Shown here one piece after another: positions 1 to 64,000 of a DNA stretch of 64,000 bases. The stretch is from Sulfurimonas sp. Its GTDB lineage: Bacteria; Campylobacterota; Campylobacteria; Campylobacterales; Sulfurimonadaceae. The notes beneath the pieces are model-generated. The model was given only the letters and a program-made list of their open reading frames with translations, made no database searches and was not told where the DNA came from. Positions within the stretch are counted from its first letter, which is position 1; every line of letters begins with the position of its first letter. The translations under genes were made by a program, and so were the position numbers. The DNA lies in the NCBI RefSeq assembly GCF_041583195.1, contig NZ_JBFHGL010000009.1:32481-96480 (forward strand), in the 5' to 3' direction.

Positions 1-438
1 TGGTTATTTATCCAAGGTATAGAGCACCTTGCTCTTCGTATGCGTGAACACTCTAAAAATGCACTTGAACTGGCTACATTTTTAGAAGCACATCCAAAAG
101 TAAAAAAAGTAAATTACCCTGGTCTAAAAAGCAATTCTAACTATGCAAATGCACAAAAATATTTTGAGGAAGGTCAATGTTCAGGACTTCTAAGTTTTGA
201 GGTTGAAGATATGGATACAGCTGAAAAAATTGTAAACGCTACTGAGCTTTACTCTTTAGTTGTAAATATTGGTGATTCTAAATCAATCATAACTCACCCT
301 GCTTCAACAACACATCAACAACTCTCTCAAGAAGAATTAGATGCTTGTGGTGTTCCTGCAGGACTTATTCGTATATCTTGTGGACTGGAGAGTTCAAAAG
401 ATCTAATTGAGGATATGAAACAAGCTTTAGAGGCTTAA
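1..438 (+). CDS. metY: O-acetylhomoserine sulfhydrylase / Cys-Met metabolism PLP enzyme (5'-truncated by window edge)
   Basis: Frame open from base 1 (WLFIQGIEHLALRMREH...); C-terminal motifs VNYPGL, NIGDSKS, HPASTTHQQL, GLIRISCGLE; lies directly upstream of metX. Confidence 0.8.
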   Translation, partial: WLFIQGIEHLALRMREHSKNALELATFLEAHPKVKKVNYPGLKSNSNYANAQKYFEEGQCSGLLSFEVEDMDTAEKIVNATELYSLVVNIGDSKSIITHPASTTHQQLSQEELDACGVPAGLIRISCGLESSKDLIEDMKQALEA

Positions 439-500
439 TATATTTATATTAAGCCATTTTCGCTAGAATAATAAAAAATATTTTTCAAAAAGCATAAAAT

Positions 501-1607
501 TTGGACTTAAACCTACAAACAAATACTGAACATTTTACAAATCCGCTTTACTTAGAGAGTGGACGTATTTTAGAGCCTTACGATATAACTTATGAGACTT
601 ACGGCGAGTTGAATGAGGACAAAAGTAATGTTATTGTGGTTTGTCATGCACTGACAGGTTCTCACCATGCAGCAGGTTTTTACGAAGAAGAAAGAAAGCC
701 AGGCTGGTGGGATGGACTTATCGGAAGTGGAAAAACTATAGATACAGACAAATATTTCGTAATTTGTACAAATGTTATAGGAAGCTGTTTTGGCTCAACC
801 GGTCCAATGAGTCCTAAACACCCTTATCATGAACCGTATCGTTATAAATTTCCGGTTGTAACCATAAAAGATATGGTAAAAGCTCAACGTATACTTTTTG
901 ATCGTTTAGATATTCATAGAGTAGAAGCTATTATCGGTGGAAGTATGGGTGGTATGCAGGCACTTCAGTTTGCTATTCACTATCCGAATTTTGCGAAAAA
1001 AATCATAGCACTTGCTACAACTTACGCTACTCAGCCTTGGGCTATTGCATTTAACAAAGTAGCCAGTGAATCAATTTTAAAAGATCCTGATTTTAAACAA
1101 GGTTATTATGATCCTGAAGTTATAAAAGAAAATGGTCTAAGCGGTATGGCAGTTGGGCGTATGGCTGGACATATTAGCTTTTTATCTCACGAGTCTATGG
1201 ATGAAAAATTTGGTCGTGAATATAAGAGAACTGATGGTTTATACGAGCTTTTCGGTAAGTTTCAGGTTGAGTCATACTTAGAGTACAACGGTTATAACTT
1301 TACTAAATGGTTTGATCCGTTAGCTTATCTGTACATTACAAAAGCTATCAATATCTATGATCTATCTCGTGGATTTGACTCATTAAGTGAAGCGTTGCAA
1401 AAAATCACTGCCGAGCTTTGTCTGATCAGCTTTAGTAACGATTTACTATTTAAAAGTGATGAGATGAAACATATTGATGACGTTTTAACGCAAAATGGAC
1501 AAAACAACCACAAATATATTGAGATACCTAGTGATTACGGACACGATGCATTTTTAGTTGAACTTGATAAGTTTCAACACTATATAAAGGATATGTTAGA
1601 TGGCTGA
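501..1607 (+). CDS. metX: Homoserine O-acetyltransferase
   Basis: CHALTGSHH, PGWWD, GGSMGGMQAL nucleophile elbow, GHDAFL; TTG start. Confidence 0.93.
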   Translation: MDLNLQTNTEHFTNPLYLESGRILEPYDITYETYGELNEDKSNVIVVCHALTGSHHAAGFYEEERKPGWWDGLIGSGKTIDTDKYFVICTNVIGSCFGSTGPMSPKHPYHEPYRYKFPVVTIKDMVKAQRILFDRLDIHRVEAIIGGSMGGMQALQFAIHYPNFAKKIIALATTYATQPWAIAFNKVASESILKDPDFKQGYYDPEVIKENGLSGMAVGRMAGHISFLSHESMDEKFGREYKRTDGLYELFGKFQVESYLEYNGYNFTKWFDPLAYLYITKAINIYDLSRGFDSLSEALQKITAELCLISFSNDLLFKSDEMKHIDDVLTQNGQNNHKYIEIPSDYGHDAFLVELDKFQHYIKDMLDG

Positions 1608-1791
1608 AGAAACAACAAACTTTGAGAGTAAACTTGAAAGTGCCAAAAAAACTCTGGAAATTCTTATGAACCCTGAGATAACTTTGCAAGATAGTGTTAA
1701 AGCATATGAAAAAGGTATAAAGGAGCTTCAAGACGCCCAAAAAATACTTGAAGACGCACAGATCAAAATAACAGAGATTAAGAACTCTTAA
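1600..1791 (+). CDS. xseB: Exodeoxyribonuclease VII small subunit
   Basis: 63 aa, pattern FE..L.....LE.L.NPEITLQDSVKAYEKG. Confidence 0.85.
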   Translation: MAEETTNFESKLESAKKTLEILMNPEITLQDSVKAYEKGIKELQDAQKILEDAQIKITEIKNS

Positions 1792-2579
1792 TGAAGGCCG
1801 CAGTACTACAACTGAGCTCACAAGGGATGAGTAGTACAAAACTTTATAACTACATCCGTATTGCAAATAAAAATGGGATCAAACTGCTCCTTTTAGGGGA
1901 GTATATACTAAACCCTTTTTTCAAAGAGCTTGAATCAATGAGCCTTAGCATGATAAAAGAACAGGAAGATTTCCAAGTCAAGATGCTTAAAGAGCTTTCA
2001 AAAACATATGCTATTACTATAGTAGCACCGATGGTTATTGTAAAAAAAGACAAAATCTATAAATGCGTTGTAAAATTTGCACCTAATTCAACATCCTACT
2101 ACCAACAACAACTTCTGATCAACTATCCGCACTGGAATGAAAAAAAATATTTTTCTAATGAAACAAAAGAGTTAAACTCACCTCTAGTGTTTACTATAGA
2201 TGGTTTTAAATTTGCAGTTATGAATGGTTTTGAAGTACATTTTGACGAGATGTTCGAAAAGTTAAAAGATAAAAATATAGACTGTCTTTTACTGCCAAGC
2301 GTTTCAACTTTTGATTCGTATGAACGTTGGAAAGCTCTTATACTCTCGCGTGCATTTACTCATAACATATATATTTTAAGAGCAAATAGAATCGGAGAGT
2401 ATGACGAAAAAGATCATACATGGAACTTTTACGGTGATTCACTTCTGGCATCTCCCGATGGTGAACTTTTGGAGCATTTAGGGAACAAAGAGGAGTTGAT
2501 GATAGTTGATATGAGTCACTCTGAAGTAGTTCAAGCAAAAAGAGTTTGGGGCTTTAAAGATAACATTTCCAAACTTTAA
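1791..2579 (+). CDS. Carbon-nitrogen hydrolase (nitrilase) fold protein with degenerate catalytic triad
   Basis: AAVLQL..LLLLGEY, RAFTHNIYILRANRIG, FYGDSLLASPDG; Gly at the Cys nucleophile position (NGFEVHF). Confidence 0.85.
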   Translation: MKAAVLQLSSQGMSSTKLYNYIRIANKNGIKLLLLGEYILNPFFKELESMSLSMIKEQEDFQVKMLKELSKTYAITIVAPMVIVKKDKIYKCVVKFAPNSTSYYQQQLLINYPHWNEKKYFSNETKELNSPLVFTIDGFKFAVMNGFEVHFDEMFEKLKDKNIDCLLLPSVSTFDSYERWKALILSRAFTHNIYILRANRIGEYDEKDHTWNFYGDSLLASPDGELLEHLGNKEELMIVDMSHSEVVQAKRVWGFKDNISKL

Positions 2580-2645
2580 AATTTTTAGATGTCGTATTAT
2601 AACTTTTTATGATATAATCACATTTTTATCACAAAAGGGTTTATC

Positions 2646-3317
2646 ATGATGCAATACTTTCATCGCCAGGTTCAACTGTGGGGAGAAGAGACACAATTAA
2701 AGCTTTTAAATAAAAAAATTGCCATAATCGGCTCAGGTGGACTTGGTAGTTCACTTGCATATGCACTTGGTGCCAGCGGCATCGGTGAGATCCATATGAT
2801 TGATTTTGATGAAGTAAGCATACATAACGTTCATCGTCAAATTGCATTTAAAGTCAAAGATGAAGGTAAAAATAAAGCAGAGATAAATGCCAAGATAATC
2901 GAACAAAGATGTCCATACGTAAAAGCATTCTCTCACAACTGTGATTTTAAAGCTTGGGCAGAAAAAAATATTGAAGTTGATCTTATAATAGATGCAACTG
3001 ACAACCTTCCTACACGTGCGGATATAAACACTTATGCAAAAAAGAAGAACTTACCATGGGTTTACGGCAGTGTTGAAGCTTTTCACGGTCAGGTTTGTTT
3101 TATAGAAGAATCATCATTTAGCGATGCCTTTAAAATAACAAATAAAACTCCTGCAGGGATAGCGGCCCCTATAGTTATGCATATTGCATCTCTTCAGGCA
3201 AACTTGGCACTTAGATATTTAGCCGGGCTTAGTGTTAAAAAAGATATGCTTTATTATCTACTTTTCAATGATGAAGGGGAATTGGTAACCCAAAAATTTG
3301 GATTACCTAAAAGTTAA
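2646..3317 (+). CDS. ThiF/MoeB/HesA-family adenylyltransferase
   Basis: FHRQVQL, IIGSGGLGS, DFDEVSIHNVHRQ, DATDN; no CxxC motifs. Confidence 0.85.
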   Translation: MMQYFHRQVQLWGEETQLKLLNKKIAIIGSGGLGSSLAYALGASGIGEIHMIDFDEVSIHNVHRQIAFKVKDEGKNKAEINAKIIEQRCPYVKAFSHNCDFKAWAEKNIEVDLIIDATDNLPTRADINTYAKKKNLPWVYGSVEAFHGQVCFIEESSFSDAFKITNKTPAGIAAPIVMHIASLQANLALRYLAGLSVKKDMLYYLLFNDEGELVTQKFGLPKS

Positions 3318-3318
3318 T

Positions 3319-3708
3319 TTAGAGTTTAGAAATATAGTTACTTATAATATTTATATCTACAGAATTTAGATCTTTTACCTGAACCCGCATCATACCTTTC
3401 ATATCTCCCCCATATGTTCCGTTTTGATAACCTTCTATTGCATTTGTTAACTTCTCAACACTCCACCCTTTTATAACCTGACTCTTTCCTAAAGCTTTTT
3501 GAGAAGCATCTTCACCGTGGCAAGACGTACATTTTGAAAACAGACTTTTTCCTGAAACAATTCTAACGGGAGCTATTGTACTTTTAATGCCTGTTGGTTC
3601 TTTCTCCTGTGTTTTAACACTCTCTTTTTCAGGCATTTTTTTAGTTTGCTCTTCAGCATTACATCCAACCAATAAAAAAGCTATTGATACAGCAATTAAA
3701 ATCTTCAT
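3319..3708 (-). CDS. Lipoprotein c-type cytochrome (c553-like)
   Basis: Lipobox LLVGC; heme motif CTSCH; distal Met region YGGDMKGMM. Confidence 0.85.
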   Translation of the reverse strand: MKILIAVSIAFLLVGCNAEEQTKKMPEKESVKTQEKEPTGIKSTIAPVRIVSGKSLFSKCTSCHGEDASQKALGKSQVIKGWSVEKLTNAIEGYQNGTYGGDMKGMMRVQVKDLNSVDINIISNYISKL

Positions 3709-4497
3709 CTAAAATCCTTTCTTATTTAACATAATCATTATCTTATCACTATCAAACTTTAAATTAAATGTCCATCTGACAAGTAGTATTAAAAACCATA
3801 AATATACAAGTGGAAATATGATCGTAGTTACGACAAACATTGTTATAAGTTTAATGACTTTTTTTGAAAAAACTTCCATCTTACGTTCAAACTTTTCCCA
3901 ATAACCATTTAGTTCCTCTTTGTCTTTTTGGATCTCTTCAAGATCATTTTTATAACTGCTTATAAACTTTGTGGAATTTGCATAATTTTCTGCATATAAG
4001 TTGTTATAAAAAGCTTCATTAACATAAACGAAAGTTACCGCACCAAAGCGTAAAACAAGAAGCAGTACAACAATTTTTAAAGAGAGAATAAAGGCGAATG
4101 AGTTGTGAATCTTTTTTACCCATATAAGCAAGAAAGTTATAACAAGACCAATTATTAAAACAGTTTTTAAAAAAAGTGTTTTTCCTAGTAACAACAGAAG
4201 ATGCTGAATACCTATAGATACAGATGAAGCAAGCATTATCCAAGAAAATCTCTCTACCATATCGTTTAAAGGATCAAGTATCTCTCCAAGTCCGACAGTA
4301 GCACCGACAAAAAAACTCACATTTATTTCAGAGCTTTGAATAACAGATATAACTGCGTTTAAACCCTTAGCTAGAGCAAATGAATAAACAGCCCGATCGA
4401 AGCTTTGATAGTATAGTTCCATCGCACTTTTATCTACTTCGAAAAACAGCGCAAACAAGGCTATAAGAACAAGTACAATACTCAAGAATATTTTCAT
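3709..4497 (-). CDS. Hypothetical integral membrane protein
   Basis: Several hydrophobic segments; ATG at 4497 follows an AAGGG SD (ORF track extends to 4545). Confidence 0.7.
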   Translation of the reverse strand: MKIFLSIVLVLIALFALFFEVDKSAMELYYQSFDRAVYSFALAKGLNAVISVIQSSEINVSFFVGATVGLGEILDPLNDMVERFSWIMLASSVSIGIQHLLLLLGKTLFLKTVLIIGLVITFLLIWVKKIHNSFAFILSLKIVVLLLVLRFGAVTFVYVNEAFYNNLYAENYANSTKFISSYKNDLEEIQKDKEELNGYWEKFERKMEVFSKKVIKLITMFVVTTIIFPLVYLWFLILLVRWTFNLKFDSDKIMIMLNKKGF

Positions 4498-4557
4498 TAA
4501 ACTCACCCTTATTAATTTTGGATATAATTGCATCAATTTAAACACAAGTAAATTAAG

Positions 4558-5697
4558 ATGAACTTTGAACCATATCCATTTGAAAAATTAAACAATTTAT
4601 TGTTAAACATTATACCAAATAAAAATTATGAGCCTAGTATTTTAACTATCGGTGAACCTCAATTTGAAACGCCTCAGTTTATACAGGATTCATTGTCAAA
4701 CAATACAAGTTTATTAAAAAAATATCCAAAGACAAGCGGTGAAGCTGATCTTAGAGATGCTCAAATCGAATTTGTAAAAACACGTTTTGGCGTTGAACTT
4801 AAAGATGAACAAATAATCCCTACTTTTGGAACACGTGAAGTACTTTTTAACTTTCCACAGTTTTTACTTTTTGATATAAAAGAGCCTACTATGGCTTTTA
4901 CAAATCCGTTTTATCAGATCTATGAAGGTGCGGCTATTGCTTCACGTGCAAACATAATTCACATAAATCTAAATGAGCAAAACAATTTTAAAGCTGAGAT
5001 AGACGAAGATGTATTGGCTAAGTGCGATCTGGTTATTATAAACTTTCCAAACAATCCTACAAGCTCTGTTTTAACATTAGATGAACTAGCTCAGTGGGTT
5101 AAGATGGCACTAAAACACAACTTTATACTTTTAAATGATGAGTGTTATTCTGAAATCTATACAGGTGAGAAAATTCCTTCATTACTTGAAGCTTCTGTTC
5201 ATGCAGGTAATCCAGAGTTTAAAAATACACTTGTAATCAACTCTATCTCAAAACGCTCATCTGCACCGGGGCTTAGAAACGGTTTCATTGCAGGTGATGA
5301 AGAGATCTTAAAAGAGTATATGAAATACCGTACATACATAGGTTGTGCAGCACCTCTACCACTTCAAAGTGCGGCAGCTGAAGCTTGGAGAGATGAAGAG
5401 CATGTAGCTCAGGCAAGAGAGGTATATAAAAACAATTTTAAATTGGCTAAAGAGATCTTAGATATTGATATGCCAGAAGCTACATTTTATATATGGCTGA
5501 AAGTTGACGATGCTATAGAGTTTACTAAGAAGTTATATGAAAAATACAATGTTAAAGTTCTTCCAGGTGAATACCTTGCCCGTACAGACGTAAACGGTGA
5601 AAATCCTGGTATTGGTTATGTACGTATAGCTTTGGTTGAAAATGAAGAAAAAACAAAAGATGCACTAAATAGAATTAAGGAATGTATAAATGGCTAA
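4558..5697 (+). CDS. dapC: Succinyldiaminopimelate aminotransferase (class I/II PLP)
   Basis: FEPYPFEKL, LTIGEPQF, NFPNNPT, NDECYSEIY, SISKRSSAPGLR. Confidence 0.88.
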   Translation: MNFEPYPFEKLNNLLLNIIPNKNYEPSILTIGEPQFETPQFIQDSLSNNTSLLKKYPKTSGEADLRDAQIEFVKTRFGVELKDEQIIPTFGTREVLFNFPQFLLFDIKEPTMAFTNPFYQIYEGAAIASRANIIHINLNEQNNFKAEIDEDVLAKCDLVIINFPNNPTSSVLTLDELAQWVKMALKHNFILLNDECYSEIYTGEKIPSLLEASVHAGNPEFKNTLVINSISKRSSAPGLRNGFIAGDEEILKEYMKYRTYIGCAAPLPLQSAAAEAWRDEEHVAQAREVYKNNFKLAKEILDIDMPEATFYIWLKVDDAIEFTKKLYEKYNVKVLPGEYLARTDVNGENPGIGYVRIALVENEEKTKDALNRIKECING

Positions 5698-6211
5698 TCC
5701 CGATAAAAAAGTTGAAGAGTTAAAAGAAAAAATCTTAAGTGCTCAAAAAAACGGGGATATAGCTTCACTTTATATTCTAGAACATGATGCAAACGAACTT
5801 TTAGCAGAAGAAGTTCTTCATGGTTATTATCAAAATATTTTAGATCTTGCTTTAGAGAGACTTACCCAAACACTTGAAGCTCACGTGAGAATGGATATGC
5901 AGGAGGTGCAAGACTTTGCAACTGTTCGCGCACTTTATGAATATGCAGTTGAGAACTATAGTGCAGGCTCTGCCAAAGATGCTGCAGCACTTTTTGAAGT
6001 TCTAGCAGGTCTTACAAACGATCAAAAATTCTCAGATGCACTTAAAATGCACTGGGCAGCGGCAGGTGAAGGAATTTCACTGGAAAACTTTATAGATAAA
6101 ATTGCCGATGTTAATGCTACTCAAGCGGCCGGAACTTTTTATATAAGTGCTTTTACAAATGAGGCACAGAAGTTGCTAGATAAGTCTCAAACAACAGAGG
6201 ACGACGAATGA
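5690..6211 (+). CDS. Hypothetical alpha-helical protein
   Basis: 173 aa ORF overlapping dapC stop and murC start; no recognised motif. Confidence 0.7.
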   Translation: MANPDKKVEELKEKILSAQKNGDIASLYILEHDANELLAEEVLHGYYQNILDLALERLTQTLEAHVRMDMQEVQDFATVRALYEYAVENYSAGSAKDAAALFEVLAGLTNDQKFSDALKMHWAAAGEGISLENFIDKIADVNATQAAGTFYISAFTNEAQKLLDKSQTTEDDE

Positions 6212-7521
6212 AAATACACTTTATTGGAATAGGCGGTATTGGAATTTCTGGTCTGGCGCAATATATGCGTTTTCAAGGTCATGAAGTAAGTGGATCTGAT
6301 ATAAGTGATACAAAAATAACTAAAAAATTACGCTCACTTGGAATAGAAGTTACTGTTCCTCACTCTGCAGATGCGATTAAAGACCAAGACTTGGTTATCC
6401 ACTCTGCAATAATTCGTCCTGATAATCCAGAGATTATAGCTGCCAATAAAAAAGGCATTAAAGTTCTAGCACGTCGCGAAGCATTAAAAGATATACTAGC
6501 TGATAGAAAAGTATACTCTGTAGCAGGTGCTCACGGGAAAAGTACTACTACGGCAATTTTAGCTTCTATTATGTGTGGTTCATCTATCATCGGTGCTGAA
6601 TCAAAATCATTCGGATCAAATGTTCGTTATGAAGAAGATAACAATGTCATGATCTTTGAAGCTGATGAGAGTGACGGAAGCTTTTTAAACTCAAATCCTT
6701 ACTGTTCAATAGTTATAAACGCAGAACCTGAACACATGGAATATTATGACTATAACTATGACAGATTTTATGATTCATATAAAACATTTATAAAATCAGC
6801 AAAATGTCGTGTATTAAATGCAGAAGATCCTTTTTTAAGTTCACTTGTACATGAGATAGATGCTGCATGGTTATACCCGAGTAAAGATATAACAAATATA
6901 GAATATGTTTTAAAAGATGATGAACCACATACTCGTTTTACTCTTAAAAATCTAGGAACTTTTGAAGTTTGGGGCTTTGGAAAACATATAGCGCTAGATG
7001 CATCGTTAGCTATTTTAGCTGCACACGAATCTATGGATATTGAAGAGATAAGAGAGAACCTTTTAAAATTTAAAGGGATCAAAAAACGTTTTGACATTGT
7101 TGGAAGTGAACTTAACAGTGTAATTATTGATGATTACGGTCATCATCCAACTGAGATCAAAGCGACATTCAACTCTGTAAAAGAGTATGCTATGCTTAAA
7201 GGTTTTAGTAAAATCACAGCTATTTGGCAACCACATAAATACTCTCGTACTATCGATAATTTAGAAGAGTTTACAAAATGTTTTGAAGGTGCAGATGAGC
7301 TTATTATCCTACCTGTTTGGTCAGCGGGTGAAGCTACACGCGATATAGACTTTATAAAAGAATTTTCAAAGTACAACCTTACAATGGCCGACAATATAAA
7401 ACGTGCGAACAACAACATAACTATAGTTAAAGACAAAGAAGATTTAAAAACTCTAAATGACGGTCTAATAATAGGTTTTGGTGCAGGTGATATTACCTAC
7501 CAAATTAGAGGTGCAGGTTAA
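6208..7521 (+). CDS. murC: UDP-N-acetylmuramate--L-alanine ligase
   Basis: IHFIGIGGIGISGLA, GAHGKSTTT, EADESD, DDYGHHPTEI, WQPHKYSR. Confidence 0.95.
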   Translation: MKIHFIGIGGIGISGLAQYMRFQGHEVSGSDISDTKITKKLRSLGIEVTVPHSADAIKDQDLVIHSAIIRPDNPEIIAANKKGIKVLARREALKDILADRKVYSVAGAHGKSTTTAILASIMCGSSIIGAESKSFGSNVRYEEDNNVMIFEADESDGSFLNSNPYCSIVINAEPEHMEYYDYNYDRFYDSYKTFIKSAKCRVLNAEDPFLSSLVHEIDAAWLYPSKDITNIEYVLKDDEPHTRFTLKNLGTFEVWGFGKHIALDASLAILAAHESMDIEEIRENLLKFKGIKKRFDIVGSELNSVIIDDYGHHPTEIKATFNSVKEYAMLKGFSKITAIWQPHKYSRTIDNLEEFTKCFEGADELIILPVWSAGEATRDIDFIKEFSKYNLTMADNIKRANNNITIVKDKEDLKTLNDGLIIGFGAGDITYQIRGAG

Positions 7522-9119
7522 TTATAACCTTCTATATCCTCTAATAATTTGTCATTATCTAAATGACTTAACACCCTTGTATCAAAAGCTTCGAAACTTT
7601 CCCCTGCTTCTCTTAAACTTTGATACATACGCAAAATTTTTTTCACTTTATATTTAGCATCACTCAAAGGTACAGATTTATATATAACTCTTGCTTCTTT
7701 TGCTTCAAAAGAAGCTTTTCCACCTAAAAGTATATGCACACCATAACATGTTTCCCCATTTTCATCTTTGGCTTTACATCCTTCAAAACCAATATCTGCA
7801 ATACCGTGAATTCCACATCCTTTTGGGCATGCAGACCAGTACATTCTTACCTTTGCGTCCTCTAGTGGTACCTCCTTATTTAAAAATTCTGCCATCTCTA
7901 TAGCATCTGGTTTATTTGGAATTACACCAAAAGCACATGTTGCAGTACCTGCACAAGCCACCTGATTTACAAAGTAAGTATTCTGATAATTTGAATATTT
8001 TGCATATATATCACTTTGTTTTAAAGCATATATATACATATCGCTACAAACTATGTAAAAACTTTGCTCAACAGATAGTCGTATTTGAGCCCCCATAGGT
8101 TTTGAAAGTTCTGCAACTCTTATAAGATCAGATCCTGAGAAAATACCAGATGGAATACTAAATAAAAGTGCAGACTTATTATCTTTGAGTTTAGTAGCTC
8201 CACTTTGAGGAACTTTATGTTCGTTCTCTAATAATAATTCTCCTGAATTATCTAGTTTTGCTTTAGTTGTTTTAATTATTGCATCTCTAAATGCTTCCAT
8301 TCCAACAGCCTCGATCAAAAAGTGCAGGCGGTTTTTGTTTCTGTTATCTCTAAAACCAAACTCTCTGAATAGATTTATTACAGATATATACACCTCTTTT
8401 ACATCATCTACATTAACGAATAGACCACTATCTTCTGCCTGCATACCAACTCGACCACCAAGGTAAAAATTAAAACCTATTTTGTCATCTTTTTTAGCTA
8501 GTATAAAACAGCAATCATGTCCAAAAATATTACAGTCATTTGTTTTTGTACCAAGTATTGCGGTATTAAACTTACGAGGAAGTACACTATTCCATTCCTC
8601 TTTTTTCAAAAATATACTTTGCAGATCTTCTATAATTGGCATACATTCAATTATAGAATCTTCGCTTAGCCCATCAAAAGAAGATGTGACTATATTTCTA
8701 AAGTTATCAACCCCTGTTTGAAATGTTGTTATCCCTACAGAATCTAATTTAGTTAAAACAGTATATAGGTTCTCAAACTTTATGAATCTCAGTTCTATTT
8801 GCTGACGTGTAGTTATATCTATGTAATCTTCACCAAACTCTTTAGATATCTCACCTATCATTAGAGCTTGTTCAATATTTAGCTGACCAGCTGGAATACG
8901 AACACGTATCATAAACTTGCCATCACCCTTATCGAAGAGTCCAAAGCATTTTAAAAAGTACTTGCTATCTTCATCTTTTAGATTCTCATAACCAGACTCA
9001 CAAATAGTTTTTAAATTCTTATAAATACTAGTAGGTGTTTTTAACTTTTTAATCTGCTCAATTTTATTTTCTTTTTTACTTCTAGCTTGATAAGCATCAT
9101 GCAATTTTTGCATTTTCAT
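7518..9119 (-). CDS. nirA: Ferredoxin-nitrite reductase (siroheme, 4Fe-4S)
   Basis: MIRVRIPAG, DITTRQQIE, LPRKFNTA, ACAGTATCAFG and SACPKGCG cysteine motifs; in nitrate cluster. Confidence 0.88.
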   Translation of the reverse strand: MKMQKLHDAYQARSKKENKIEQIKKLKTPTSIYKNLKTICESGYENLKDEDSKYFLKCFGLFDKGDGKFMIRVRIPAGQLNIEQALMIGEISKEFGEDYIDITTRQQIELRFIKFENLYTVLTKLDSVGITTFQTGVDNFRNIVTSSFDGLSEDSIIECMPIIEDLQSIFLKKEEWNSVLPRKFNTAILGTKTNDCNIFGHDCCFILAKKDDKIGFNFYLGGRVGMQAEDSGLFVNVDDVKEVYISVINLFREFGFRDNRNKNRLHFLIEAVGMEAFRDAIIKTTKAKLDNSGELLLENEHKVPQSGATKLKDNKSALLFSIPSGIFSGSDLIRVAELSKPMGAQIRLSVEQSFYIVCSDMYIYALKQSDIYAKYSNYQNTYFVNQVACAGTATCAFGVIPNKPDAIEMAEFLNKEVPLEDAKVRMYWSACPKGCGIHGIADIGFEGCKAKDENGETCYGVHILLGGKASFEAKEARVIYKSVPLSDAKYKVKKILRMYQSLREAGESFEAFDTRVLSHLDNDKLLEDIEGYN

Positions 9120-10389
9120 TCTCCATCTTTATTTCATACTGAGGTAATACACTATGTAAATTAACTACATCACCAAAAACAATTATTCCAGGTCTTGGTG
9201 CATCTAATGCTGCTTTTGGTAAATCTTTTAGAGTAGTTATTACTCTACTCTGATTTGGTCTTGAAGCATTAGAAATAATAGCCGTAGGCATATTTTCATC
9301 TATTCCCTCTTTAAGTGCATATTCGACTATCTCATCTGCACGTGATAGTCCCATAAGAACTATAGTCGTGTGATTCTTTATCTTCAGCAGATCTATCCAC
9401 TGAGTATTAATTCTGTTTCCAGCCAAATGAGCAGATACAATTGATAAGTTTGTTGCATATCCTCTTGCTGTTGGAGCAATACCAGCACTAAGAGGACCAG
9501 CAATAGCTGAAGATATACCAGGTATGACATCTACACGAATCTGCTCTTTTATCAAAGCCTGAGCTTCCTCTGCCCCACGACCAAATATATATGGATCACC
9601 TGCTTTTAATCTAGCTACAGTTAGACCTTTAGATGCATAATCTATAAGCATCTCATTTATCTTCTCTTGTTTGACACTGTGTGAACCCTTTTCTTTACCC
9701 ACATTTATTTTCATCGTGTCTTTTGGGATTATCTCTTTTATCTCTTCGCTTATTAAGTGGTCAATAAATACAACATCAGCCTCTTGTATAGTTTTATATG
9801 CTTTAATAGTAAGCAGATCAACATCACCTGTACCGCAACCTACAAGTGTTACTTTTCCAAGCATTTTATTTGCTTTTTGTTTTGCTTTTTTTATATCTAT
9901 TATCCCGCTATCACGCTCGTTTTTGAGTTCAGTGTTTAGATTCTCAAGCTCTTTTGGAAGAACTCTTTTTATCTTATCTCTTACAGACTTAGCAAGTGTC
10001 GGGCTTGCACCTGCTGATGATACTGCAACCTTTAATGCACCGTATTCTATAAGTGCTGCAAAGAAAAAATCACAAACTTCTGGGACATCTACACAGTTAT
10101 ATAAAAAATTCTTTTTGTGTTTATGTGCCAAAAGTCTATTCATTACATCTTTTGAACCAGTAGCATCAACTACGATACTATATGATTCAATATCTTCTAT
10201 CTCAAAATATTTTTGAGTCTTTGAAACCTTAATATTTTCGAATTCTTTGATATATTCAGAAGATACACATGAAAACTTCACTGAGTTTCTCTGCATTACC
10301 TCTGCTTTTTGTAGTGCTACTTTTCCACCCCCAATTAAGATAATTTTTTGGTTTTTTAAAACGATTGGTAATGTAGTATACTTCATCAT
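9097..10389 (-). CDS. cysG: Siroheme synthase (precorrin-2 dehydrogenase + uroporphyrinogen-III methyltransferase)
   Basis: N-terminal IGGGKVA..K, SSAGASPTLA; C-terminal LVGCGTGDVDLLT, RLKAGDPYIFGRGAEE. Confidence 0.9.
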   Translation of the reverse strand: MMKYTTLPIVLKNQKIILIGGGKVALQKAEVMQRNSVKFSCVSSEYIKEFENIKVSKTQKYFEIEDIESYSIVVDATGSKDVMNRLLAHKHKKNFLYNCVDVPEVCDFFFAALIEYGALKVAVSSAGASPTLAKSVRDKIKRVLPKELENLNTELKNERDSGIIDIKKAKQKANKMLGKVTLVGCGTGDVDLLTIKAYKTIQEADVVFIDHLISEEIKEIIPKDTMKINVGKEKGSHSVKQEKINEMLIDYASKGLTVARLKAGDPYIFGRGAEEAQALIKEQIRVDVIPGISSAIAGPLSAGIAPTARGYATNLSIVSAHLAGNRINTQWIDLLKIKNHTTIVLMGLSRADEIVEYALKEGIDENMPTAIISNASRPNQSRVITTLKDLPKAALDAPRPGIIVFGDVVNLHSVLPQYEIKMENENAKIA

Positions 10390-10401
10390 ATATCCTTCAA
10401 A

Positions 10402-11682
10402 TTAGATTCTTCCGCCAGCTTGAACACCCCAAGTAGTTCTCCATCTAGTCTTAACTAAAGAGATACCGCTAATAGCAACTATAACAACACCTGCAAATAT
10501 CATAAATCCAACTGTATAACCATCAAATGCACCTTTACTCCAACCAAGAGTTTTGATAAGGGCTGTACCACCAAGACCACCTGCTGCACCAATAATACCA
10601 GTCATAATACCAATGTCCTTACCAAAACGTTGAGGAACAAGTTGGAAAACTGCACCGTTTGCCATACCTAAGTTAGCCATGATTAAAAACAGAACTAGTA
10701 TAGCTACACCAAATGGAAGTGTTACAGAAGCATTTATTATTGCTAACACAGTTACAGTACCAAAGAAGATGTATAAAGATTTAACACCACCAAGTCTATC
10801 AGCAATCGCTCCACCAACCGGACGTAAAACAGCACCTGCAAATATACAAAGTGCTCCAAAGTAACCAGCTATAACTTTAACATTACTCTCATCTAAGATA
10901 TCTATACCAAATGCACTCATATCTGCTTGGTAAGTATTCATAAGATACACTTTCATATATCCTGCAAAACCAACGAATCCACCAAAACTTACAGCATAGA
11001 AAAGATTAAACCACCAAGTATCTTTATCTTTAAGAAGTTTTCCGTAATCTTTAAGTTTTTTAGGATTAGCAGTATAAACCTCAGCAGGAGCATTTTTAGC
11101 CAAGAATGCATAAGCAATCAATACAACTATAGCCATAGCTGCACCAACACCAAAAACAGATTCCCATCCCCATAACTCAGCGATTTTAGGAGCAAATAAG
11201 AAGTCAATTACAACACCTATGTTACCAGCCCCTGCTATACCTAAAACAACACCTTGTAGTTTAGGCGGATACCATTGACCAGCTTGAGGCAGAGCTACAG
11301 CAAAAGAAGCACCGGCAAAACCAAGTCCAAGAGCAACTAAAAGTAGTGTATCGTATGTGATGCTATTACCTTGTAAATAAGCAGTTAAAAGAGCAATAAT
11401 TACAACTGACTGAGCAAGCATCGCTGTAAGCTTAGCACCTAGTTTATCAACACCAAAACCAAGAAGTATTCTTAGAAGTGCACCTGAAAGTATAGGTAAA
11501 GATAGAAGTGTAGCTTTCTCACCTGCTGTCATAATATGTCCACCTAAAGCTAAAGCTTCAGATATTTCAGTACTTAATGGACCTAACATTGTCCAAACCA
11601 TAAAACTCATATCAAAATATAAAAAAGCCATGAACAATGTCGGTGTATGTCCTTGCCCTTTCAGATCTTTTAATCCTGCCAT
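10402..11682 (-). CDS. narK: Nitrate/nitrite MFS transporter (NarK/NasA family)
   Basis: Nitrate signature GFAGASFA and G.GNIG; LRPVGGAIADRLGG; GMANGAVFQLVPQRF; about 12 hydrophobic segments. Confidence 0.9.
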   Translation of the reverse strand: MAGLKDLKGQGHTPTLFMAFLYFDMSFMVWTMLGPLSTEISEALALGGHIMTAGEKATLLSLPILSGALLRILLGFGVDKLGAKLTAMLAQSVVIIALLTAYLQGNSITYDTLLLVALGLGFAGASFAVALPQAGQWYPPKLQGVVLGIAGAGNIGVVIDFLFAPKIAELWGWESVFGVGAAMAIVVLIAYAFLAKNAPAEVYTANPKKLKDYGKLLKDKDTWWFNLFYAVSFGGFVGFAGYMKVYLMNTYQADMSAFGIDILDESNVKVIAGYFGALCIFAGAVLRPVGGAIADRLGGVKSLYIFFGTVTVLAIINASVTLPFGVAILVLFLIMANLGMANGAVFQLVPQRFGKDIGIMTGIIGAAGGLGGTALIKTLGWSKGAFDGYTVGFMIFAGVVIVAISGISLVKTRWRTTWGVQAGGRI

Positions 11683-11696
11683 CTTTTTTCCTTTTA

Positions 11697-11715
11697 ACTT
11701 AATTTTACATTAAGT
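11697..11715. promoter_or_regulatory. Operator-like palindrome B (ACTTAAT-TTTAC-ATTAAGT)
   Basis: Perfect 7-bp arms between the narK -10 and its SD; core CTTAATTTTACAT recurs at 13482 and 13545. Confidence 0.55.
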
Positions 11716-11731
11716 AGTTATTGATGTCAGT

Positions 11732-11740
11732 ATTATAACA
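11732..11740 (-). promoter_or_regulatory. Extended -10 promoter (TG-T-TATAAT) of narK-cysG-nirA
   Basis: Minus strand TGTTATAAT about 50 nt upstream of the narK ATG. Confidence 0.65.
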
Positions 11741-11765
11741 TGTATTTGAGCACTATTTTGACATA

Positions 11766-11790
11766 TTATTGTATAAATTATATACAATAA
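11766..11790. promoter_or_regulatory. Operator-like palindrome A (TTATTGTATA-AATTA-TATACAATAA)
   Basis: Perfect 10-bp arms with 5-bp spacer; core TGTATA-N5-TATACA repeated at 13521-13537. Confidence 0.65.
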
Positions 11791-11807
11791 CTTTAAAATT
11801 ACATTAA

Positions 11808-13454
11808 CTATGACTTTAAATAGCCTATATATAATAGTAGTATCATATTTATAATTGCCATGCTTACAAAACCAACTCTGTAAAATGTTGTAGGGCTTCT
11901 CTGCATATAAGATATATTTTTTGCAAAATACGGTTCAACCTTACTTGGATTGTTTAGTTCAAAGTTCATCTCTGAATAATGCATATAGCGCTGTTCTTTA
12001 TCTATAGATATTGCGCGAAGTATTACACTGTCAAGCCAATCAGGAATATTTTTGTTATAAAAGCTAGGTTTTTTTGCATTTTTGAATATAGGAGATTGAA
12101 AAGGTTCTATCTCACCATATGGATATTTTCCGGTTAATGCATAATATAGTGTTACACCTATGGAAAATATTTCACTAGTCTCACTTATAGATTCGTTTTC
12201 AAACCTTTCAGGTGATAAAAAGCTAGGTGTACCTGCTCGTGAATTGTTTGAAAATATTTCTGTAATACTTCCAAAATCTATACTTTTATACTCAAGTGTA
12301 CCATCTTCATTTTTTAATACAATCACATTTGCAGGTTTTATATCTCCATGAACCAAATCATATTTTAAAAGATACTGTGACATATCTATAAGCATATTGG
12401 CAAGCTTTATACTCTCTTCAATAGATAGTTTTTTATCTTTTAAATACGTAGAGAGATCATCACCTTTAAAAAGTTGCATAACATAGTATCTATGAGTTCT
12501 GTTTTTTGGAATCACAGCCTTAGGAAAAAAGTCAGCTTTTAAACGCTTTGCATTCCAAGCCTCTTTTACGAACAGATCCAGTACACCCTCATCATCAATA
12601 CATTCACTTGGCGCATATTTTAATACATACTCTTTTGTCTTTTTTCTAACAAGCCAAGTCCTGTTGTTTTGAACTAGAGATCTTTTTAATTCATAACCAT
12701 CAATTACATCACATTCTTTTAGTGTCTGGTATATTAAAAGATCTTGATGTTTTAGTATATCTATATCATCTGCTTCTAATATATCTAGTACAATTGCAGT
12801 AGTATCGTCAGGTAGATCATTCTCAACTAATTTAGATGCTTTTTTAACAAGTGTATGTGCTCCAAGATTTATAGATGATTCTAATGCCTCATTATCCAAT
12901 ACATTATAAAGACCATCACTACAAAGTAATATCTTGTCACTTTTTTGCAGAGTATTTTCAAAATAATATGGTTCTACACTCTGTGATATACCTATGGCTT
13001 GAGTAAGTACATTTTCATATCCCTTTTCATTCATAGAATGGTCTTCTGATAGTTGGGTTAGTTTATTATCTCTTTGCAAATATACCCTGCTGTCTCCAAC
13101 ATTAGCTCCATATATGCGATTTCCTTCAATAGCAACTATTGTCAGAGTTGTAACAAGTTCACTGGATTCATAATTAATCTGTGATTCTTTATATAATATA
13201 TCATTTATAGATTTTATAAAAGTCAGTATACTTTTCTCAATAGTCCATGACTTTGGACGTATCTTAAAATTATTCATCATATAGTTTGTTACACGCTTAG
13301 CCGCTGCAGCACCTTCAGTTGCACTACCTACTCCATCACATACTATTGCTAAAGTTAGATTTCCAATAGTTTTAACATCGTAAAAATCATCACCAGTTAA
13401 CTCTTTCCCTTTTGCTAATGAAAATCCAGTTTTTCTAATTTGTTCTTTAGCCAT
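11808..13454 (-). CDS. Bifunctional PP2C phosphatase / Hanks-type Ser/Thr kinase with C-terminal membrane anchor
   Basis: PP2C motifs VCDGVG, NVGDSRVY, LCSDGL, DDTT; kinase motifs VLKY, HGDIKPAN, IDFG, GTPSFLSPE; ATG 13454 follows AAGG SD. Confidence 0.9.
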   Translation of the reverse strand: MAKEQIRKTGFSLAKGKELTGDDFYDVKTIGNLTLAIVCDGVGSATEGAAAAKRVTNYMMNNFKIRPKSWTIEKSILTFIKSINDILYKESQINYESSELVTTLTIVAIEGNRIYGANVGDSRVYLQRDNKLTQLSEDHSMNEKGYENVLTQAIGISQSVEPYYFENTLQKSDKILLCSDGLYNVLDNEALESSINLGAHTLVKKASKLVENDLPDDTTAIVLDILEADDIDILKHQDLLIYQTLKECDVIDGYELKRSLVQNNRTWLVRKKTKEYVLKYAPSECIDDEGVLDLFVKEAWNAKRLKADFFPKAVIPKNRTHRYYVMQLFKGDDLSTYLKDKKLSIEESIKLANMLIDMSQYLLKYDLVHGDIKPANVIVLKNEDGTLEYKSIDFGSITEIFSNNSRAGTPSFLSPERFENESISETSEIFSIGVTLYYALTGKYPYGEIEPFQSPIFKNAKKPSFYNKNIPDWLDSVILRAISIDKEQRYMHYSEMNFELNNPSKVEPYFAKNISYMQRSPTTFYRVGFVSMAIINMILLLYIGYLKS

Positions 13455-13520
13455 TAATAAACCTTGCACATGAAATATTTTCTTAATTTTACATTATATA
13501 GTATTTTTTAAGTCATAAAT

Positions 13521-13537
13521 TGTATAAATTCTATACA
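13521..13537. promoter_or_regulatory. Second copy of palindrome A (TGTATA-AATTC-TATACA)
   Basis: 16 of 17 positions identical to the core at 11770-11786; in the divergent kinase/narB intergenic region. Confidence 0.6.
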
Positions 13538-13565
13538 TATAGTACTTAATTTTACATAAACTTTG

Positions 13566-13574
13566 TGCTATACT
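13566..13574 (+). promoter_or_regulatory. Extended -10 promoter (TG-C-TATACT) of narB
   Basis: TGCTATACT about 30 nt upstream of GGAG SD and ATG 13603. Confidence 0.55.
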
Positions 13575-13602
13575 TTTGAAGTTATAAAATTTTGGAGACT
13601 AA

Positions 13603-15582
13603 ATGATTAAGTCAGTGTGTGGATATTGTGGTGTTGGTTGTGGTATAGAATACGATGAACAAAAACTGATTGGAGATGTAACATACCCTACAAATGAAGG
13701 AAAACTCTGTTCAAAAGGTATTTCAGAGCTTATAAGTTTAGACACACCTTCAAGGCTTCTACGTCCAAAATTAAGAGAGAGTATTGATGAAGAGTATCGT
13801 ATATCAACATGGTATGAGACTATAAAAATCATAGCCGATAAAATAAAATCTACAGATAAAAATAAAATAGGCTTTTATCTCTCAGGTCAGCTTCTAACAG
13901 AAGATTACTATATTGCGAACAAACTCGGTAAAGGCTTTATAGGTACAAACAATGTAGACACAAACTCTCGTACATGTATGTCAAGTGCCGTAGTTGCATA
14001 TAAAAAAGCTATAGGTGCTGATTTTGTACCTCTAAGAATGAATGATATATTCAAGTCTGACTTATTGATTCTTGCAGGTGCAAATACAGCTGAGGCTCAT
14101 GTAGTTTTTCATAACCAGATAAAAAAAGCGAAAAAACAAGGTCTTAAAATAGTAGTAATTGACCCTCGCTATACTGAAACAGCAAAACTTGCTGATATTC
14201 ACTTAAGTATAAAAGCAGGAAGCGATATTGATTTTTTTAACCTAGTATCTAAAAAACTAATAGATGAAGAACTATACAATAAAGAATATGTTGAAGAAAA
14301 TGTAAATAACTTTGAACTTTTAAAAAATAAATTCAAGCGTGCTCCAGTTACGAAGATGCTAAAAAGAACGGGACTTTCGCAAGAGCAGTTTGATCAATTT
14401 TTTGATCTGTATATATCTAGTGAAAATATAATTACAGCTTGGACTATGGGGCTCAATCAATCTGTTCAAGGGGTTGATAAAAATTTAGCACTCTTAAACA
14501 CGCACCTACTAACAGGAAAAATATTTAAAGAAGGAAATGGTCCACTTAGTCTTACAGGTCAGCCAAATGCCATGGGTGGCCGTGAAGTCGGTGGACTATC
14601 TACCATGCTTGCAGTGCATCTCGGCTTTGATAAAGAGAGTATTGAAAAAGTATCTAAGTTTTGGAAGACAGACAAGATAGACAACAAACCTGGTCTTACT
14701 GCTACACAGATGATGGAAGCAAAACTGGACGTACTTATAATCGCTCATACTGACCCTGTATATCATCTACCAAACAGAAACAAGGTAGAAGATTTTATAA
14801 GCAAGATACCGTTTGTAGTTGAGATAAATGCATATGAAAACTCCGAGAGTTCAAAATATGCACACGTAAGACTTCCTGCTGCACCTTGGGGTGAGAAAGA
14901 AGGTACTCAGACAAATCTTGATAGAACTATTACAAAACAAGAGAGGCTTACTCGTCGTTCGATTGACTGTAAACCTGATTGGGAGATATTTCAACTTATA
15001 GCACAAGAGCTTGGTTTCAACGATGCATTTAACTTTAAAAATCCTAAAGAGATATTTCAAGAATATCAAGAGATGACGAAATTAAATGATCATATGGATA
15101 TACATAAACTTGACTATGATGACATCTCTTTTAAACCATTCATTTGGGGTGAAGATATAAAAACATATCTTACACCTGATAAAAAAGGAAATCTGTTTTA
15201 TGTGGAAAACAAACTCCTGAGTGAAAAAACAAACTTGGAATATCCATATATACTTTTAACAGGTAGGACACGTGATCAGTGGCATACAGGTACAAAAACA
15301 AATCTTCCTACAACTCTTTTAAAGTTCAAAGAATTGAACTTCTGTGAGATGAACCCAAATGATGCTAAACAACTCGGACTTGAAGATGGCGATGAAATTC
15401 AAGTTAGTTCAAGACGTGGTAGTATAAAGACAAAGGTACTTATTACAGAGGATATTTTAGAGAAAAATATCTTTATACCAATAAGTAATAGGGACATAAA
15501 CTATCTTACTAATGATCTTTTAGATAAAGATTCACTAGAGCCTGATTATAACCATTCTGCCGTAAAAATTGAAAAATTATAA
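13603..15582 (+). CDS. narB: Assimilatory nitrate reductase catalytic subunit (molybdopterin, 4Fe-4S)
   Basis: CGYCGVGC...LCSKG, YLSGQLLTEDYY, NSRTCMSSA, GQPNAMGGREVGG, TGRTRDQWHTGT. Confidence 0.9.
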   Translation: MIKSVCGYCGVGCGIEYDEQKLIGDVTYPTNEGKLCSKGISELISLDTPSRLLRPKLRESIDEEYRISTWYETIKIIADKIKSTDKNKIGFYLSGQLLTEDYYIANKLGKGFIGTNNVDTNSRTCMSSAVVAYKKAIGADFVPLRMNDIFKSDLLILAGANTAEAHVVFHNQIKKAKKQGLKIVVIDPRYTETAKLADIHLSIKAGSDIDFFNLVSKKLIDEELYNKEYVEENVNNFELLKNKFKRAPVTKMLKRTGLSQEQFDQFFDLYISSENIITAWTMGLNQSVQGVDKNLALLNTHLLTGKIFKEGNGPLSLTGQPNAMGGREVGGLSTMLAVHLGFDKESIEKVSKFWKTDKIDNKPGLTATQMMEAKLDVLIIAHTDPVYHLPNRNKVEDFISKIPFVVEINAYENSESSKYAHVRLPAAPWGEKEGTQTNLDRTITKQERLTRRSIDCKPDWEIFQLIAQELGFNDAFNFKNPKEIFQEYQEMTKLNDHMDIHKLDYDDISFKPFIWGEDIKTYLTPDKKGNLFYVENKLLSEKTNLEYPYILLTGRTRDQWHTGTKTNLPTTLLKFKELNFCEMNPNDAKQLGLEDGDEIQVSSRRGSIKTKVLITEDILEKNIFIPISNRDINYLTNDLLDKDSLEPDYNHSAVKIEKL

Positions 15583-15603
15583 AATAGTTGTTAAAATCTT
15601 TTT

Positions 15604-16326
15604 ATGAAAGAAAAAAAGATAGTTATATTCTCTGGTGCCGGTATTAGTGCCGAGAGTGGAATCAAAACCTTCAGAGATGCAGACGGGCTGTGGGAAAACC
15701 ACAGTATTGAAGAGATCTGCAATCAATATACTTGGGAAAAAAACTACGAACAGGTTCATAAGTTTTATAACCAAAGAAGAGTTCAATTAGCTGATGTTGA
15801 ACCAAATCTAGCCCACGAAATAGTAGCCCAAATCAAAGAAAAATACCAAGACGACTGTATAGTGATCACACAAAATGTAGATGATATGTTTGAGCGTGCA
15901 GGATGCCGTGATGTTATCCATGTCCATGGAGAGCTTACCAAGATGCACTGCATGAGTTGTAACAATGTGTTTGATATTGGATACAAAGAGTTTACTATTG
16001 GTGAGCAGTGCCCTAAATGCGGAAATTCTCATATAAAACCTTATGTTGTTTTCTTTGGTGGTCAGGCTCCAAAATATATGGATATGTACTCAGCGTTTGA
16101 ATATCTGCAAAATGAAGATTCAATAGCAGTTGTTATAGGTACACTTGGCAATGTTATTCAGATAAGTGCAAATTTAGAACTTATGGATTGCAAAAAAATA
16201 CTAAATAACCTCGAAATATCACCATATATAGATGATTCTCAGTTTGATAGAGTATACTACGAAAATGCAACTTCGGCTATTGAAAAAATAGAAGCCGACA
16301 TTGAAGAGTTTTGGGAGATAGAATAA
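15604..16326 (+). CDS. cobB: NAD-dependent protein deacylase (sirtuin)
   Basis: SGAGISAESGIKTFRD, TQNVDD..ERAG, HVHG, two CxxC zinc motifs, PYVVFFG. Confidence 0.9.
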   Translation: MKEKKIVIFSGAGISAESGIKTFRDADGLWENHSIEEICNQYTWEKNYEQVHKFYNQRRVQLADVEPNLAHEIVAQIKEKYQDDCIVITQNVDDMFERAGCRDVIHVHGELTKMHCMSCNNVFDIGYKEFTIGEQCPKCGNSHIKPYVVFFGGQAPKYMDMYSAFEYLQNEDSIAVVIGTLGNVIQISANLELMDCKKILNNLEISPYIDDSQFDRVYYENATSAIEKIEADIEEFWEIE

Positions 16327-16327
16327 T

Positions 16328-17260
16328 ATGCAAATAATTTTAGTGCTAGTGGCGGCAATTTTAGGACTAACTTACGGTTACAATACAGAAGGTCTGCAGT
16401 TTACGTCTAAAATATGTTTATTTGCAGGTGTAACTCTAATCATGCCTACACTCTTTAATGTTAAACTAAAAGATATTAAACTGATTTTAACGCATAAAAA
16501 AATAATTTTTAAAAGTTTGGTAGTAAACTTTATAGCTCTTCCTGCACTTGCACTAGCAATAGGTCTTGCAACAAAAGACTTCGGTATAGCTGCTGGTGTC
16601 TTTGCACTCTCTGTACTAAGTGGTGGCGGTATGGTTATGTACTGGGTTAAAAAAACAGATTCAAATACCTCTTTAGGTTTCATACTTCTTTTTATAAACA
16701 TTATATTCATCTCTTTATCTCTTTTAATGCTTCACCTGTTTGCTGTATATACAGAGGGTTATTTTGGAGAGTTTTATGCAGATTCAAACAACTCTCTTAC
16801 AGGTTTTGCCAACGCTGTAATCTTGTACCTTATAGTTGTTCCGTTAATTCTGAGCAGAATTCTTATTTTTATGACCCCTGTAGTAAACTTTATAAATAAG
16901 TATCGCCCGATTATCAGCAATGTAAGTATATTTATAATTATTACGTTTCTTTTTGCATTGCAAAACTCTCAACTACTTTTTGAAGTTTATGACTTTGAAC
17001 CGGAACTTATAGCTATGTCATTTTATGCTATATCTGCATTTTACATAGGAAACTTTCTAATTGCTAAGTTTACTTTTGACATTTCAGACCCAGAGGAGCG
17101 TTCGGCATTTTGGTTTACGACAACACGCTATATAACTCTAGCACTTATCATTGCTAGTTTTTCTATAGCTTCATTTGGTGTAACTATGCTTATACCTATT
17201 ATGATGTCGTATCTTATACAGATACCTTTTGCAATATTTTATGCAAAATATGTAAAATAA
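16328..17260 (+). CDS. BASS/Acr3-superfamily secondary transporter
   Basis: About 10 hydrophobic segments; MPTLF, SLVVNFIALPALA and GMVMYW align with SBF/Acr3 patterns. Confidence 0.6.
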   Translation: MQIILVLVAAILGLTYGYNTEGLQFTSKICLFAGVTLIMPTLFNVKLKDIKLILTHKKIIFKSLVVNFIALPALALAIGLATKDFGIAAGVFALSVLSGGGMVMYWVKKTDSNTSLGFILLFINIIFISLSLLMLHLFAVYTEGYFGEFYADSNNSLTGFANAVILYLIVVPLILSRILIFMTPVVNFINKYRPIISNVSIFIIITFLFALQNSQLLFEVYDFEPELIAMSFYAISAFYIGNFLIAKFTFDISDPEERSAFWFTTTRYITLALIIASFSIASFGVTMLIPIMMSYLIQIPFAIFYAKYVK

Positions 17261-17301
17261 TTTTTGATATAATAATAAAAATATAAATATAGGATTTTTT
17301 C

Positions 17302-17631
17302 TTGGCATATATTCTTGGATTGGTAGTTGTAGGACTTTTTTTTCTAAGTCTTCACTACTTTACTGAACTTAACCACAAACAAAAAATTATCACATCAGGG
17401 ATTGTTCTTGCAATCATTTTAAGCGCTATTGCATTTAATACTTATTCAGACGCACAAAGAGATAACATGATGGCAGTTGTAACTAAGTTTAACCAAGGTA
17501 AAACTGTTGATTGCGAAGGTGTTGATGTCAATTCAAGCCTATATGACTTAAGTACGGGTACATACACTTTTATAGGAAGAGAAAATACTCCAAATTACGG
17601 ACAAATGTTCAGCGTATCTTCATGCAAATAA
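17302..17631 (+). CDS. Small hypothetical membrane protein
   Basis: TTG start with AGGA SD; two N-terminal hydrophobic helices; stop overlaps mutS2 start. Confidence 0.7.
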   Translation: MAYILGLVVVGLFFLSLHYFTELNHKQKIITSGIVLAIILSAIAFNTYSDAQRDNMMAVVTKFNQGKTVDCEGVDVNSSLYDLSTGTYTFIGRENTPNYGQMFSVSSCK

Positions 17632-19814
17632 TCTCTCAGTTAGATTTAAACGAGCATATAGCTCAGTTTAAAAGCTTTTTCTCCCGCAATGATGATCTCT
17701 TTATAGAAGGTGATCAAGAACTACATTTTCGCTACATAAAAGCACTTGATAAGTTGGAGTTTAATGCTCCTCCAAAAGTGTCTGATTTTGCAAATATAAA
17801 ACAGCATCTTAAAAAACACGGTGTACTTAACTTTGAACAAATTTTTGAGATTGTAAAAGTTGTACGCTACTTTCGTTATTTTAAAAACCGTGATATAGAA
17901 GGAATTATAGGCGAATGGATGGAAAAGTTCGAATTTCCTGAACAGTTTTTAGAAGTTGAAAAATACTTTACAAATGATGGAAAGTTTGAAGAAAATTTAG
18001 ACCAAGAGCTTTTTTCTCTAAGCCAGAGAGTAAAAGAGCAAAAAAATAATATATCCGTTTCACTTAAACGTCTAGTCTCTTCATCTAAAGTTGCACCTTA
18101 TCTTATGGACACACAACTTCACTTTGTAAACAACGAAGACTGCCTTTTAGTTCGCGGTGGTTTTAACCATGTACTAAAAGGTGCAGTAGTTGGACGTAGT
18201 AGCAGTGGAGGTTTTTATGTATCACCTGATTCTATTTTAAAAGCCAAAGAGCAGATCCGCTATATAAACCAAGAGCGTGAAGCTATCTTTTACAGATATT
18301 CCCAAGAGTTCTCTACTAAACTAAGTGAGTTGCAGCCCTTTATCAACTTTATAGACAAAGAGTTTTCACGTTTTGATAATTATCAGGCAAGGGTTTTATT
18401 TGCAAAAAGTCAAAATCTCCAAATTGTAAAATCTCAAAAAAATTCAAATATAATTTTAAAAGATTTTATCCACCCTGCCCTGCATAATGCAAAACCTGTA
18501 AACGTAGACTTTAGTAAAAATGTTCTTATGATTACAGGTGTAAATGCCGGTGGTAAAACTATGCTTCTAAAATCTCTTTTATCTAGTGCATTTATGGCAA
18601 AGTATATGATCCCAATGAAGCTAAATGAGAATAAAAGCTCAATTGGAAATTTTAAGAAGATTCTCTCAATAATAGATGATCCGCAAAATGTTAAAAATGA
18701 CATCTCTACATTTGCTGGAAGAATGCAACAATTCTCTCAGATCTTCACTCAGCGTGATGCACTTGTCGGAGTAGATGAGATTGAGCTTGGAACAGACTCT
18801 GATGAAGCTGCAGCTTTATTTAAAGTTATACTTGATGAGCTTATAAAGAAAAATCAAAAGATTATAGTAACCACTCACCATAAGCGTCTTGCAGCACTTA
18901 TGGCTGATCGTGATGATGTTGAGCTTATGGCTGCCATATATGATGAAGATGCTAGAAAACCGACATATGAATTTATGCATGGGATCATCGGTAAGAGTTA
19001 TGCTTTTGAAACGGCAAGCCGTTACGGTATAGCACCGCATATAGTTAAAGAGGCTAAAAGCGTATACGGCGACAATAGTGAAAAACTAAACCTTCTTATA
19101 GAGCGTGGAAGCCAGCTTGAGCGTGAGTTAAAACAAAAACATATAAAAGTAGATGAGAAACTTGAAGAGCTTAATAAAAAAGAGCAAGAACTAAAAGCTT
19201 TAAGAGAAGATCTTTTTAAAGAGCTTGATGAACAAAAATCTGCACTTAAACGTAGTTATGAAGCTGCAATAAATGAAGCAAAATCAGCTGCACGTGCTGG
19301 TGATACACAGGCTATTCACCGTGCTATGAATAAAGCAAATAAAAATCTGCCTAAAGAGCAAAAAGAAGAGATAAAAAGAGATATAGTCTTTAGTGTAGGC
19401 GATCAGGTAAAATACCATTCCCAAAGCGGAACTATCAAAGCTCTTAAAGGCAATAAAGAAGCCATTGTAGAAGTAAACGGCATGACTGTGCGCGTTAAGA
19501 CAAAACAACTCAAACCGACACAAATAATAAAACAAAAACCTCAATCAGATGTAAAAGTGCAAGTTGAGAAAAAAGCTGGTCTTAAATGTGACTTGCACGG
19601 TATGCGTGCAGATGAGGCATGTGAGACACTGGATAAGTTTTTATCCGATGCTCTTATGAACGGCTGGGATGAAGTTATAGTTTATCACGGTATTGGAACA
19701 GGTAAGCTGTCATATGCAGTTAAAAACTTCCTAACAGCTCATCCAAGGGTCAAAAGCTTTACTGACGCACCACCTCATCTTGGCGGTTTTGGAGCTAAGA
19801 TAGTTTACCTTTAA
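17622..19814 (+). CDS. mutS2: Endonuclease MutS2
   Basis: ITGVNAGGKT Walker A, DISTFAGRM, VDEIELGTD, TTHHK, C-terminal Smr domain DLHGMR...HGIGTGKL. Confidence 0.93.
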   Translation: MQIISQLDLNEHIAQFKSFFSRNDDLFIEGDQELHFRYIKALDKLEFNAPPKVSDFANIKQHLKKHGVLNFEQIFEIVKVVRYFRYFKNRDIEGIIGEWMEKFEFPEQFLEVEKYFTNDGKFEENLDQELFSLSQRVKEQKNNISVSLKRLVSSSKVAPYLMDTQLHFVNNEDCLLVRGGFNHVLKGAVVGRSSSGGFYVSPDSILKAKEQIRYINQEREAIFYRYSQEFSTKLSELQPFINFIDKEFSRFDNYQARVLFAKSQNLQIVKSQKNSNIILKDFIHPALHNAKPVNVDFSKNVLMITGVNAGGKTMLLKSLLSSAFMAKYMIPMKLNENKSSIGNFKKILSIIDDPQNVKNDISTFAGRMQQFSQIFTQRDALVGVDEIELGTDSDEAAALFKVILDELIKKNQKIIVTTHHKRLAALMADRDDVELMAAIYDEDARKPTYEFMHGIIGKSYAFETASRYGIAPHIVKEAKSVYGDNSEKLNLLIERGSQLERELKQKHIKVDEKLEELNKKEQELKALREDLFKELDEQKSALKRSYEAAINEAKSAARAGDTQAIHRAMNKANKNLPKEQKEEIKRDIVFSVGDQVKYHSQSGTIKALKGNKEAIVEVNGMTVRVKTKQLKPTQIIKQKPQSDVKVQVEKKAGLKCDLHGMRADEACETLDKFLSDALMNGWDEVIVYHGIGTGKLSYAVKNFLTAHPRVKSFTDAPPHLGGFGAKIVYL

Positions 19815-22252
19815 CTATCTATTTTACAAGCTAAAAACCTATGAAGAATTTTTACAAAAGTTTCATATTCAATAGGTTTGGCAATAAAATCATCCATCCC
19901 TGCATTTATAAATCTGTCTTTGTCTTCTGAAAGAGCATTTGCCGTTAGAGCAACAATAGGTGTAGGGCTTAGTGACTTTTCTTTCTCTATCTCACGTATA
20001 ACTTTTGTAGCTTCTATACCGTTCATCTTAGGCATGTTTTCATCCATAAGAATTAAGTCATACTTTTTGTCATTAAACATATTAACACCTTCTAAACCAT
20101 TGTTAGCAAGGTCCGCTTGTAAATCAACTTTGTCTAAAAGAAGATTTACAAGTATTTGATTTGTTTCATTATCTTCAACAAGTAAAACGTTTCCGCTAAG
20201 CTTATTATGCATATACAGTTTAGCTAAAGCCTCTTTTGAATGTTCGTGTTCAGCATCTTCATCAGCTTCAACTAAAGGCAGATAAAAACAAAATTCACTA
20301 CCTTTTCCAAGTTCACTTTGAACATCTATAGTTCCATTCATTGCTTTTATAAGTGTTGCAGATATAGAAAGACCTAAACCAGTTCCACCATACTTTCTAG
20401 TAGTTGAGCTATCAGCTTGAGTGAACGCTTCAAAAATTTTATCAAGGTTTTTTTTGTCTATTCCTGAGCCTGTATCTTTAACACAAAAGATCAACACATC
20501 TCTTTGCTTATCATAATGGGTACTCATAGTAATTTTACCGCCTTGATCGGTAAACTTTATGGCATTACTCAAAAAGTTCGAAGCTATCTGTTTTACGCGT
20601 ACAATATCACCTACGAAAAACCTTGGAAGGTTATCGTCAAAATTTATCTTTAACTCTATACCTTTCTCTTTTGCACGTTCATAAAATAAAAGCCCTATCT
20701 CTTTAAAAGGTTTTTTGGTAGCAAATTTTCTTTTCTCAAATGTCATTTTTCCAGATTCTATTTTGGAAAAGTCGAGTATATCGTTTATAACTGTAAGTAA
20801 AGTATTACCTGAGTTTTTGATGATGCTGAAGTATTTTTGCCTTTGCTTGTCTTTCTCATCACCTCTTAAAATATCTACAAAGCCTAAAATAGCATTTAAT
20901 GGTGTTCTTATCTCATGAGACATACTGGCTAAGAAGTCAGACTTTACTTTAGATGCAGTTTGTAGTTCTTTTACTTTATTTTGCAACTCTTTTGTTTTTA
21001 TAGCTACTAATGATTCAAGATTTTCATTTGTCTCTTTTAACTCGTGTGTCGTTTGATCTATTAAATGTGAGAGTGCTTTGTTTGTTGCATTCATACTCTT
21101 AATTTTCGAATCTATCTCTGCATCTTCTTCATGTTGATATTTACTTACATCATCACTCTCACTTAAAGATATTACAGTCATAGTTTGATTTAGAAGTTCT
21201 GGTTCATCAGACTTAAAAAACTCACCGTATGTAAAAAAACCACTGCTTGGCGCTACTTTTGATAGAGGTTCTAACTCTACAGATATGGCATCTTCTAAAA
21301 ACCTTCTTCTTGCCATACAAGAGTATATAAATATTGACTCAACAGGTGTATCATGAAACTCTTTACCAATTTGTATAGACTCTGATAAAATTGCATTTGC
21401 ATTACCAAATCCAAAATGTACCCTATCTCCAATATGCAAATTCCCTGCAAAAACCAAAGAGCCGTCATCGCCTTTTCCAAGAACAGCACGTGCTACTTTT
21501 ACACCGTCTTTATTTAAAATTAATGGAAATTCAATTCCAATAGCAGGTAAACTTTTTGCAGCCTCTTCACCTAAATATTTTCTGTAAGTATCTACTGCAC
21601 TTACACCATTAATCTCATATACTCTGTTATCTTCAACTTTAGTAACGATAAGCTCTTTACCGATCTCCTGCCAAAAAAAGCTGTATGCATTTTTTACATT
21701 TAGGTTTTTGGAGTTTATCGATACACCGACTGCTCCGTTAGAGATTACTTTATCGTTTGAGAATACATAAGTATTTTTAAATCTGGCACCGTCACCCGCC
21801 ATACCGCCTGCAAGCATAATATCTTTACTTACACTGCTAACCCCGTCTAAAAAATCTTCACCGTTAATACTCAAACCGTCGGCAAAAAGAATTATAAGTT
21901 TTGTGTTTGTATGTATTACATCTTTTGCTAACTTTTCTCCACACTCGAAACTGTTGCCATCATTTTCGACTGCAGATATGTTTAAAGTGCTATGTTTAAA
22001 TTCTGTTATGCTTATAACAATTTTATCAGTACTTACGTTTTTTCCTAAAATTTCACCGTCTGTAGTCGCACCGATTATTTTAGCGTTTGGGAGTAGTTTT
22101 AATATATCTCTTGTAAGTAGTTGCAAAGTTTTCTCATCGCATACAGAGCTGAAAACCTGTACTAGAATATCTTTGTGTTGATCAATTGAGTTTTTTGATA
22201 TGAAATTATCTAAATCATCAATATCTTTATAATAGGTATTAAAAGTTCTCAA
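19811..22252 (-). CDS. Cytoplasmic FIST-domain hybrid histidine kinase (FIST-HisKA-HATPase-REC)
   Basis: FIST motifs LAGGMAGD, YSCMARR, GFFTYGE; SHEIRTPLN; NFLSNAIKFT; YGGTGLGL; receiver LVEDN..LMDENMP..AKP; no TM segment. Confidence 0.92.
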   Translation of the reverse strand: MRTFNTYYKDIDDLDNFISKNSIDQHKDILVQVFSSVCDEKTLQLLTRDILKLLPNAKIIGATTDGEILGKNVSTDKIVISITEFKHSTLNISAVENDGNSFECGEKLAKDVIHTNTKLIILFADGLSINGEDFLDGVSSVSKDIMLAGGMAGDGARFKNTYVFSNDKVISNGAVGVSINSKNLNVKNAYSFFWQEIGKELIVTKVEDNRVYEINGVSAVDTYRKYLGEEAAKSLPAIGIEFPLILNKDGVKVARAVLGKGDDGSLVFAGNLHIGDRVHFGFGNANAILSESIQIGKEFHDTPVESIFIYSCMARRRFLEDAISVELEPLSKVAPSSGFFTYGEFFKSDEPELLNQTMTVISLSESDDVSKYQHEEDAEIDSKIKSMNATNKALSHLIDQTTHELKETNENLESLVAIKTKELQNKVKELQTASKVKSDFLASMSHEIRTPLNAILGFVDILRGDEKDKQRQKYFSIIKNSGNTLLTVINDILDFSKIESGKMTFEKRKFATKKPFKEIGLLFYERAKEKGIELKINFDDNLPRFFVGDIVRVKQIASNFLSNAIKFTDQGGKITMSTHYDKQRDVLIFCVKDTGSGIDKKNLDKIFEAFTQADSSTTRKYGGTGLGLSISATLIKAMNGTIDVQSELGKGSEFCFYLPLVEADEDAEHEHSKEALAKLYMHNKLSGNVLLVEDNETNQILVNLLLDKVDLQADLANNGLEGVNMFNDKKYDLILMDENMPKMNGIEATKVIREIEKEKSLSPTPIVALTANALSEDKDRFINAGMDDFIAKPIEYETFVKILHRFLACKIDS

Positions 22253-22327
22253 GTTGATCTCCCTTGTATAACCAAAATTTTAGCAATTTATATTTAATTG
22301 ACTATAAAATCGGCTAAAATTAGGTTT

Positions 22328-23515
22328 ATGAAAAGAGTAGCAGTTATCGGTGCCGGTGCAAGTGGACTTATTTGTGCAATTGAATGTGCCAAAAATTCTT
22401 GCAAGGTAGATTTGTACGAACAAAATTCAAAAAGCGGGAAAAAAATACTGGTCTCAGGTAACGGCAGATGTAATATTACAAATACGACGATCTCTCAAAA
22501 CGACTACTACTCACAAAGCAACTCTTTTGTTATTGACGCACTAAATAATTTTGGATACAAAGAGTTTCAAAAGTACTGCAATTCTATTGGTCTTTTACTA
22601 GATGAAAAAGAAGACGGAAAAGTCTACCCTCTCTCAAACGAAGCCAAATCGGTTGTTGCCATCTTAAACGAGCAAGCCTTAAACAGTGGTGTAAATTTTA
22701 TATATGATACAAAAGTATCAGATATACAAAAAATGTTTGAAAAATATGATGCCGTAGTAGTAGCGACAGGAAGCGAAGCGGCTTCTCATCTTGGCGGATG
22801 TGATGATGGTTTGGAGTTTGCAAAAGCATTTGATCATAATATTGTGCCAACATACCCAAGCCTTGTTCAACTAGAACTATCAAACTCATCGCATGCTAAA
22901 ATGAGCGGTGCAAAGGTTGATGGTGAAGTGACACTGATGATTAACAATCAAAAAATTTCATCTGCTAGCGGTGATATTTTATTTACAACTTATGGAGTTT
23001 CAGGCTTTAGTATATTAGACATATCTAGAGAAGCCAGTGAAGCTATTCTGAACTACTCATGCGTAGATGTTATTTTAAACCTTTTACCGAAGTTCTCACA
23101 CCAAAAACTATCAAATCATTTAAACACTATTAGCAAATCACTTCCTGATAGTTCTATACTAAATGCGCTTCATGCCCTACTTCCGTTGAAAATATCTAAA
23201 ACAATACTTGATGTTCTAAATATATCTGCAGATACCAAACTGGAATCACTAAACATGAAAGATTTTAAACGCATAGCAAATCAGTGTCTAAACTGGAAGT
23301 TTGAAGTCTCAAACACTCATGGCTTTCGTCATGCAGAAGTTGCAGGTGGCGGTGTAGATGTCAGCGAAATAGATCCAAAAACTATGGAATCTAAAAAACA
23401 AAAAAATCTTTACTTTACAGGCGAAGTTCTAGATGTAGTCGGTCGTCGTGGCGGTTATAACTTTGCATGGGCATGGGCTAGCGGATACGCTGCTGCTAAG
23501 GATATATCCAAATAA
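22328..23515 (+). CDS. HI0933/YhiN (BaiN-like) flavoprotein oxidoreductase
   Basis: IGAGASG, KILVSGNGRCNITN, GGVDVSEID..TMESK, GEVLDV.GRRGGYNFAWAWASG; start taken at MKRVAV. Confidence 0.9.
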   Translation: MKRVAVIGAGASGLICAIECAKNSCKVDLYEQNSKSGKKILVSGNGRCNITNTTISQNDYYSQSNSFVIDALNNFGYKEFQKYCNSIGLLLDEKEDGKVYPLSNEAKSVVAILNEQALNSGVNFIYDTKVSDIQKMFEKYDAVVVATGSEAASHLGGCDDGLEFAKAFDHNIVPTYPSLVQLELSNSSHAKMSGAKVDGEVTLMINNQKISSASGDILFTTYGVSGFSILDISREASEAILNYSCVDVILNLLPKFSHQKLSNHLNTISKSLPDSSILNALHALLPLKISKTILDVLNISADTKLESLNMKDFKRIANQCLNWKFEVSNTHGFRHAEVAGGGVDVSEIDPKTMESKKQKNLYFTGEVLDVVGRRGGYNFAWAWASGYAAAKDISK

Positions 23516-23544
23516 AACCCACTATTTTTAAATAATTCTTTTGT

Positions 23545-23573
23545 TTGACATTATTACTAATTAGTAATATACT
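23545..23573 (+). promoter_or_regulatory. Sigma70 promoter of the marR-yceI module
   Basis: TTGACA (23545-50), 17-bp spacer, TATACT (23568-73). Confidence 0.8.
23552..23569. promoter_or_regulatory. MarR operator candidate TATTACTAATTAGTAATA
   Basis: Perfect 18-bp palindrome filling the -35/-10 spacer of the marR promoter. Confidence 0.75.
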
Positions 23574-23592
23574 TTAAAAAGGAGAAGGAATT

Positions 23593-24045
23593 ATGAAAGT
23601 AAATACTACTAAAAGCTATGGTTTAACTGCTGATAAATCCATGAGTACATGGATTCAGCTCTATCGTGCTTTTAAAAAGATCAGAGCTAAAGAGATGGCT
23701 TATATTAAGTCATGCAACTTAACTATGAATCAATTTGAAATATTAGAAGTTCTTTACCATAGAGGTGATTTAAGTGTAGGTGCTATAACCAAACTAACAC
23801 TTGGAACTGCCGGGAATGTAACTGTAGTTATAAAAAACTTAGTTAGAGATGGTTTTGTGAACTCTATACCTGATCCTGACGACAAAAGAACATACATAAT
23901 ATCTATTACTGGGAAAGGTATAGATGTTATTAGTGCGTTGTTTCCAGACCATGCTAAAAACTTTGAGAACTACTTTGAAGTTTTGGATGAAAACGAATTG
24001 GAGACCTTATTCAATTTATTGAGAAAATTACACAAATCACAATGA
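23593..24045 (+). CDS. MarR-family regulator, MhqR-like
   Basis: LTMNQFEILEVLYHRGD, DPDDKR..ITGKG, FPDHA; resembles Bacillus MhqR as recalled (not aligned). Confidence 0.88.
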   Translation: MKVNTTKSYGLTADKSMSTWIQLYRAFKKIRAKEMAYIKSCNLTMNQFEILEVLYHRGDLSVGAITKLTLGTAGNVTVVIKNLVRDGFVNSIPDPDDKRTYIISITGKGIDVISALFPDHAKNFENYFEVLDENELETLFNLLRKLHKSQ

Positions 24046-24063
24046 TTTTTTTTCTTTATAAAT

Positions 24064-24081
24064 TATTACTAACTAGTATTA
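24064..24081. promoter_or_regulatory. Second MarR operator candidate TATTACTAACTAGTATTA
   Basis: 16/18 identity to 23552-23569, directly upstream of the yceI SD. Confidence 0.65.
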
Positions 24082-24092
24082 AAGGATAAGAG

Positions 24093-24659
24093 ATGAATTT
24101 ATTAAGATTAGGATTGGTATCTGTACTGGTTGCAGGTAGTTTATTCGCAGGAAATTATAATGTTGATGTTACTCATTCAAATGTAAGTTTTAAAGTAAAA
24201 CATATGATGATATCAAACGTAACAGGTAAGTTTGACAAATTTAAAGGTAACTTTGTTTTTGATGAGAAAACAAAAACTTTAAAATCTCTATACGGTGAAG
24301 TCGAAGCTGCATCTGTAAATACAGAAAATGAAAAAAGAGATACACATCTAAGATCTGCAGATTTCTTTGATGTTACAAAGTATCCAACACTTACTCTTGA
24401 GTTGACAGATATAGGCAGTGATGAAGCAACAGGAAAATTAACAATACACGGTATTACAAAGCTGGTTAAGTTTGAACTTGAAACTACTGGTGTTATTAAA
24501 GATCCTTGGGGTAATCAAAGAACAGGTTTAAGTTTGGAGGCAAAAGTAAATAGACAAGAGTTCGGTCTTAAATGGAACGATCTTTTAGAAAGCGGAGGAC
24601 TTATAGTAGATGATAAAGTTAAAATATTTATTGAGTTGGAGGGTATTTTAACTAAGTGA
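24093..24659 (+). CDS. yceI: YceI-family periplasmic lipid/polyisoprenoid-binding protein
   Basis: Signal peptide; VDVTHSNVSFKVKHMMIS, RDTHLRSADFFD, GKLTIHGITK, DPWGN. Confidence 0.9.
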   Translation: MNLLRLGLVSVLVAGSLFAGNYNVDVTHSNVSFKVKHMMISNVTGKFDKFKGNFVFDEKTKTLKSLYGEVEAASVNTENEKRDTHLRSADFFDVTKYPTLTLELTDIGSDEATGKLTIHGITKLVKFELETTGVIKDPWGNQRTGLSLEAKVNRQEFGLKWNDLLESGGLIVDDKVKIFIELEGILTK

Positions 24660-24680
24660 ACAGATAAAAAAGGAGATGTT

Positions 24681-25448
24681 ATGTCTCAAAATAAAAGAGC
24701 CCCTGCATTTTTTGCAGGTCACGGAAATCCTATGAATGCTATAGAAAATAATGAGTTCACACGTTCATTGAATAGCTTAGGAAAATCTATAGAAAAACCA
24801 AAAGCAATTCTTGCTATATCGGCACACTGGTATGTGCCATACGCTGCCGTATCCGTGCATGAGAGCGATGAATTAATGTATGATATGTTCGGATTTCCCG
24901 ATAAGCTCTATGAAGTTGAGTATAAAGCTGAGAATTCAGATTTTTTAATATCTAAACTTCAATTAGAATATGAGTATGTTAAGGTTGAAAACAGAGGCTT
25001 GGATCACGGTGTATGGAGTATACTGGTACATCTATTTCCAGATGCAGATATTCCCGTAACTCAAATATCTATTAATTCTAATTTGAGTTTAAAAGAACAT
25101 TATGAACTCGGCCGCAGATTAAGCGTACTGAGAGATGAAGGTGTAATGATCATTGCAAGTGGAAATGTAACGCATAATTTAAGAGAAGTTAACTGGGCTT
25201 CAGGTGCAAAAGCTGAATCTTGGGCAGTTGATTTTGATAGGTATATAGCTGATGCTATAGTCAATAAAGACTTTGAATCTTTAATAGATGTCACAAGTCC
25301 TTATTTCAACTTAGCTCATCCGACAATAGAGCATTATATCCCACTGCTTTACATAGCAGGTGCGATGAATGATGAAGATGAAAGTTCATTTACATATGAA
25401 GGCATTGAGCTTGGCACTATGAGTATGAGAAACTGGCTTGTCAAATAA
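24681..25448 (+). CDS. ygiD: 4,5-DOPA-type extradiol dioxygenase (LigB/YgiD family)
   Basis: GHGNPMNA, ISAHW, RGLDHGVW, SGNVTHNL, AHPTIEHYIPL. Confidence 0.9.
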   Translation: MSQNKRAPAFFAGHGNPMNAIENNEFTRSLNSLGKSIEKPKAILAISAHWYVPYAAVSVHESDELMYDMFGFPDKLYEVEYKAENSDFLISKLQLEYEYVKVENRGLDHGVWSILVHLFPDADIPVTQISINSNLSLKEHYELGRRLSVLRDEGVMIIASGNVTHNLREVNWASGAKAESWAVDFDRYIADAIVNKDFESLIDVTSPYFNLAHPTIEHYIPLLYIAGAMNDEDESSFTYEGIELGTMSMRNWLVK

Positions 25449-25459
25449 AAGGATATATC

Positions 25460-26164
25460 ATGTTAAGAAAAATAGCAAAACATAGCATGGGTAAATCAAA
25501 TTTAGGATGGTTGCAAAGCAGATTTCATTTCTCATTTGCAGAGTATAGGAATCCAAACAATATAAACTTTGGAGTACTGAGGGTTCTAAACGATGACATA
25601 ATTTTACCCCGTAGCGGATTTGACATGCATCCGCACGAAAATATGGAGATCATCTCTTATGTAGTTGATGGTGAGATCAGCCATAAGGATTCAATGAGAA
25701 ACGAAGAGACTCTAGGTCGTGGTGAAGTCCAATATATGAGTGCTGGAGATGGTGTAGTCCATGCTGAGTATAATCTAGGTGATGTTAACTTAAGACTTTT
25801 ACAGATCTGGATAATGCCTCCAAAAAAAGGTTTGGATACTCTTTATGGCTCATACAGATATAAAGCAGATGAGCGTAAAAACAAACTGCTAAATATTGTC
25901 TCTGGCCAAGATGGAGATTCAAAAATAAAACTATATCAAGATGTAAATTTTTATGTATCTGAACTTGATGCAGGCAAAAGCATAGATTATGATATACAAA
26001 ACAACAAACAGATATATTATGTACAAATAGAAGGGTCTGCAAATATTAACGGAGTTGAGCTAGACTACGGTGATGCTATGGAGGTAACCGATGAGACTAA
26101 ACTATCTGTAAATGCAACAACAAAGAGTCACTTTTTATTTATAGAGATGCAAAAAAGTTTATAA
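25460..26164 (+). CDS. Pirin family protein
   Basis: WLQSRFHFSFAEY, GFDMHPHENMEI, HKDSM, MSAGDGVVHAE, LQIW. Confidence 0.92.
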   Translation: MLRKIAKHSMGKSNLGWLQSRFHFSFAEYRNPNNINFGVLRVLNDDIILPRSGFDMHPHENMEIISYVVDGEISHKDSMRNEETLGRGEVQYMSAGDGVVHAEYNLGDVNLRLLQIWIMPPKKGLDTLYGSYRYKADERKNKLLNIVSGQDGDSKIKLYQDVNFYVSELDAGKSIDYDIQNNKQIYYVQIEGSANINGVELDYGDAMEVTDETKLSVNATTKSHFLFIEMQKSL

Positions 26165-26213
26165 TAAATTTTATTTCGCTAAACTATATGAAATTAAATT
26201 AAAAGGTAATTTC

Positions 26214-26768
26214 ATGTCCACACCTCTAATCGTACTTATAGTTGTTGCATTAATCCTGGTTTTAATGTACAACTCACTTGTAAATAAGAAAAACCAAGTT
26301 GAAAATATTTTTGCAACGATCGATACACAACTAAAAAAACGCTACGACCTAATTCCAAACCTTGTTGCATCCGTAAGCAAATATATGGAACATGAAAAAT
26401 CTCTTTTAGAAGAGGTTACAAAACTTCGTGCAGATGCTAACAAACCGAATTTATCGGATGAGAAAAAAATAAAACTCGATGCACAAATAAGTTCGGCTCT
26501 TGGTTCACTGATGATCGCCGTTGAGAATTACCCTGATCTAAAAGCAAACGAAAATGTTATGCATCTTCAACGCACTCTTAATGAAGTAGAAGAGCAGATC
26601 TCTGCAGCTCGCCGTGCATATAACCAGGCTGTAACTGATTATAACAACGCTATAGAGATGATACCTACAAACTTCATGGCTAGTGCAATGAACTACACAA
26701 GAAAACAGGTATTTGAGATTGTAGAAGCTGAGCGTAAAAACGTAAACGTAAAAGAGCTTTTTAACTAA
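26214..26768 (+). CDS. lemA: LemA family protein
   Basis: YNSLV, LKKRYDLIPNLV, ENYPDLKA, ARRAYN..V..YN. Confidence 0.92.
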   Translation: MSTPLIVLIVVALILVLMYNSLVNKKNQVENIFATIDTQLKKRYDLIPNLVASVSKYMEHEKSLLEEVTKLRADANKPNLSDEKKIKLDAQISSALGSLMIAVENYPDLKANENVMHLQRTLNEVEEQISAARRAYNQAVTDYNNAIEMIPTNFMASAMNYTRKQVFEIVEAERKNVNVKELFN

Positions 26769-26770
26769 AA

Positions 26771-27730
26771 ATGAAATCTAAAAGCGAACTGACAGACTTT
26801 TACTATAAAGCACTATACCCTATTCTTCAAGACCTTGAAAAAGACAGGAAAATTCTGCGTTCACGAATAATATCTGTAGGAACAATATACACTATAGTTT
26901 TTGCACTTCTAATATACACAGTGTATGGTTCAATTAAAGATGAAGACGTATTGACATGGGGTATATTTTTATACGTAGCTATAGGCGGTTTCATATATAA
27001 GTTTATGATCAAAGATTATACGAGTGAATTTAAAGAAAAGATCATATCTCCGCTTATAGATTCACTTGAGGAGAAACTTACATATCATAAAGATCTACAT
27101 ATATCTGAACATCTTTTTGTACGCTCAAAACTTTTCTCATCACCTGATAGAACTAGTGGTAATGACTTGGTTAAGGGTGAAATTAAAAATACAAAAATCC
27201 GTTTTTCAGACTTTCACGCTGAAAAAAGACACAGAAACTCCAAAGGACGAGATAGCTGGAGTACGATCTTTCGTGGTCTGTTTGTAGTTGCAGAGTTTAA
27301 CAAAAACTTCATCGGCGAGACCGTAGTTCTCCCAGACACTGCCCAAAAAACTTTTGGAGATCTAATCGGGAATTGGTTACAATCTAAAAACTTAGGCAGA
27401 GACGAGCTTGTAAAGATGGATGATCCGGAGTTTGAAAAAAGATTTGTAGTATATTCAGACGATCAGATAGAAGCACGCTATATTCTCTCAAACTCAATTA
27501 TGAAAAAACTTACTACATTTGAGAAAAGGTTTGGACACCCGCTTTATATCTCTTTTGTAAGAAACCACATACATCTTGCAGTTTACTATAACAAAGATAT
27601 GTTTGAACCATCTATTTTCAGCTCACTTTTAGAGTACAAAACAGCTATGGAGTATGTAGATACGCTTCACTTAGCTACCGGAATTATAGAGGAGTTAAAA
27701 CTAAACGAAAGAATCTGGAGCAAAGTATGA
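26771..27730 (+). CDS. DUF3137-like membrane protein (LemA partner)
   Basis: Two TM helices then soluble domain with FRGLF..F.K.F.G.T and DPEFEKRFVVYSDDQIEARYILS. Confidence 0.75.
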   Translation: MKSKSELTDFYYKALYPILQDLEKDRKILRSRIISVGTIYTIVFALLIYTVYGSIKDEDVLTWGIFLYVAIGGFIYKFMIKDYTSEFKEKIISPLIDSLEEKLTYHKDLHISEHLFVRSKLFSSPDRTSGNDLVKGEIKNTKIRFSDFHAEKRHRNSKGRDSWSTIFRGLFVVAEFNKNFIGETVVLPDTAQKTFGDLIGNWLQSKNLGRDELVKMDDPEFEKRFVVYSDDQIEARYILSNSIMKKLTTFEKRFGHPLYISFVRNHIHLAVYYNKDMFEPSIFSSLLEYKTAMEYVDTLHLATGIIEELKLNERIWSKV

Positions 27731-28527
27731 ATGAACAAAACTTGATTATACAAAGTATAAAAGACTTTTTAACTCCAAAGATGATCAAATACTCTTTAGC
27801 ACCAATTGTTGTAACGCTTATTATTATGTATGTTATGTTTTTTATTCTTGCAGGCATCGGGGCAGATCATATATCTCAAATGCATATTCAGGCCCAACAA
27901 AGTACAATACAAAACGGTGTAACTCATACGCAAAGCATAGATACTTACCTTGAGGACACTGCACTAATCCAGTTTCTTATGAGTTATGCAGCTACAGCTT
28001 GGATAGCTACATTTTTAATCTATGCACTTGGTGCTTTTTTAGCACTTTATGCATCTATTTTCATTGCAATTATAGTTATAGGTTTTGTAACTCCTTATGT
28101 GTTAAAAGAGCTTCAAAAAAGGCATTATCAAGATGTAGAGCTTATAGGTTATTCAAATATTTTTACTGCCCTGCTTTCTACTCTAAAATGGATAGGAATT
28201 ATGCTTTTACTTTTTATACTTCTAATCCCATTTTACTTTATACCTTTTATAAACATCATAGCCTTTAATTTTCCTCTGTACTACTTCTTTCATAAGATGC
28301 TAAACTACGACATAAGCACCAATATGACTACAAAAGATGAAGCGCTGGAGATCAGATATAAGAACAAAACTATGCTTAGAATTAAAACTCTTCTGCTTTA
28401 TCTTATAAGTCTTGTACCTTTTGTAATATTTTTTACAACAGTATTTTTTGTAATATATTTAGGTCATACTTACTTTTTAGAAACCAGAAAACTAAGGGTT
28501 AAAGATGCGATACCTTCTTCTAATTAG
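27727..28527 (+). CDS. EI24/CysZ-domain membrane protein
   Basis: Multiple TM helices, LLIPFYFIPFINI motif; C-terminal tail overlaps the next gene by 23 nt. Confidence 0.75.
   Translation: MNEQNLIIQSIKDFLTPKMIKYSLAPIVVTLIIMYVMFFILAGIGADHISQMHIQAQQSTIQNGVTHTQSIDTYLEDTALIQFLMSYAATAWIATFLIYALGAFLALYASIFIAIIVIGFVTPYVLKELQKRHYQDVELIGYSNIFTALLSTLKWIGIMLLLFILLIPFYFIPFINIIAFNFPLYYFFHKMLNYDISTNMTTKDEALEIRYKNKTMLRIKTLLLYLISLVPFVIFFTTVFFVIYLGHTYFLETRKLRVKDAIPSSN
28488..28495 (+). repeat. 8-bp direct repeat AAAACTAA, left copy (candidate island junction)
   Basis: Identical to 43546-43553; lies just before the SD of the LolA-like gene. Confidence 0.45.
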
Positions 28528-29230
28528 TCTACTATTAAGCTCTGTTTTTGCTTCCGAAGCAGACGAGATCATCAAAAAACTGGATAAAAACTTTCGCGGT
28601 GATAGTATCTATATGAAGATCTCAATGAATATAAAATCACTTCGTCATGAAAGAACAATCAAAATGGAGACATGGGCAAAAGGAAAAAACAAAAGCTTTG
28701 TAAAAATAACATACCCTCCACGCGATAGAGGAATCACATTTTTAAGTTTAGAAAACGAGATGTGGAACTATGTACCCAAAATTGAACGTATTATAAAAAT
28801 TCCTCCTAGTATGATGCTTCAAAACTGGATGGGAAGTGACATATCTAACGATGATATGGTAAAACAAAGCTCTATAATTGATGACTATAATGCAAAAATT
28901 TTAGAAAAAGACGGTCATATTGTTACGATAGAACTTAGTGCAAAAGAGGATGCACCGGTTGTTTGGGGTAAAATAATTTCTAAAATAGATACAAGATACT
29001 ATGTCAGTCTAAAAGATGTTTTTTATGATGAATACGGTGAAGAAATTAGATTTTTCAAATATGAAAACGTTAAAAAATTTGGAAAATACTATTTGCCAAC
29101 AATATGGAAGATCCAACCAGTAGATAAAAAAAACAACTTAACAACTATGATAGTTGAAGATGTTAAATATGATCAAGAGATCTCTGATCAGTACTTTAAA
29201 AAATCAGCACTTAAGCGCTTTAGTAGATAA
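28505..29230 (+). CDS. LolA-like 'outer membrane lipoprotein-sorting' periplasmic protein
   Basis: Signal peptide; GITFL, WNYVPKIERIIKIPPSMMLQNWMGSDISNDD. Confidence 0.85.
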   Translation: MRYLLLISLLLSSVFASEADEIIKKLDKNFRGDSIYMKISMNIKSLRHERTIKMETWAKGKNKSFVKITYPPRDRGITFLSLENEMWNYVPKIERIIKIPPSMMLQNWMGSDISNDDMVKQSSIIDDYNAKILEKDGHIVTIELSAKEDAPVVWGKIISKIDTRYYVSLKDVFYDEYGEEIRFFKYENVKKFGKYYLPTIWKIQPVDKKNNLTTMIVEDVKYDQEISDQYFKKSALKRFSR

Positions 29231-29239
29231 AGGTAAAAA

Positions 29240-30451
29240 ATGTTTTGGCTAGCTGTTAAAAATATACTTTTTTATAAAGGTCGCTCAATTACAACCTTTA
29301 TACTTACATATTTTTCAGCTACACTTTTTATTGTTTATGTGGCTTTTATGGACGGTTCACATATATCTATGCTGCATAATTCACTCAAAGTATATACAGG
29401 CTCAATTCAGATATATCAAAAAGATTACCGTGATGAAGGCGGATATGATTATCTGATCTATGACAATAAAAAAATCACTGATATTTTAGACAAAACAGAT
29501 GGCATAAAATCTTATACATCAAGAATAGAAACTTTTGGAATTGCTTCTACAAAGGATGAATCCTCAGCTATGATGCTCACAGGTGTCGATTTTGAGCGTG
29601 AAGCAAATATAAGCGAGTTAAAAAATGCTCTTGTAGATGGTGTGTATAATTCTCAAGGAAACTGTCTTTATATGGGTTCAGATCTAGCAAAAAGGCTGGA
29701 TGTAAATATAGAAGATAATGTAAGCTTTGTAGGTAGCGCGATTGATTATTCTTTTGCGGCAGACAACTTCAAAGTATGCGGTACTTTTAAAACTGGAATG
29801 TATGAGTTTGACAGTTCCTCTGCATTTTTAAACAGGGAATATTTTGACCAGTTATTTTTCTCTAAAAACACATCATCATATATAGTTTTAAATGTAGATG
29901 ATCTAAATAATAACGATCTTGTTGCACAATTAATCAGAAACAAACTAGATTCTAAATACCGTTTATATACATGGCAGGAACTTATGAGTGCAATGGTTGA
30001 AGCTATGGAGGTTGACTCAATATTCGGATACATTTCTATGAGTCTGTTTTTCATAGTAATATTTTTTGTAATTTTAATCTATGGCTTTATCAATGTAAGT
30101 TCACGTATCAAAGAGTTTGGAGTATTAAAAAGTATAGGTCTTAACAACTCTCAAATAGATAAACTTCTGATATATGAGATGCTTATTCTTAGTTTATCTG
30201 CTCTTCTTTTTGCTACCATAAGTGGTGGATATACTGCACATTTTTTTGAGATAAACCCGATAATCATAGAGGGAATGAGTGAGCTGTATAAAGATTACGG
30301 AATCATATCAGACGAGATCCCTACACACTTTAGTGTCTTTACGATCAGCTGGAATGTAGGGCTTATCTTGGTACTGAATCTTTTAAGTGTTATATACCCG
30401 ATCATATACTTAAGAAGATTCAATCCTATTGAGGCGATGCGTCATGTTTAA
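29240..30451 (+). CDS. MacB/LolE/FtsX-type ABC permease
   Basis: LAVKNILFYKGRS, large periplasmic domain, SRIKEFGVLKSIG, four-TM topology. Confidence 0.88.
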   Translation: MFWLAVKNILFYKGRSITTFILTYFSATLFIVYVAFMDGSHISMLHNSLKVYTGSIQIYQKDYRDEGGYDYLIYDNKKITDILDKTDGIKSYTSRIETFGIASTKDESSAMMLTGVDFEREANISELKNALVDGVYNSQGNCLYMGSDLAKRLDVNIEDNVSFVGSAIDYSFAADNFKVCGTFKTGMYEFDSSSAFLNREYFDQLFFSKNTSSYIVLNVDDLNNNDLVAQLIRNKLDSKYRLYTWQELMSAMVEAMEVDSIFGYISMSLFFIVIFFVILIYGFINVSSRIKEFGVLKSIGLNNSQIDKLLIYEMLILSLSALLFATISGGYTAHFFEINPIIIEGMSELYKDYGIISDEIPTHFSVFTISWNVGLILVLNLLSVIYPIIYLRRFNPIEAMRHV

Positions 30452-31655
30452 CACAATACTATCACTTGCTCTAAAAAACGCTTTTTTAAGAAAAATTCGT
30501 GCAAGTCTTCTTGTACTTATGATAGCTGTTAGTATGAGCGTAATGCTAAGCATTGAAGGTTTATATGACGGTATGACTGCAAGTATGATTGATAAGTCTC
30601 TCAGAAGCGACAGCGGTGAGATCACTATATTTGAGAAAAACTATAGACTAAAACAAGATGTAAAGTACTCTATAAAAAATGCTACAAGTATAAAAGAGGA
30701 AATTGAAAAACTAGACGATGTTAAAAGTGTAGTTACAAGGTTAAAAGTAAGTGGTCTTGCAGGGAGTGCAAAAGCATCTTATCCATCTGATCTTATAGCA
30801 GTTGATTTTAAAGATGAAGAAAAGTTCGGAGAGTTTAGCGAATTTATAAAAGAGGGAAATTTAAAACTCGGTAAGAACGGTTGTGTTATCGGCAAAAAGC
30901 TTGCAAAGAACCTGAAACTGCGTCTAAATTCAAAAGTGATCTTCACATCACGCGATGCTAATAACAACATAGTTTCAAAACTATTTCGTATAAAAGCGAT
31001 TGTTCAGTCTACAAATATAAACATAGACAACAAAGCTATACTAGCTCCAAAGAAAAGTGTTTACAAACATTTAGGTTTAGATCCAAACAGTGCTACACAA
31101 ATTGCTATAAGGACAGATAACCCTAAACTAGTTGAGACTATTAAAACAAAATATACAAATCTTGATGTAATGAGTTTTTGGCAATACAACCCTCTATTGA
31201 CTCAGATGCAAGATAGTATGGTTATATTTAACTCGATAACTTTCGGAATTGTTATGGGTGTCGTATTTATAGGTATACTTGGTGTTATGTACGTGTCTAT
31301 ACTCGATAGAATCAGAGAGTTTGGAATTATGCTCTCTGTTGGTTATGGATACAGATATATAAGAACTCAGGTTATGCTTGAAGCACTTACTCTTGGACTA
31401 ATAGGATTTATATTTGGTTCTATTTTAAGTGTGATTTTTCTTTACTACTTAAGAGTTTACGGACTTGATATGAGTGAATTTTCAGACGGTTTTGCATCTT
31501 TTGGAATGAGTAGTATTTTATACGCCGAGATTAAATTCAGTTACTTTTACTCAACTTTTTTTGCAATTATGATCGCATCTGTTCTAAGTGTGTTTTTACC
31601 GCTGAGAAAGATCAAAAAACTTACACCTACAGATGTTATAAGGAACAGCCTATAG
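30444..31655 (+). CDS. MacB/LolE/FtsX-type ABC permease (second)
   Basis: LALKNAFLRKIRA, DRIREFGIMLSVG; ATG 30444 after GAGG SD overlaps the previous stop. Confidence 0.88.
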   Translation: MFNTILSLALKNAFLRKIRASLLVLMIAVSMSVMLSIEGLYDGMTASMIDKSLRSDSGEITIFEKNYRLKQDVKYSIKNATSIKEEIEKLDDVKSVVTRLKVSGLAGSAKASYPSDLIAVDFKDEEKFGEFSEFIKEGNLKLGKNGCVIGKKLAKNLKLRLNSKVIFTSRDANNNIVSKLFRIKAIVQSTNINIDNKAILAPKKSVYKHLGLDPNSATQIAIRTDNPKLVETIKTKYTNLDVMSFWQYNPLLTQMQDSMVIFNSITFGIVMGVVFIGILGVMYVSILDRIREFGIMLSVGYGYRYIRTQVMLEALTLGLIGFIFGSILSVIFLYYLRVYGLDMSEFSDGFASFGMSSILYAEIKFSYFYSTFFAIMIASVLSVFLPLRKIKKLTPTDVIRNSL

Positions 31656-31669
31656 TTTTAAAAAATGAG

Positions 31670-32662
31670 CTATTTGAATTGAAAAGATAAATTTATACGG
31701 GCAAAACTTGCCGAATCAGGATTTGTAACCGTAGACTGTGAAGGAAAAAGATCTAATGAAATATTAAAATTTTCCATATACCAGCTTACTCCGAAGTTCA
31801 CTATAGGAAGAAAGTAAGAACGATCGTAACTGTAGCCAAGCCGTTTGCTCTCATCATAAAGGTAAAGGTATGCTATTGCATTTAAATAAACTCCACCATG
31901 TATATCCCAACCCATAGATGAACTTTTTTTATCTAGTTCGATCATGTCACCTTTGGAACTGTTAAATAAACCACTAGCACTCTCAAAATTAAAAGGCATA
32001 TTCTGTCCATATCGTATAGAGCTGCCTACCCCTGCCCCACAATAAAAGTTACCTACATCTGCATAATAACTATTAAACCATTCAAAACGCATAGAGTTAC
32101 TGTAACTGCCAATATATTGTTTTATACCATGGGTATAACCTATTTGAGCTACTATTTTAGTGTCAAGCTGGTTATCCCATCCTTTTGGATCGGTCGTATC
32201 GACAATGGTGTGAACAGTTTTTTGTAACTGCTCTGCTCCTGAATCAGGTCCTATAATCCCTATAGTGAAACGATATTCATCAAATTTTTTTTCATTCCAT
32301 GACAAAAGTGAAAAACTACTACTTAGAAGTCCCATATACGGAATGTCATTATATATAGGTTCGCTACTTTTAAGTTCACTGGGCGTTATGATCATCTCTT
32401 GAACGCTTATAGTACCTGCAAGTTTTCGATTTTTAAATGTTACACCTGTAAGTTCTACCGTATCACTTAATAGTTTAACGTAAGATTGACTAAACCCTTC
32501 AGTGGTGTTATTATCATATTCATTACTTATCCAGCCAATTTGCAGACCTGCACTATAATGGTCATCCGAATCAAAAACTAAATCATTGTCATGTAATATA
32601 TAAATGCTATCTGCATATAAAGGAAGTGCTAACATCCAAAATAATAATATATTTCTCTTCAT
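31670..32662 (-). CDS. lpxR: Lipid A 3-O-deacylase LpxR family (DUF2219) outer-membrane enzyme
   Basis: Signal peptide; DND...DDHYSAG, QEMIITP, PYMG, GPDSG, GWDNQL. Confidence 0.75.
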   Translation of the reverse strand: MKRNILLFWMLALPLYADSIYILHDNDLVFDSDDHYSAGLQIGWISNEYDNNTTEGFSQSYVKLLSDTVELTGVTFKNRKLAGTISVQEMIITPSELKSSEPIYNDIPYMGLLSSSFSLLSWNEKKFDEYRFTIGIIGPDSGAEQLQKTVHTIVDTTDPKGWDNQLDTKIVAQIGYTHGIKQYIGSYSNSMRFEWFNSYYADVGNFYCGAGVGSSIRYGQNMPFNFESASGLFNSSKGDMIELDKKSSSMGWDIHGGVYLNAIAYLYLYDESKRLGYSYDRSYFLPIVNFGVSWYMENFNISLDLFPSQSTVTNPDSASFARINLSFQFK

Positions 32663-33786
32663 TAAGAGCTTGCCAAACTTTTGCGAAAAATTGCCAAAGA
32701 TATAAGGAAAAACAACATACCTATAAATACAATTGCCAATAACTCAGGCCAAACTACATCGATACCTGCACCTCTATATAAAACAGCTTGGGCCATACTT
32801 ACAAAGTGACTTGTAGGCATTAGGTACATAACACTTTGAATACCCTCAGGCATACTGTCAAAAGGGGTTACACTTCCAGAGAGTACTTGTAGTGGCAAGA
32901 TTGTCAGAATAACAATTAGTCCAAGTTGCGGCATGGTACGCGCCACAGTTCCCATAAATATCCCCATAGATGTGGTAGCAAAAAGCATTAAGACTGCACC
33001 AAATAAGAATAATGCTTCCGAACCTATTATAGGGACTGCCAATGCCCATTTAATAAGTAAAAACAAAGAGAGTGACGCCGATACTACAACAACTAACCCC
33101 ATAGACCATATTTTAGAAAGCATTATCTCTGTAGCACTTAGTGGCATTACTAAAAGATGTTCAAGTGTTCCATGCTCACGTTCACGAATTAGTGCTGCAC
33201 CAGAGAGTATGATTGAGAGCATTGAGATCTGTTCAATTAGTTTCATAATTCCACCAAACCATAAACTGTCCAGTGTCGGGTTAAACTTTATTCTGGTCAC
33301 CAAATTGATTGGCAAAGATGCACTTGTTTTATAACCATTTAGAAAGATATTCAGTTCATCATTGATCATCTGTTGAATATATCTAGCTCCTATTCCTGCT
33401 TGAGACATCTGAGTAGCATCTATATTGACTTGAATAGTAGGATGTTTTCCCTGCAATATCTCTTTTTCAAAAGAAGGGGGTATAGTTATCACAAAAGTAT
33501 AGACTCCAGCATCCATATTTTTGTCAATCTCATCTGCACCAATTATATCCGGAGAAAGAAATCTAGGTTCGTGAAAAGCTTTCATAAAACGAGCCGAAAG
33601 CGGTGAGTGATCTTCATCTACAAATGCTATTGGTACTTTGTTAAGTTCTGAACTTGTAGATGTAGCACCTATATAAACACCCAAAGAAAATGAGTAGATA
33701 ATTAAAAACAGCATAACTTTATCCTGCCATAGACTTTGCAATTCTTTGAATCCAAGATATAAAATGTTTAATACTCTTTTTTTCAT
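32662..33786 (-). CDS. yhhJ: ABC-2 type permease (YhhJ-like)
   Basis: GFKELQSL, VDEDHSPLS, IREREHGTLEHLLVMP, LSGSVTPFDSMP. Confidence 0.85.
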   Translation of the reverse strand: MKKRVLNILYLGFKELQSLWQDKVMLFLIIYSFSLGVYIGATSTSSELNKVPIAFVDEDHSPLSARFMKAFHEPRFLSPDIIGADEIDKNMDAGVYTFVITIPPSFEKEILQGKHPTIQVNIDATQMSQAGIGARYIQQMINDELNIFLNGYKTSASLPINLVTRIKFNPTLDSLWFGGIMKLIEQISMLSIILSGAALIREREHGTLEHLLVMPLSATEIMLSKIWSMGLVVVVSASLSLFLLIKWALAVPIIGSEALFLFGAVLMLFATTSMGIFMGTVARTMPQLGLIVILTILPLQVLSGSVTPFDSMPEGIQSVMYLMPTSHFVSMAQAVLYRGAGIDVVWPELLAIVFIGMLFFLISLAIFRKSLASS

Positions 33787-36506
33787 TACTTTTCCTGTTT
33801 TTTTAGTGCCATTGCACTAAGCAAGGTAATTACAATAACTGCTATAATCAAACCTATAAAATCATGAACTAAATCCTTAAATTCCAATGCTTTACTAAAA
33901 ACACCGCGGCTTATATTAATAAAAAAAGTTGCAGGAAATATATGACCTATAAAAGCACCTACACCTTCTAACGAACTAACTGGATCTTTTAATCCTGAAA
34001 AGCTGATTGTAGGAAGGAGTGTAGCAATAGCCGTCCCGGCAATTGCAGCAATCTGTGTTTTTGCAAAAGCCGACATTAAAAGTCCCATACCCGTTGTAGT
34101 GGTAACAAATAGGAGTGCTCCTATAATAAGACTTGTCAAGCTCCCTTTTAATGGCACCCCAAAAAGAAATACTGCAAAAAGTAAAAGACCTAAAAACCCT
34201 ATCATACTGATCACAATATAGGGAAGCTGCTTACCTAATAAAAATTCAAAACGAGTTACCGGTGTCGCATAAAAATTGGTAATGGAGCCGAGCTCTTTTT
34301 CACGTACAATACTAAGTGCCATCAATATAGAGGGGATAAATACAAGCAGCATTGGGATAACCGCCGGTACCATAGCGTAAATACTTTTGAAATCCTGATT
34401 ATAACGGTAACGCATCTCAATATTGGCAGCAGACAAGCTTGGTGTATATCCTAGTGTTTGACGAGCTAATGAGAGTATATAGTCGTAATGCATCCCACTT
34501 ATATAGCCTTTAATAGTCTCTGCCCTAAAAGGCATAGCTCCATCTATCCATACACCAATCTCAACTTCACGTCCCTGTTTAAGACTACGCCCAAAACCTG
34601 GGGGTATCTCAAGTGCAACTGATATTTTTCCGCTTTTCATACGCTGATCTAGTTCATCTTGGGAACTAAGAGGGTCTTGTTCAAGAAAATATCTCGAACC
34701 CGATAAATTTTGAATATAGTCTCTACTTTGAGGTGTGCGATCTTGATCAAGCACTGCAAAACGCAGGTCCTCTACATCCATAGTGATCCCATAACCCAAA
34801 GTAAGCATAAGTAAAATTGTACCCATAAGTGCAAACATTAGCCTTATAGGATCGCGCATAAGCTCCAGTGATTCACGATAACTATAACCAAATAGACGAA
34901 GTGGACTAAAGAAACGGTTTGGTTGTTTGGATTGTTCAAACTCTACTACTTTAGATTCACTATCTTTGTCTCTCTTAGCTCCGCCAGCTTCTTCCAAATA
35001 CTCAATAAATGCTTCCTCAAGAGTTTCTTTATTCCGCTCTTTTGTTAGTGTTTCAGGTGTATCACTCGCGAGTACACGCCCCTCATGCATCAGAGATATT
35101 CTGTCACAGCGCTCACCCTCATTCATAAAGTGAGTTGAAACAAATATAGTTACACCGTCATTTCTAGATAGGTCTATCAACAGCTCCCAAAAACGATCAC
35201 GAGATATCGGATCAACTCCCGAGGTCGGCTCATCAAGAATAAGCATTTTAGGATGGTGTACAACAGCTACTGCCAAAGAGAGGCGCTGACGGATTCCAAG
35301 AGGCAGATCAGCAGTTAAAGAATCTTTGTAATGCTCTAAATCAAAACGCTCTATCATCTCATCTACACGCGCTTTTATCTTCTCTTTTGGGATGTGAAAC
35401 AACCTTGCATGCAGCATAAGGTTTTGTAGTACCGTTAATTCACTATAAAGAGAAAAAGATTGTGTCATATAACCGACTTGATTTCTTGTAGTCATATCTT
35501 GAGCATTTGTCGGTTGTTCAAATAACCATGACTCTCCGCTAGAAGGGGTTAAAAGTCCAGTCAGCATCTTCATAGTCGTTGTTTTTCCACAACCGTTTGA
35601 ACCTAAAAAGCCAAAAATTTCTCCACGTTCAATAGAAAAGCTTACATTATCAACGGCGGTAAAATCACCAAAACGCATAGTCAAACCTTTGGCAACAATA
35701 GCTTTTGTATCATCTTCTTGAGTTTTGCGAGAAGGAATATGTAAAACTTCATGCCCTTGACGTTTTGATTTAGGTAGCAAAGTAATAAATGCTTCATCAA
35801 GATTAGTAGTTTTTGTTTCTAATAGAAGTTCCTCCGGTGTTCCGGTAGATAGGATTCTCCCATCATCCATAGCAACAAGCCAATCAAAGCGTTCAGCCTC
35901 TTCCATATAAGCAGTTGCAATGATAACGCTCATACCTTTACGTCTTTGACGAATTCTCTCAACCAATTCCCAAAATTGACGTCTAGATAGAGGGTCCACA
36001 CCGGTAGTCGGTTCATCCAATATCAATAGTTCAGGATCGTGGATAAGTGCACAACAAAGTCCAAGTTTTTGTTTCATTCCGCCTGAAAGCTTTCCTGCAG
36101 GACGATCCCTAAAATTTGTAAGTCCTGTACTCGCTAATAACTCTGTTATTCTTGCATTTCTCTCTCGCTTACTTTGACCAAATAAGCGACCGAAAAAATC
36201 AATATTTTCCTCAACTGAGAGTGACATATATAAATTTTTTCCTAAACCTTGAGGCATATATGCTATACGTGGTCCTATAGCATTTCTTTCACTTTGCAGA
36301 TTAATATCATGATCAAGTACTTCAATAGTACCATCTTGAAGTTTCCGTACACCTGATAGTAATGCAAGTACACTTGATTTTCCTACACCGTCGGGTCCAA
36401 TAAAACCAACCATACATCCTGATGGTATGTCTAAATTTATATTATCCACCGCAACAGTATTAGAATAATGATGAGAAAGATTGGTTATACGGACTACATG
36501 TTTCAT
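33786..36506 (-). CDS. rbbA: RbbA-like dual-ATPase/permease ABC transporter
   Basis: Two NBDs ([16 protein letters not shown]; [16 protein letters not shown]) fused to an ABC-2 membrane domain. Confidence 0.9.
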
Positions 36507-37501
36507 TTGACTCTCTTAATATCCTCTTCAACACTAAGATATTCAGGCCATGGCGTAGAATCATCTAATCTTACATAAGAAACACCTGGAAGACCGCTTT
36601 TTGCATTTCTAAAACCATCTTTGATTATTTTAGGATCAACTTTTACTTTTATACGAAACATCAGTTTAGCACGCTCCTTATCAGTTTCGATCTCTTTTGG
36701 AGTAAACTGTGCTTCCGGTGATACAAAAGTCACAAAAGCAGGTATTGGTTTATCTGGCAATGCATCTACAACTATACGTGCTTCACTACCAACTTCAACA
36801 CGACCTGCATCGGCTGTAGGAAGAAAAATAGTCATAAATGTGTCAGTCAGATTTAAAAGAGTATATAGTTTTGTACCGCTGCCTACAATTTCTCCAGATT
36901 CTACAAGCTTATATAATACTCTTCCTTCAATCGGTGCATACAAACTAGTCTCTTCAATATTTACTTTGATAGTTTCAACTTGCGCTTTTGCAGCTTCTAT
37001 AGAAGCTTCGGCACTAACAACTTGAGCTTTCGCAGCACTCAAAGCTGCTTTAGCACTTTTTAATTTTGTCTCATCTTGTTGTAGTTGTACTAAAGAAATA
37101 TTTTTGTTTACATAGAGTGATTTTGAACGTTCCAGATTCTTCTTGGCGAGAGAAAGTTCACTTTTACGCTGTACTACTATTGCCTTTGAATACTCTTTTT
37201 GTTGTACAGCTTGCTCAACCATAGCTTTTGTTTGTTTTAGTCTTGCTTCAAGTTCTTTAGTATCTAACTTAGCCATCAACTGACCTTTACTAACCATTTG
37301 CCCTTCTTGAACAAACACCTTTTGAACACGACCTGGATATTTAGTAGCTATATCTACTTCCGTCATTTCAAGCCGTCCGTTTCCTGATGAAAACGCATCA
37401 CTAAGCTGATTTGAATTTAAATTTTCTAACATGTAATATGTAATGAAACCGCCGACAACCAAAACTCCAAACAGAAGCTTTTTTAAAATACTTTTATTCA
37501 T
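36503..37501 (-). CDS. yhiI: HlyD-family membrane fusion protein (YhiI-like)
   Basis: N-terminal anchor, [46 protein letters not shown]. Confidence 0.88.
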
Positions 37502-39840
37502 TCTTTTGCCTTTGATGTTTGATTTATATGTGAGTTTTTAATAATTGATGAAAACTCCTTTGTATATGTATTACGTTCAGACTCATCCATAAAAAAATCG
37601 AATCGTCCTATATCTCTTTGCAAATTCATAAGATCTTTTAAAAACTGATAAATAGCACTTGCAGATTTTTGATCAGCTAAAATAGTCTCATTTTGAGCTA
37701 CAAGTAGATCTGTCATGGAACGAGTCCCTTTTGCATAATTATTTTGTACAAGTTCAAAACTTTTCTTTGCCGACTTTGCTGCCTGTTGTGTAAGTTTTAT
37801 GGAAGGAAAACTAGAGCGGACAGTATGAAGGTCATATCGGATTTGTCGTTCTATTGAGTTTTTTTCTAGCTCCTTTGATAATTCTAACTGCTGTAATTTA
37901 AGTTGCGAATATGAGGAACGTGCACTTCTAGCACTTCCTTCATATAAAGGGAGGGAAAGAACAACACTTGCGCTCCAATTAGTTTGATCTTCTAAATTAA
38001 TAGTTGATGATGGATCTCGTTTTTCATCAAAAACTCTGGACATCTCGCCAACAAATTCAATATTAGGTGAGAAGTAAGCTCTTCGGTCCGACGTAAGCTT
38101 GCGCTTTTGTGCAGCTATATAACCGTTATACATCTGTAATTCAGATGCACTTTTTAAGCCCTCTTCAACAAAATAATCATTAATTAACTTAATATCATTT
38201 TCATTTGTAATTAAAGATAGTAGTTCTTTGTTACTAACAAGCAAATAAGGATCGTTTAACGTTGCAGGCACAGTTTTTATTCTCTTTGTTATAGGACGAT
38301 GTAATATATAGTTAAGTCCATCTTGTGCTTGTTGGACAGCTACTTTTGCCTGATGTACACGTTGTTTTGAAGTAGCAATTCTGCTCTCCCAATGATACAT
38401 ATCTGATAGGTCGGAAGTTCCCGCTTCAACACGAGCTTGTGCCATCTCTAAATTAGACTTGGTAAGTTTTAAATTTTCTTTTTCAACTTTTAATTGCGTT
38501 TGGGCTATAAGTATATTTAAAAACATTGTACTTGCCTGTTCCACAATATCCATCTCCAAAGTACGTTGTTGCGCCACTGTGGCAGCTTTCACTTTTTTTT
38601 GTATCTCTAAAGCAGCCAAAGCTTTTTCTGAAAAAAGTATCTGATGAAGTTTAATAGCACCAGTAGAGCTTTTCTCTGCATAAAAACCGTTTTTTACATA
38701 AATATTATCACTATTTTGCTGTGTATATGAAAGATCAGCTCTAATTTGAGGAAGTAATACTGAGCGAACTTCTTTGATATTTTCATCTTCTAGTTTTATT
38801 CCCAACTTTCCTGCAATAATATTAAGATTGCTTTTTATTGCAAGTTTTGCAACATCGCTTAAACTAAATGAATCTTCAATATCAGCTTCATCGTCTTCTA
38901 TTATTTTTGCTTTGCTTAGAAGGTTAAAAGAAGGATAAACACCAATCTTGTTTGTAGTTTTTAAATTAATTATTAGTTGATGTTTATCTTCAAATTTAGT
39001 AGGCAGGTTTTCAGGACTTTTACCTCGTAATACAGATTGAATATTTAGTGCTAATTGTCTAACTCTTCTAGATATATTCTCAGTCGATACTGATGACATC
39101 ATTATCCCATCATAAACACTTAGCTCATCTCCAAAAGAGTAACTAGGAAGTTGCTTTATCACTAAAGCGTCTATTAAATTTTGTTTAGATGTACTACTTA
39201 AAGATGGAAGCGGTGTAAGCATAACGGCCTGAGTGTCTTTAGGCAATTGTTCAAGTGGATTTTTAGAGCCGCTTATAATTACATTAAGTTCTATACCTTT
39301 ATTTATAGTAGATTTTTTCAAACCATTCATTGCGATAGGAAGCGAAGATGAGAGTTTTTCATCTACAATCAATGTCATTTTCTTAAAAGTTGCAACGTCC
39401 AAAAAGTTTTTAATTGCAGTATCAAAAGGTGTACTAAAAGCAAGATAGTTCATATTTTTTTTAGTAACTTGTAATTGCTCTTCAAATAGTAATAAGTAGG
39501 GTGCTAAAGTAGGTTTATTTAGGTCTTTTGCTTTAAAAGCAGTATTAGCAGACACAAGACCAATCGTTATGGTCATATCAATATTTGGATCATTTTGTAT
39601 GTTTTGTAAAGTATCTTGCGCTTTAGAAACTGACCAGTCAATGATAATAGGTTTCATAAAACTAACTTTAAATTCACCCTGTGTCATAACTTCCAACTCT
39701 GTTGAGATTTCATCTTTTATCTTTTTATACTGAGAAGTTTGTGCATCCATTACAATTGCAATATTTACATCCGAATAAAGTGGTGCAGACCATAAGCTTA
39801 TAGTTGTTAAAGCTATAAATAAAAATAGTTTAATCTTCAT
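37498..39840 (-). CDS. TolC-family outer membrane channel with ~300 aa N-terminal periplasmic-binding-like domain
   Basis: 780 aa; C-terminal OEP repeats (LLPQIRA, LSLPLYEGSAR, GTRSMTDLLVAQ); N-terminal domain resembles ABC substrate-binding proteins. Confidence 0.8.
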   Translation of the reverse strand: MKIKLFLFIALTTISLWSAPLYSDVNIAIVMDAQTSQYKKIKDEISTELEVMTQGEFKVSFMKPIIIDWSVSKAQDTLQNIQNDPNIDMTITIGLVSANTAFKAKDLNKPTLAPYLLLFEEQLQVTKKNMNYLAFSTPFDTAIKNFLDVATFKKMTLIVDEKLSSSLPIAMNGLKKSTINKGIELNVIISGSKNPLEQLPKDTQAVMLTPLPSLSSTSKQNLIDALVIKQLPSYSFGDELSVYDGIMMSSVSTENISRRVRQLALNIQSVLRGKSPENLPTKFEDKHQLIINLKTTNKIGVYPSFNLLSKAKIIEDDEADIEDSFSLSDVAKLAIKSNLNIIAGKLGIKLEDENIKEVRSVLLPQIRADLSYTQQNSDNIYVKNGFYAEKSSTGAIKLHQILFSEKALAALEIQKKVKAATVAQQRTLEMDIVEQASTMFLNILIAQTQLKVEKENLKLTKSNLEMAQARVEAGTSDLSDMYHWESRIATSKQRVHQAKVAVQQAQDGLNYILHRPITKRIKTVPATLNDPYLLVSNKELLSLITNENDIKLINDYFVEEGLKSASELQMYNGYIAAQKRKLTSDRRAYFSPNIEFVGEMSRVFDEKRDPSSTINLEDQTNWSASVVLSLPLYEGSARSARSSYSQLKLQQLELSKELEKNSIERQIRYDLHTVRSSFPSIKLTQQAAKSAKKSFELVQNNYAKGTRSMTDLLVAQNETILADQKSASAIYQFLKDLMNLQRDIGRFDFFMDESERNTYTKEFSSIIKNSHINQTSKAKE

Positions 39841-39854
39841 TATAACACTCCCTC

Positions 39855-40445
39855 CTATCTGTTTTTAATAAGTAATAAAAAACTTTCTAAAAGTTCATCG
39901 TTTTTTTGCATTAAGTCATCATTTACAATGACCCAGTGTTTAACCATGGCAGTACTAATACTATCATATAATAATGTCATTTCCAATGAACTCTTTGAGG
40001 TAGTTATGTGTTTTCTCAAAGGCTCCATAATATTTTCGCTGATAAATCTATATACTTCCATCATTACATCGTCTTCATCGGCAAAGTTGTAAGTATTTAC
40101 ATAGAACAAAGGATGATTTACACCTAAATGCAGTACATTTTTATGAGAGATAAAAGCTTGAAACTTAATATTTGTTAGAATTTTAAGTTTTTCATACGGG
40201 TCATTTACATCTTTAATATTTTTTTCTAACATCTCCAGATAATAATCAATTTGATTCAGTATATAGTTGTTATATAGATTTTCTTTTGAACCAAAAAGCG
40301 TATAAATAGAGCCAACCGACACTCCTACATTAGAAGCTAATTCAGCTACTTTCATATTCTCATAACCCTCTTTTTGAAAGAGTTTTGACGCTTCTTCAAG
40401 TATTAAGTCTCTTTTTAGTTCTTTTACTTTTTTTTTTAAACTCAT
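39855..40445 (-). CDS. TetR-family regulator
   Basis: ILEEASKLFQKEGYENMKVAELASNVGVSVGSIYTLFGSKENL. Confidence 0.92.
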   Translation of the reverse strand: MSLKKKVKELKRDLILEEASKLFQKEGYENMKVAELASNVGVSVGSIYTLFGSKENLYNNYILNQIDYYLEMLEKNIKDVNDPYEKLKILTNIKFQAFISHKNVLHLGVNHPLFYVNTYNFADEDDVMMEVYRFISENIMEPLRKHITTSKSSLEMTLLYDSISTAMVKHWVIVNDDLMQKNDELLESFLLLIKNR

Positions 40446-40485
40446 GCACTTTTCCTTTGAACTCTTATAGTCATTTTAGTGCAGT

Positions 40486-40520
40486 AATTCATAAAATGAA
40501 CTTAATTCATTTTATGAATT
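40486..40520. promoter_or_regulatory. 35-bp inverted repeat, double TetR operator candidate
   Basis: AATTCATAAAATGAA-CTTAA-TTCATTTTATGAATT: perfect 15-bp arms, each containing TTCAT-N3-ATGAA. Confidence 0.75.
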
Positions 40521-40646
40521 TATTTAAAAAAAAACAAAAATCAAAATATATTACAGATAAAATTATAGAACTGTATGTTATTATAAAATATTTTAAAATA
40601 TTACAGATAAGGTTATGCAGTTTACAATTGCTTAAAGGTATGGATT

Positions 40647-41312
40647 ATGATAGAGCTCAAAAATGTAGAAAAATACTTTTACAAAGGTGAAGAACGTGAA
40701 GTTCATGCTCTAAATGATGTCAACTTAAAGATTGAAGACGGTGAATTCTCAGTACTTACTGGTACAAGTGGGTGCGGGAAGACTACACTTTTAAATGCTG
40801 TAGGTTTACTTGACAATATAACAAGTGGTGAGATATATCTCGATGGCAATGAACTGGCACATCTAAGTGATGAAGAAAAAACAAAAATACGCTTAGAGAA
40901 AATGGGCTTTGTATTTCAAGCGTACAACCTCATCCCCGTTTTGAGTGTAAAAGAAAACATAGCGTTTATTATGCGCCTTCAAGGTTATGACAGTAAACAG
41001 ATAGATAAAAGAGTAGATGAACTTGCAGAGCTTTTAGAGATCAAAAGCAAGCTGGATTCTCTTCCATCCTTACTTAGCGGAGGACAGCAGCAGCGCGTTG
41101 CAGTTGCCCGTGCAGTTGCAACAAAACCAAAGATCATACTTGCAGATGAACCAACGGCAAATCTGGATCATAAAAACTCAGAGGCACTTATGAAGATGAT
41201 GAAAGAGCTTAACGAAAAAGAAAAAATAACGATTTTATTTGCTTCACATGATGATTATGTTGTAGAATTAGCAAAAAAAGTCATTCACCTTAAAGATGGA
41301 AAGGTACTCTAA
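40647..41312 (+). CDS. LolD/MacB-type ABC ATP-binding protein
   Basis: GTSGCGKTT, GFVFQAYNLIP, LSGGQQQRVAVARA, LADEPTANLD, SHD. Confidence 0.93.
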   Translation: MIELKNVEKYFYKGEEREVHALNDVNLKIEDGEFSVLTGTSGCGKTTLLNAVGLLDNITSGEIYLDGNELAHLSDEEKTKIRLEKMGFVFQAYNLIPVLSVKENIAFIMRLQGYDSKQIDKRVDELAELLEIKSKLDSLPSLLSGGQQQRVAVARAVATKPKIILADEPTANLDHKNSEALMKMMKELNEKEKITILFASHDDYVVELAKKVIHLKDGKVL

Positions 41313-42465
41313 GAAAATGGAACTTTTACCTATAAGCTCAGATAAAAGGGTTCAAAGAGAGCAAGTCAGACTTCTTTATGCTCAAGGTAGTATTATCCAG
41401 ATTTTAGGGGTAGTATCATCTTTTATTATTTTGGCAATTTTATGGAATGCCATAGAGCATAGCATGTTGTTTATATGGCTTTGTGTAAATGTATCTATTT
41501 ATCTTGTAAGGTTGTTTTATGTAAAGAAGTTCTCTAAAATCTACAAAACAAATTTCGATATAAACAAGTGGAAAAACATCTACATAGTATCAACATTCAT
41601 TTCAGGTGTCTCTTGGGGTACACTTGCTCTGTTTTTAGATAGTTCCTGGAGTGCTTCTCATCAACTGGCTCTGTTTATTTTGTATGTCGGAATCACAGCA
41701 GGAGCTTTTAACACTAACTCTTCCGTATTTGTATCATACCTGGCTTTTTACATACCTCCAATACTTATGCTTTTATATTCAACTATAAAACAAAGTAGCG
41801 GTCTACCTTACGAACTTGTATTTTTGATCATAATATATATGATATTAATGTACATGACATCACTAAAATTTCACAACCATTTGGTAAATCTACTCGAACT
41901 TCGATTTCAAAACGAAGAACTTGCAACAGACTTGAAACTTGCTAACAATAAACTATCTCATCTAGCAGATATAGATGAGCTTTCTCAAATACATAACAGA
42001 AGATCAATGAACAAGTTTTTACTACAAGAGTGGAACTGGCACCATGAAGAGAAAAAACCGCTCTCTTTGCTTATGATAGATATAGACTTTTTTAAACAGT
42101 ATAACGATACCTACGGTCATTCTGAGGGTGACAGATGTATTTTGGAAATTGCTAAAATTCTTAAAAAGAACATCCGCTCAGACATCGATTTAGCTTCAAG
42201 ATACGGTGGAGAGGAATTTGTAGTTATCTTACGCGACACAGATGAGCTGGAGGCTTTAAACATAGCACAAAGAATATCTTTAAATGTACTTTCTAAACAG
42301 ATAGAACACGCATGTTCAGAAGTATCTGATTACCTAACTGTAAGCATAGGTTTAAGCACTATGATACCCAATATCTTGGATGAAGAGGTAAGGATATTTG
42401 ATCTTGCAGATTCAAGACTATATAAAGCTAAAGAAAATGGGCGAAACCAAATAGTGTATTCATAA
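41296..42465 (+). CDS. Membrane-anchored diguanylate cyclase
   Basis: About five TM helices; DIDFFKQYNDTYGHSEGD, RYGGEEF; start may be ATG 41317. Confidence 0.9.
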   Translation: MERYSKKMELLPISSDKRVQREQVRLLYAQGSIIQILGVVSSFIILAILWNAIEHSMLFIWLCVNVSIYLVRLFYVKKFSKIYKTNFDINKWKNIYIVSTFISGVSWGTLALFLDSSWSASHQLALFILYVGITAGAFNTNSSVFVSYLAFYIPPILMLLYSTIKQSSGLPYELVFLIIIYMILMYMTSLKFHNHLVNLLELRFQNEELATDLKLANNKLSHLADIDELSQIHNRRSMNKFLLQEWNWHHEEKKPLSLLMIDIDFFKQYNDTYGHSEGDRCILEIAKILKKNIRSDIDLASRYGGEEFVVILRDTDELEALNIAQRISLNVLSKQIEHACSEVSDYLTVSIGLSTMIPNILDEEVRIFDLADSRLYKAKENGRNQIVYS

Positions 42466-42466
42466 T

Positions 42467-43546
42467 ATGAAGAGTTTACTAAGCATACTTTTATTTGGAT
42501 CTATTTTATTTGCCGATGTGGACTACAAAATTGAAAACTCAAATATACAGGTCAACGAAGCCTACTCATACAACTACAACCGATTAAGACTAAACCTAAA
42601 CTATGCAGAGGATCAATACTTTACAACCATGATTGCTGATGGTGTAAACTACTATGGAAAAAGCTATATAGATTCAACTGAGTTTGCTTTGTTTAAAACT
42701 ATAAAATCCGACACACCTGTATCTACCCAAACAAACTTCAAGGATTACGGCAAAGGTGAAACCTATGCAAAACTATACAGACTGTACGGTGGTTATGAAG
42801 ATAACAAAAACCGCCTAAGCATAGGTCTTCAAAACATTACTATGGGTGTTGGAAGGTTTTGGAACCCGACAAATCTTTTTAATCCTAAAAACATATATGC
42901 AATAGAGCCTGATGAAACGTTTGGCGTTACTGCCATGAGTTATACAAGACATATGAGTGATGCAAGCGACCTCAGTCTTATCGGCTCTATTAGAGATGAT
43001 AAAAGTTTTAAATATGCAGCAAGATTTAAAAGCTTTTTAGAACAAGTTGAAGTTGGAATAAACCTGCTTGTTAGTGATCAGACAAAGATGGTAGGATATG
43101 AGCTTGAAGCTAACCTTTTTGACACGGGAGTTGAAGTTAGAAGTGAGGGTGCATATATATCTTCAAAACTCAACTTTGTCCCTAAAGATACGGAGTTTTA
43201 TCAGGCTGTTTTCGGAGCTGACTATGGTTTTGTAAACGGTGTAAACCTTACAGTTGAATCACTTTACAGCTCAAAAGAGTTTAATGACGTGCAGATACTT
43301 TCAAACCTAAACTCAGAGATCATCCAAAACATGACAAACTCGAAGTTTTATGCAGGGGCTAGTCTTTCTTACACGTTTAATATATTTTTAGACGGCTCAA
43401 TACTCTACATAGATAGTTTTGACTCTTATGATCCGTTTAGTTCTGCAACACTAACTTATACACTAAACGACTATAACTCGTTTATAATTGGGGTCATGGC
43501 TCAGGATGATGAAACTTACTACCTTAAATGGCAGCTTTCTTTTTAA
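42467..43546 (+). CDS. Hypothetical outer-membrane beta-barrel protein
   Basis: Signal peptide, GLQNITMGVGRFWNPTN motif, alternating beta pattern, C-terminal YLKWQLSF. Confidence 0.7.
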   Translation: MKSLLSILLFGSILFADVDYKIENSNIQVNEAYSYNYNRLRLNLNYAEDQYFTTMIADGVNYYGKSYIDSTEFALFKTIKSDTPVSTQTNFKDYGKGETYAKLYRLYGGYEDNKNRLSIGLQNITMGVGRFWNPTNLFNPKNIYAIEPDETFGVTAMSYTRHMSDASDLSLIGSIRDDKSFKYAARFKSFLEQVEVGINLLVSDQTKMVGYELEANLFDTGVEVRSEGAYISSKLNFVPKDTEFYQAVFGADYGFVNGVNLTVESLYSSKEFNDVQILSNLNSEIIQNMTNSKFYAGASLSYTFNIFLDGSILYIDSFDSYDPFSSATLTYTLNDYNSFIIGVMAQDDETYYLKWQLSF

Positions 43547-43553
43547 AAACTAA
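43546..43553 (+). repeat. 8-bp direct repeat AAAACTAA, right copy (candidate island junction)
   Basis: Identical to 28488-28495; begins in the last base of the OMP stop codon. Confidence 0.45.
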
Positions 43554-43621
43554 TTTAGATAATATCAAGTCAAATAGTATACAATGCTATTTGGACAAAA
43601 TGAAATAAGGAAATACTTAAA

Positions 43622-43819
43622 ATGAATACAAAAAAACTTATAATATTTATACCAATAATTCTTTTTATGGCTTTGTTTACAGGATGTACATATAAAGCTT
43701 GGTATCAAGGTGGGCAAAGCAGTGCAAAACAAGACTGTCATCGTAAACCAGCCAGTGCAGTTGATGAATGTTTAAAAAATCTTAATACAAAAACGTATGA
43801 AGAGTATAAAAAGAAATGA
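43622..43819 (+). CDS. Small lipoprotein
   Basis: Lipobox LFTGC; two further Cys; AAGG SD; stop overlaps next start. Confidence 0.7.
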   Translation: MNTKKLIIFIPIILFMALFTGCTYKAWYQGGQSSAKQDCHRKPASAVDECLKNLNTKTYEEYKKK

Positions 43820-44217
43820 TATATATAAATAAAATACTAATTTTCACATTCTTATTATATGCTATATCTATAAATGTATTAGCAAATGATGCAAAGCTTC
43901 ATCAAGCTTATCAAAACAAATATAGTGACCTTCAAATTCAAGGTAGTGGGACAGTTATCCGTATATTACCTGATGATAATAAAGGTTCTAGACATCAAAA
44001 GTTCATTGTAAAACTAAAGAGTAATCAAACATTGCTTATATCCCATAATATAGATTTATCAAATCGTATTTCAAATCTAAAGATTGGTGATACAGTGGAG
44101 TTTTATGGAGAATATGAATGGAACCATAAAGGCGGCGTTATTCATTGGACACATAAAGATCCTAAAAACAGGCACGTTCACGGTTGGTTAAAACATAGAG
44201 GTAAAACTTACGACTAA
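43816..44217 (+). CDS. DUF3465 (OB-fold-like) exported protein
   Basis: G.G.V.RILPDDNKGSRHQKF, LISHNIDL, GEYEWN.KGGVIHWTHKDP. Confidence 0.8.
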   Translation: MIYINKILIFTFLLYAISINVLANDAKLHQAYQNKYSDLQIQGSGTVIRILPDDNKGSRHQKFIVKLKSNQTLLISHNIDLSNRISNLKIGDTVEFYGEYEWNHKGGVIHWTHKDPKNRHVHGWLKHRGKTYD

Positions 44218-44223
44218 ATATAT

Positions 44224-46311
44224 TTAAGCTTCTTCATCCATCTTGTCCATCTCTTTTTGGATAAGTGCACGGTAATTCTCATCTTTAGGTACAAGCCCCG
44301 CTTCATATAAAAACTGACTCGCTACAAAGTTTGTCTTTTTGATCTTGTCATACTTTGCATAGCTTAGGTAGAGTATATCTTTAGCCCTAGTAACGGCTAC
44401 ATAAAAAAGTCGTCTCTCTTCATCAAGACTTCCGCCTCTTTGCATCAGCTTGCGGTTTGGAAAACGCCCATCCATAAGATCAATCACGTAAACTTCTTTG
44501 TACTCAAGCCCTTTAGAAGCGTGAACGCTAAGAAGGTTTACACCCTCCCCTTGCGTTAGATCGGATGATCCAAGGATCATTGCATTTAAAAATCTTTCAT
44601 GGTTATCATACGGGCGTGAAAGGTCTTCAAGCAGAAGCATTTTTCGCTTTATCTTTGTGTTTGAGTCTGCTTTTTGTTTCTCGTCAATCGTGCCGTCTTT
44701 AAGTGTAGCTCTTTTCGTACTAAGCACGTCAGATATATATGCAAACAGATCGGATTCGTATATTTTCTTTACGATCGTTCTTGGCTGTTTGATCCCTTTT
44801 AAACTACGAAATAGCAGATAAAAGTTATGTAAAAAAGTAGCCGAATCTTTTGTAAGTTTTGGGTGTTTTAACACAGGGTTTTTCATAAACTTTGCTTCAA
44901 ACCCGAGCTTTGCAAATTTACCAACGGCACCCAGTTCTAAAAAGTCATCAAACAATCCTAACTGATGGTTTAACTTACGCTTTTCAAAAGGATTTTTTAT
45001 AGATTCATCTGGTGCATAAAGACCGTAAATCATGCTACCGTTACCAACATTTTTTAAAGCCAAATACATCTCTTTGGCCATGGCTGAACCTATACCTCTA
45101 ACAAACTCAAATACATGTATAAAAGCCATCATATCAGATTCATTTACTAAAAGAGTATAGAGATCAAGTACTGCTTTAACTTCACGTGCATCAAAAAAGC
45201 TTGTACCGCCCTTTCTTTTACACCCTATTCCAAGTTCTCTTAAACCAACTTCGATCCCATCAGCCGTTGAATTGTTTCTAAAGATCACGGCAATATCTTC
45301 ATGAGGTGTCTGAGTGTCACGTATTTTTGTGGCTATAGCATGGTACTGATCAAAAAGCTCATCATATGCTAAAAGTTTAGGAGACTCAAAGTTACCTTGT
45401 CTTGTTACTTCAAGCTGCTTTGGATAGATGCGCTCATTATGTTCGATCACCTTAGATGCAAGAGATAGAATAAGCGGAGATGAACGGTAGTTCTTAGTTA
45501 AAGTATGAACCTTAGCCTGAGGAAACTTTGTATTAAACGATCCGATGATCGTTATATCTGCTCCGTTAAATGCATATATACTCTGATCATAATCACCGAC
45601 ACAAAAGAGTGACGGAGGATTCATAGCATCTATGATCGTTCCTTGAAGCGCGTTTGTATCTTGGTACTCATCTACAAGAACTTCTTTGTAGCCAAGGTCT
45701 TTAGTTTTACACATATCCCTAAAATTTAAAAGAAGATCGTTAAAGTTTACAAAACCATACTCTTGTTTTAGTTTTTCAAACTCATCAACTACATCTGCGT
45801 ATATTAAGGCAAACAGCTCATGTTCAGGGTAGTTTTCTATGATCCAAGATTCAAAATCATTAGTAAGTTCCGTATTTTGGTAGAAAGAGTAAAGATCATA
45901 CAGATAGTTTCCACCATATGGCTGAACTTCTGCATCTATGTTCATAAATGAACGTTTCTCAAACACACTTCTAAATAGTGTTTTTAACTCACGCTGTTGT
46001 TTTAGAACAACTTTTTTATCAAATTTTTTAAGCCATCTGTAGCTTACCGCATGAAAAGTTCCAGCATCTATTTTACCTGCTACATCTTTACCGAAATACT
46101 CAGCAACACGCGACACCATCTCGGCTGCTGCTTTATTTGTAAAAGTTAAAAGCAGTATCTCATTTGGTTTTATGCCAGAGTTTAAAAGGTATGCAATTCT
46201 TCCTACGATTGTAGATGTTTTTCCTGTACCGGCTGAGGCTATGATCAGGTTCTCATTGTCTCTCGAAGTTGCAGCATTGTATTGTTCTTGATTTAGGCGT
46301 GATAAAGGCAT
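44224..46311 (-). CDS. UvrD/Rep/PcrA-family ATP-dependent DNA helicase
   Basis: ASAGTGKT, LTFTNKAA, VDEYQDTN, VGDYDQSIY, NYRS, HASKGLEY, EERRLFYVAVTRA; start taken at MPLSRL. Confidence 0.93.
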   Translation of the reverse strand: MPLSRLNQEQYNAATSRDNENLIIASAGTGKTSTIVGRIAYLLNSGIKPNEILLLTFTNKAAAEMVSRVAEYFGKDVAGKIDAGTFHAVSYRWLKKFDKKVVLKQQRELKTLFRSVFEKRSFMNIDAEVQPYGGNYLYDLYSFYQNTELTNDFESWIIENYPEHELFALIYADVVDEFEKLKQEYGFVNFNDLLLNFRDMCKTKDLGYKEVLVDEYQDTNALQGTIIDAMNPPSLFCVGDYDQSIYAFNGADITIIGSFNTKFPQAKVHTLTKNYRSSPLILSLASKVIEHNERIYPKQLEVTRQGNFESPKLLAYDELFDQYHAIATKIRDTQTPHEDIAVIFRNNSTADGIEVGLRELGIGCKRKGGTSFFDAREVKAVLDLYTLLVNESDMMAFIHVFEFVRGIGSAMAKEMYLALKNVGNGSMIYGLYAPDESIKNPFEKRKLNHQLGLFDDFLELGAVGKFAKLGFEAKFMKNPVLKHPKLTKDSATFLHNFYLLFRSLKGIKQPRTIVKKIYESDLFAYISDVLSTKRATLKDGTIDEKQKADSNTKIKRKMLLLEDLSRPYDNHERFLNAMILGSSDLTQGEGVNLLSVHASKGLEYKEVYVIDLMDGRFPNRKLMQRGGSLDEERRLFYVAVTRAKDILYLSYAKYDKIKKTNFVASQFLYEAGLVPKDENYRALIQKEMDKMDEEA

Positions 46312-46392
46312 GGCGGAATTATACAGTTTTAAATTTGAATTCAATTTAATCTACTATAATTCTTGTAAATAGCTATATAATAAGAAAATACA

Positions 46393-47208
46393 ATGAATAC
46401 TGATGAACAACTTTTAAGAATTATTTCAAAAGAAACACTAGAAGCTGTAGACTCTATGTCAATAGTTACACCTTCTGTATATACAAGCGTTTTTAACGAA
46501 AAAGCAAAGTCTCATCATTTAGATATCTCAGAAGAAGTAAAAATCTCTCAGGAAATTTTAGATATAGAATGTAGAAATCTAATCGAGATGAGAGAAAACA
46601 ACAGTAAAAATGCCATCAAACTAAGTGCCTCTACATCAAAAGCTATCGATGCAATTAAACAAAAAGACGAAAAAAGTTTGGGTAAGGTTTTAGAAGAAAC
46701 AGAGCAACTTAAACGTGAAATAGAAAGTCTGAGAGAGATCGCTTATAAAGATGAGCTAACAGGTGCTTACAACAGAAAATGGTTAAGAGATCATTACCTT
46801 CACCAAGATGATGATAACTTTACTTCAGGCGGTACGATAGTAATTATAGATATAAATGCATTTAAAGATATTAATGACACTCATGGACATGCCGTAGGTG
46901 ACAAAGTACTTATATTTATTGCAAACAACCTTAAAAAAACAAAAGGTGACGTTATAAGATACGGAGGAGATGAATTTTTAATATTTTTTGATGAACAAAC
47001 AGAACTCAAAGATGTTTTTTCAAGAATAACCAAAATCAATGACTTTGTAACAAACAAAAGATTAAAAGCAAAAGACGGTGAGTTTAAAGTTAGTTTTTCA
47101 ATCGGTATATCTCAATTTAAAATAGATGATGTTTTTTCAAATATTTTAGAAGATGCAGATAAAAAAATGTATGAAAACAAAGAGGAGATGAAAAGACTTA
47201 ATTATTAA
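46393..47208 (+). CDS. Cytoplasmic diguanylate cyclase with coiled-coil N-terminus
   Basis: DELTGAYNRKW, DINAFKDINDTHGHAVGD, RYGGDEF. Confidence 0.88.
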   Translation: MNTDEQLLRIISKETLEAVDSMSIVTPSVYTSVFNEKAKSHHLDISEEVKISQEILDIECRNLIEMRENNSKNAIKLSASTSKAIDAIKQKDEKSLGKVLEETEQLKREIESLREIAYKDELTGAYNRKWLRDHYLHQDDDNFTSGGTIVIIDINAFKDINDTHGHAVGDKVLIFIANNLKKTKGDVIRYGGDEFLIFFDEQTELKDVFSRITKINDFVTNKRLKAKDGEFKVSFSIGISQFKIDDVFSNILEDADKKMYENKEEMKRLNY

Positions 47209-47215
47209 TGTCTAA

Positions 47216-48379
47216 TTATATTTCACATGAAAAGTCTACAATAGAGCCTTTTATTGTATTTCTGCCGGCATCTTTAGCCTCATATAAAAACTCATCTGCT
47301 ACTTTATAAATAAAGTCAAAATCTATGATGTTATACTTTTTAATTACAGATACACCAAAAGATGCAGTAACAAACTTATGAGGGTTTTTAGCATGGACTA
47401 TTTTCAACTCTTCAATATCTTTACGAATTTTTTCAATATAGTTGAATATATTCTCCTCAGAATCTGAAACTAAAAAACCAGAGAACTCTTCTCCGCCTAA
47501 TCTAAAAACATTGTCGATCCCTCTGCGCAGATTTTTCTTTAAAACAGCTCCAATTTCAATCAAGACCTGATCACCCTTATGATGACCGTAGTTGTCGTTA
47601 TACTCTTTAAAATAATCCAAATCTAAAATAAAAAAAGCGAAATATTTTTCACTGCTTTTTGCCATTTCAAAAGTTGATTGAAATATGCTGTTTAACTCTC
47701 TTCTGTTGTAAAGACCTGTTAAATGATCAGTAATTGAAATTTGATGTAACTGTTCAAGATACTCTTTTTCTTTACTTCTTGTTTCCTCTAGCGCTATATA
47801 TGATTTTTCAAAACTTTGTTCAATTAGATAAAGAACATAAACAAGTATCAAACTTGCAAATATTAAACGGATAAAACTGACACTTGTCCAATGTCCATCC
47901 TGCCAAACATTTATGCCGCTATAAGCCATACTAAAGAATATAAGATAAAACACTGCACTGTATAATGTACCTTTTTTACTTCCGTTTAAAAGTATAGCCG
48001 TTATTGGAAGAAATATTGTCCATATAAAAGTAAAGTCCTTACCCTCTTGAAAATACACCAACAATAGTAAAAAAATAAAAATATTTGCAGTAACTATATT
48101 TGAAACAAGTTCTATAGTACCTGTCTTTCTTAGGTGATAAAATGCATACGCTACAATTAAAAATGATATAAAATTTAAAATAGACACAAAGTAGTTGTTT
48201 AAAACAAACATGTTTAAAACAGAAAATAATCCAAAACCAACTATAGTAGCCAGTAAAATGATATAAAGAAGAACCATTTTTCTATAAATAGGCTCGTAGG
48301 TTTTAACATCTATATTTGCCAATAAAAGGTTTGTTAGATTATATTTCTTCATAGGATATATTTTATCATAATATTTCAT
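47216..48379 (-). CDS. Membrane-anchored diguanylate cyclase
   Basis: About six TM helices; DHLTGLYNRR, YNDNYGHHKGD, RGID-x5-GGEEF (I-site present). Confidence 0.9.
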   Translation of the reverse strand: MKYYDKIYPMKKYNLTNLLLANIDVKTYEPIYRKMVLLYIILLATIVGFGLFSVLNMFVLNNYFVSILNFISFLIVAYAFYHLRKTGTIELVSNIVTANIFIFLLLLVYFQEGKDFTFIWTIFLPITAILLNGSKKGTLYSAVFYLIFFSMAYSGINVWQDGHWTSVSFIRLIFASLILVYVLYLIEQSFEKSYIALEETRSKEKEYLEQLHQISITDHLTGLYNRRELNSIFQSTFEMAKSSEKYFAFFILDLDYFKEYNDNYGHHKGDQVLIEIGAVLKKNLRRGIDNVFRLGGEEFSGFLVSDSEENIFNYIEKIRKDIEELKIVHAKNPHKFVTASFGVSVIKKYNIIDFDFIYKVADEFLYEAKDAGRNTIKGSIVDFSCEI

Positions 48380-48470
48380 AACTTAACTCAAAGCGAGTAT
48401 CTAAGCTAGAGCTCACCTACTTTTAGATATAATCGCGAAATTTTAATAACATAATTAAGGCTAAAAGAAT

Positions 48471-51098
48471 ATGTCAAACGGCTACAACCCACAAGAGATA
48501 GAAAATAGATATTACAAAATTTGGGAAGATAGAAAATACTTCGAGATTGATGGAAATAAAGAGATTCAAAAAGAGAACAAAAATTTCGCAATCATGATGC
48601 CACCACCTAATGTAACAGGCCGTCTGCACATCGGTCATGCACTAACATTTACACTACAGGACATCATCACTCGTTATAAACGTATGGACGGGTATAAAAC
48701 TCTATGGCAGCCTGGAACTGACCATGCAGGTATCGCTACTCAAAACGTTGTTGAAAAACAACTTTTAGCTGAAGGCACTACAAAAGAAGAGATTGGTCGT
48801 GAAGCATTTTTAGAGCGTGCATGGGCTTGGAAAGAAGAATCTGCTGGAATTATGACTGATCAGCTTCGTAAAATGGGTGTATCACCTGCTTGGGAGCGCG
48901 AGCGTTTTACTATGGATGAGGGTCTTCAAAAATCAGTTAAAGAAGCATTTGTTCACCTATATAACAAAGGTCTTATTGTTCGTGGGAACTATATGGTTAA
49001 CTGGTGTACACACGATGGTGCATTAAGTGATATCGAAGTTGAACACGAAGATACTGACGGTAAGTTTTACCACATCATCTATCCGTTTGCCGATGGAAGC
49101 GGTCATGTTGAAGTAGCTACAACAAGACCTGAGACATATTTTGGTGATACTGCTGTTATGGTTCACCCTGAAGATGAGCGCTATAAAGCTCTAATCGGTA
49201 AAAAAATCAAACTGCCGTTACTTGATCGTGAAGTAAGCATAATCGCTGATGAACATGTTGATATGGAATTTGGAACTGGTGTTGTTAAGGTTACACCTGC
49301 GCATGACCAAAACGACTACGAAGTTGGAAAGCGTCACGACTTAGAGTTTATAACTGTATTTGATGAAAAAGGTATTCTAAACGACTATGCAGGTGAGTTT
49401 AAAGGTTTAGAACGTCTTGAAGCACGTGATGTAATTGTAAAACGCCTTGAAGAAGAAGGTTTTATGGTTAAAATAGAAGATCATAAACACCAAGTAGGAC
49501 ACTGTTACAGATGTAAAAACGTAGTTGAGCCTTACATCTCTAAACAATGGTTTGTAAGAAATGAAGTAGCTGACAGTTCTATCAAAAAGACAAACAACGG
49601 TGAAGCAAAATTCTTCCCACCACACTGGATCAACTCATACAACTCTTGGATGGGTGATCTTCGTGACTGGTGTATATCTCGTCAGCTTTGGTGGGGACAC
49701 CAAATTCCGGTATTTTACTGTGATGATTGTGATCATGAGTGGGCTTCTCTAGAAGACTCAGAAGATGTATGTCCAAAATGTGCATCTAAAAATGTACGCC
49801 AAGATCCTGACGTGCTTGATACTTGGTTCTCATCAGCTCTATGGCCTTTCTCAACTCTTGGATGGGGTAACGGCGATACTGAGATGGACAAACTGTTTAA
49901 ATCAGAAGATCTAAAAGAGTTTTATCCAAATGCTCTTTTAATTACAGGTTTTGACATCCTTTTCTTCTGGGTTGCCAGAATGATGATGATGGGTGAATCT
50001 TTTATGGGTGAACTCCCATTTAACCACATCTATCTACACGCACTAGTACGTGATGAGAATGGTCAGAAGATGTCTAAATCTAAGGGTAACGTAATTGATC
50101 CTCTTGATATGGTTAATAAATACTCGGCTGATATCTTACGTTTTACACTTGCAATTTCAGCAGCTCAGGGTCGTGATATCCGTATGAGTGAAGAAAAGCT
50201 TCAACTAAATCGTAACTTTACAAACAAGCTTTACAATGCAAGTAAATACCTTCAGATGAATGTTGACACTTTCCCTGATTTAGCAGGACTATGTTTAAAA
50301 ACAGACCTTGGTAAGTATATGGCATCTCGTCTTAACCAAGCTACAAAAGAGGTTCGTGAAGCATTAGATGAGTACAAATTTAACGATGCAGCTACAGTTA
50401 TCTATAGATTTATCTGGAATGAATTCTGTGACTGGGGAATTGAGCTTTCTAAAGCTGATAAAGGTGCCATTGTAGAACTTGGTGCTGTATTTAAAGAGTC
50501 TATGAAACTTCTTCACCCATTTATGCCGTTTGTTACAGAGTACCTTTACCACGAGTTAAGCGGAACAAACTTAGATAGTGACGAATCTATAATGATCAAA
50601 GAGTACCCTTACAAAACTAAAAGACGTAAAGAGGAAGATAAGTTCGAGATCATTATGGATGCGATCGTATCGATCCGTCGTGCAAAAGTTTTAGTAGATA
50701 TGGCTAACCAGAAAATAGACAAAGCTTATGTAAAAGTTGATGGCATGAGCGATGAAGATAAAGAGACTATGAAGCCGTTTATAATGAAACTTGCTAAAGT
50801 TGAAAAAGAACTAATCTTCACAGATAGCAAAATTGAAGATGCGGTAAGTGACATTGCAGATAAATGTGAGACTTTTATACCGACTGATTCTATCGACTTA
50901 ACACCGATCATCAACAAACTGACTAAACAAAACGAGAAGTTAGATAAAGAGATTGGAAAACTTAGCGGTATGCTAAATAATGAAAAATTCGTAGCCAATG
51001 CTCCAGAAGATGTACTAGCTAAGAATCGTGAACAATTAGCTGATGCAGAAGCTAAAAAAGCAAAAGTAGAGGAACAACTAAACTCTCTTCAAGCTTAA
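48471..51098 (+). CDS. valS: Valine--tRNA ligase
   Basis: PPPNVTGRLHIGH, TTRPET, DWCISRQLWWGH, KMSKSKGN, C-terminal coiled coil. Confidence 0.97.
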   Translation: MSNGYNPQEIENRYYKIWEDRKYFEIDGNKEIQKENKNFAIMMPPPNVTGRLHIGHALTFTLQDIITRYKRMDGYKTLWQPGTDHAGIATQNVVEKQLLAEGTTKEEIGREAFLERAWAWKEESAGIMTDQLRKMGVSPAWERERFTMDEGLQKSVKEAFVHLYNKGLIVRGNYMVNWCTHDGALSDIEVEHEDTDGKFYHIIYPFADGSGHVEVATTRPETYFGDTAVMVHPEDERYKALIGKKIKLPLLDREVSIIADEHVDMEFGTGVVKVTPAHDQNDYEVGKRHDLEFITVFDEKGILNDYAGEFKGLERLEARDVIVKRLEEEGFMVKIEDHKHQVGHCYRCKNVVEPYISKQWFVRNEVADSSIKKTNNGEAKFFPPHWINSYNSWMGDLRDWCISRQLWWGHQIPVFYCDDCDHEWASLEDSEDVCPKCASKNVRQDPDVLDTWFSSALWPFSTLGWGNGDTEMDKLFKSEDLKEFYPNALLITGFDILFFWVARMMMMGESFMGELPFNHIYLHALVRDENGQKMSKSKGNVIDPLDMVNKYSADILRFTLAISAAQGRDIRMSEEKLQLNRNFTNKLYNASKYLQMNVDTFPDLAGLCLKTDLGKYMASRLNQATKEVREALDEYKFNDAATVIYRFIWNEFCDWGIELSKADKGAIVELGAVFKESMKLLHPFMPFVTEYLYHELSGTNLDSDESIMIKEYPYKTKRRKEEDKFEIIMDAIVSIRRAKVLVDMANQKIDKAYVKVDGMSDEDKETMKPFIMKLAKVEKELIFTDSKIEDAVSDIADKCETFIPTDSIDLTPIINKLTKQNEKLDKEIGKLSGMLNNEKFVANAPEDVLAKNREQLADAEAKKAKVEEQLNSLQA

Positions 51099-51733
51099 TG
51101 AGATTTAGCCTCTTTCATTAAACCTTTTCCCTTTTGTGAAAGGAATGGGAATATATGAAGCTCAAAGATCATCTCTTTGGCTTCTTTTATTGAGTCCTTC
51201 GTTACTTCACCTCTTGTCGAAGCAAAAATTTGCCAGTATGCAGATATGAACCAATGCATTTTCGCTCTCATATTTAACTGCTCAGCAGATATACCCTCTA
51301 AAATTTCTTGAGAGATCAGATATTTTAAAAGACCTTCAATCTGCAAAATTCTTTTTTCCTGATTTTTTGCAAACATGGACTTTAATTCTGGATCCAGTGC
51401 CATAAGTAAAGCTGAATCTCTCATTAAAAACCTATAATCCCAAAACATATCACCATATTTGTCAAACATCTCTGAGAGCTCTTTTAATGGGTTCTCACTT
51501 ATCAGTATTTGCTCAAAACTATTAAAAGATTCAAAACGTGCCGACATATCGGAATATATATCTCTTATGATCTCCTCTTTATTTTTATAGTGGTAATAAA
51601 GATTACCGCTTGATATACCGGCTTCTTTTGCAATATGATTTGTGGTGATCGAGATTGTTTCTTTTGTATTGAAAAGCTCTATAGCGGCATTTTTTATTTT
51701 CTCTTTTGTAAGTGAGCGTTTTTTATTTTGCAT
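51095..51733 (-). CDS. TetR-family regulator
   Basis: IKNAAIELFN..ITTNHIAKEAGISSGNLYYHYKNKEEI. Confidence 0.92.
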   Translation of the reverse strand: MQNKKRSLTKEKIKNAAIELFNTKETISITTNHIAKEAGISSGNLYYHYKNKEEIIRDIYSDMSARFESFNSFEQILISENPLKELSEMFDKYGDMFWDYRFLMRDSALLMALDPELKSMFAKNQEKRILQIEGLLKYLISQEILEGISAEQLNMRAKMHWFISAYWQIFASTRGEVTKDSIKEAKEMIFELHIFPFLSQKGKGLMKEAKSH

Positions 51734-51751
51734 ATAAAATTATATCGTATC

Positions 51752-51799
51752 TAGAGTATTAATTCTACAAATATTCTATTTTTTAGAGTAATTACTCTA
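51752..51799. promoter_or_regulatory. Two TetR operator candidates (TAGAGTATTAATTCTA at 51752; perfect TAGAGTAATTACTCTA at 51784)
   Basis: 16-bp palindrome plus a 13/16 copy 32 bp away in the divergent intergenic region. Confidence 0.7.
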
Positions 51800-51862
51800 T
51801 TTTTAAGTATTTTTTTATATTTTTTAACTTAATATGTTTATATATTTTAAGTAAGGATACTT

Positions 51863-52441
51863 ATGGAACTTCAAAAAGCAGGCAGCGGATTACCAAATAT
51901 TGAACGTCTTTTTATTAAAAATATACTTGTACCACTTACAAGTAATATATTCACTTGGAATAGTGCACTATATATGTATAAAAAGGAAATACAAAAGATT
52001 ACAAAACTGATCATCTCTTTAGAAGATAAAGCTCTGCAACAAAAGACCATTATAGATAGGACATTTGCTATTGAAGATCACAGCAGGCAATTTTCTGTAA
52101 ATATGGTTTTAGAGCATCTTACAATTACAGGTTATGGGATTATGAGTGTTATAGATACACTATCAAAAGAGAAGGAATTTGAAAAAGAGATAACTGTTGA
52201 AGGGGTTAAGCCATTTGAAAATAAACAAAACTCTCTAAAAGATCTTCTTGCATTTTCACATAAGTATGAAAATTTCATAAACAATCTTTCTAAAGAACAA
52301 TCAATTGCTACAAAGAAACATCCTTGGTTTATTGAATTTAATAATTTCCAATGGAGTGTTTTTATGTTTATGCACACCTTTATCCATAGAAGACAGATAA
52401 AAGCTATTGTTGCTCAATTAGAAAGGGAAAAGATTGTATAA
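51863..52441 (+). CDS. DinB/YfiT-like four-helix protein
   Basis: VLEHL, HPWF, MHTFIHRRQI histidine pattern. Confidence 0.65.
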   Translation: MELQKAGSGLPNIERLFIKNILVPLTSNIFTWNSALYMYKKEIQKITKLIISLEDKALQQKTIIDRTFAIEDHSRQFSVNMVLEHLTITGYGIMSVIDTLSKEKEFEKEITVEGVKPFENKQNSLKDLLAFSHKYENFINNLSKEQSIATKKHPWFIEFNNFQWSVFMFMHTFIHRRQIKAIVAQLEREKIV

Positions 52442-52449
52442 AGATACTG

Positions 52450-52665
52450 TTAATAGTTCTCGTATTTTCTATTTTTAACGTCTTCTTTTATTTCAGCCAG
52501 CTTCTCTTCTAGAATAGCTACTAATATCTCTGCAGCATTTTGATCATCTGCTTCAGGGACATTCCAGTCCGTTATTTTTAGGTTTGACTTAAATAATAGC
52601 TCCAGCTCTCCCCTAATCTCATCTACACGGTTTGCCAGATCTTTTTGTGTTGCACTCTCTTGCAT
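52450..52665 (-). CDS. Small hypothetical protein
   Basis: 71 aa with AAGG SD; LKITDWNVPEADD motif. Confidence 0.7.
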   Translation of the reverse strand: MQESATQKDLANRVDEIRGELELLFKSNLKITDWNVPEADDQNAAEILVAILEEKLAEIKEDVKNRKYENY

Positions 52666-52784
52666 TTTTCAACCTTTGTATTGATTTTACTAATATAACC
52701 ATTTTATCATAGACAAGCTAATCTTCATAACTAATTAGATATAATTCCAAAATTTTTAAATACCCTGCTTTAAAAGGTAAAAAC

Positions 52785-54323
52785 TTGTTTGATATAAGAA
52801 AATATGACACATCAAATGTAAAAAACGACATATTATCAGGTCTTGTTGTTGCAGTAGCACTAGTTCCTGAAGCTATAGCGTTTAGCTTTATTGCTGAAGT
52901 TAGCCCTATAGTTGGACTTTATACTGCTTTTATACTAGGTCTGATTACTGCACTTATCGGTGGTAAACCTGGTATGATCTCAGGTGCTACAGGAGCTGTA
53001 GCTGTAGTTTTAGTCGGGCTTAGTCTTGAGGCAAATACAATGCTAAAAGCTACAGGGCTCGAAGGTGAAGCATTAGCAATGGGAGTGCTTCATTATATAC
53101 TTTTAGCTACTATTTTAGCAGGGCTTATACAAATAACAATCGGTGCACTTAAACTAGGTAAGTTCATCCGTCTTGTTCCGCAACCTGCAATGTATGGTTT
53201 TGTAAACGGTTTAGCTATTGTTATAGCATCTGCTCAGTTTAAGTTCTTTGAAGGTCAAGGGAGCATGATGTATGTACTTGTTTTTGTAACGATGCTTATT
53301 ATGTACTTCTTACCTAAGTTCACAAAAGCGGTACCATCTGGTCTTGTAGCAATTGTTCTTATTACTCTAGCTGTTTATTTTACAGGTACAAATACTCTTT
53401 TAGTAGGTCAACTAACGGACTTAAGCAAATTTGCTGGACAACTGCCATCTTTCATCTTTCCAGAACATATATTTAATATAGATGCTATTTTTATGGTTTT
53501 ACCTTATGCAGTTATAGTAGCACTAGTAGGTCTTATTGAGTCACTTCTTACACTTAGTGTTTTAGATGAGATGAGTGAAACTAGAGGTAGTGCAAATAAA
53601 GAGTGTATAGCTCAAGGTACAGGTAATGTTACGTGTGGTATGTTTGGCGGTATGGCTGGATGTGCAATGATTGGTCAGAGTATTATCAACTATACTTCAG
53701 GCGGTCTTGGACGTCTCTCATCATTTACGGCAGCTGTGGGGCTATTAATACTTGTAGTATCTCTGACAGACATATTAAACATTATTCCTGTTGCGGTTTT
53801 AGTTGGAATTATGTTTATGGTTAGTATTGGAACATTTGAATGGTCAAGCTTCTCTCATATAAAACATATGCCAAGGAGCGATGCTTTTGTAATGGTAATT
53901 GTTACAGTTATTACTGTAGTAGAAGATCTTGCAGTAGCCGTAATTGCTGGTGTAATTATCTCTGCACTTGTATTTGCATGGAAGCACGCTAGGATCTATG
54001 CAAAAAGTAATGTAGAAGCTGATGGAACAAAAGTGTACGAGCTTGATGGTCCACTGTTCTTTGGTAGTGCTACAACGTTTGGAGACAACTTTGATGTACC
54101 AAATGACCCTCCAAAAGTTGTTATCAACTTCAAAAATGCAAGGGTTATGGATAGTTCAGGTGTAGAAGCGATTGATGCTCTAACCAAAAAATACCAAGAT
54201 GCAGGTAAAAACCTACTACTTCGTCATCTAAGTAAAGACTGTAAAGCTATTTTAAAACAAGCGGGCCCACACTGTTCATACGAAGTAGACGATCCAACTT
54301 ACAAAGTTGCTTATAACTATTAA
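52785..54323 (+). CDS. SulP/SLC26 anion transporter with STAS domain
   Basis: DILSGLVVAVALVPEAIAFS, PGMISGATGA, GCAMIGQS, GPLFFGS, DSSG. Confidence 0.93.
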   Translation: MFDIRKYDTSNVKNDILSGLVVAVALVPEAIAFSFIAEVSPIVGLYTAFILGLITALIGGKPGMISGATGAVAVVLVGLSLEANTMLKATGLEGEALAMGVLHYILLATILAGLIQITIGALKLGKFIRLVPQPAMYGFVNGLAIVIASAQFKFFEGQGSMMYVLVFVTMLIMYFLPKFTKAVPSGLVAIVLITLAVYFTGTNTLLVGQLTDLSKFAGQLPSFIFPEHIFNIDAIFMVLPYAVIVALVGLIESLLTLSVLDEMSETRGSANKECIAQGTGNVTCGMFGGMAGCAMIGQSIINYTSGGLGRLSSFTAAVGLLILVVSLTDILNIIPVAVLVGIMFMVSIGTFEWSSFSHIKHMPRSDAFVMVIVTVITVVEDLAVAVIAGVIISALVFAWKHARIYAKSNVEADGTKVYELDGPLFFGSATTFGDNFDVPNDPPKVVINFKNARVMDSSGVEAIDALTKKYQDAGKNLLLRHLSKDCKAILKQAGPHCSYEVDDPTYKVAYNY

Positions 54324-54334
54324 GATAATTTTAG

Positions 54335-54363
54335 AAAAAAGGTAGCCATTCGGCTACCAAAAA
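54335..54363 (-). terminator. Intrinsic terminator of the PAS-MCP operon
   Basis: Hairpin GGTAGCC-GAAT-GGCTACC followed by T6 on the minus strand. Confidence 0.75.
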
Positions 54364-54375
54364 GAAAGATATTTT

Positions 54376-55494
54376 TTATTTATTTGCTAAACCATTTAAC
54401 GTAGCAATAATCTCATCCATTTTATCACTAACATTATTTATCTCATCAGAAACATCATTAATCTCTTTTGCATTAGCATTTAATGCCATAGAACTATCGG
54501 AGATAGACTGAATCAATACGTTTGTTGTAGCTGAAGTCTCAGCAAGAGATTTTTGTGTACGTTCAGCAAGCTTTCTAACTTCATCGGCAACTACCGCAAA
54601 TCCACGACCGTGTTCACCGGCACGTGCAGCTTCAATAGCAGCATTTAATGCAAGTAAGTTTGTTTGGTCTGCTATATCACCTATAGTAGCTAATATCTCT
54701 TTAGTTTCATTTGCATTACTAACTAATGTTTGAAGATTATCAACCAGTTCATTTTCACTATCAGACACACCATATACCCTATCAACCGTATGATTAACCA
54801 TATCTTTTAACTCTATAATAGTAGTATTTGTAATCTCATCAATAGTTGCATTTAACTCATTTGAAGTCTCAAGTATATGATTTTTACTTTGTTCATTTTG
54901 CTGTTCCATATTTTGCAGAGCTTCACCTAATGAGTTAATATTACTTAAAAGTTCAGCCATTTTAGCTTCAACTTTCACTTCACTTCTAGCGCCAAAATCA
55001 CCTTCAGCAAACCTTTTTAGTGTAGCTATTGCATTATCTAAATTTCCCTCTGCAGAGTCCATTAAGTTATTCATGGAATTTCTTAGAGCATGTACATAAG
55101 GAGTCTTACTGTCTGCAACAACTCTACAACTCATATGACCTTTTGAAACCTTATCTGCAAGAAGAGTCATTTCACCTGCAACACGAGTATCTGATAAAAC
55201 TGCTTCTTGATAAGTCATCACTATTTTATTGAAGTTTTTTTCAGATTCATTTGTCGTTTCTTTATTTAACGAAATTTTATTTCTCTTAAACTCCATTAAT
55301 TCGATTAACTCGATTCTTTTTTGATCAATATAAGCCAATGAATCACTTCCACTTTGGTTATATAAAACTACAACTAATATAAAAGTCATAATAAGTAAAA
55401 CTGCAGGTACTATGTTTGATTCCATTAAAAACATGGAAACAAGAGTAATGGTAAATAATAAAGTGATTATTATATTTTTTTGAAAGTTACTCAT
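54376..55494 (-). CDS. Methyl-accepting chemotaxis protein (TM hairpin, no periplasmic sensor, short signalling domain)
   Basis: [40 protein letters not shown]; two adjacent N-terminal TM helices. Confidence 0.92.
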
Positions 55495-55501
55495 CGGCTT
55501 T

Positions 55502-55885
55502 CTAACTCATTGTCTTATACAGTGATTCTGCATCTTCAATCTCTTCTTTTGAAGGCTTCCTTCTGCATGACATATAAGTTGTTTCACCTGTATGCGGATC
55601 TTTCATAGGATATACGGTTGCAAACACCCAGTAAAAATCACCACTTTTAGTTTTGTTTTTTACGTAACCTGTCCACACTTTGCCCTGATTAACCACATCC
55701 CAAAGACTTTTAAATGCATCTTTTGGCATATCGGGGTGTCTTACAATACTATGAGGTTTTCCTATCAATTCACTTATAGTGTAGTCTGCTATTTTGCAAA
55801 AATCATCATTTGCAAATATTATCTTTCCTCTAGCATCTGTTTGAGATACTAAAAAATCGTCACTTTTAAGTACATATTCTGCCAT
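55502..55885 (-). CDS. Stand-alone Aer-type PAS domain protein (CetB-like)
   Basis: [49 protein letters not shown]. Confidence 0.88.
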
Positions 55886-55961
55886 ATCTTATCCCCTTAT
55901 TAATCCATTAGTCTGAAGTACCATTTGAAATTAAATTCATCAATAGTACCTTCTAACATCT

Positions 55962-55988
55962 TAATCGAATCTTTATAAGATAATATTA
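55962..55988 (-). promoter_or_regulatory. Possible sigma28 promoter of the PAS-MCP operon
   Basis: TAAT-N15-TTCGATTA resembles TAAA-N15-GCCGATAA. Confidence 0.35.
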
Positions 55989-56024
55989 TGCCTAAAATTG
56001 TGATAAAAATATCACAAAAAGTGA

Positions 56025-57596
56025 CTATTTTTTAACCACGATAAATGATTCCGGCTTTTTAGGTTTATATTTTGGCATGCTCTGACCTATACTAGAGTTT
56101 ATATAAGTTGGATCAGCTAATACAAATTTTTTAGAACCTGCTTTTACATAATCACCATCCATTGGGATATAAAGTGCAGTTGCCATATGGTCTTTATATT
56201 TTACACCAACTACGTTTACTCCAAAAAGTTTTTTAACAAGTTTTGAGAAAAGCACCGCTCTATCTTCACAGTCAGACTTATCATAATAAAGTGTTTCCTG
56301 TGCGAACATAACTTTTTCACGTCCAAATTGTTGATTATCCATTTCGTACTTAAACGATTTTTGCACAAAATGAAGCACAAAATTTAAAGCTTCACTCATC
56401 TTCTTTCCATCAACATGTTTTTTGATAGCTTCAGCTAACTGAGCAAACGTAGCATCTTCTAAAGGTGCATTGAAAAAAGTTTCATAATCAGCTTGAGGAT
56501 AAGTACCCATAAAATCAATCAAATTTTTATTGTAGTTTATTGAGACTTTAAATTCATCTCCTAAACCTTTAAAGCCTAACTCTTTTGACTTTAAATTTTC
56601 TGCCAAACTTGGAAGTTTGTCTAGTGATAAGTCTAGAGGTTTATCACTTCCAGGATAATTTTGTTCATAAGAATATAATCTACCTACACTCCCTTTAGCA
56701 TAGTTTGATACTACATAGAATTTGTTTTTACCAAAACTATAGTTTGGAGTCGAGTATATTATTTTGTCTGCAAAATGCAGAAGAACAACATGTTTATTAG
56801 CTAAACCTACCTTAACTGCATAACCTAATTTATTAAATATAAACCATGCAAGTAGCTTTGAATTATCGTTATCTGAATAAACTTTTTTTGATAACTCATT
56901 TACTAATAGATATACCCCCCAGTCATTTAAACTCAACTCTTTTTGAAGTTCTTGTACATCTTCAATTAAGCCTTTGTACTCACTAGAAGCTACTTTATCA
57001 AAATAGTTTGCAATACCTGTTTGATTTGTAGGATAAAAGTTCGCATCTTTTAAACCTTGTGAAATATTAAAACCTACAGATGTACCAAAAAAATCAAAGT
57101 TAATATCTTTTTTTACAACTTCTACAGGCTTTTCAACTTCAGGAGTCGGAATTACAATAACCTTTTCAATGATTTTTTCTTTTGGCTGCTCAATAGTTTT
57201 TTCAACAACCTTAGGTTTTGGTTGAATTACAGGTTTTGGTTCAACTTTTGGCATAGGCATTGGTTGAACTTTTTTTACAACCTTAGGAACTTTAATATGA
57301 ACAAGAGGACCGACTTTTTCAATCTCTTTTGGTTTTGCAGCGGGAATTTTTTCAGGCTTTGGTTCTTCATAAACCTTTACACCTTTATGAGCGTTATATG
57401 CTTTCCATTGTGCTTTTAAAAACTTGTTAAAAGCTACGTCTCTTTCATCTTTATATTTTTTAAAACTTTCAGCTTGAGAACGTTTAAAGTCCTCAAATGA
57501 ACCAGCACTTAAAAGTGATGAACTTAGTGCTAGTGTTAAACTAAAAAGGCCAAACTGCTTGAATAATTTGTGTACCCCATCCTTGTTCTGTTGCAC
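56025..57596 (-). CDS. Exported protein with Pro/Lys-rich linker and transglutaminase-like Cys-His-Asp domain
   Basis: Signal-like segment, PK/PE-rich region, SDCEDRA, KDHMAT, LADPTY; only in-frame start overlaps flgH by 56 nt. Confidence 0.7.
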   Translation of the reverse strand: MQQNKDGVHKLFKQFGLFSLTLALSSSLLSAGSFEDFKRSQAESFKKYKDERDVAFNKFLKAQWKAYNAHKGVKVYEEPKPEKIPAAKPKEIEKVGPLVHIKVPKVVKKVQPMPMPKVEPKPVIQPKPKVVEKTIEQPKEKIIEKVIVIPTPEVEKPVEVVKKDINFDFFGTSVGFNISQGLKDANFYPTNQTGIANYFDKVASSEYKGLIEDVQELQKELSLNDWGVYLLVNELSKKVYSDNDNSKLLAWFIFNKLGYAVKVGLANKHVVLLHFADKIIYSTPNYSFGKNKFYVVSNYAKGSVGRLYSYEQNYPGSDKPLDLSLDKLPSLAENLKSKELGFKGLGDEFKVSINYNKNLIDFMGTYPQADYETFFNAPLEDATFAQLAEAIKKHVDGKKMSEALNFVLHFVQKSFKYEMDNQQFGREKVMFAQETLYYDKSDCEDRAVLFSKLVKKLFGVNVVGVKYKDHMATALYIPMDGDYVKAGSKKFVLADPTYINSSIGQSMPKYKPKKPESFIVVKK

Positions 57597-58266
57597 GATC
57601 TATATCCCCCTCTGTTTTATATAATATTTTTGCATCACTAATCTGTGAAGAATTAATGTTGTTATATTGGTCAATATCATATGGACGAATAACTCCGCTG
57701 ATTTGAATAATCTGCTTCTGATCATCTACAAGTATCTCTCTTTTTCCAGATATAAAATAGTTTCCGTTTTTCATAACTTTTACTATTCTCGCAGATATTG
57801 TAGTGTTAAAAGACGCATCTTTTGTAGCACTACCGCTACCTTGAAAAGCATTCTCAGATGTAGATGTAAAACCGACATCGGCCAAGTTGTTCATTTTTCC
57901 TATGTATTTATTAACTTTTCCGCTTGTACTGGTGTTTGTTGCAAAAAGACCACCACCTAAGCCTGTACTGTCATTTTTACTTAAATCTTTAGAACCACTG
58001 CTAGAAGCCGCAGCTGCTTCAGATATTTCCACTGTTACTATATCGTTCACATGCATAGCCTTATGATCTGAAAACAAAGGGTTATCACCTTGACCAAAAA
58101 TACTGCCTGTAGATATAAAGTCCTGTTTGTCCTCTTTTGGAGGCATTTGTTCTACGTATTTTGGTGGTTCAAAATCTATCTCTGGTTTCATTAAATCAGC
58201 TGTACATCCGTTCAAAAAAAGTATAGCATAAATTGGTATCAAAATCGTTAAAAATTGTCTGATCAT
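57541..58266 (-). CDS. flgH: Flagellar L-ring protein
   Basis: Lipobox LNGC; LFSDHKAMHVNDIVTV, ISARIVKVMKNGN, SGVIRPYDI, ISDAKI. Confidence 0.93.
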   Translation of the reverse strand: MIRQFLTILIPIYAILFLNGCTADLMKPEIDFEPPKYVEQMPPKEDKQDFISTGSIFGQGDNPLFSDHKAMHVNDIVTVEISEAAAASSSGSKDLSKNDSTGLGGGLFATNTSTSGKVNKYIGKMNNLADVGFTSTSENAFQGSGSATKDASFNTTISARIVKVMKNGNYFISGKREILVDDQKQIIQISGVIRPYDIDQYNNINSSQISDAKILYKTEGDIDRATEQGWGTQIIQAVWPF

Positions 58267-58332
58267 ATTTTTTCTTTACCTGTCTTATTATTTAGATATA
58301 ATTCCTAGCAACTTTAGTTCCAAAGGATTTCA

Positions 58333-58776
58333 ATGAGTTTAAGAGAAAAAATCAACCAAGATTTAAAAGAGGCCATGAAAGCAAAAGATGTAAAAAAAAG
58401 AGATGCTCTACGTCTTCTAACATCAGCATTTAAACAAATAGAAGTAGATGAAAGAAAAGAATTAACTGATGATGATGTAATAAAAATTATACAAAAACAG
58501 GTAAAAAGCAGAAATGACTCTATAGAACAATATCAAAAAGCTGATCGCCAAGATCTGGTAGATAAAGAGCAAAGTGAAATAGATGTATATGAAATTTATC
58601 TTCCAAAACAACTTAGTGATGAAGAGTTAGAGGGTGCATTAAAAACTATCATTGCAAATGTCGGAGCCCAAAGTATGAAAGATATGGGTAAAGTGATGGG
58701 AACTGCTTCAAAAGAATTAGCCGGAAAGGCTGATGGTAAACGTATTAACGAGTGCGTTAAAAGTTTGTTAGCTTAG
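58333..58776 (+). CDS. GatB/YqeY domain protein
   Basis: LKEAMKAKD, KQVKSRNDSIEQY..ADR.DL, YLPKQLS, MKDMGKVMG. Confidence 0.92.
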   Translation: MSLREKINQDLKEAMKAKDVKKRDALRLLTSAFKQIEVDERKELTDDDVIKIIQKQVKSRNDSIEQYQKADRQDLVDKEQSEIDVYEIYLPKQLSDEELEGALKTIIANVGAQSMKDMGKVMGTASKELAGKADGKRINECVKSLLA

Positions 58777-58777
58777 G

Positions 58778-59563
58778 CTAACCAAACTTTAACTTTCTTA
58801 AAGCTTCCTCTTCATTTTCTTGACGCATTAAAGACTCACCAACCAAGAAAGCATCAACTCCTGCTTTTGATAAATCTTCAAGCTGACCATGTTCATAAAT
58901 ACCACTCTCAGCTACAATAATTTTACCATTAGGAATAAGTGGAATTAGTTCATAGCTTAAATTCATATTCATCTCAAAAGTTTGAAGATTTCTATGGTTT
59001 ATTCCTATAATATCACTTCCTGCATATATAGCTTTGACCAAGTCTGTTTTATCATGAACCTCAACTAAAGCCTCCATACCCAAGTGTCTTGCATAGTTTA
59101 AAAGCTCTTTTAACTCTCCCTTGCTAAGTGCTGCAGCTATTAATAAAATAAAATCAGCACCGTAAACTAAAGCTTCTAAAATCTGATATTTTGATACTAT
59201 AAAGTCTTTTCTTAAAAGAGGGATACTTACATATCTTCTAATCCCTGCTAAATATTCCAGATCACCTTGAAAAAAGTGTGGTTCAGTTAAAACGGATATT
59301 GCGCTTGCTCCACCTTTTTCATAATTTTGTGCTATAGCTAAAGGATCAAAATCTTCACGAATAACACCTTTTGAAGGGGAAGCTTTTTTTACTTCTGAAA
59401 TGATTCTATATGGATCTTCTTCTGTTGCTTTTAAATAAGGGATTACATCACGAGGTTGTCTTGCGTTAAATGCTAAAGATCGACCTAACCAATCAAGAGA
59501 GAACTCTTTTTCTCTTTTTTCTAAATCCTCTTTTGTCTTTTTAATAATATCGTCTAAAATCAA
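58778..59563 (-). CDS. trpC: Indole-3-glycerol phosphate synthase
   Basis: [48 protein letters not shown]. Confidence 0.95.
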
Positions 59564-60861
59564 TTTTTACCTTTCTTAGTTTTTAAACATCTCTTTATAG
59601 TTTTATAATGGTCTTGAACCTCTTTTTCGTCCCCGCCATCCATTTTTACAATTCTTTTCATAATTTTAAAAGCTTTTTTACATTCACCGAGTTTATAAAA
59701 ACCCCATGCTTTGGAATCAAGATAAAAAACTGAATCCGGTTGTTCCTGCAAGGCTTTTTCAATATAGCCTAGTCCTGCTTTAACATCTATTGAATGATCT
59801 ATCAAAAGATATCCCAAATAGTTAAAATAGAGTGCTTTTGGTTCAATTTGCACAACTTGTTTCAGCTTCTCTATTACACTTTTGTGCATATTTTTGTCTT
59901 CTTTATCTTTAGATGCCTCATACTCAAATATGGCACTTTGACCAAGATAAGAAATTTCCGCAGTTTTATCGTAAAGCTTTTGTGCTAAAGGTGCGGCTTT
60001 AGCATAGTTTTTAACCTGCGTATACATCTGCAAAAGAAGTCTATCATCATTTTGATTCTCTTCTAAAAAAGCTATTAAATTTATGTAATCTTTTGTATAA
60101 CCATATATCTGAACTATTTTTTGTGCGACCTGTTCACTTTTATCTATCTCATACAGCTTCAAATATACTCTTAGCAAAGCATCTATATCGTTTTCATTAC
60201 TATAAATGCTAATAAGTCTAGTACAAATAATTTTAGAACAACCGTGAACTTTGGCATGAGTTTCAAGATGCGCAATAGCATCTTTTTTTCGCTCTAGATT
60301 TACATAAAGAATAATCGCAATTTTATCTAAAATTTTCTCATTATAATCTTTAGCGTATGCACCTTCTAAATATTTCAGTGCAGTATCGTATTTTGATAGT
60401 TTTACATATATATCGCTTACAAGTATATAGTCGTTTATATTTTGTGACTTATCTACCAGTATAAGGGCTATCTCTTTAGCCTCTTCCAATTTAGACATAT
60501 TTATTAAAGCCAGAATTTTTATACGGACTAAATAAAAATCATCAAAACTTTCATCAAGTTCCTCATCAACTCTTTTAATAACTCTTTCAAATTTTTTCTG
60601 ATGTAGATCGTTTTGAAGCGATCTGTAAAGGTACTCTTTTTTTGATGAATGTTCATAAAGCTCGTTAAAAGCACTGGATGCTGCTTCATAGCTTTTTACC
60701 TGCTCAGCCCTAAGTGCCATCATTATAAGTATATCTTCCTCTTCAAAAACCTTTTCACTCGGATTTATGACCTGTGGAGATACACCAAAACATCCACTAA
60801 AGAAAATTAACATTACTAAAGAGAATAAAACTTTATACATCTGATATACCCGGACATTCAT
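59560..60861 (-). CDS. TPR-repeat lipoprotein
   Basis: Lipobox FSGC; TPR helices; NYLGYLLID and [13 protein letters not shown]. Confidence 0.8.
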
Positions 60862-61210
60862 CTTTTAATTCATCAACTCTGTTTTTAAAATAATCCCAAA
60901 ACGGAAAAGTTCTGCACTGTGTAGGTCTTGCTTCGTAAATACCGCAGCCGTTTATCTCAGAATCATAAAAAATACACTCATGCTCTTCACCTACAACTCT
61001 CTCTTTTATAGAGTATTTATAACCTTTTTTAAAAAGATATGTCTCTACAAGTTCTCTCATATCAATATCTAAATACTCACATATTGCAGTAGCTTCTGTT
61101 TTAGTTACATAAATATAACCGCTCTCGCCTCTACAGCATCTAGCTTTACACTCACTGCAAGCGTTTGGGTTAAAAGTAAAATTGAATCCCTCTTTTTTTA
61201 TAACTGACAT
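60833..61210 (-). CDS. YkgJ-family cysteine-cluster protein
   Basis: CSECKARCC, C.FYD...GC.IYEARPTQCRTFPFW, CPG. Confidence 0.88.
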   Translation of the reverse strand: MSVIKKEGFNFTFNPNACSECKARCCRGESGYIYVTKTEATAICEYLDIDMRELVETYLFKKGYKYSIKERVVGEEHECIFYDSEINGCGIYEARPTQCRTFPFWDYFKNRVDELKDECPGISDV

Positions 61211-61893
61211 TTTAAACTTTCTGTACCCGCTTTTTTATATATCTCTTTTGCTTTGTCTGAAAACTCGTCACCCTCAAAACTTATAAAAGGTTCATGAACC
61301 TTCATGAGAGCGTTTGAGCCATTTCTTGCATGCACTAGAACAATAGATGCAGCCCTGTCTATTTTTGGGTGTACAAACTGTACGTCTACTACTCTCATTT
61401 TAACTTTTGCAAGCTCTGCACATATCTCACCAAAATGCAAAGCATCATAACAAAATATGAAATGTGACTTTGGTTTTAGAACTTGTGATACCTTTTTAAA
61501 AAACTTATCTAAAGGTAGATTGATATTATAGCGAGCATTAAATAACATTTCGTTATCACTCTTTGTACTTTTATGATGATAAAATGGTGGATTGGAAATT
61601 ATATAATCATATTTTTTCTCAAATTTGTACTCAACAAAATCACCATGGTAAAGTTTATAGTCTATATTGTTCTCCAGTGCATTTTTTTTTGCATACTTTA
61701 AGAACTCTTCTTGTTTCTCTATAGCTTCTAATTTTATCTTATTATTATCTTTTGCACATAACAATCCAACTATCCCGCTACCAGCACCTACATCAAGCAT
61801 ATCACCCTTGGGGTTAAACGAATCTATAAAATCATACAAAAATACAGAATCGCTGTTAAAACAGTATCCTGATTCAGGCTGATATAGAACCAT
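61198..61893 (-). CDS. tRNA1(Val) A37 N6-methyltransferase-like SAM-dependent methyltransferase
   Basis: YQPESGYCFNSDS, LDVGAGSGIVGL, ISNPPFY. Confidence 0.85.
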   Translation of the reverse strand: MVLYQPESGYCFNSDSVFLYDFIDSFNPKGDMLDVGAGSGIVGLLCAKDNNKIKLEAIEKQEEFLKYAKKNALENNIDYKLYHGDFVEYKFEKKYDYIISNPPFYHHKSTKSDNEMLFNARYNINLPLDKFFKKVSQVLKPKSHFIFCYDALHFGEICAELAKVKMRVVDVQFVHPKIDRAASIVLVHARNGSNALMKVHEPFISFEGDEFSDKAKEIYKKAGTESLKCQL

Positions 61894-61944
61894 TTAATCT
61901 CCTCTTTGATATAATTGTGCAATTATATCCAAAGGCTATTAAAA

Positions 61945-62661
61945 ATGATAATTATTCCTGCACGTCTTGCATCTACAAGATTTCCACAAAAGGTTTTAGC
62001 AGATATCGGAGGACTTCCAATGGTGGTTCGTACAGCAAAAAGAGTCGAGCATTTAGACCGTGTCGTAGTAGCAGCTGATGATGAGAAAATAATCGCTGTT
62101 TGTAAAGAATACGGGATTGAAGCAAAACTAACATCAACTACTCATAAAAGCGGTACTGATCGTATAAATGAGTGTGCAAATATAGCAGGTGTAGCAGACG
62201 ATGAACTCATCATTAATGTTCAAGCAGATGAACCTTTTATAGAACCTGAAGTTGTAGAATCTTTAATTACAAGGCTAAAATCTCTTCAAAAAAACAAAGA
62301 AGATTTTGTAATGGGAAGTTGTTACAATGCCATAAATGCTGAAGCTGCAGAAGATCCAAACCTTGTAAAAGTTGTACTTGACGATGCTGATAATGCTATC
62401 TATTTTTCACGTTCACTTATACCATATAACCGCGGTGGCGGAGCTACATATTTTGGACATATCGGTATATACGGTTTTAGTAAAAAAAGTTTACACGACT
62501 TTTGTAATCTAAGCGATGCACCTATAGAAGATATAGAAAAACTTGAGCAGCTTCGTGCTATTTACCACGGTAAAAAAATATCTATGGTAAAAGTTGCTTC
62601 TACAGGATTTGGAATTGATACTGAAGAGGACCTTGAACGTGCAATAGAGATATTTTTATAA
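61945..62661 (+). CDS. kdsB: 3-deoxy-manno-octulosonate cytidylyltransferase
   Basis: IIPARLASTRFPQK, SGTDR, NVQADEP, YFSRS, HIGIYG, EKLEQLR; ATG 61945 after AAGG SD. Confidence 0.95.
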   Translation: MIIIPARLASTRFPQKVLADIGGLPMVVRTAKRVEHLDRVVVAADDEKIIAVCKEYGIEAKLTSTTHKSGTDRINECANIAGVADDELIINVQADEPFIEPEVVESLITRLKSLQKNKEDFVMGSCYNAINAEAAEDPNLVKVVLDDADNAIYFSRSLIPYNRGGGATYFGHIGIYGFSKKSLHDFCNLSDAPIEDIEKLEQLRAIYHGKKISMVKVASTGFGIDTEEDLERAIEIFL

Positions 62662-62666
62662 TATCT

Positions 62667-63470
62667 CTATTTTTTATGTACAAATACACCGTCTATTTTA
62701 GTGGTATTAAAAATAGGTACAATTCTACTCATATGCTCAGCATCCCCTAATAAAATAAATCCATTATCATTGAGGATTTCATAAAAGTTCATAGCCATAG
62801 CTTTTCTAGAGATCTCATCAAAATGTACTAACATATTCCTTGAGAGAATAAGGTCAAATTTTCCAAGTTCAACTATCTCATCTTTATCAAACAGATTAAG
62901 TGTTTTAAAATCTACATATTTTTTTAGATTTTCATCTACTTTATACCCATCTGTAATTTTTGTAAAATAACTCGTACGCACATCTGCAGGCAAAAGTTCC
63001 ATAGACTTATCGTTATACACTCCGTTATAAGCTTTTTGGATTATATCTGAATTTATATCAGCACCGATAATTTCAATTTTTCTATCTTTTAGAATATCAG
63101 ATTTTTCAAGTATATATATAAGTATTGAATAAACCTCTTCACCACTTGAACATGGTGCTGAGAGTATTCGAATAGGTTTTGATTTTGGAACTATCTTATC
63201 TAGTTCTGGCAATATATATTTAACTAAAATTTCAAACTGCTCTTTTTCACGGTAAAAGTATGTATCATTATTTGTAATTAAATTGATTAGTTTTTGAAAC
63301 TCAATTCCATTTTCATCATCAAAACGGAGTTTAAAAAAATAATCTTTAAAATCTTTAATATGATCATTTAATTTTTTATAAGATGTTTTATAATCTATAG
63401 AGATACCTGTTTTTCTATAAATAAACTCTTTAATTTTTTCAAAGTTGTCAATAGAGAAATGCTGATTCAT
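62667..63470 (-). CDS. cheR: Chemotaxis protein methyltransferase
   Basis: ITNNDTYFYRE, SAPCSSGEEVYSI, GADIN, SRNMLVHFD, GFILLGDAE. Confidence 0.9.
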   Translation of the reverse strand: MNQHFSIDNFEKIKEFIYRKTGISIDYKTSYKKLNDHIKDFKDYFFKLRFDDENGIEFQKLINLITNNDTYFYREKEQFEILVKYILPELDKIVPKSKPIRILSAPCSSGEEVYSILIYILEKSDILKDRKIEIIGADINSDIIQKAYNGVYNDKSMELLPADVRTSYFTKITDGYKVDENLKKYVDFKTLNLFDKDEIVELGKFDLILSRNMLVHFDEISRKAMAMNFYEILNDNGFILLGDAEHMSRIVPIFNTTKIDGVFVHKK

Positions 63471-63498
63471 GATTTTAGTTTATCGAGGGGTCTACGAG

Positions 63499-63530
63499 GA
63501 TAAAAAGCCTGAAAATCAGGCTTTTATTTT
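63499..63530 (-). terminator. Intrinsic terminator downstream of rpsO
   Basis: AAAAGCCTGA-TTT-TCAGGCTTTT then TAT on the minus strand. Confidence 0.75.
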
Positions 63531-63541
63531 TAGAAAATAAA

Positions 63542-63817
63542 TTATATATTATCTCTAATTTTTAAGCTCTCAACTAATTTAGTATAAGCTTCTTTATCCG
63601 TTTTCTTGAAATATTTCATTAAACGACGACGTTGACCAACTAATTTTAGTAAACCAAGTCTTGATGAGTGATCTTTTTTGAATGTTTTTAAGTGTTCAGT
63701 TAATTCTGCAATTCTTGTTGTTAAAAGTGCAATTTGAACTTCACTTGAACCTGTATCGTTCTCTGAACGACCATACTTTGCGATAATCTCTTGTTTTTTC
63801 GCCGAATCTAAAGCCAT
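63542..63817 (-). CDS. rpsO: 30S ribosomal protein S15
   Basis: [38 protein letters not shown]. Confidence 0.97.
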
Positions 63818-63846
63818 AATAGCCTCCTGAATGGTAATAAATTTTT

Positions 63847-63871
63847 AACTATTTGCATATATACAAAAGTT
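63847..63871 (-). promoter_or_regulatory. Hairpin at the 5' end of the rpsO leader (possible S15 feedback element)
   Basis: AACU-UUUGUA-(UAUA)-UGCAAA-U-AGUU just downstream of gcTATAAT (63880-63885). Confidence 0.4.
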
Positions 63872-63964
63872 GAAGCGAAATTATAGCTAAAATTTTTGTA
63901 TATTGATAGTAATTTCAACTTCTTTAGATATAATTTACAAAAATATACTTTAAAAAGATATAAG

Positions 63965-64000
63965 ATGTTAATTACAAAAGCTAGTGAATACGCAATTCTA
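63965..64000 (+). CDS. Rrf2-family transcriptional regulator (3'-truncated by window edge)
   Basis: MLITKASEYAIL is a typical Rrf2 N-terminus; divergent from rpsO. Confidence 0.65.
   Translation, partial: MLITKASEYAIL

Follow-up and report, generated by a model that had tools for sequence, protein, structure and literature searches.

In Proteobacteria the NtrB/NtrC pair governs glnA, amtB/glnK, the nitrate assimilation genes and nifA, and the NtrC site (TGCACC-N5-GGTGCA) is a 17-bp dyad that starts with TG and ends with CA. The boxes of the Bacillus MerR-family proteins TnrA and GlnR are also 17 bp long (TGT-N11-ACA), stand before glnA, amtB and nas, and give activation from about -50; one such box is common to divergent nas promoters. 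In sulfidic, vent and oxic-anoxic interface habitats, Sulfurimonas, Sulfurovum, Arcobacter-type and related Campylobacterales are dominant and drive the turnover of carbon, sulfur and nitrogen. We found no published description of nitrogen sensing in these Campylobacterales, nor of the operator and regulator considered here. In Caulobacter crescentus and Rhodobacter capsulatus, NtrC forms without the GAFTGA motif work at sigma-70 promoters, among them glnBA (PMC10274813), and VpsR of Vibrio cholerae, which has an atypical EBP fold, activates sigma-70 polymerase from -31 to -53 (PMC6158489).

We examined a palindrome that an earlier note had placed upstream of two nitrate assimilation promoters of a Sulfurimonas sp.; "the window" is the whole stretch of 64,000 nucleotides that was analysed. 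From the sequence we infer that such palindromes are docking sites of a master nitrogen regulator, in this Sulfurimonas and in most free-living Campylobacterales, and that their most likely binding protein is a shortened NtrC relative, so far undescribed, with neither a receiver domain nor a sigma-54 contact loop.

Palindromes in the nitrate assimilation region

The core TGTATA-N5-TATACA was found twice in the nas region, with 16 of 17 positions identical, and the copy on the narK side is enclosed by perfect 10-bp arms, TTATTGTATA and TATACAATAA (Table 1). Both palindromes, their positions and both -10 hexamers were as the earlier note had read them, and its spans of -45 to -61 (narK) and -44 to -60 (narB) also hold when the first T of the hexamer is set to -12. 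The dyad centre then lies at about -52/-53, a numbering that depends on a predicted transcription start. When up to one mismatch was allowed, the window gave 3 matches compared to 0.37 expected, and 0 of 100 shuffles reached 3; the third match, at 38116, is within an ORF, has a GC-containing spacer and looks like chance. Six exact copies of the core are present in the 2.38-Mb genome. Three are intergenic (both nas sites and a copy upstream of rpoN), with a spacer of at least 4/5 A/T, and the other three are inside ORFs, their spacers holding one or two G/C.

Table 1. Coordinates of the putative operators, predicted promoter elements and genes (window positions unless a contig is named).
Feature	Position	Strand	Description
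Target operon narK-cysG-nirA	7518-11682	-	Pfam
nirA	7518-9119	-	Ferredoxin-type nitrite reductase (Pfam)
cysG	9097-10389	-	Sirohaem synthase (Pfam)
narK	10402-11682	-	MFS nitrate/nitrite transporter (Pfam)
nas-specific 13-mer, copy 1	11698-11710	+	CTTAATTTTACAT (sense ATGTAAAATTAAG); narK leader
Predicted narK promoter -10	11732-11737	-	TATAAT; placed by the fixed 31-32 nt regulon spacing
Putative operator, copy 1	11766-11790	.	Core TGTATAAATTATATACA at 11770-11786; -10 TATAAT 32 nt off, minus strand; between the PP2C-kinase gene stop and narK; would serve the narK-cysG-nirA promoter
PP2C phosphatase / Ser-Thr kinase fusion gene	11808-13469	-	Pfam; between both putative operators
nas-specific 13-mer, copy 2	13482-13494	+	PP2C-kinase gene leader
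Putative operator, copy 2	13521-13537	.	TGTATAAATTCTATACA; -10 TATACT 31 nt off, narB direction; divergent region PP2C-kinase gene / narB
nas-specific 13-mer, copy 3	13545-13557	+	Between operator copy 2 and narB -10
Predicted narB promoter -10	13569-13574	+	TATACT; extended TGnTATAAT at this place in relatives
narB	13603-15582	+	Assimilatory molybdopterin nitrate reductase (Pfam)
Possible further operator	56022-56038	.	TGACTATTTTTTAACCA; weaker; -10-like TAATAT at 33 nt; upstream of a PAS gene (55502-55885) and an MCP gene (54376-55494), minus strand
Protein B, 259 aa	G000 C2:270301-271080		Outside the window; degenerate AAA+ and NtrC-like DNA-binding end
Protein X, 227 aa	G000 C3:132084-132767		PAS and histidine-kinase catalytic-domain fold

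Sites elsewhere in the genome and in other Campylobacterales

The palindrome was generalised to a 17-bp dyad, TGnnTA-W5-TAnnCA, of which the half-sites in this genome are TGTATA or TGATTA. All 11 of the 11 top-scoring intergenic matches have a -10-like hexamer at 31-32 nt, and they stand before narB, narK, glnA1, three amtB genes, rpoN, a porin gene, and the genes for a Cache/CheW protein and an uncharacterised 298-aa membrane protein. At glnA2, glnD and nifA there are weaker upstream sites, again with this spacing; the identities of GlnA, AmtB, GlnD, NifA and RpoN are backed by Pfam. Thus the motif does recur before glnA (glnA1 and glnA2) and before the three amtB genes, at 31-32 nt from the -10. 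The earlier note had proposed the site of a nitrogen/nitrate activator; that proposal is supported and can be extended, as the motif is not confined to nitrate genes: the dyad also precedes glnA, amtB, glnD, nifA and rpoN. By its placement the dyad is almost certainly a nitrogen-regulon operator, and the nas-specific element is a separate 13-mer. The promoters of this putative regulon have a good -10 and no -35 hexamer. A search of 12 regulon upstream regions for the sigma-54 elements at -24/-12 (GG-N10-GC) found none, the sole GG being the ribosome-binding site. GlnD and PII are both encoded in the genome.

Among orthologous nar/nir promoters, the narB site is kept in five Sulfurimonas congeners (G018, G011, G004, G022 and G020; narB orthologues 71-82% identical), 64-69 nt from the ATG, and also in another family, represented by G125, where sites are found before nifA, narB/nrtA, glnA and amtB. 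In each of G018, G011, G022, G020 and G125, one palindrome is flanked on either side by a -10 at 31-32 nt; the symmetry of the site means that a single copy can serve a divergent promoter pair, such as narB/nrtA in these relatives. In all, 44 glnA promoters from about 17 Campylobacterales families carry the site, and TAnnnT follows it by 31-33 nt in 42 of them; the dyad is absent from the host-associated families of the order. Across genomes only the outline TG..TA/TA..CA is conserved and the pairing letters vary. Part of the glnA site table was gathered with a pattern that fixed 8 of 17 positions (G, TA, TA and C among them), so that the invariance of those 8 positions is partly circular.

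A candidate DNA-binding protein and its putative partner

According to the earlier note the palindrome differs from the NtcA, NifA and TnrA/GlnR boxes. This is true for the letters: the GTA-N8-TAC spacing of the NtcA box is not found, GTA-N9-TAC being present in all copies, and the TnrA/GlnR half-site is TGTNA, compared to TGnnTA here, and belongs to another protein family. What was overlooked is the outline of the NtrC site, and likewise that of the Fis site of Enterobacteria (PMC6907758). Within the dyad, the inner 15 bp (G-nn-T-A-W5-T-A-nn-C) agree with the Fis motif GNTYAAAWTTTRANC (PMC6907758), and the 44 glnA sites, together with the sites of this genome, fit the 15-bp Fis-type core G-N2-Y-A-W5-T-R-N2-C. 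Unlike the nucleoid-wide pattern of Fis, the dyads form a specific regulon, and no small Fis gene was found in this genome. It was the NtrC/Fis site length and outline of the dyad that led to a candidate regulator.

Only three genes of the genome encode HTH_8, the Fis-type helix-turn-helix, and just one of these, the gene for protein B, tracks the motif. The HTH_8 of B (residues 223-256) scores 27.4 bits against a Pfam cut-off of 22, and the best NCBIfam match of the protein is TIGR01818, the ntrC C-terminal region (E 8.8e-12). Its recognition helix, NRNTLRKK, resembles the Fis C-terminus and is conserved across 16 families; compared by eye across families, this helix and the half-site letters showed no covariation. 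Pfam detected no Response_reg domain in B, and orthologues from 16 families begin directly at the AAA+ region. The Sigma54_activat match covers residues 23-62 only and, at 18.8 bits, is below the 20.2 cut-off; of the motifs, a Walker A-like GExGxGK remains, and GAFTGA and hhhhDE (the acidic pair of Walker B) are both missing. The structure model of B matches bEBP AAA+ folds, the top match being the GAFTGA-less VpsR; the models of B and X are of moderate confidence (pLDDT 70.7 and 78.7, respectively).

Of 151 genomes, 114 encode protein B. In these the strict pattern was found 327 times, versus 54 for the control (6-fold), and in the 37 genomes without B the numbers were 17 versus 31. B was present wherever a glnA site was found, and the site was missing from all genomes checked that have no B; two B-bearing genomes (G032 and G030) have no site before glnA. 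Within one family (f10), genus g10 has neither B nor the site and four sister genera have both. The co-occurrence p of 1.6e-11, with about five independent losses counted, overstates independence because the genomes are related, and co-occurrence alone does not single out B because any nitrogen-network gene would share its profile. A phylum-wide search for B added nothing, the sample being mostly host-associated species of the same order. B adjoins amtB and/or PII in G171, G125, G149, G084, G036, G037 and G040, which represent five families; in Sulfurimonas it lies among housekeeping genes (slyD-B-fabD), and no operator is close by. Considering the type of its DNA-binding end and its distribution, B probably binds the dyad, and the joint reading, of a nitrogen-regulon operator with B as its regulator, appears likely.

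Protein X is present in 113 of the 151 genomes, with the same phyletic profile as B, and is encoded directly 3' of B in many families. Pfam gave a weak PAS match only; the structure model has a PAS fold and a kinase catalytic domain (the NtrB C-terminal domain, 1r62, is match rank 4) and has between them no helical DHp hairpin, the site of the phospho-His. X thus resembles a remnant of NtrB, because a PAS and a kinase catalytic fold are there and the phospho-accepting helix pair is not, and without the DHp/His domain phosphotransfer would be impossible.

Several other candidates were tried and rejected. In other genomes glnA is most often preceded by a gene for a PHP histidinol phosphatase, which is not a regulator; the neighbours of regulon genes (ThiC, Mrp, PyrH, PhoU-like etc.) include no DNA-binding protein; and the XRE-cupin and ribbon-helix-helix-like genes beside sites in G125 have no orthologue in this genome. 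BLAST of the genome with E. coli queries found no Lrp/AsnC and no full-length NtrC. Apart from NifA, the one enhancer-binding protein in it is of 381 aa (receiver and AAA+, no HTH_8 detected), and we take it to be FlgR-like.

Model and alternative readings

We propose that the palindrome is the operator of a global nitrogen regulon in free-living Campylobacterales. A dimeric regulator would bind one 17-bp dyad, TGnnTA-(A/T)5-TAnnCA, about 52 bp upstream of the start, and from there would activate the housekeeping (sigma-70) RNA polymerase at -10-only promoters, a single B dimer at about -52 recruiting the polymerase. B would descend from an NtrC whose receiver, GAFTGA loop and acidic Walker B pair were lost, leaving an AAA+ core, now degenerate, and the helix-turn-helix of NtrC/Fis type. 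Nitrogen status would be sensed by GlnD/PII and relayed to X and then to B by protein contacts, not phosphotransfer; X would respond to the state of PII and, in NifL-NifA fashion, restrain or free B through direct contact, a two-component system thereby having turned into a partner-switch module. This PII-X-B signal path is put forward tentatively, and it is a speculative possibility that the nitrogen regulon of free-living Campylobacterales is run by a phosphorylation-free descendant of NtrB/NtrC. If true, it may be an example of a two-component system that has given up phosphotransfer and kept its regulatory job.

The system so proposed is like NtrB/NtrC in its gene set (glnA, amtB/glnK, nitrate assimilation, nifA), in the Fis-type C-terminal helix-turn-helix and in the 17-bp TG...CA site. 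It differs in that B is without the receiver, GAFTGA loop and Walker B pair and X without the DHp/His domain, and in the promoters, which are of the -10 type with one proximal site at about -52, whereas those of NtrC are sigma-54 promoters (-24/-12) with distant tandem enhancers. The NtrC proteins of Caulobacter and Rhodobacter resemble B as NtrC-type nitrogen regulators without the sigma-54 contact loop; unlike B they are full length and retain the receiver, the NtrB kinase and the need for phosphorylation. VpsR shares with B the lack of GAFTGA and of an intact Walker B, and is its top structural match, but it carries a receiver, is responsive to c-di-GMP and controls biofilm genes. NifL-NifA is like the X-B model in joining a PAS and kinase-like protein to an EBP-type activator by direct contact under the influence of PII; NifA, however, is a full sigma-54 activator, and the likeness of X to NifL is a working model only.

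The dyad could be a nitrogen operator to which some factor other than B binds, B being unrelated; this factor might be a Crp/Fnr paralogue (NtcA-like), a NarL/OmpR-type response regulator or a member of an unrecognised family. The genome encodes four Crp/Fnr paralogues and many response regulators, with some 25 of the latter beyond the phyletic profiles, which cover B, X, the MerR-family gene and the HP1021-like regulator discussed below; TGTA-N9-TACA exceeds the NtcA box by one base, and the phyletic match of B is one common to any nitrogen-network gene. We nevertheless regard another binding factor as unlikely: sites of the CRP family have an even-numbered spacing, whereas this dyad, 17 bp long, has an odd-numbered centre rich in A/T, as is typical of a Fis-type helix-turn-helix; none of those genes is known beside amtB/PII, where B is found in five families; and B is homologous to the regulator of the same gene set in other Proteobacteria.

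The direction of control is not readable from sequence, and the bound protein might repress under nitrogen excess, in the fashion of GlnR, a reading to which the PP2C-kinase side of operator copy 2 lends something, the dyad there being just 22 nt from a -10-like hexamer (TATAAT; a non-canonical spacing). Repression is nonetheless quite improbable, since at the top 11 sites and in 42 of the 44 glnA promoters the dyad is 31-32 nt (33 at a few glnA promoters) upstream of the -10, a distance that clears the polymerase core footprint, and the missing -35 hexamer is the classic layout of an activator-dependent promoter. Activation from the dyad, rather than repression, is very likely from this layout.

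A TnrA/GlnR-like MerR protein (112 aa, G000 C10:8517-8852, beside rpoN) has in its favour that the 17-bp TGT-N11-ACA dyad near -52 is like TnrA-activated promoters, that its best true PDB match is GlnR (7tec, E 0.002) and that its gene is near glnA, nif genes and rpoN; it is absent, however, from G018, G011, G004 and G022 (98-99% complete), all of which keep the narB dyad, and occurs in just 13 of the 151 Campylobacterales genomes, mostly outside this genus, so that the phyletic test rules it out as general regulator and makes its binding the dyad here highly improbable. It is just as hard to credit that the palindromes work as RNA hairpins (with a terminator behind the PP2C-kinase gene) or are AT-rich and palindromic by chance: copy 1 does follow the stop codon and can form an 11-bp stem (-9.6 kcal/mol, z -3.7), but the fold of copy 2 is weak (-3.1 kcal/mol) and does not beat shuffled sequence, a search for a terminator-like site found none, the pairing letters vary across genomes with only the TG..TA/TA..CA outline kept, and the fixed distance to the -10 is a constraint at the DNA level. 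An HP1021-like orphan regulator (receiver and HTH_8, 295 aa, G000 C8:57857-58744), which carries a weak Fis-type helix-turn-helix, is a scarcely credible binder, contradicted by its occurrence in 138 of 151 genomes, including the dyad-less f26, f12, f10 g10 and f25 g29/g52, and its absence from family f16, which has B.

With B as its probable regulator, the operator and its fixed promoter layout would make the regulon readable in any genome or metagenome bin of the group, its readable members being glnA, amtB, nas, nifA, rpoN, porins and chemotaxis receptors, and B and X provide a concrete candidate regulator pair.

The 13-mer of the nas region

The PP2C-kinase gene between the two operator copies, for which the true ATG is probably at 13454, is kept in the nas clusters of relatives. 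Of the 4 exact genome copies of the 13-mer, 3 are in nas intergenic regions. The place of copy 3 is conserved in G018, G011, G022 and G020, and in G125 the 13-mer is located between the operator and the nrtA-side -10.

Dyads and promoters of the nitrate-assimilation genes

The palindrome TGTATA-N5-TATACA was found at both places where the earlier note had put its core; the -10 hexamers it had named at narK and narB are present, and the gene identities it had assumed agree with Pfam (see table). At ≤1 mismatch the window holds 3 dyad matches versus 0.37 expected, and 0 of 100 shuffles reached 3. The palindrome-to-hexamer gap is 32 nt for narK and 31 nt for narB, which would center the dyad at about -52/-53 were transcription to begin about 7 nt past the hexamer.

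The PP2C-kinase fusion gene embedded in this cluster is retained in relatives' clusters (55-71% identity), where it follows the nitrate ABC transporter genes. The Sir2-family and sodium/bile-acid-family genes lie close behind narB and may be co-transcribed with it.

Features in the window and elsewhere in the genome (C-numbers are contigs; positions without one are window positions)
Feature	Position	Strand	Remark
nirA	7518-9119	minus	Pfam
cysG	9097-10389	minus	Pfam
narK	10402-11682	minus	Pfam
13-mer CTTAATTTTACAT	11698-11710, 13482-13494, 13545-13557
Second promoter-like site, narK leader	11702-11730	minus	CTGACA-17-TAAAAT
Dyad core copy 1, TGTATAAATTATATACA	11770-11786		inside perfect 10-bp arms, 11766-11790
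PP2C phosphatase / Ser-Thr kinase fusion	11808-13469	minus	Pfam
Dyad core copy 2, TGTATAAATTCTATACA	13521-13537
narB	13603-15582	plus	Pfam
Sir2-family deacetylase and sodium/bile-acid-family transporter genes	15604-17260	plus
Dyad-like TGACTATTTTTTAACCA	56022-56038		before PAS gene and methyl-accepting chemotaxis gene
Gene for B	C2:270301-271080		259 aa, Fis-type HTH
Gene for X	C3:132084-132767		~230 aa
rpoN dyad	C10:7235-7251		outside window
MerR-family gene	C10:8517-8852		112 aa; outside window

The probable dyad regulon in this genome

The window corresponds to C9:32481-96480. The genome (2.38 Mb, 33% G+C) was scanned with TG[TA][AT]TA-N5-TA[AT][TA]CA, giving 20 matches, 11 intergenic and 9 within ORFs. 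The spacer was at least 4/5 A/T in all 11 intergenic matches, and contained G or C in most of the 9 ORF matches. Each of the 11 top-scoring intergenic matches had, on one side, a -10-like hexamer at 31-32 nt; the genes on that side were narB, narK, the glutamine synthetase gene glnA1, three ammonium transporter genes, rpoN, and genes for an OprD-like porin, a 298-aa membrane protein of unassigned function and a Cache/CheW protein. Weaker dyads with equal spacing precede glnA2, glnD (PII uridylyltransferase), nifA and a PAS-GGDEF-EAL gene. Pfam upheld the identities of GlnA, AmtB, GlnD, NifA, RpoN and the CheW/Cache protein. The dyad is present at genes before which the earlier note had proposed seeking it (glnA1, glnA2, three amtB, narB and narK), and very probably marks a nitrogen regulon of which the nitrate genes are not the sole members. 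When the sequences of all regulon promoters were read directly, neither a GG-N10-GC sigma-54 element nor a -35 hexamer was found in any of them.

The dyad-like TGACTATTTTTTAACCA and the site before the Cache/CheW gene (contig C19) hint that chemotaxis receptors belong to the regulon. The -10 of the rpoN dyad, TACAAT, lies just 5 nt from the annotated ATG, so either the mRNA is nearly leaderless or the real start codon is further downstream; this dyad comes after several small ORFs in succession, two of which read as Cys-rich ferredoxin-like from sequence. The assembly is interrupted within duplicated nitrogen genes, at the C2/C11 and C10/C13 contig ends. These genes are two of the three amtB copies, which share their N-terminus, and a pair of almost identical genes of PII size (112 aa). 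One member of the pair precedes glnA1 and the other amtB1, in each case with a dyad separating it from the gene that follows.

Conservation in relatives

Orthologous promoters in the Campylobacterales set (G-numbers, genomes; f, families; g, genera) keep the dyad: it lies 64-69 nt from the narB ATG in five congeners (G018, G011, G004, G022, G020), and 64 nt before nirA in G023. A single palindrome midway between divergent -10s, 31-32 nt from each, serves narB and a nitrate ABC transporter gene in G018, G011, G022, G020 and, from another family, G125, where dyads precede nifA, narB/nrtA, glnA and amtB. In 44 genomes, drawn from about 17 families, TGnnTA-W5-TAnnCA precedes the glnA ATG by 59-99 nt, with varying middle letters in the half-site (TGATTA, TGTATA, TGCTTA, TGCCTA, TGGTTA) and TAnnnT 31-33 nt downstream in 42/44; part of this site table was collected with a pattern fixing 8 positions. 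The check for a glnA dyad was negative in f3, in genus g10 of f10, and in all genomes examined from f26 (five), f12 (four) and f25 (two). Over whole genomes the strict pattern exceeded its reversed control by 10 vs 1 (here), 22 vs 5 (G125) and 10 vs 0 (G084), and was much commoner than the control in many families.

A candidate regulator

Inspection of the genes adjoining regulon members found no regulator. The MerR-family gene beside and convergent with rpoN, whose closest solved relative is GlnR, occurs in 13/151 genomes of the order, with a patchy distribution across several families; four near-complete congeners have the narB dyad but lack this gene, which contradicts it as the dyad regulator. 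Our guess is that it travels with nif clusters, and it may be a nif-linked regulator.

NtrC sites are 17 bp long with TG...CA ends, as in the dyad. The inner 15 bp, G-nn-T-A-W5-T-A-nn-C, equal the Fis motif GNTYAAAWTTTRANC (PMC6907758). Because of this fit and the NtrC-like length of the generalized dyad, the search was turned to Fis-type HTH genes, of which the genome has just three. NifA is limited to nitrogen fixers, and a 295-aa receiver plus HTH_8 (HP1021-like) protein is present in 138/151 genomes, among them the site-less f26, f12, f10 g10 and f25 g29/g52; both were rejected. The third, here called B, is publicly annotated merely as "Fis family transcriptional regulator" or "NtrC family response regulator", with the closest homologues in Sulfurimonas. 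Pfam found HTH_8 and, below its cut-off, the beginning of a sigma-54 interaction domain; the best NCBIfam match was the NtrC DNA-binding end (E 8.8e-12), followed by Fis. GExGxGK, R(I/V)(I/V)AT, PPLxxRxED and LG(L/I)NRNTLRKK are kept in 21 orthologues from 16 families, and a receiver domain, GAFTGA loop and Walker B pair were found in 0/21. The AlphaFold model (pLDDT 70.7, moderate confidence) matches enhancer-binding AAA+ domains, with VpsR at the top, then NtrC1, NtrC4, PspF and NtrX.

B is single-copy in 114/151 genomes. The strict pattern totaled 327 vs 54 for the control in these, and 17 vs 31 in the 37 without B (Mann-Whitney p 1.6e-11 for genomes with vs without B, the genomes being related and phylogeny uncorrected). 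Every genome with a glnA dyad has B. Seven B genomes lack a strict dyad: three have a one-mismatch dyad at the right -10 spacing, one a doubtful one-mismatch dyad, one a two-mismatch dyad, and two none. The gene lies between slyD and fabD in Sulfurimonas and eight other families, and beside amtB and/or a PII gene in G171, G125, G149, G084, G036, G037 and G040 (five families). Binding of the dyad by some factor other than B, such as one of the four Crp/Fnr paralogues or many response regulators in the genome, we consider rather unlikely; the phyletic profiles behind this judgment cover the MerR-family gene, the HP1021-like protein and B.

Directly 3' of B in many families is the gene for a presumed partner, X, present in 113/151 genomes, a set equal to that of B save one 91%-complete genome. 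Pfam gave a weak PAS match and nothing else; the model (pLDDT 78.7, moderate confidence) shows a PAS fold and a histidine-kinase catalytic-domain fold without DHp helices, its structural matches being PAS-kinases, with the NtrB C-terminal domain 1r62 at rank 4. A few homologues carry the JGI label "nitrogen-specific signal transduction histidine kinase". B and X thus resemble vestiges of NtrC and NtrB, respectively, from which every phosphotransfer part has gone. We infer that they may still communicate with each other and with PII.

Proposed mode of action

A B dimer on the dyad at about -52 would assist sigma-70 polymerase at promoters that lack a -35 but have a good -10, often of the extended type. 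Caulobacter and Rhodobacter NtrC without GAFTGA work at sigma-70 promoters (PMC10274813), and VpsR, which also lacks GAFTGA, activates sigma-70 polymerase from -31..-53 (PMC6158489); here, unlike in those systems, the receiver domain and the kinase His domain are lost, and there is one proximal site with rigid spacing. Repression by the bound protein, instead of activation, appears improbable, and an RNA hairpin reading of the palindromes is contradicted by folding and terminator analysis. The data support the earlier reading of the dyad as a nitrogen/nitrate activator site, extended to a general nitrogen regulon with B as candidate regulator, which would amount to nitrogen control of the NtrC type that needs neither phosphorylation nor sigma-54; a literature search found no published description of this scheme.

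A 13-mer specific to the nitrate genes

The genome contains the 13-mer CTTAATTTTACAT 4 times without mismatch, and 3 of these occurrences fall in intergenic regions of the nitrate-assimilation genes. At narB the copy is antisense to the gene, with the dyad on one side and the -10 on the other; in the narK and PP2C-kinase leaders it reads ATGTAAAATTAAG and adjoins the ribosome-binding site. Congeners keep the 13-mer in that dyad-to-hexamer interval at narB, and G125 has it in the matching interval on the nrtA side. It is a second element, specific to these promoters, that may give nitrate or nitrite input; it may be a nitrate/nitrite-specific site or a leader element. The second, classical promoter-like site in the narK leader lies downstream of the regulated -10, and its own -10 is part of the 13-mer.

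Follow-up and report, generated by a model that had tools for sequence, protein, structure and literature searches.

The window, a 64,000-nucleotide stretch of a Sulfurimonas sp. contig, contains a gene for a PP2C phosphatase fused to a Hanks-type Ser/Thr kinase, located among genes of nitrate assimilation (Table 1). The full ORF spans 11808..13469 on the reverse strand, and the ATG at 13454 is taken as the start, giving a protein of 548 residues; the homologues are 545–548 residues long and their N-termini align with it. The gene lies between narK and a divergent nasA/narB, as the original prediction had it: narK, cysG, and nirA follow on the same strand on the 3′ side, the nearest of them, narK, after 125 bp, and the nitrate reductase gene points away on the 5′ side. 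This order, with the kinase gene before narK, occurs at just 1 of the 129 family loci described below.

Table 1. Features of the kinase–phosphatase locus, in window coordinates.
Feature	Position	Strand	Basis or remark
PP2C phosphatase/Ser-Thr kinase fusion CDS, tail-anchored, 548 aa	11808..13454	-	Stop codon 11808-11810; AlphaFold2 model
PP2C (PPM) phosphatase domain, about residues 6–225	12780..13439	-	Pfam PP2C_2, E 9e-18 (residues 24–201)
Hanks-type kinase domain, about residues 250–505	11940..12707	-	Pfam Pkinase, E 3e-21 (residues 322–495); PDB matches to PknB/Stk1-type kinases
C-terminal membrane anchor, residues 524–546	11817..11885	-	Hydropathy 2.0; helix 521–547 in the AlphaFold2 model
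narK-type nitrate/nitrite MFS transporter gene, presumed partner	10402..11682	-	TIGR00886, E 2.7e-68
Codons of the 16-residue cytoplasmic C-tail of NarK, KTRWRTTWGVQAGGRI	10405..10452	-	Last TM segment 394–410
Palindrome TGTATAAATTATATACA (TGTATA-N5-TATACA) in the 125-bp kinase–narK spacer	11770..11786	.	Exact match; 88 bp before the narK start
Second palindrome copy TGTATAAATTCTATACA, centred in the 148-bp divergent region	13521..13537	.	67 bp from the kinase ATG, 66 bp from the nasA ATG
cysG (sirohaem synthase)	9097-10389	-	3′ of narK
nirA (ferredoxin-nitrite reductase)	7518-9119	-	3′ of narK; cysG and nirA together 7518..10389
nasA/narB type assimilatory nitrate reductase (molybdoenzyme)	13603..15582	+	Divergent; Pfam Molybdopterin, Molydop_binding, Fe4S4; NCBIfam NasC/NasA matches

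The PP2C half contains the motifs CDGVGS (D40 G41), VGDSR (G120 D121), SDGL (D180 G181), and DDTT (D216), and all of the metal-binding aspartates are present (D23, D40, D121, D180, and D216). In an alignment of 50 family sequences with only 22–54% identity (alignment A1), the columns of D23, D40-G41, G120-D121, and D180-G181 never vary, and that of D216 is conserved to at least 90%. The kinase half has Lys279 in YVLKY, HGDIKPAN (369–376), DFG (393–395), and SPE (414–416); in the same alignment, conservation of K279, E298, H369/D371, N376, D393-F-G395, and E416 is either complete or at least 90%. The catalytic loop reads HGD, making this a non-RD kinase. The expectation that both catalytic motif sets would be intact holds for every motif that had been named, but the Gly-rich loop (GxGxxG, subdomain I) is missing: the aligned segment SLVQNNRTWL has no glycine, and the loop is degenerate throughout the family. 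The kinase set is therefore not fully canonical, and kinase activity of the fusion is not assured.

The degenerate loop, together with a Pfam Pkinase match that begins only at profile position 68, would fit a kinase half that can neither bind nor use ATP, in which case the protein would be a membrane-tethered PP2C with the kinase-like domain as a regulatory or docking module. We regard this as very improbable. Lys279, Glu298, Asp371, Asn376, Asp393, and Glu416 have been kept over 22–54% identity, which is usual for active kinases but not for pseudokinases. Furthermore, the fusion is the sole Hanks kinase of the genome, so that a phosphatase on its own would find no Hanks-type kinase to counteract, although it might oppose kinases of other kinds.

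The fusion has one hydrophobic segment, with a Kyte–Doolittle value of 2.0 and only two residues beyond it, and hydropathy and the AlphaFold2 model (mean pLDDT 93.8, pTM 0.70) agree on the C-terminal TM helix that the first reading of the sequence had described. A hydrophobic C-terminus is present in 125 of 129 family members, and a conserved juxtamembrane motif (family consensus PL.ERNP..FW) precedes the anchor. With a single membrane helix at the C-terminus, the protein is tail-anchored and both the PP2C and the kinase domain are cytoplasmic. The protein contains no sensor domain. In the Sulfurimonas genome, which is 99.9% complete, no protein other than the fusion scores above the Pkinase cut-off, no second PP2C is present, and no FHA domain is found. 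A local and dedicated role is therefore likely. Matches to the defence-system kinases MADS6 and BREX PglW (NCBIfam) are far below cut-off, and as the gene context is nitrogen assimilation, we rejected that assignment.

The fusion as such is not new. It belongs to the NCBI family "bifunctional protein-serine/threonine kinase/phosphatase" (PA1782, "ppkB"), in which a chain of about 540–600 residues has a PP2C at the N-terminus, a Hanks-type kinase in the middle, and one TM helix at the C-terminus; the Sulfurimonas protein has this architecture. The homology extends across phyla, with unbroken alignments over residues ~34–543 in dozens of 50%-identity cluster representatives; the orthologue of Pseudomonas vlassakiae matches residues 38–548 at 27% identity, and the family profile scores ~640 bits on it. 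In the tree, the Sulfurimonas protein groups with the NarK-linked members. The original prediction that similar fusions stand beside nitrate transporter genes in Pseudomonas proved correct: examples are a nasS-nasT-narK-kinase locus (L002), "ppkB" of Pseudomonas sp. UW4 in the order nasST-nasA-ppkB-nasDEC-cobA (PMC3596284), and PA1782 of P. aeruginosa, listed as uncharacterised (PMC8560001). Loci L002–L006 were taken from a generic HRDxKPxN kinase-pattern search, which listed at least 80 loci, most of them unrelated kinases; a few of the other loci listed also had long matches, and the analysis used L002–L006 alone. A literature search for functional studies of PA1782/ppkB-type proteins returned none, only mentions in gene lists.

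Genomic contexts were rebuilt from the genome loci by local tblastn. A kinase orthologue (E <= 1e-148) is present in 35 of 301 Campylobacterota genomes, and an intact NarK orthologue (at least 70% identity) occurs in exactly the same 35, in every case on the same contig and within 10 kb of the kinase. The family is also found in 82 of 301 Pseudomonadota genomes. We counted a transporter as a neighbour if a NarK or FNT gene lay within 1.5 kb, and this holds for 108 of 129 family loci, the Sulfurimonas locus included: the neighbour is NarK at 80 of them and an FNT (NirC-like) nitrite channel at 28. At 70 of the 80 NarK-linked loci, narK lies directly 5′ of the kinase gene on the same strand, with a median gap of ~56 bp. 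The FNT-linked kinases form one clade (support 100), and nine genomes have one NarK-linked and one FNT-linked copy each; the Sulfurimonas genome of the window carries the NarK-linked copy only. A search among proteins of 960–2740 residues, in itself weak evidence, found no natural NarK–kinase fusion. Adjacency to a transporter gene indicates functional coupling, but does not identify the substrate.

Two further observations concern the distribution of these genes. In one Campylobacterota genome (G262), narK is a pseudogene with four stops and no kinase is present. In one small clade of the family, the neighbouring genes encode PPi-phosphofructokinase and pyrophosphatase and not a transporter.

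The original prediction named both the transporter and the reductases as possible targets of phospho-switching. Comparative genomics backs the transporter, through the linkage within 10 kb in 35 of 35 genomes and through the sister clade tied to FNT, but leaves the reductases unsupported. Regulation of the nitrate and nitrite reductases of the cluster (NasA/NarB, NirA) by phosphorylation would agree with the position of the gene between narK-cysG-nirA and the divergent nasA in the window, and with the nirB and nasA genes that follow the kinase gene on the 3′ side at many Pseudomonadota loci. However, of the 35 Campylobacterota genomes with the kinase, just 8 have an orthologue of NasA, and such an orthologue occurs in nine further genomes that have no NarK-clade kinase; on these counts we rejected the window-type NasA as a conserved partner. 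Moreover, transporter–kinase pairs exist away from any reductase gene, as in L002 (nasS-nasT-narK-kinase-oprF) and L111 (GGDEF-FNT-kinase-GGDEF), and soluble reductases as targets would not call for a membrane anchor. We consider regulation of the reductases improbable.

The claim that the kinase gene shares operator boxes with its neighbours was confirmed by two exact copies of TGTATA-N5-TATACA, at 11770-11786 and 13521-13537. If one mismatch is tolerated, three matches occur in the window against 0.37 expected, a number reached in 0 of 100 shuffles, and the same palindrome lies upstream of narK, nirA, nirB, and FNT genes at other Campylobacterota loci. In the window, the promoter regions of the kinase gene and of narK each have their own copy.

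The C-terminal tail of NarK reads RWRTTWG, in which T416 and T417 (10432-10437) are candidate phospho-acceptors. The motif W-[RTT/TRT]-W-G/A (as RW[RTT/TRT]WG) ends 47 of the 80 kinase-linked NarKs, and a second type of tail, EPKG...DG[TS].E.I, is found in 30 of the 80; the kinase-linked FNTs end in TH[VI][KR]T.PKR. Among the NarKs of kinase-free genomes, 33 of 38 have no such tail motif, and the tails of the closest relatives without a kinase are RWRLHWA and RWRARW, but the kinase-free relatives represent only ~3 lineages and the comparison is weak for that reason. A strict link between RWRTTWG and the kinase had to be rejected as a rule, because two genomes (G313 and G404) keep the WRTTWG tail and have no kinase at E 1e-10. 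The tail could hence be a structural element or a docking site instead of a phospho-acceptor.

Given the coupling of the family to transporters, we propose that it probably serves to switch nitrate and nitrite uptake on and off. In the Sulfurimonas locus, the C-terminal helix would hold the phosphatase and kinase chain at the cytoplasmic face of the membrane beside NarK, the kinase half would phosphorylate NarK, and the fused PP2C half would strip the phosphate off again. The outcome would be a fast and reversible post-translational control of nitrate uptake, added as a second layer to the transcriptional control exerted at the TGTATA-N5-TATACA operator. We give an even chance to the specific proposal that the tail-anchored protein is a dedicated reversible phospho-switch on the neighbouring NarK, most plausibly through T416/T417 of its tail, close to the membrane. 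From sequence comparison and gene context we infer alike the enzyme activity, NarK as the substrate, the tail as the site, and which phospho-state is active.

A different division of labour would make NarK the sensor and not the substrate. In such transceptor signalling, the enzyme would read the flux or conformation of NarK through its anchor and juxtamembrane motif and would phosphorylate another target, for example a PII-type protein, a metabolic enzyme, or a putative regulator binding to TGTATA-N5-TATACA. This would explain why a protein tied so strictly to a transporter lacks any sensor domain itself, and why the juxtamembrane motif is conserved. The separate operator copy of the kinase gene in the window, with no translational coupling to narK, also fits, as does the NarK tail motif kept in some kinase-free genomes, and the clade linked to pfk/ppa hints at soluble targets. 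However, at the loci examined no gene for a candidate regulator shares the kinase's pattern of occurrence, and the genome has no FHA reader domain. The Pseudomonas regulators NasS and NasT act without phosphorylation by such a kinase, which also counts against a signalling role of this kind. That two unrelated transporter folds both bear conserved threonine tails is explained more simply if the tails are substrates. Hence, we think it rather unlikely, though far from negligible, that NarK is the sensor, and prefer NarK as the substrate.

Plants and yeast are well known to control nitrate uptake post-translationally, but for bacteria we know of no molecular basis of such control. Roughly one in four of the Pseudomonadota sampled and most of the Campylobacterota that assimilate nitrate carry the family described here. 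As a candidate, the family is simple and genetically tractable, with one gene, one adjoining transporter, and two candidate threonines. In a chemolithoautotroph such as Sulfurimonas, where the fusion is the only Hanks-type kinase, whatever Ser/Thr phosphorylation is detected could be traced straight to it. The Sulfurimonas locus itself adds little, being one more family member with a reshuffled gene order.

Among known proteins, PA1782/"ppkB" is the closest counterpart. It has the same PP2C, kinase, and C-terminal TM helix in ~550 residues, aligns over its full length with the same catalytic residues, and likewise adjoins a NarK-type transporter gene of a nitrate-assimilation cluster. The Campylobacterota proteins differ in forming a clade on a long branch, in a catalytic loop that reads HGD and not HRD or HQD, and in the absence of nasS/nasT beside the pair at the loci examined; in the Sulfurimonas window the kinase gene also precedes narK, against the usual order, and a separate spacer with an operator lies between the two. 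The FNT-linked sister clade has the same architecture at 26–31% identity, its kinase genes also follow the transporter gene in the same orientation (26 of 28 loci), and in Campylobacterota it has the same palindromic operator. It is nevertheless a separate clade whose partner is a channel of the formate/nitrite-transporter family, often with cyanase and nirB.

The best matches to both halves among solved structures and NCBIfam models are the Stk1/PknB kinases and Stp1 phosphatases of Firmicutes and Actinobacteria (kinase half against PDB 4eqm/9ymt, E 1e-20; PP2C half against a 6ihl-type "phosphorylated protein phosphatase", E ~1e-13). There too, a kinase and its opposing PP2C are encoded together, but as two separate proteins, and Stk1/PknB acts as a receptor, its extracellular PASTA domains following a central TM helix, whereas the Sulfurimonas fusion has no extracytoplasmic domain. 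The scores of the fusion stay well short of the equivalog cut-offs (102 bits where NF033483 requires 450, and 130 where NF033484 requires 230), and with only two residues beyond the TM helix, its identity as a PASTA kinase or as Stp1 was rejected.

The nearest parallel in mechanism comes from plants, since Arabidopsis NRT2.1 and NarK belong to the same transporter family (NNP/NarK). Phosphorylation of the C-terminal Ser501 turns NRT2.1 off, and the PP2C phosphatase CEPH turns it back on (PMC10944928). The likeness, a cytoplasmic C-terminal phosphosite acted on by a PP2C, is an analogy of mechanism and not of family membership, and on the Sulfurimonas side it is a proposal. The tails of the two transporters are unrelated in sequence; furthermore, Arabidopsis uses a separate soluble kinase and phosphatase under hormonal control, whereas in Sulfurimonas both are in one membrane-tethered chain encoded next to the transporter gene. 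Tentatively, and with more doubt than we attach to the switch on NarK itself, a broader picture can be drawn in which two transporters of unrelated fold, the MFS protein NarK and the pentameric FNT/NirC channel, would each have their own tail-anchored kinase–phosphatase writing and erasing phosphate on threonines of the short C-tail next to the membrane. Such a system might underlie the rapid inhibition of bacterial nitrate uptake by ammonium, would be the sole Ser/Thr phospho-signalling system in Sulfurimonas, and would represent a separately evolved counterpart of the plant NRT2.1 Ser501/CEPH pair.

The kinase-phosphatase gene is real and was correctly described by the original prediction; it belongs, with nothing unusual about it, to a known family that is widespread and annotated and whose function is predicted. 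It lies in DNA of 33% G+C from a 2.38 Mb genome (99.9% complete) whose nearest protein relatives bear Sulfurimonas names. The predicted start at 13454 agrees with >100 homologues of 545–548 residues in both length and N-terminal alignment. The protein has no signal peptide and a single C-terminal hydrophobic segment, and it is thus tail-anchored, with both catalytic domains on the cytoplasmic side. An AlphaFold2 model computed from a 50-sequence alignment (mean pLDDT 93.8, pTM 0.70) shows both domains well folded and the chain ending in a helix, residues 521–547, in keeping with the membrane helix proposed earlier. A whole-genome search returned one Pkinase match over the Pfam cut-off and one PP2C_2 match, both in this gene, and no FHA domain.

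Coordinates of the kinase-phosphatase gene, its domains and neighbouring features
Feature	Position	Strand	Remarks
nirA	7518–9119	same as kinase gene	downstream of kinase gene
cysG	9097–10389	same as kinase gene	downstream of kinase gene
narK (NarK-family MFS)	10402–11682	same as kinase gene	downstream of kinase gene; TIGR00886, E 3e-68
Palindrome copy 1	11770–11786		in the 125-bp spacer ahead of narK
Kinase-phosphatase ORF	11808–13469	−	in-frame ATG at 13454, 548 aa
PP2C_2 domain	residues 24–201		Pfam E 9e-18
Pkinase domain	residues 322–495		Pfam E 3e-21
Membrane anchor	residues 524–546		sole hydrophobic segment; 2 residues follow
Palindrome copy 2	13521–13537		midway: 67 bp to kinase ATG, 66 bp to nasA ATG
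nasA/narB	13603–15582	divergent from kinase gene	Sir2-family and SBF-family genes next
Sir2-family deacylase	15604–16326		21 bp past nasA
SBF (bile acid:sodium symporter family)	16328–17260		1-bp gap in nasA–Sir2–SBF series
Hybrid histidine kinase	19811–22252	−	FIST + FIST_C (N-terminal), HisKA, HATPase, receiver; 4 kb from nitrate cluster

An exhaustive profile-free search yielded 214 cluster representatives at E < 1e-30, mostly of 540–600 residues and aligned in one stretch over residues ~34–543; the source labels for homologues are 'bifunctional protein-serine/threonine kinase/phosphatase' or 'protein kinase'. Similar Pseudomonas fusions do lie beside nitrate transporter genes, as the original prediction states: P. 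vlassakiae carries an orthologue in nasS-nasT-narK-kinase-oprF, and the Pseudomonas sp. UW4 genome paper places ppkB within nasST-nasA-ppkB-nasDEC-cobA and speculates on phosphorylation of the transporter (PMC3596284). Colwellia has the order nirB-nirD-MFS-kinase with nasA divergent. For P. aeruginosa, PMC8560001 lists PA1782 as a third Ser/Thr kinase, one not yet studied, and our literature search on PA1782/ppkB-type proteins found no functional work.

Across 50 family sequences (22–54% identity to the query), the invariant PP2C columns (D23, D40-G41, G120-D121, D180-G181) and kinase columns (E298, H369, D371, N376, E416) are all present in the query, as are those at least 90% conserved (D216 in the phosphatase; K279, K373, D393, and G395 in the kinase). 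A pseudokinase with phosphatase activity only is therefore very improbable. The motif sets called intact in the original prediction are all there, but it overlooked that the Gly-rich loop is absent from the query (SLVQNNRTWL) and family-wide, because of which the Pfam kinase match begins only at profile position 68. The NarK-linked clade of Campylobacterota is non-RD (HGD in 27 of 30, HAD in one, two without a regex match), and HQD or HRD occurs in other family clades.

The kinase gene lies between narK and the divergent reductase gene, as first read, and the shared operator boxes seen there correspond to two exact copies of TGTATA-N5-TATACA; with one mismatch permitted, the window holds three matches vs 0.37 expected. 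The order kinase gene then narK on one strand occurs only here (1 of 129 family loci). Since the 125-bp spacer between them holds its own operator copy and promoter-like hexamers (CTGACA-17-TAAAAT), kinase gene and narK own separate palindromes here, without the tight spacing typical of most other loci. Among close relatives, gene order near the pair is reshuffled. Copies of the same 17-bp palindrome precede narK, nirA, nirB, FNT (formate/nitrite transporter), and nasA across several families of Campylobacterota: they stand ahead of narK and nirA at locus L095, and at the FNT loci L111–L113 ahead of the FNT gene (L111) or of nirB and FNT (L112/L113). This suggests a putative phylum-level nitrogen-assimilation operator. 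Beyond nasA, the Sir2-family and SBF genes look co-transcribed with it. The hybrid histidine kinase farther along carries FIST domains, which are proposed small-ligand sensors.

The kinase gene tracks the transporter rather than the reductase in Campylobacterota. Of 301 genomes, 35 contain a kinase orthologue (E <= 1e-148), and the same 35 contain an intact NarK orthologue (at least 70% identity); its gene shares a contig with the kinase gene in every case, no more than 10 kb away, and is usually its immediate neighbour. The window-type NasA is found in only 17 of the 301, eight of them among the 35 kinase bearers and nine outside that set. Hence the NarK half of the proposed target gains a genomic link, but the reductase half does not, and control of the reductases by the enzyme is very improbable. 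In another genome, narK is truncated by the contig end. In the same genus, genome G262 lacks any kinase-phosphatase gene, and its narK (G262:C54:8880-10156), which neighbours an intact nasA, is a pseudogene with four in-frame stops, as would be expected if transporter and kinase were lost together. Four Campylobacterota genomes (G232, G049, G268, G296) hold a NasA-type orthologue (53–74% identity) with neither NarK orthologue nor kinase-phosphatase; they must import nitrate via another route.

The family occurs in 82 of 301 Pseudomonadota genomes sampled. We retrieved 90 Pseudomonadota loci and scored neighbours by tblastn; the full census covers 129 family loci, with genes counted within 1.5 kb. 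A NarK-type neighbour is present at 80 loci; at 70 of them it immediately precedes the family gene on that gene's strand, with a median gap of ~56 bp. At 28 loci the neighbour is an FNT channel gene (PF01226, NirC-like), frequently accompanied by cyanase and nirB, which at 26 of them precedes the family gene in the same orientation. The other 21 include six from Campylobacterota with narK 2–9 kb off and four (L201–L204; Pseudomonadota genomes G431, G384, G566, G376) forming a distinct, strongly supported PP2C-kinase-TM clade beside genes for PPi-type phosphofructokinase and inorganic pyrophosphatase, not a transporter; three of these four genomes encode that protein as a second copy, in addition to one from the FNT clade. 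In a FastTree phylogeny the FNT-linked proteins group as one clade of 29 rows, with support 100, that arises from within the NarK-linked proteins. The order FNT-(cyanase)-kinase-nirB is found in Campylobacterota (L111–L113; G166, G275, G159) and at many Pseudomonadota loci (e.g. L161, L165, L168, L176). Nine genomes carry both a NarK-linked and an FNT-linked copy, and at L002 and L111 the transporter-kinase pair has no reductase gene nearby. A partner specific to the transporter would be expected to show this pattern.

The termini of MFS transporters are cytoplasmic, as in the NarK and NarU structures. In the window NarK, the last predicted TM segment (394–410) is followed by the tail KTRWRTTWGVQAGGRI. 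Among 80 kinase-linked NarK proteins, 47 end in W-(RTT or TRT)-W-G/A, with the two threonines kept in all of them, 30 in EPKG...DG[TS].E.I, and three in no clear motif; the FNT partners (n = 28) end in TH[VI][KR]T.PKR. Such a tail is lacking in 33 of 38 NarK proteins from kinase-free genomes, and the threonine pair is lost in the NarK proteins nearest to the Pseudomonas type that come from kinase-free genomes (RWRLHWA and RWRARW). WRTTWG is kept in two genomes without the kinase (G313, G404; no match at E 1e-10), so the association between tail and kinase, drawn from about three independent lineages, is suggestive but not strict. The tail threonines are a tentative candidate for the phosphorylation site.

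The most economical reading would be a dedicated, reversible phospho-switch on NarK, a proposal well supported by comparative genomics; that the enzyme acts on NarK to control uptake has, in our judgment, an even chance of being right. Transceptor-type signalling to a target other than the transporter is less probable. The switch on NarK would resemble one in Arabidopsis, whose NRT2.1 belongs to the same transporter family. There, phosphorylation of the C-terminal Ser501 inactivates NRT2.1 and the PP2C phosphatase CEPH reactivates it (PMC10944928).
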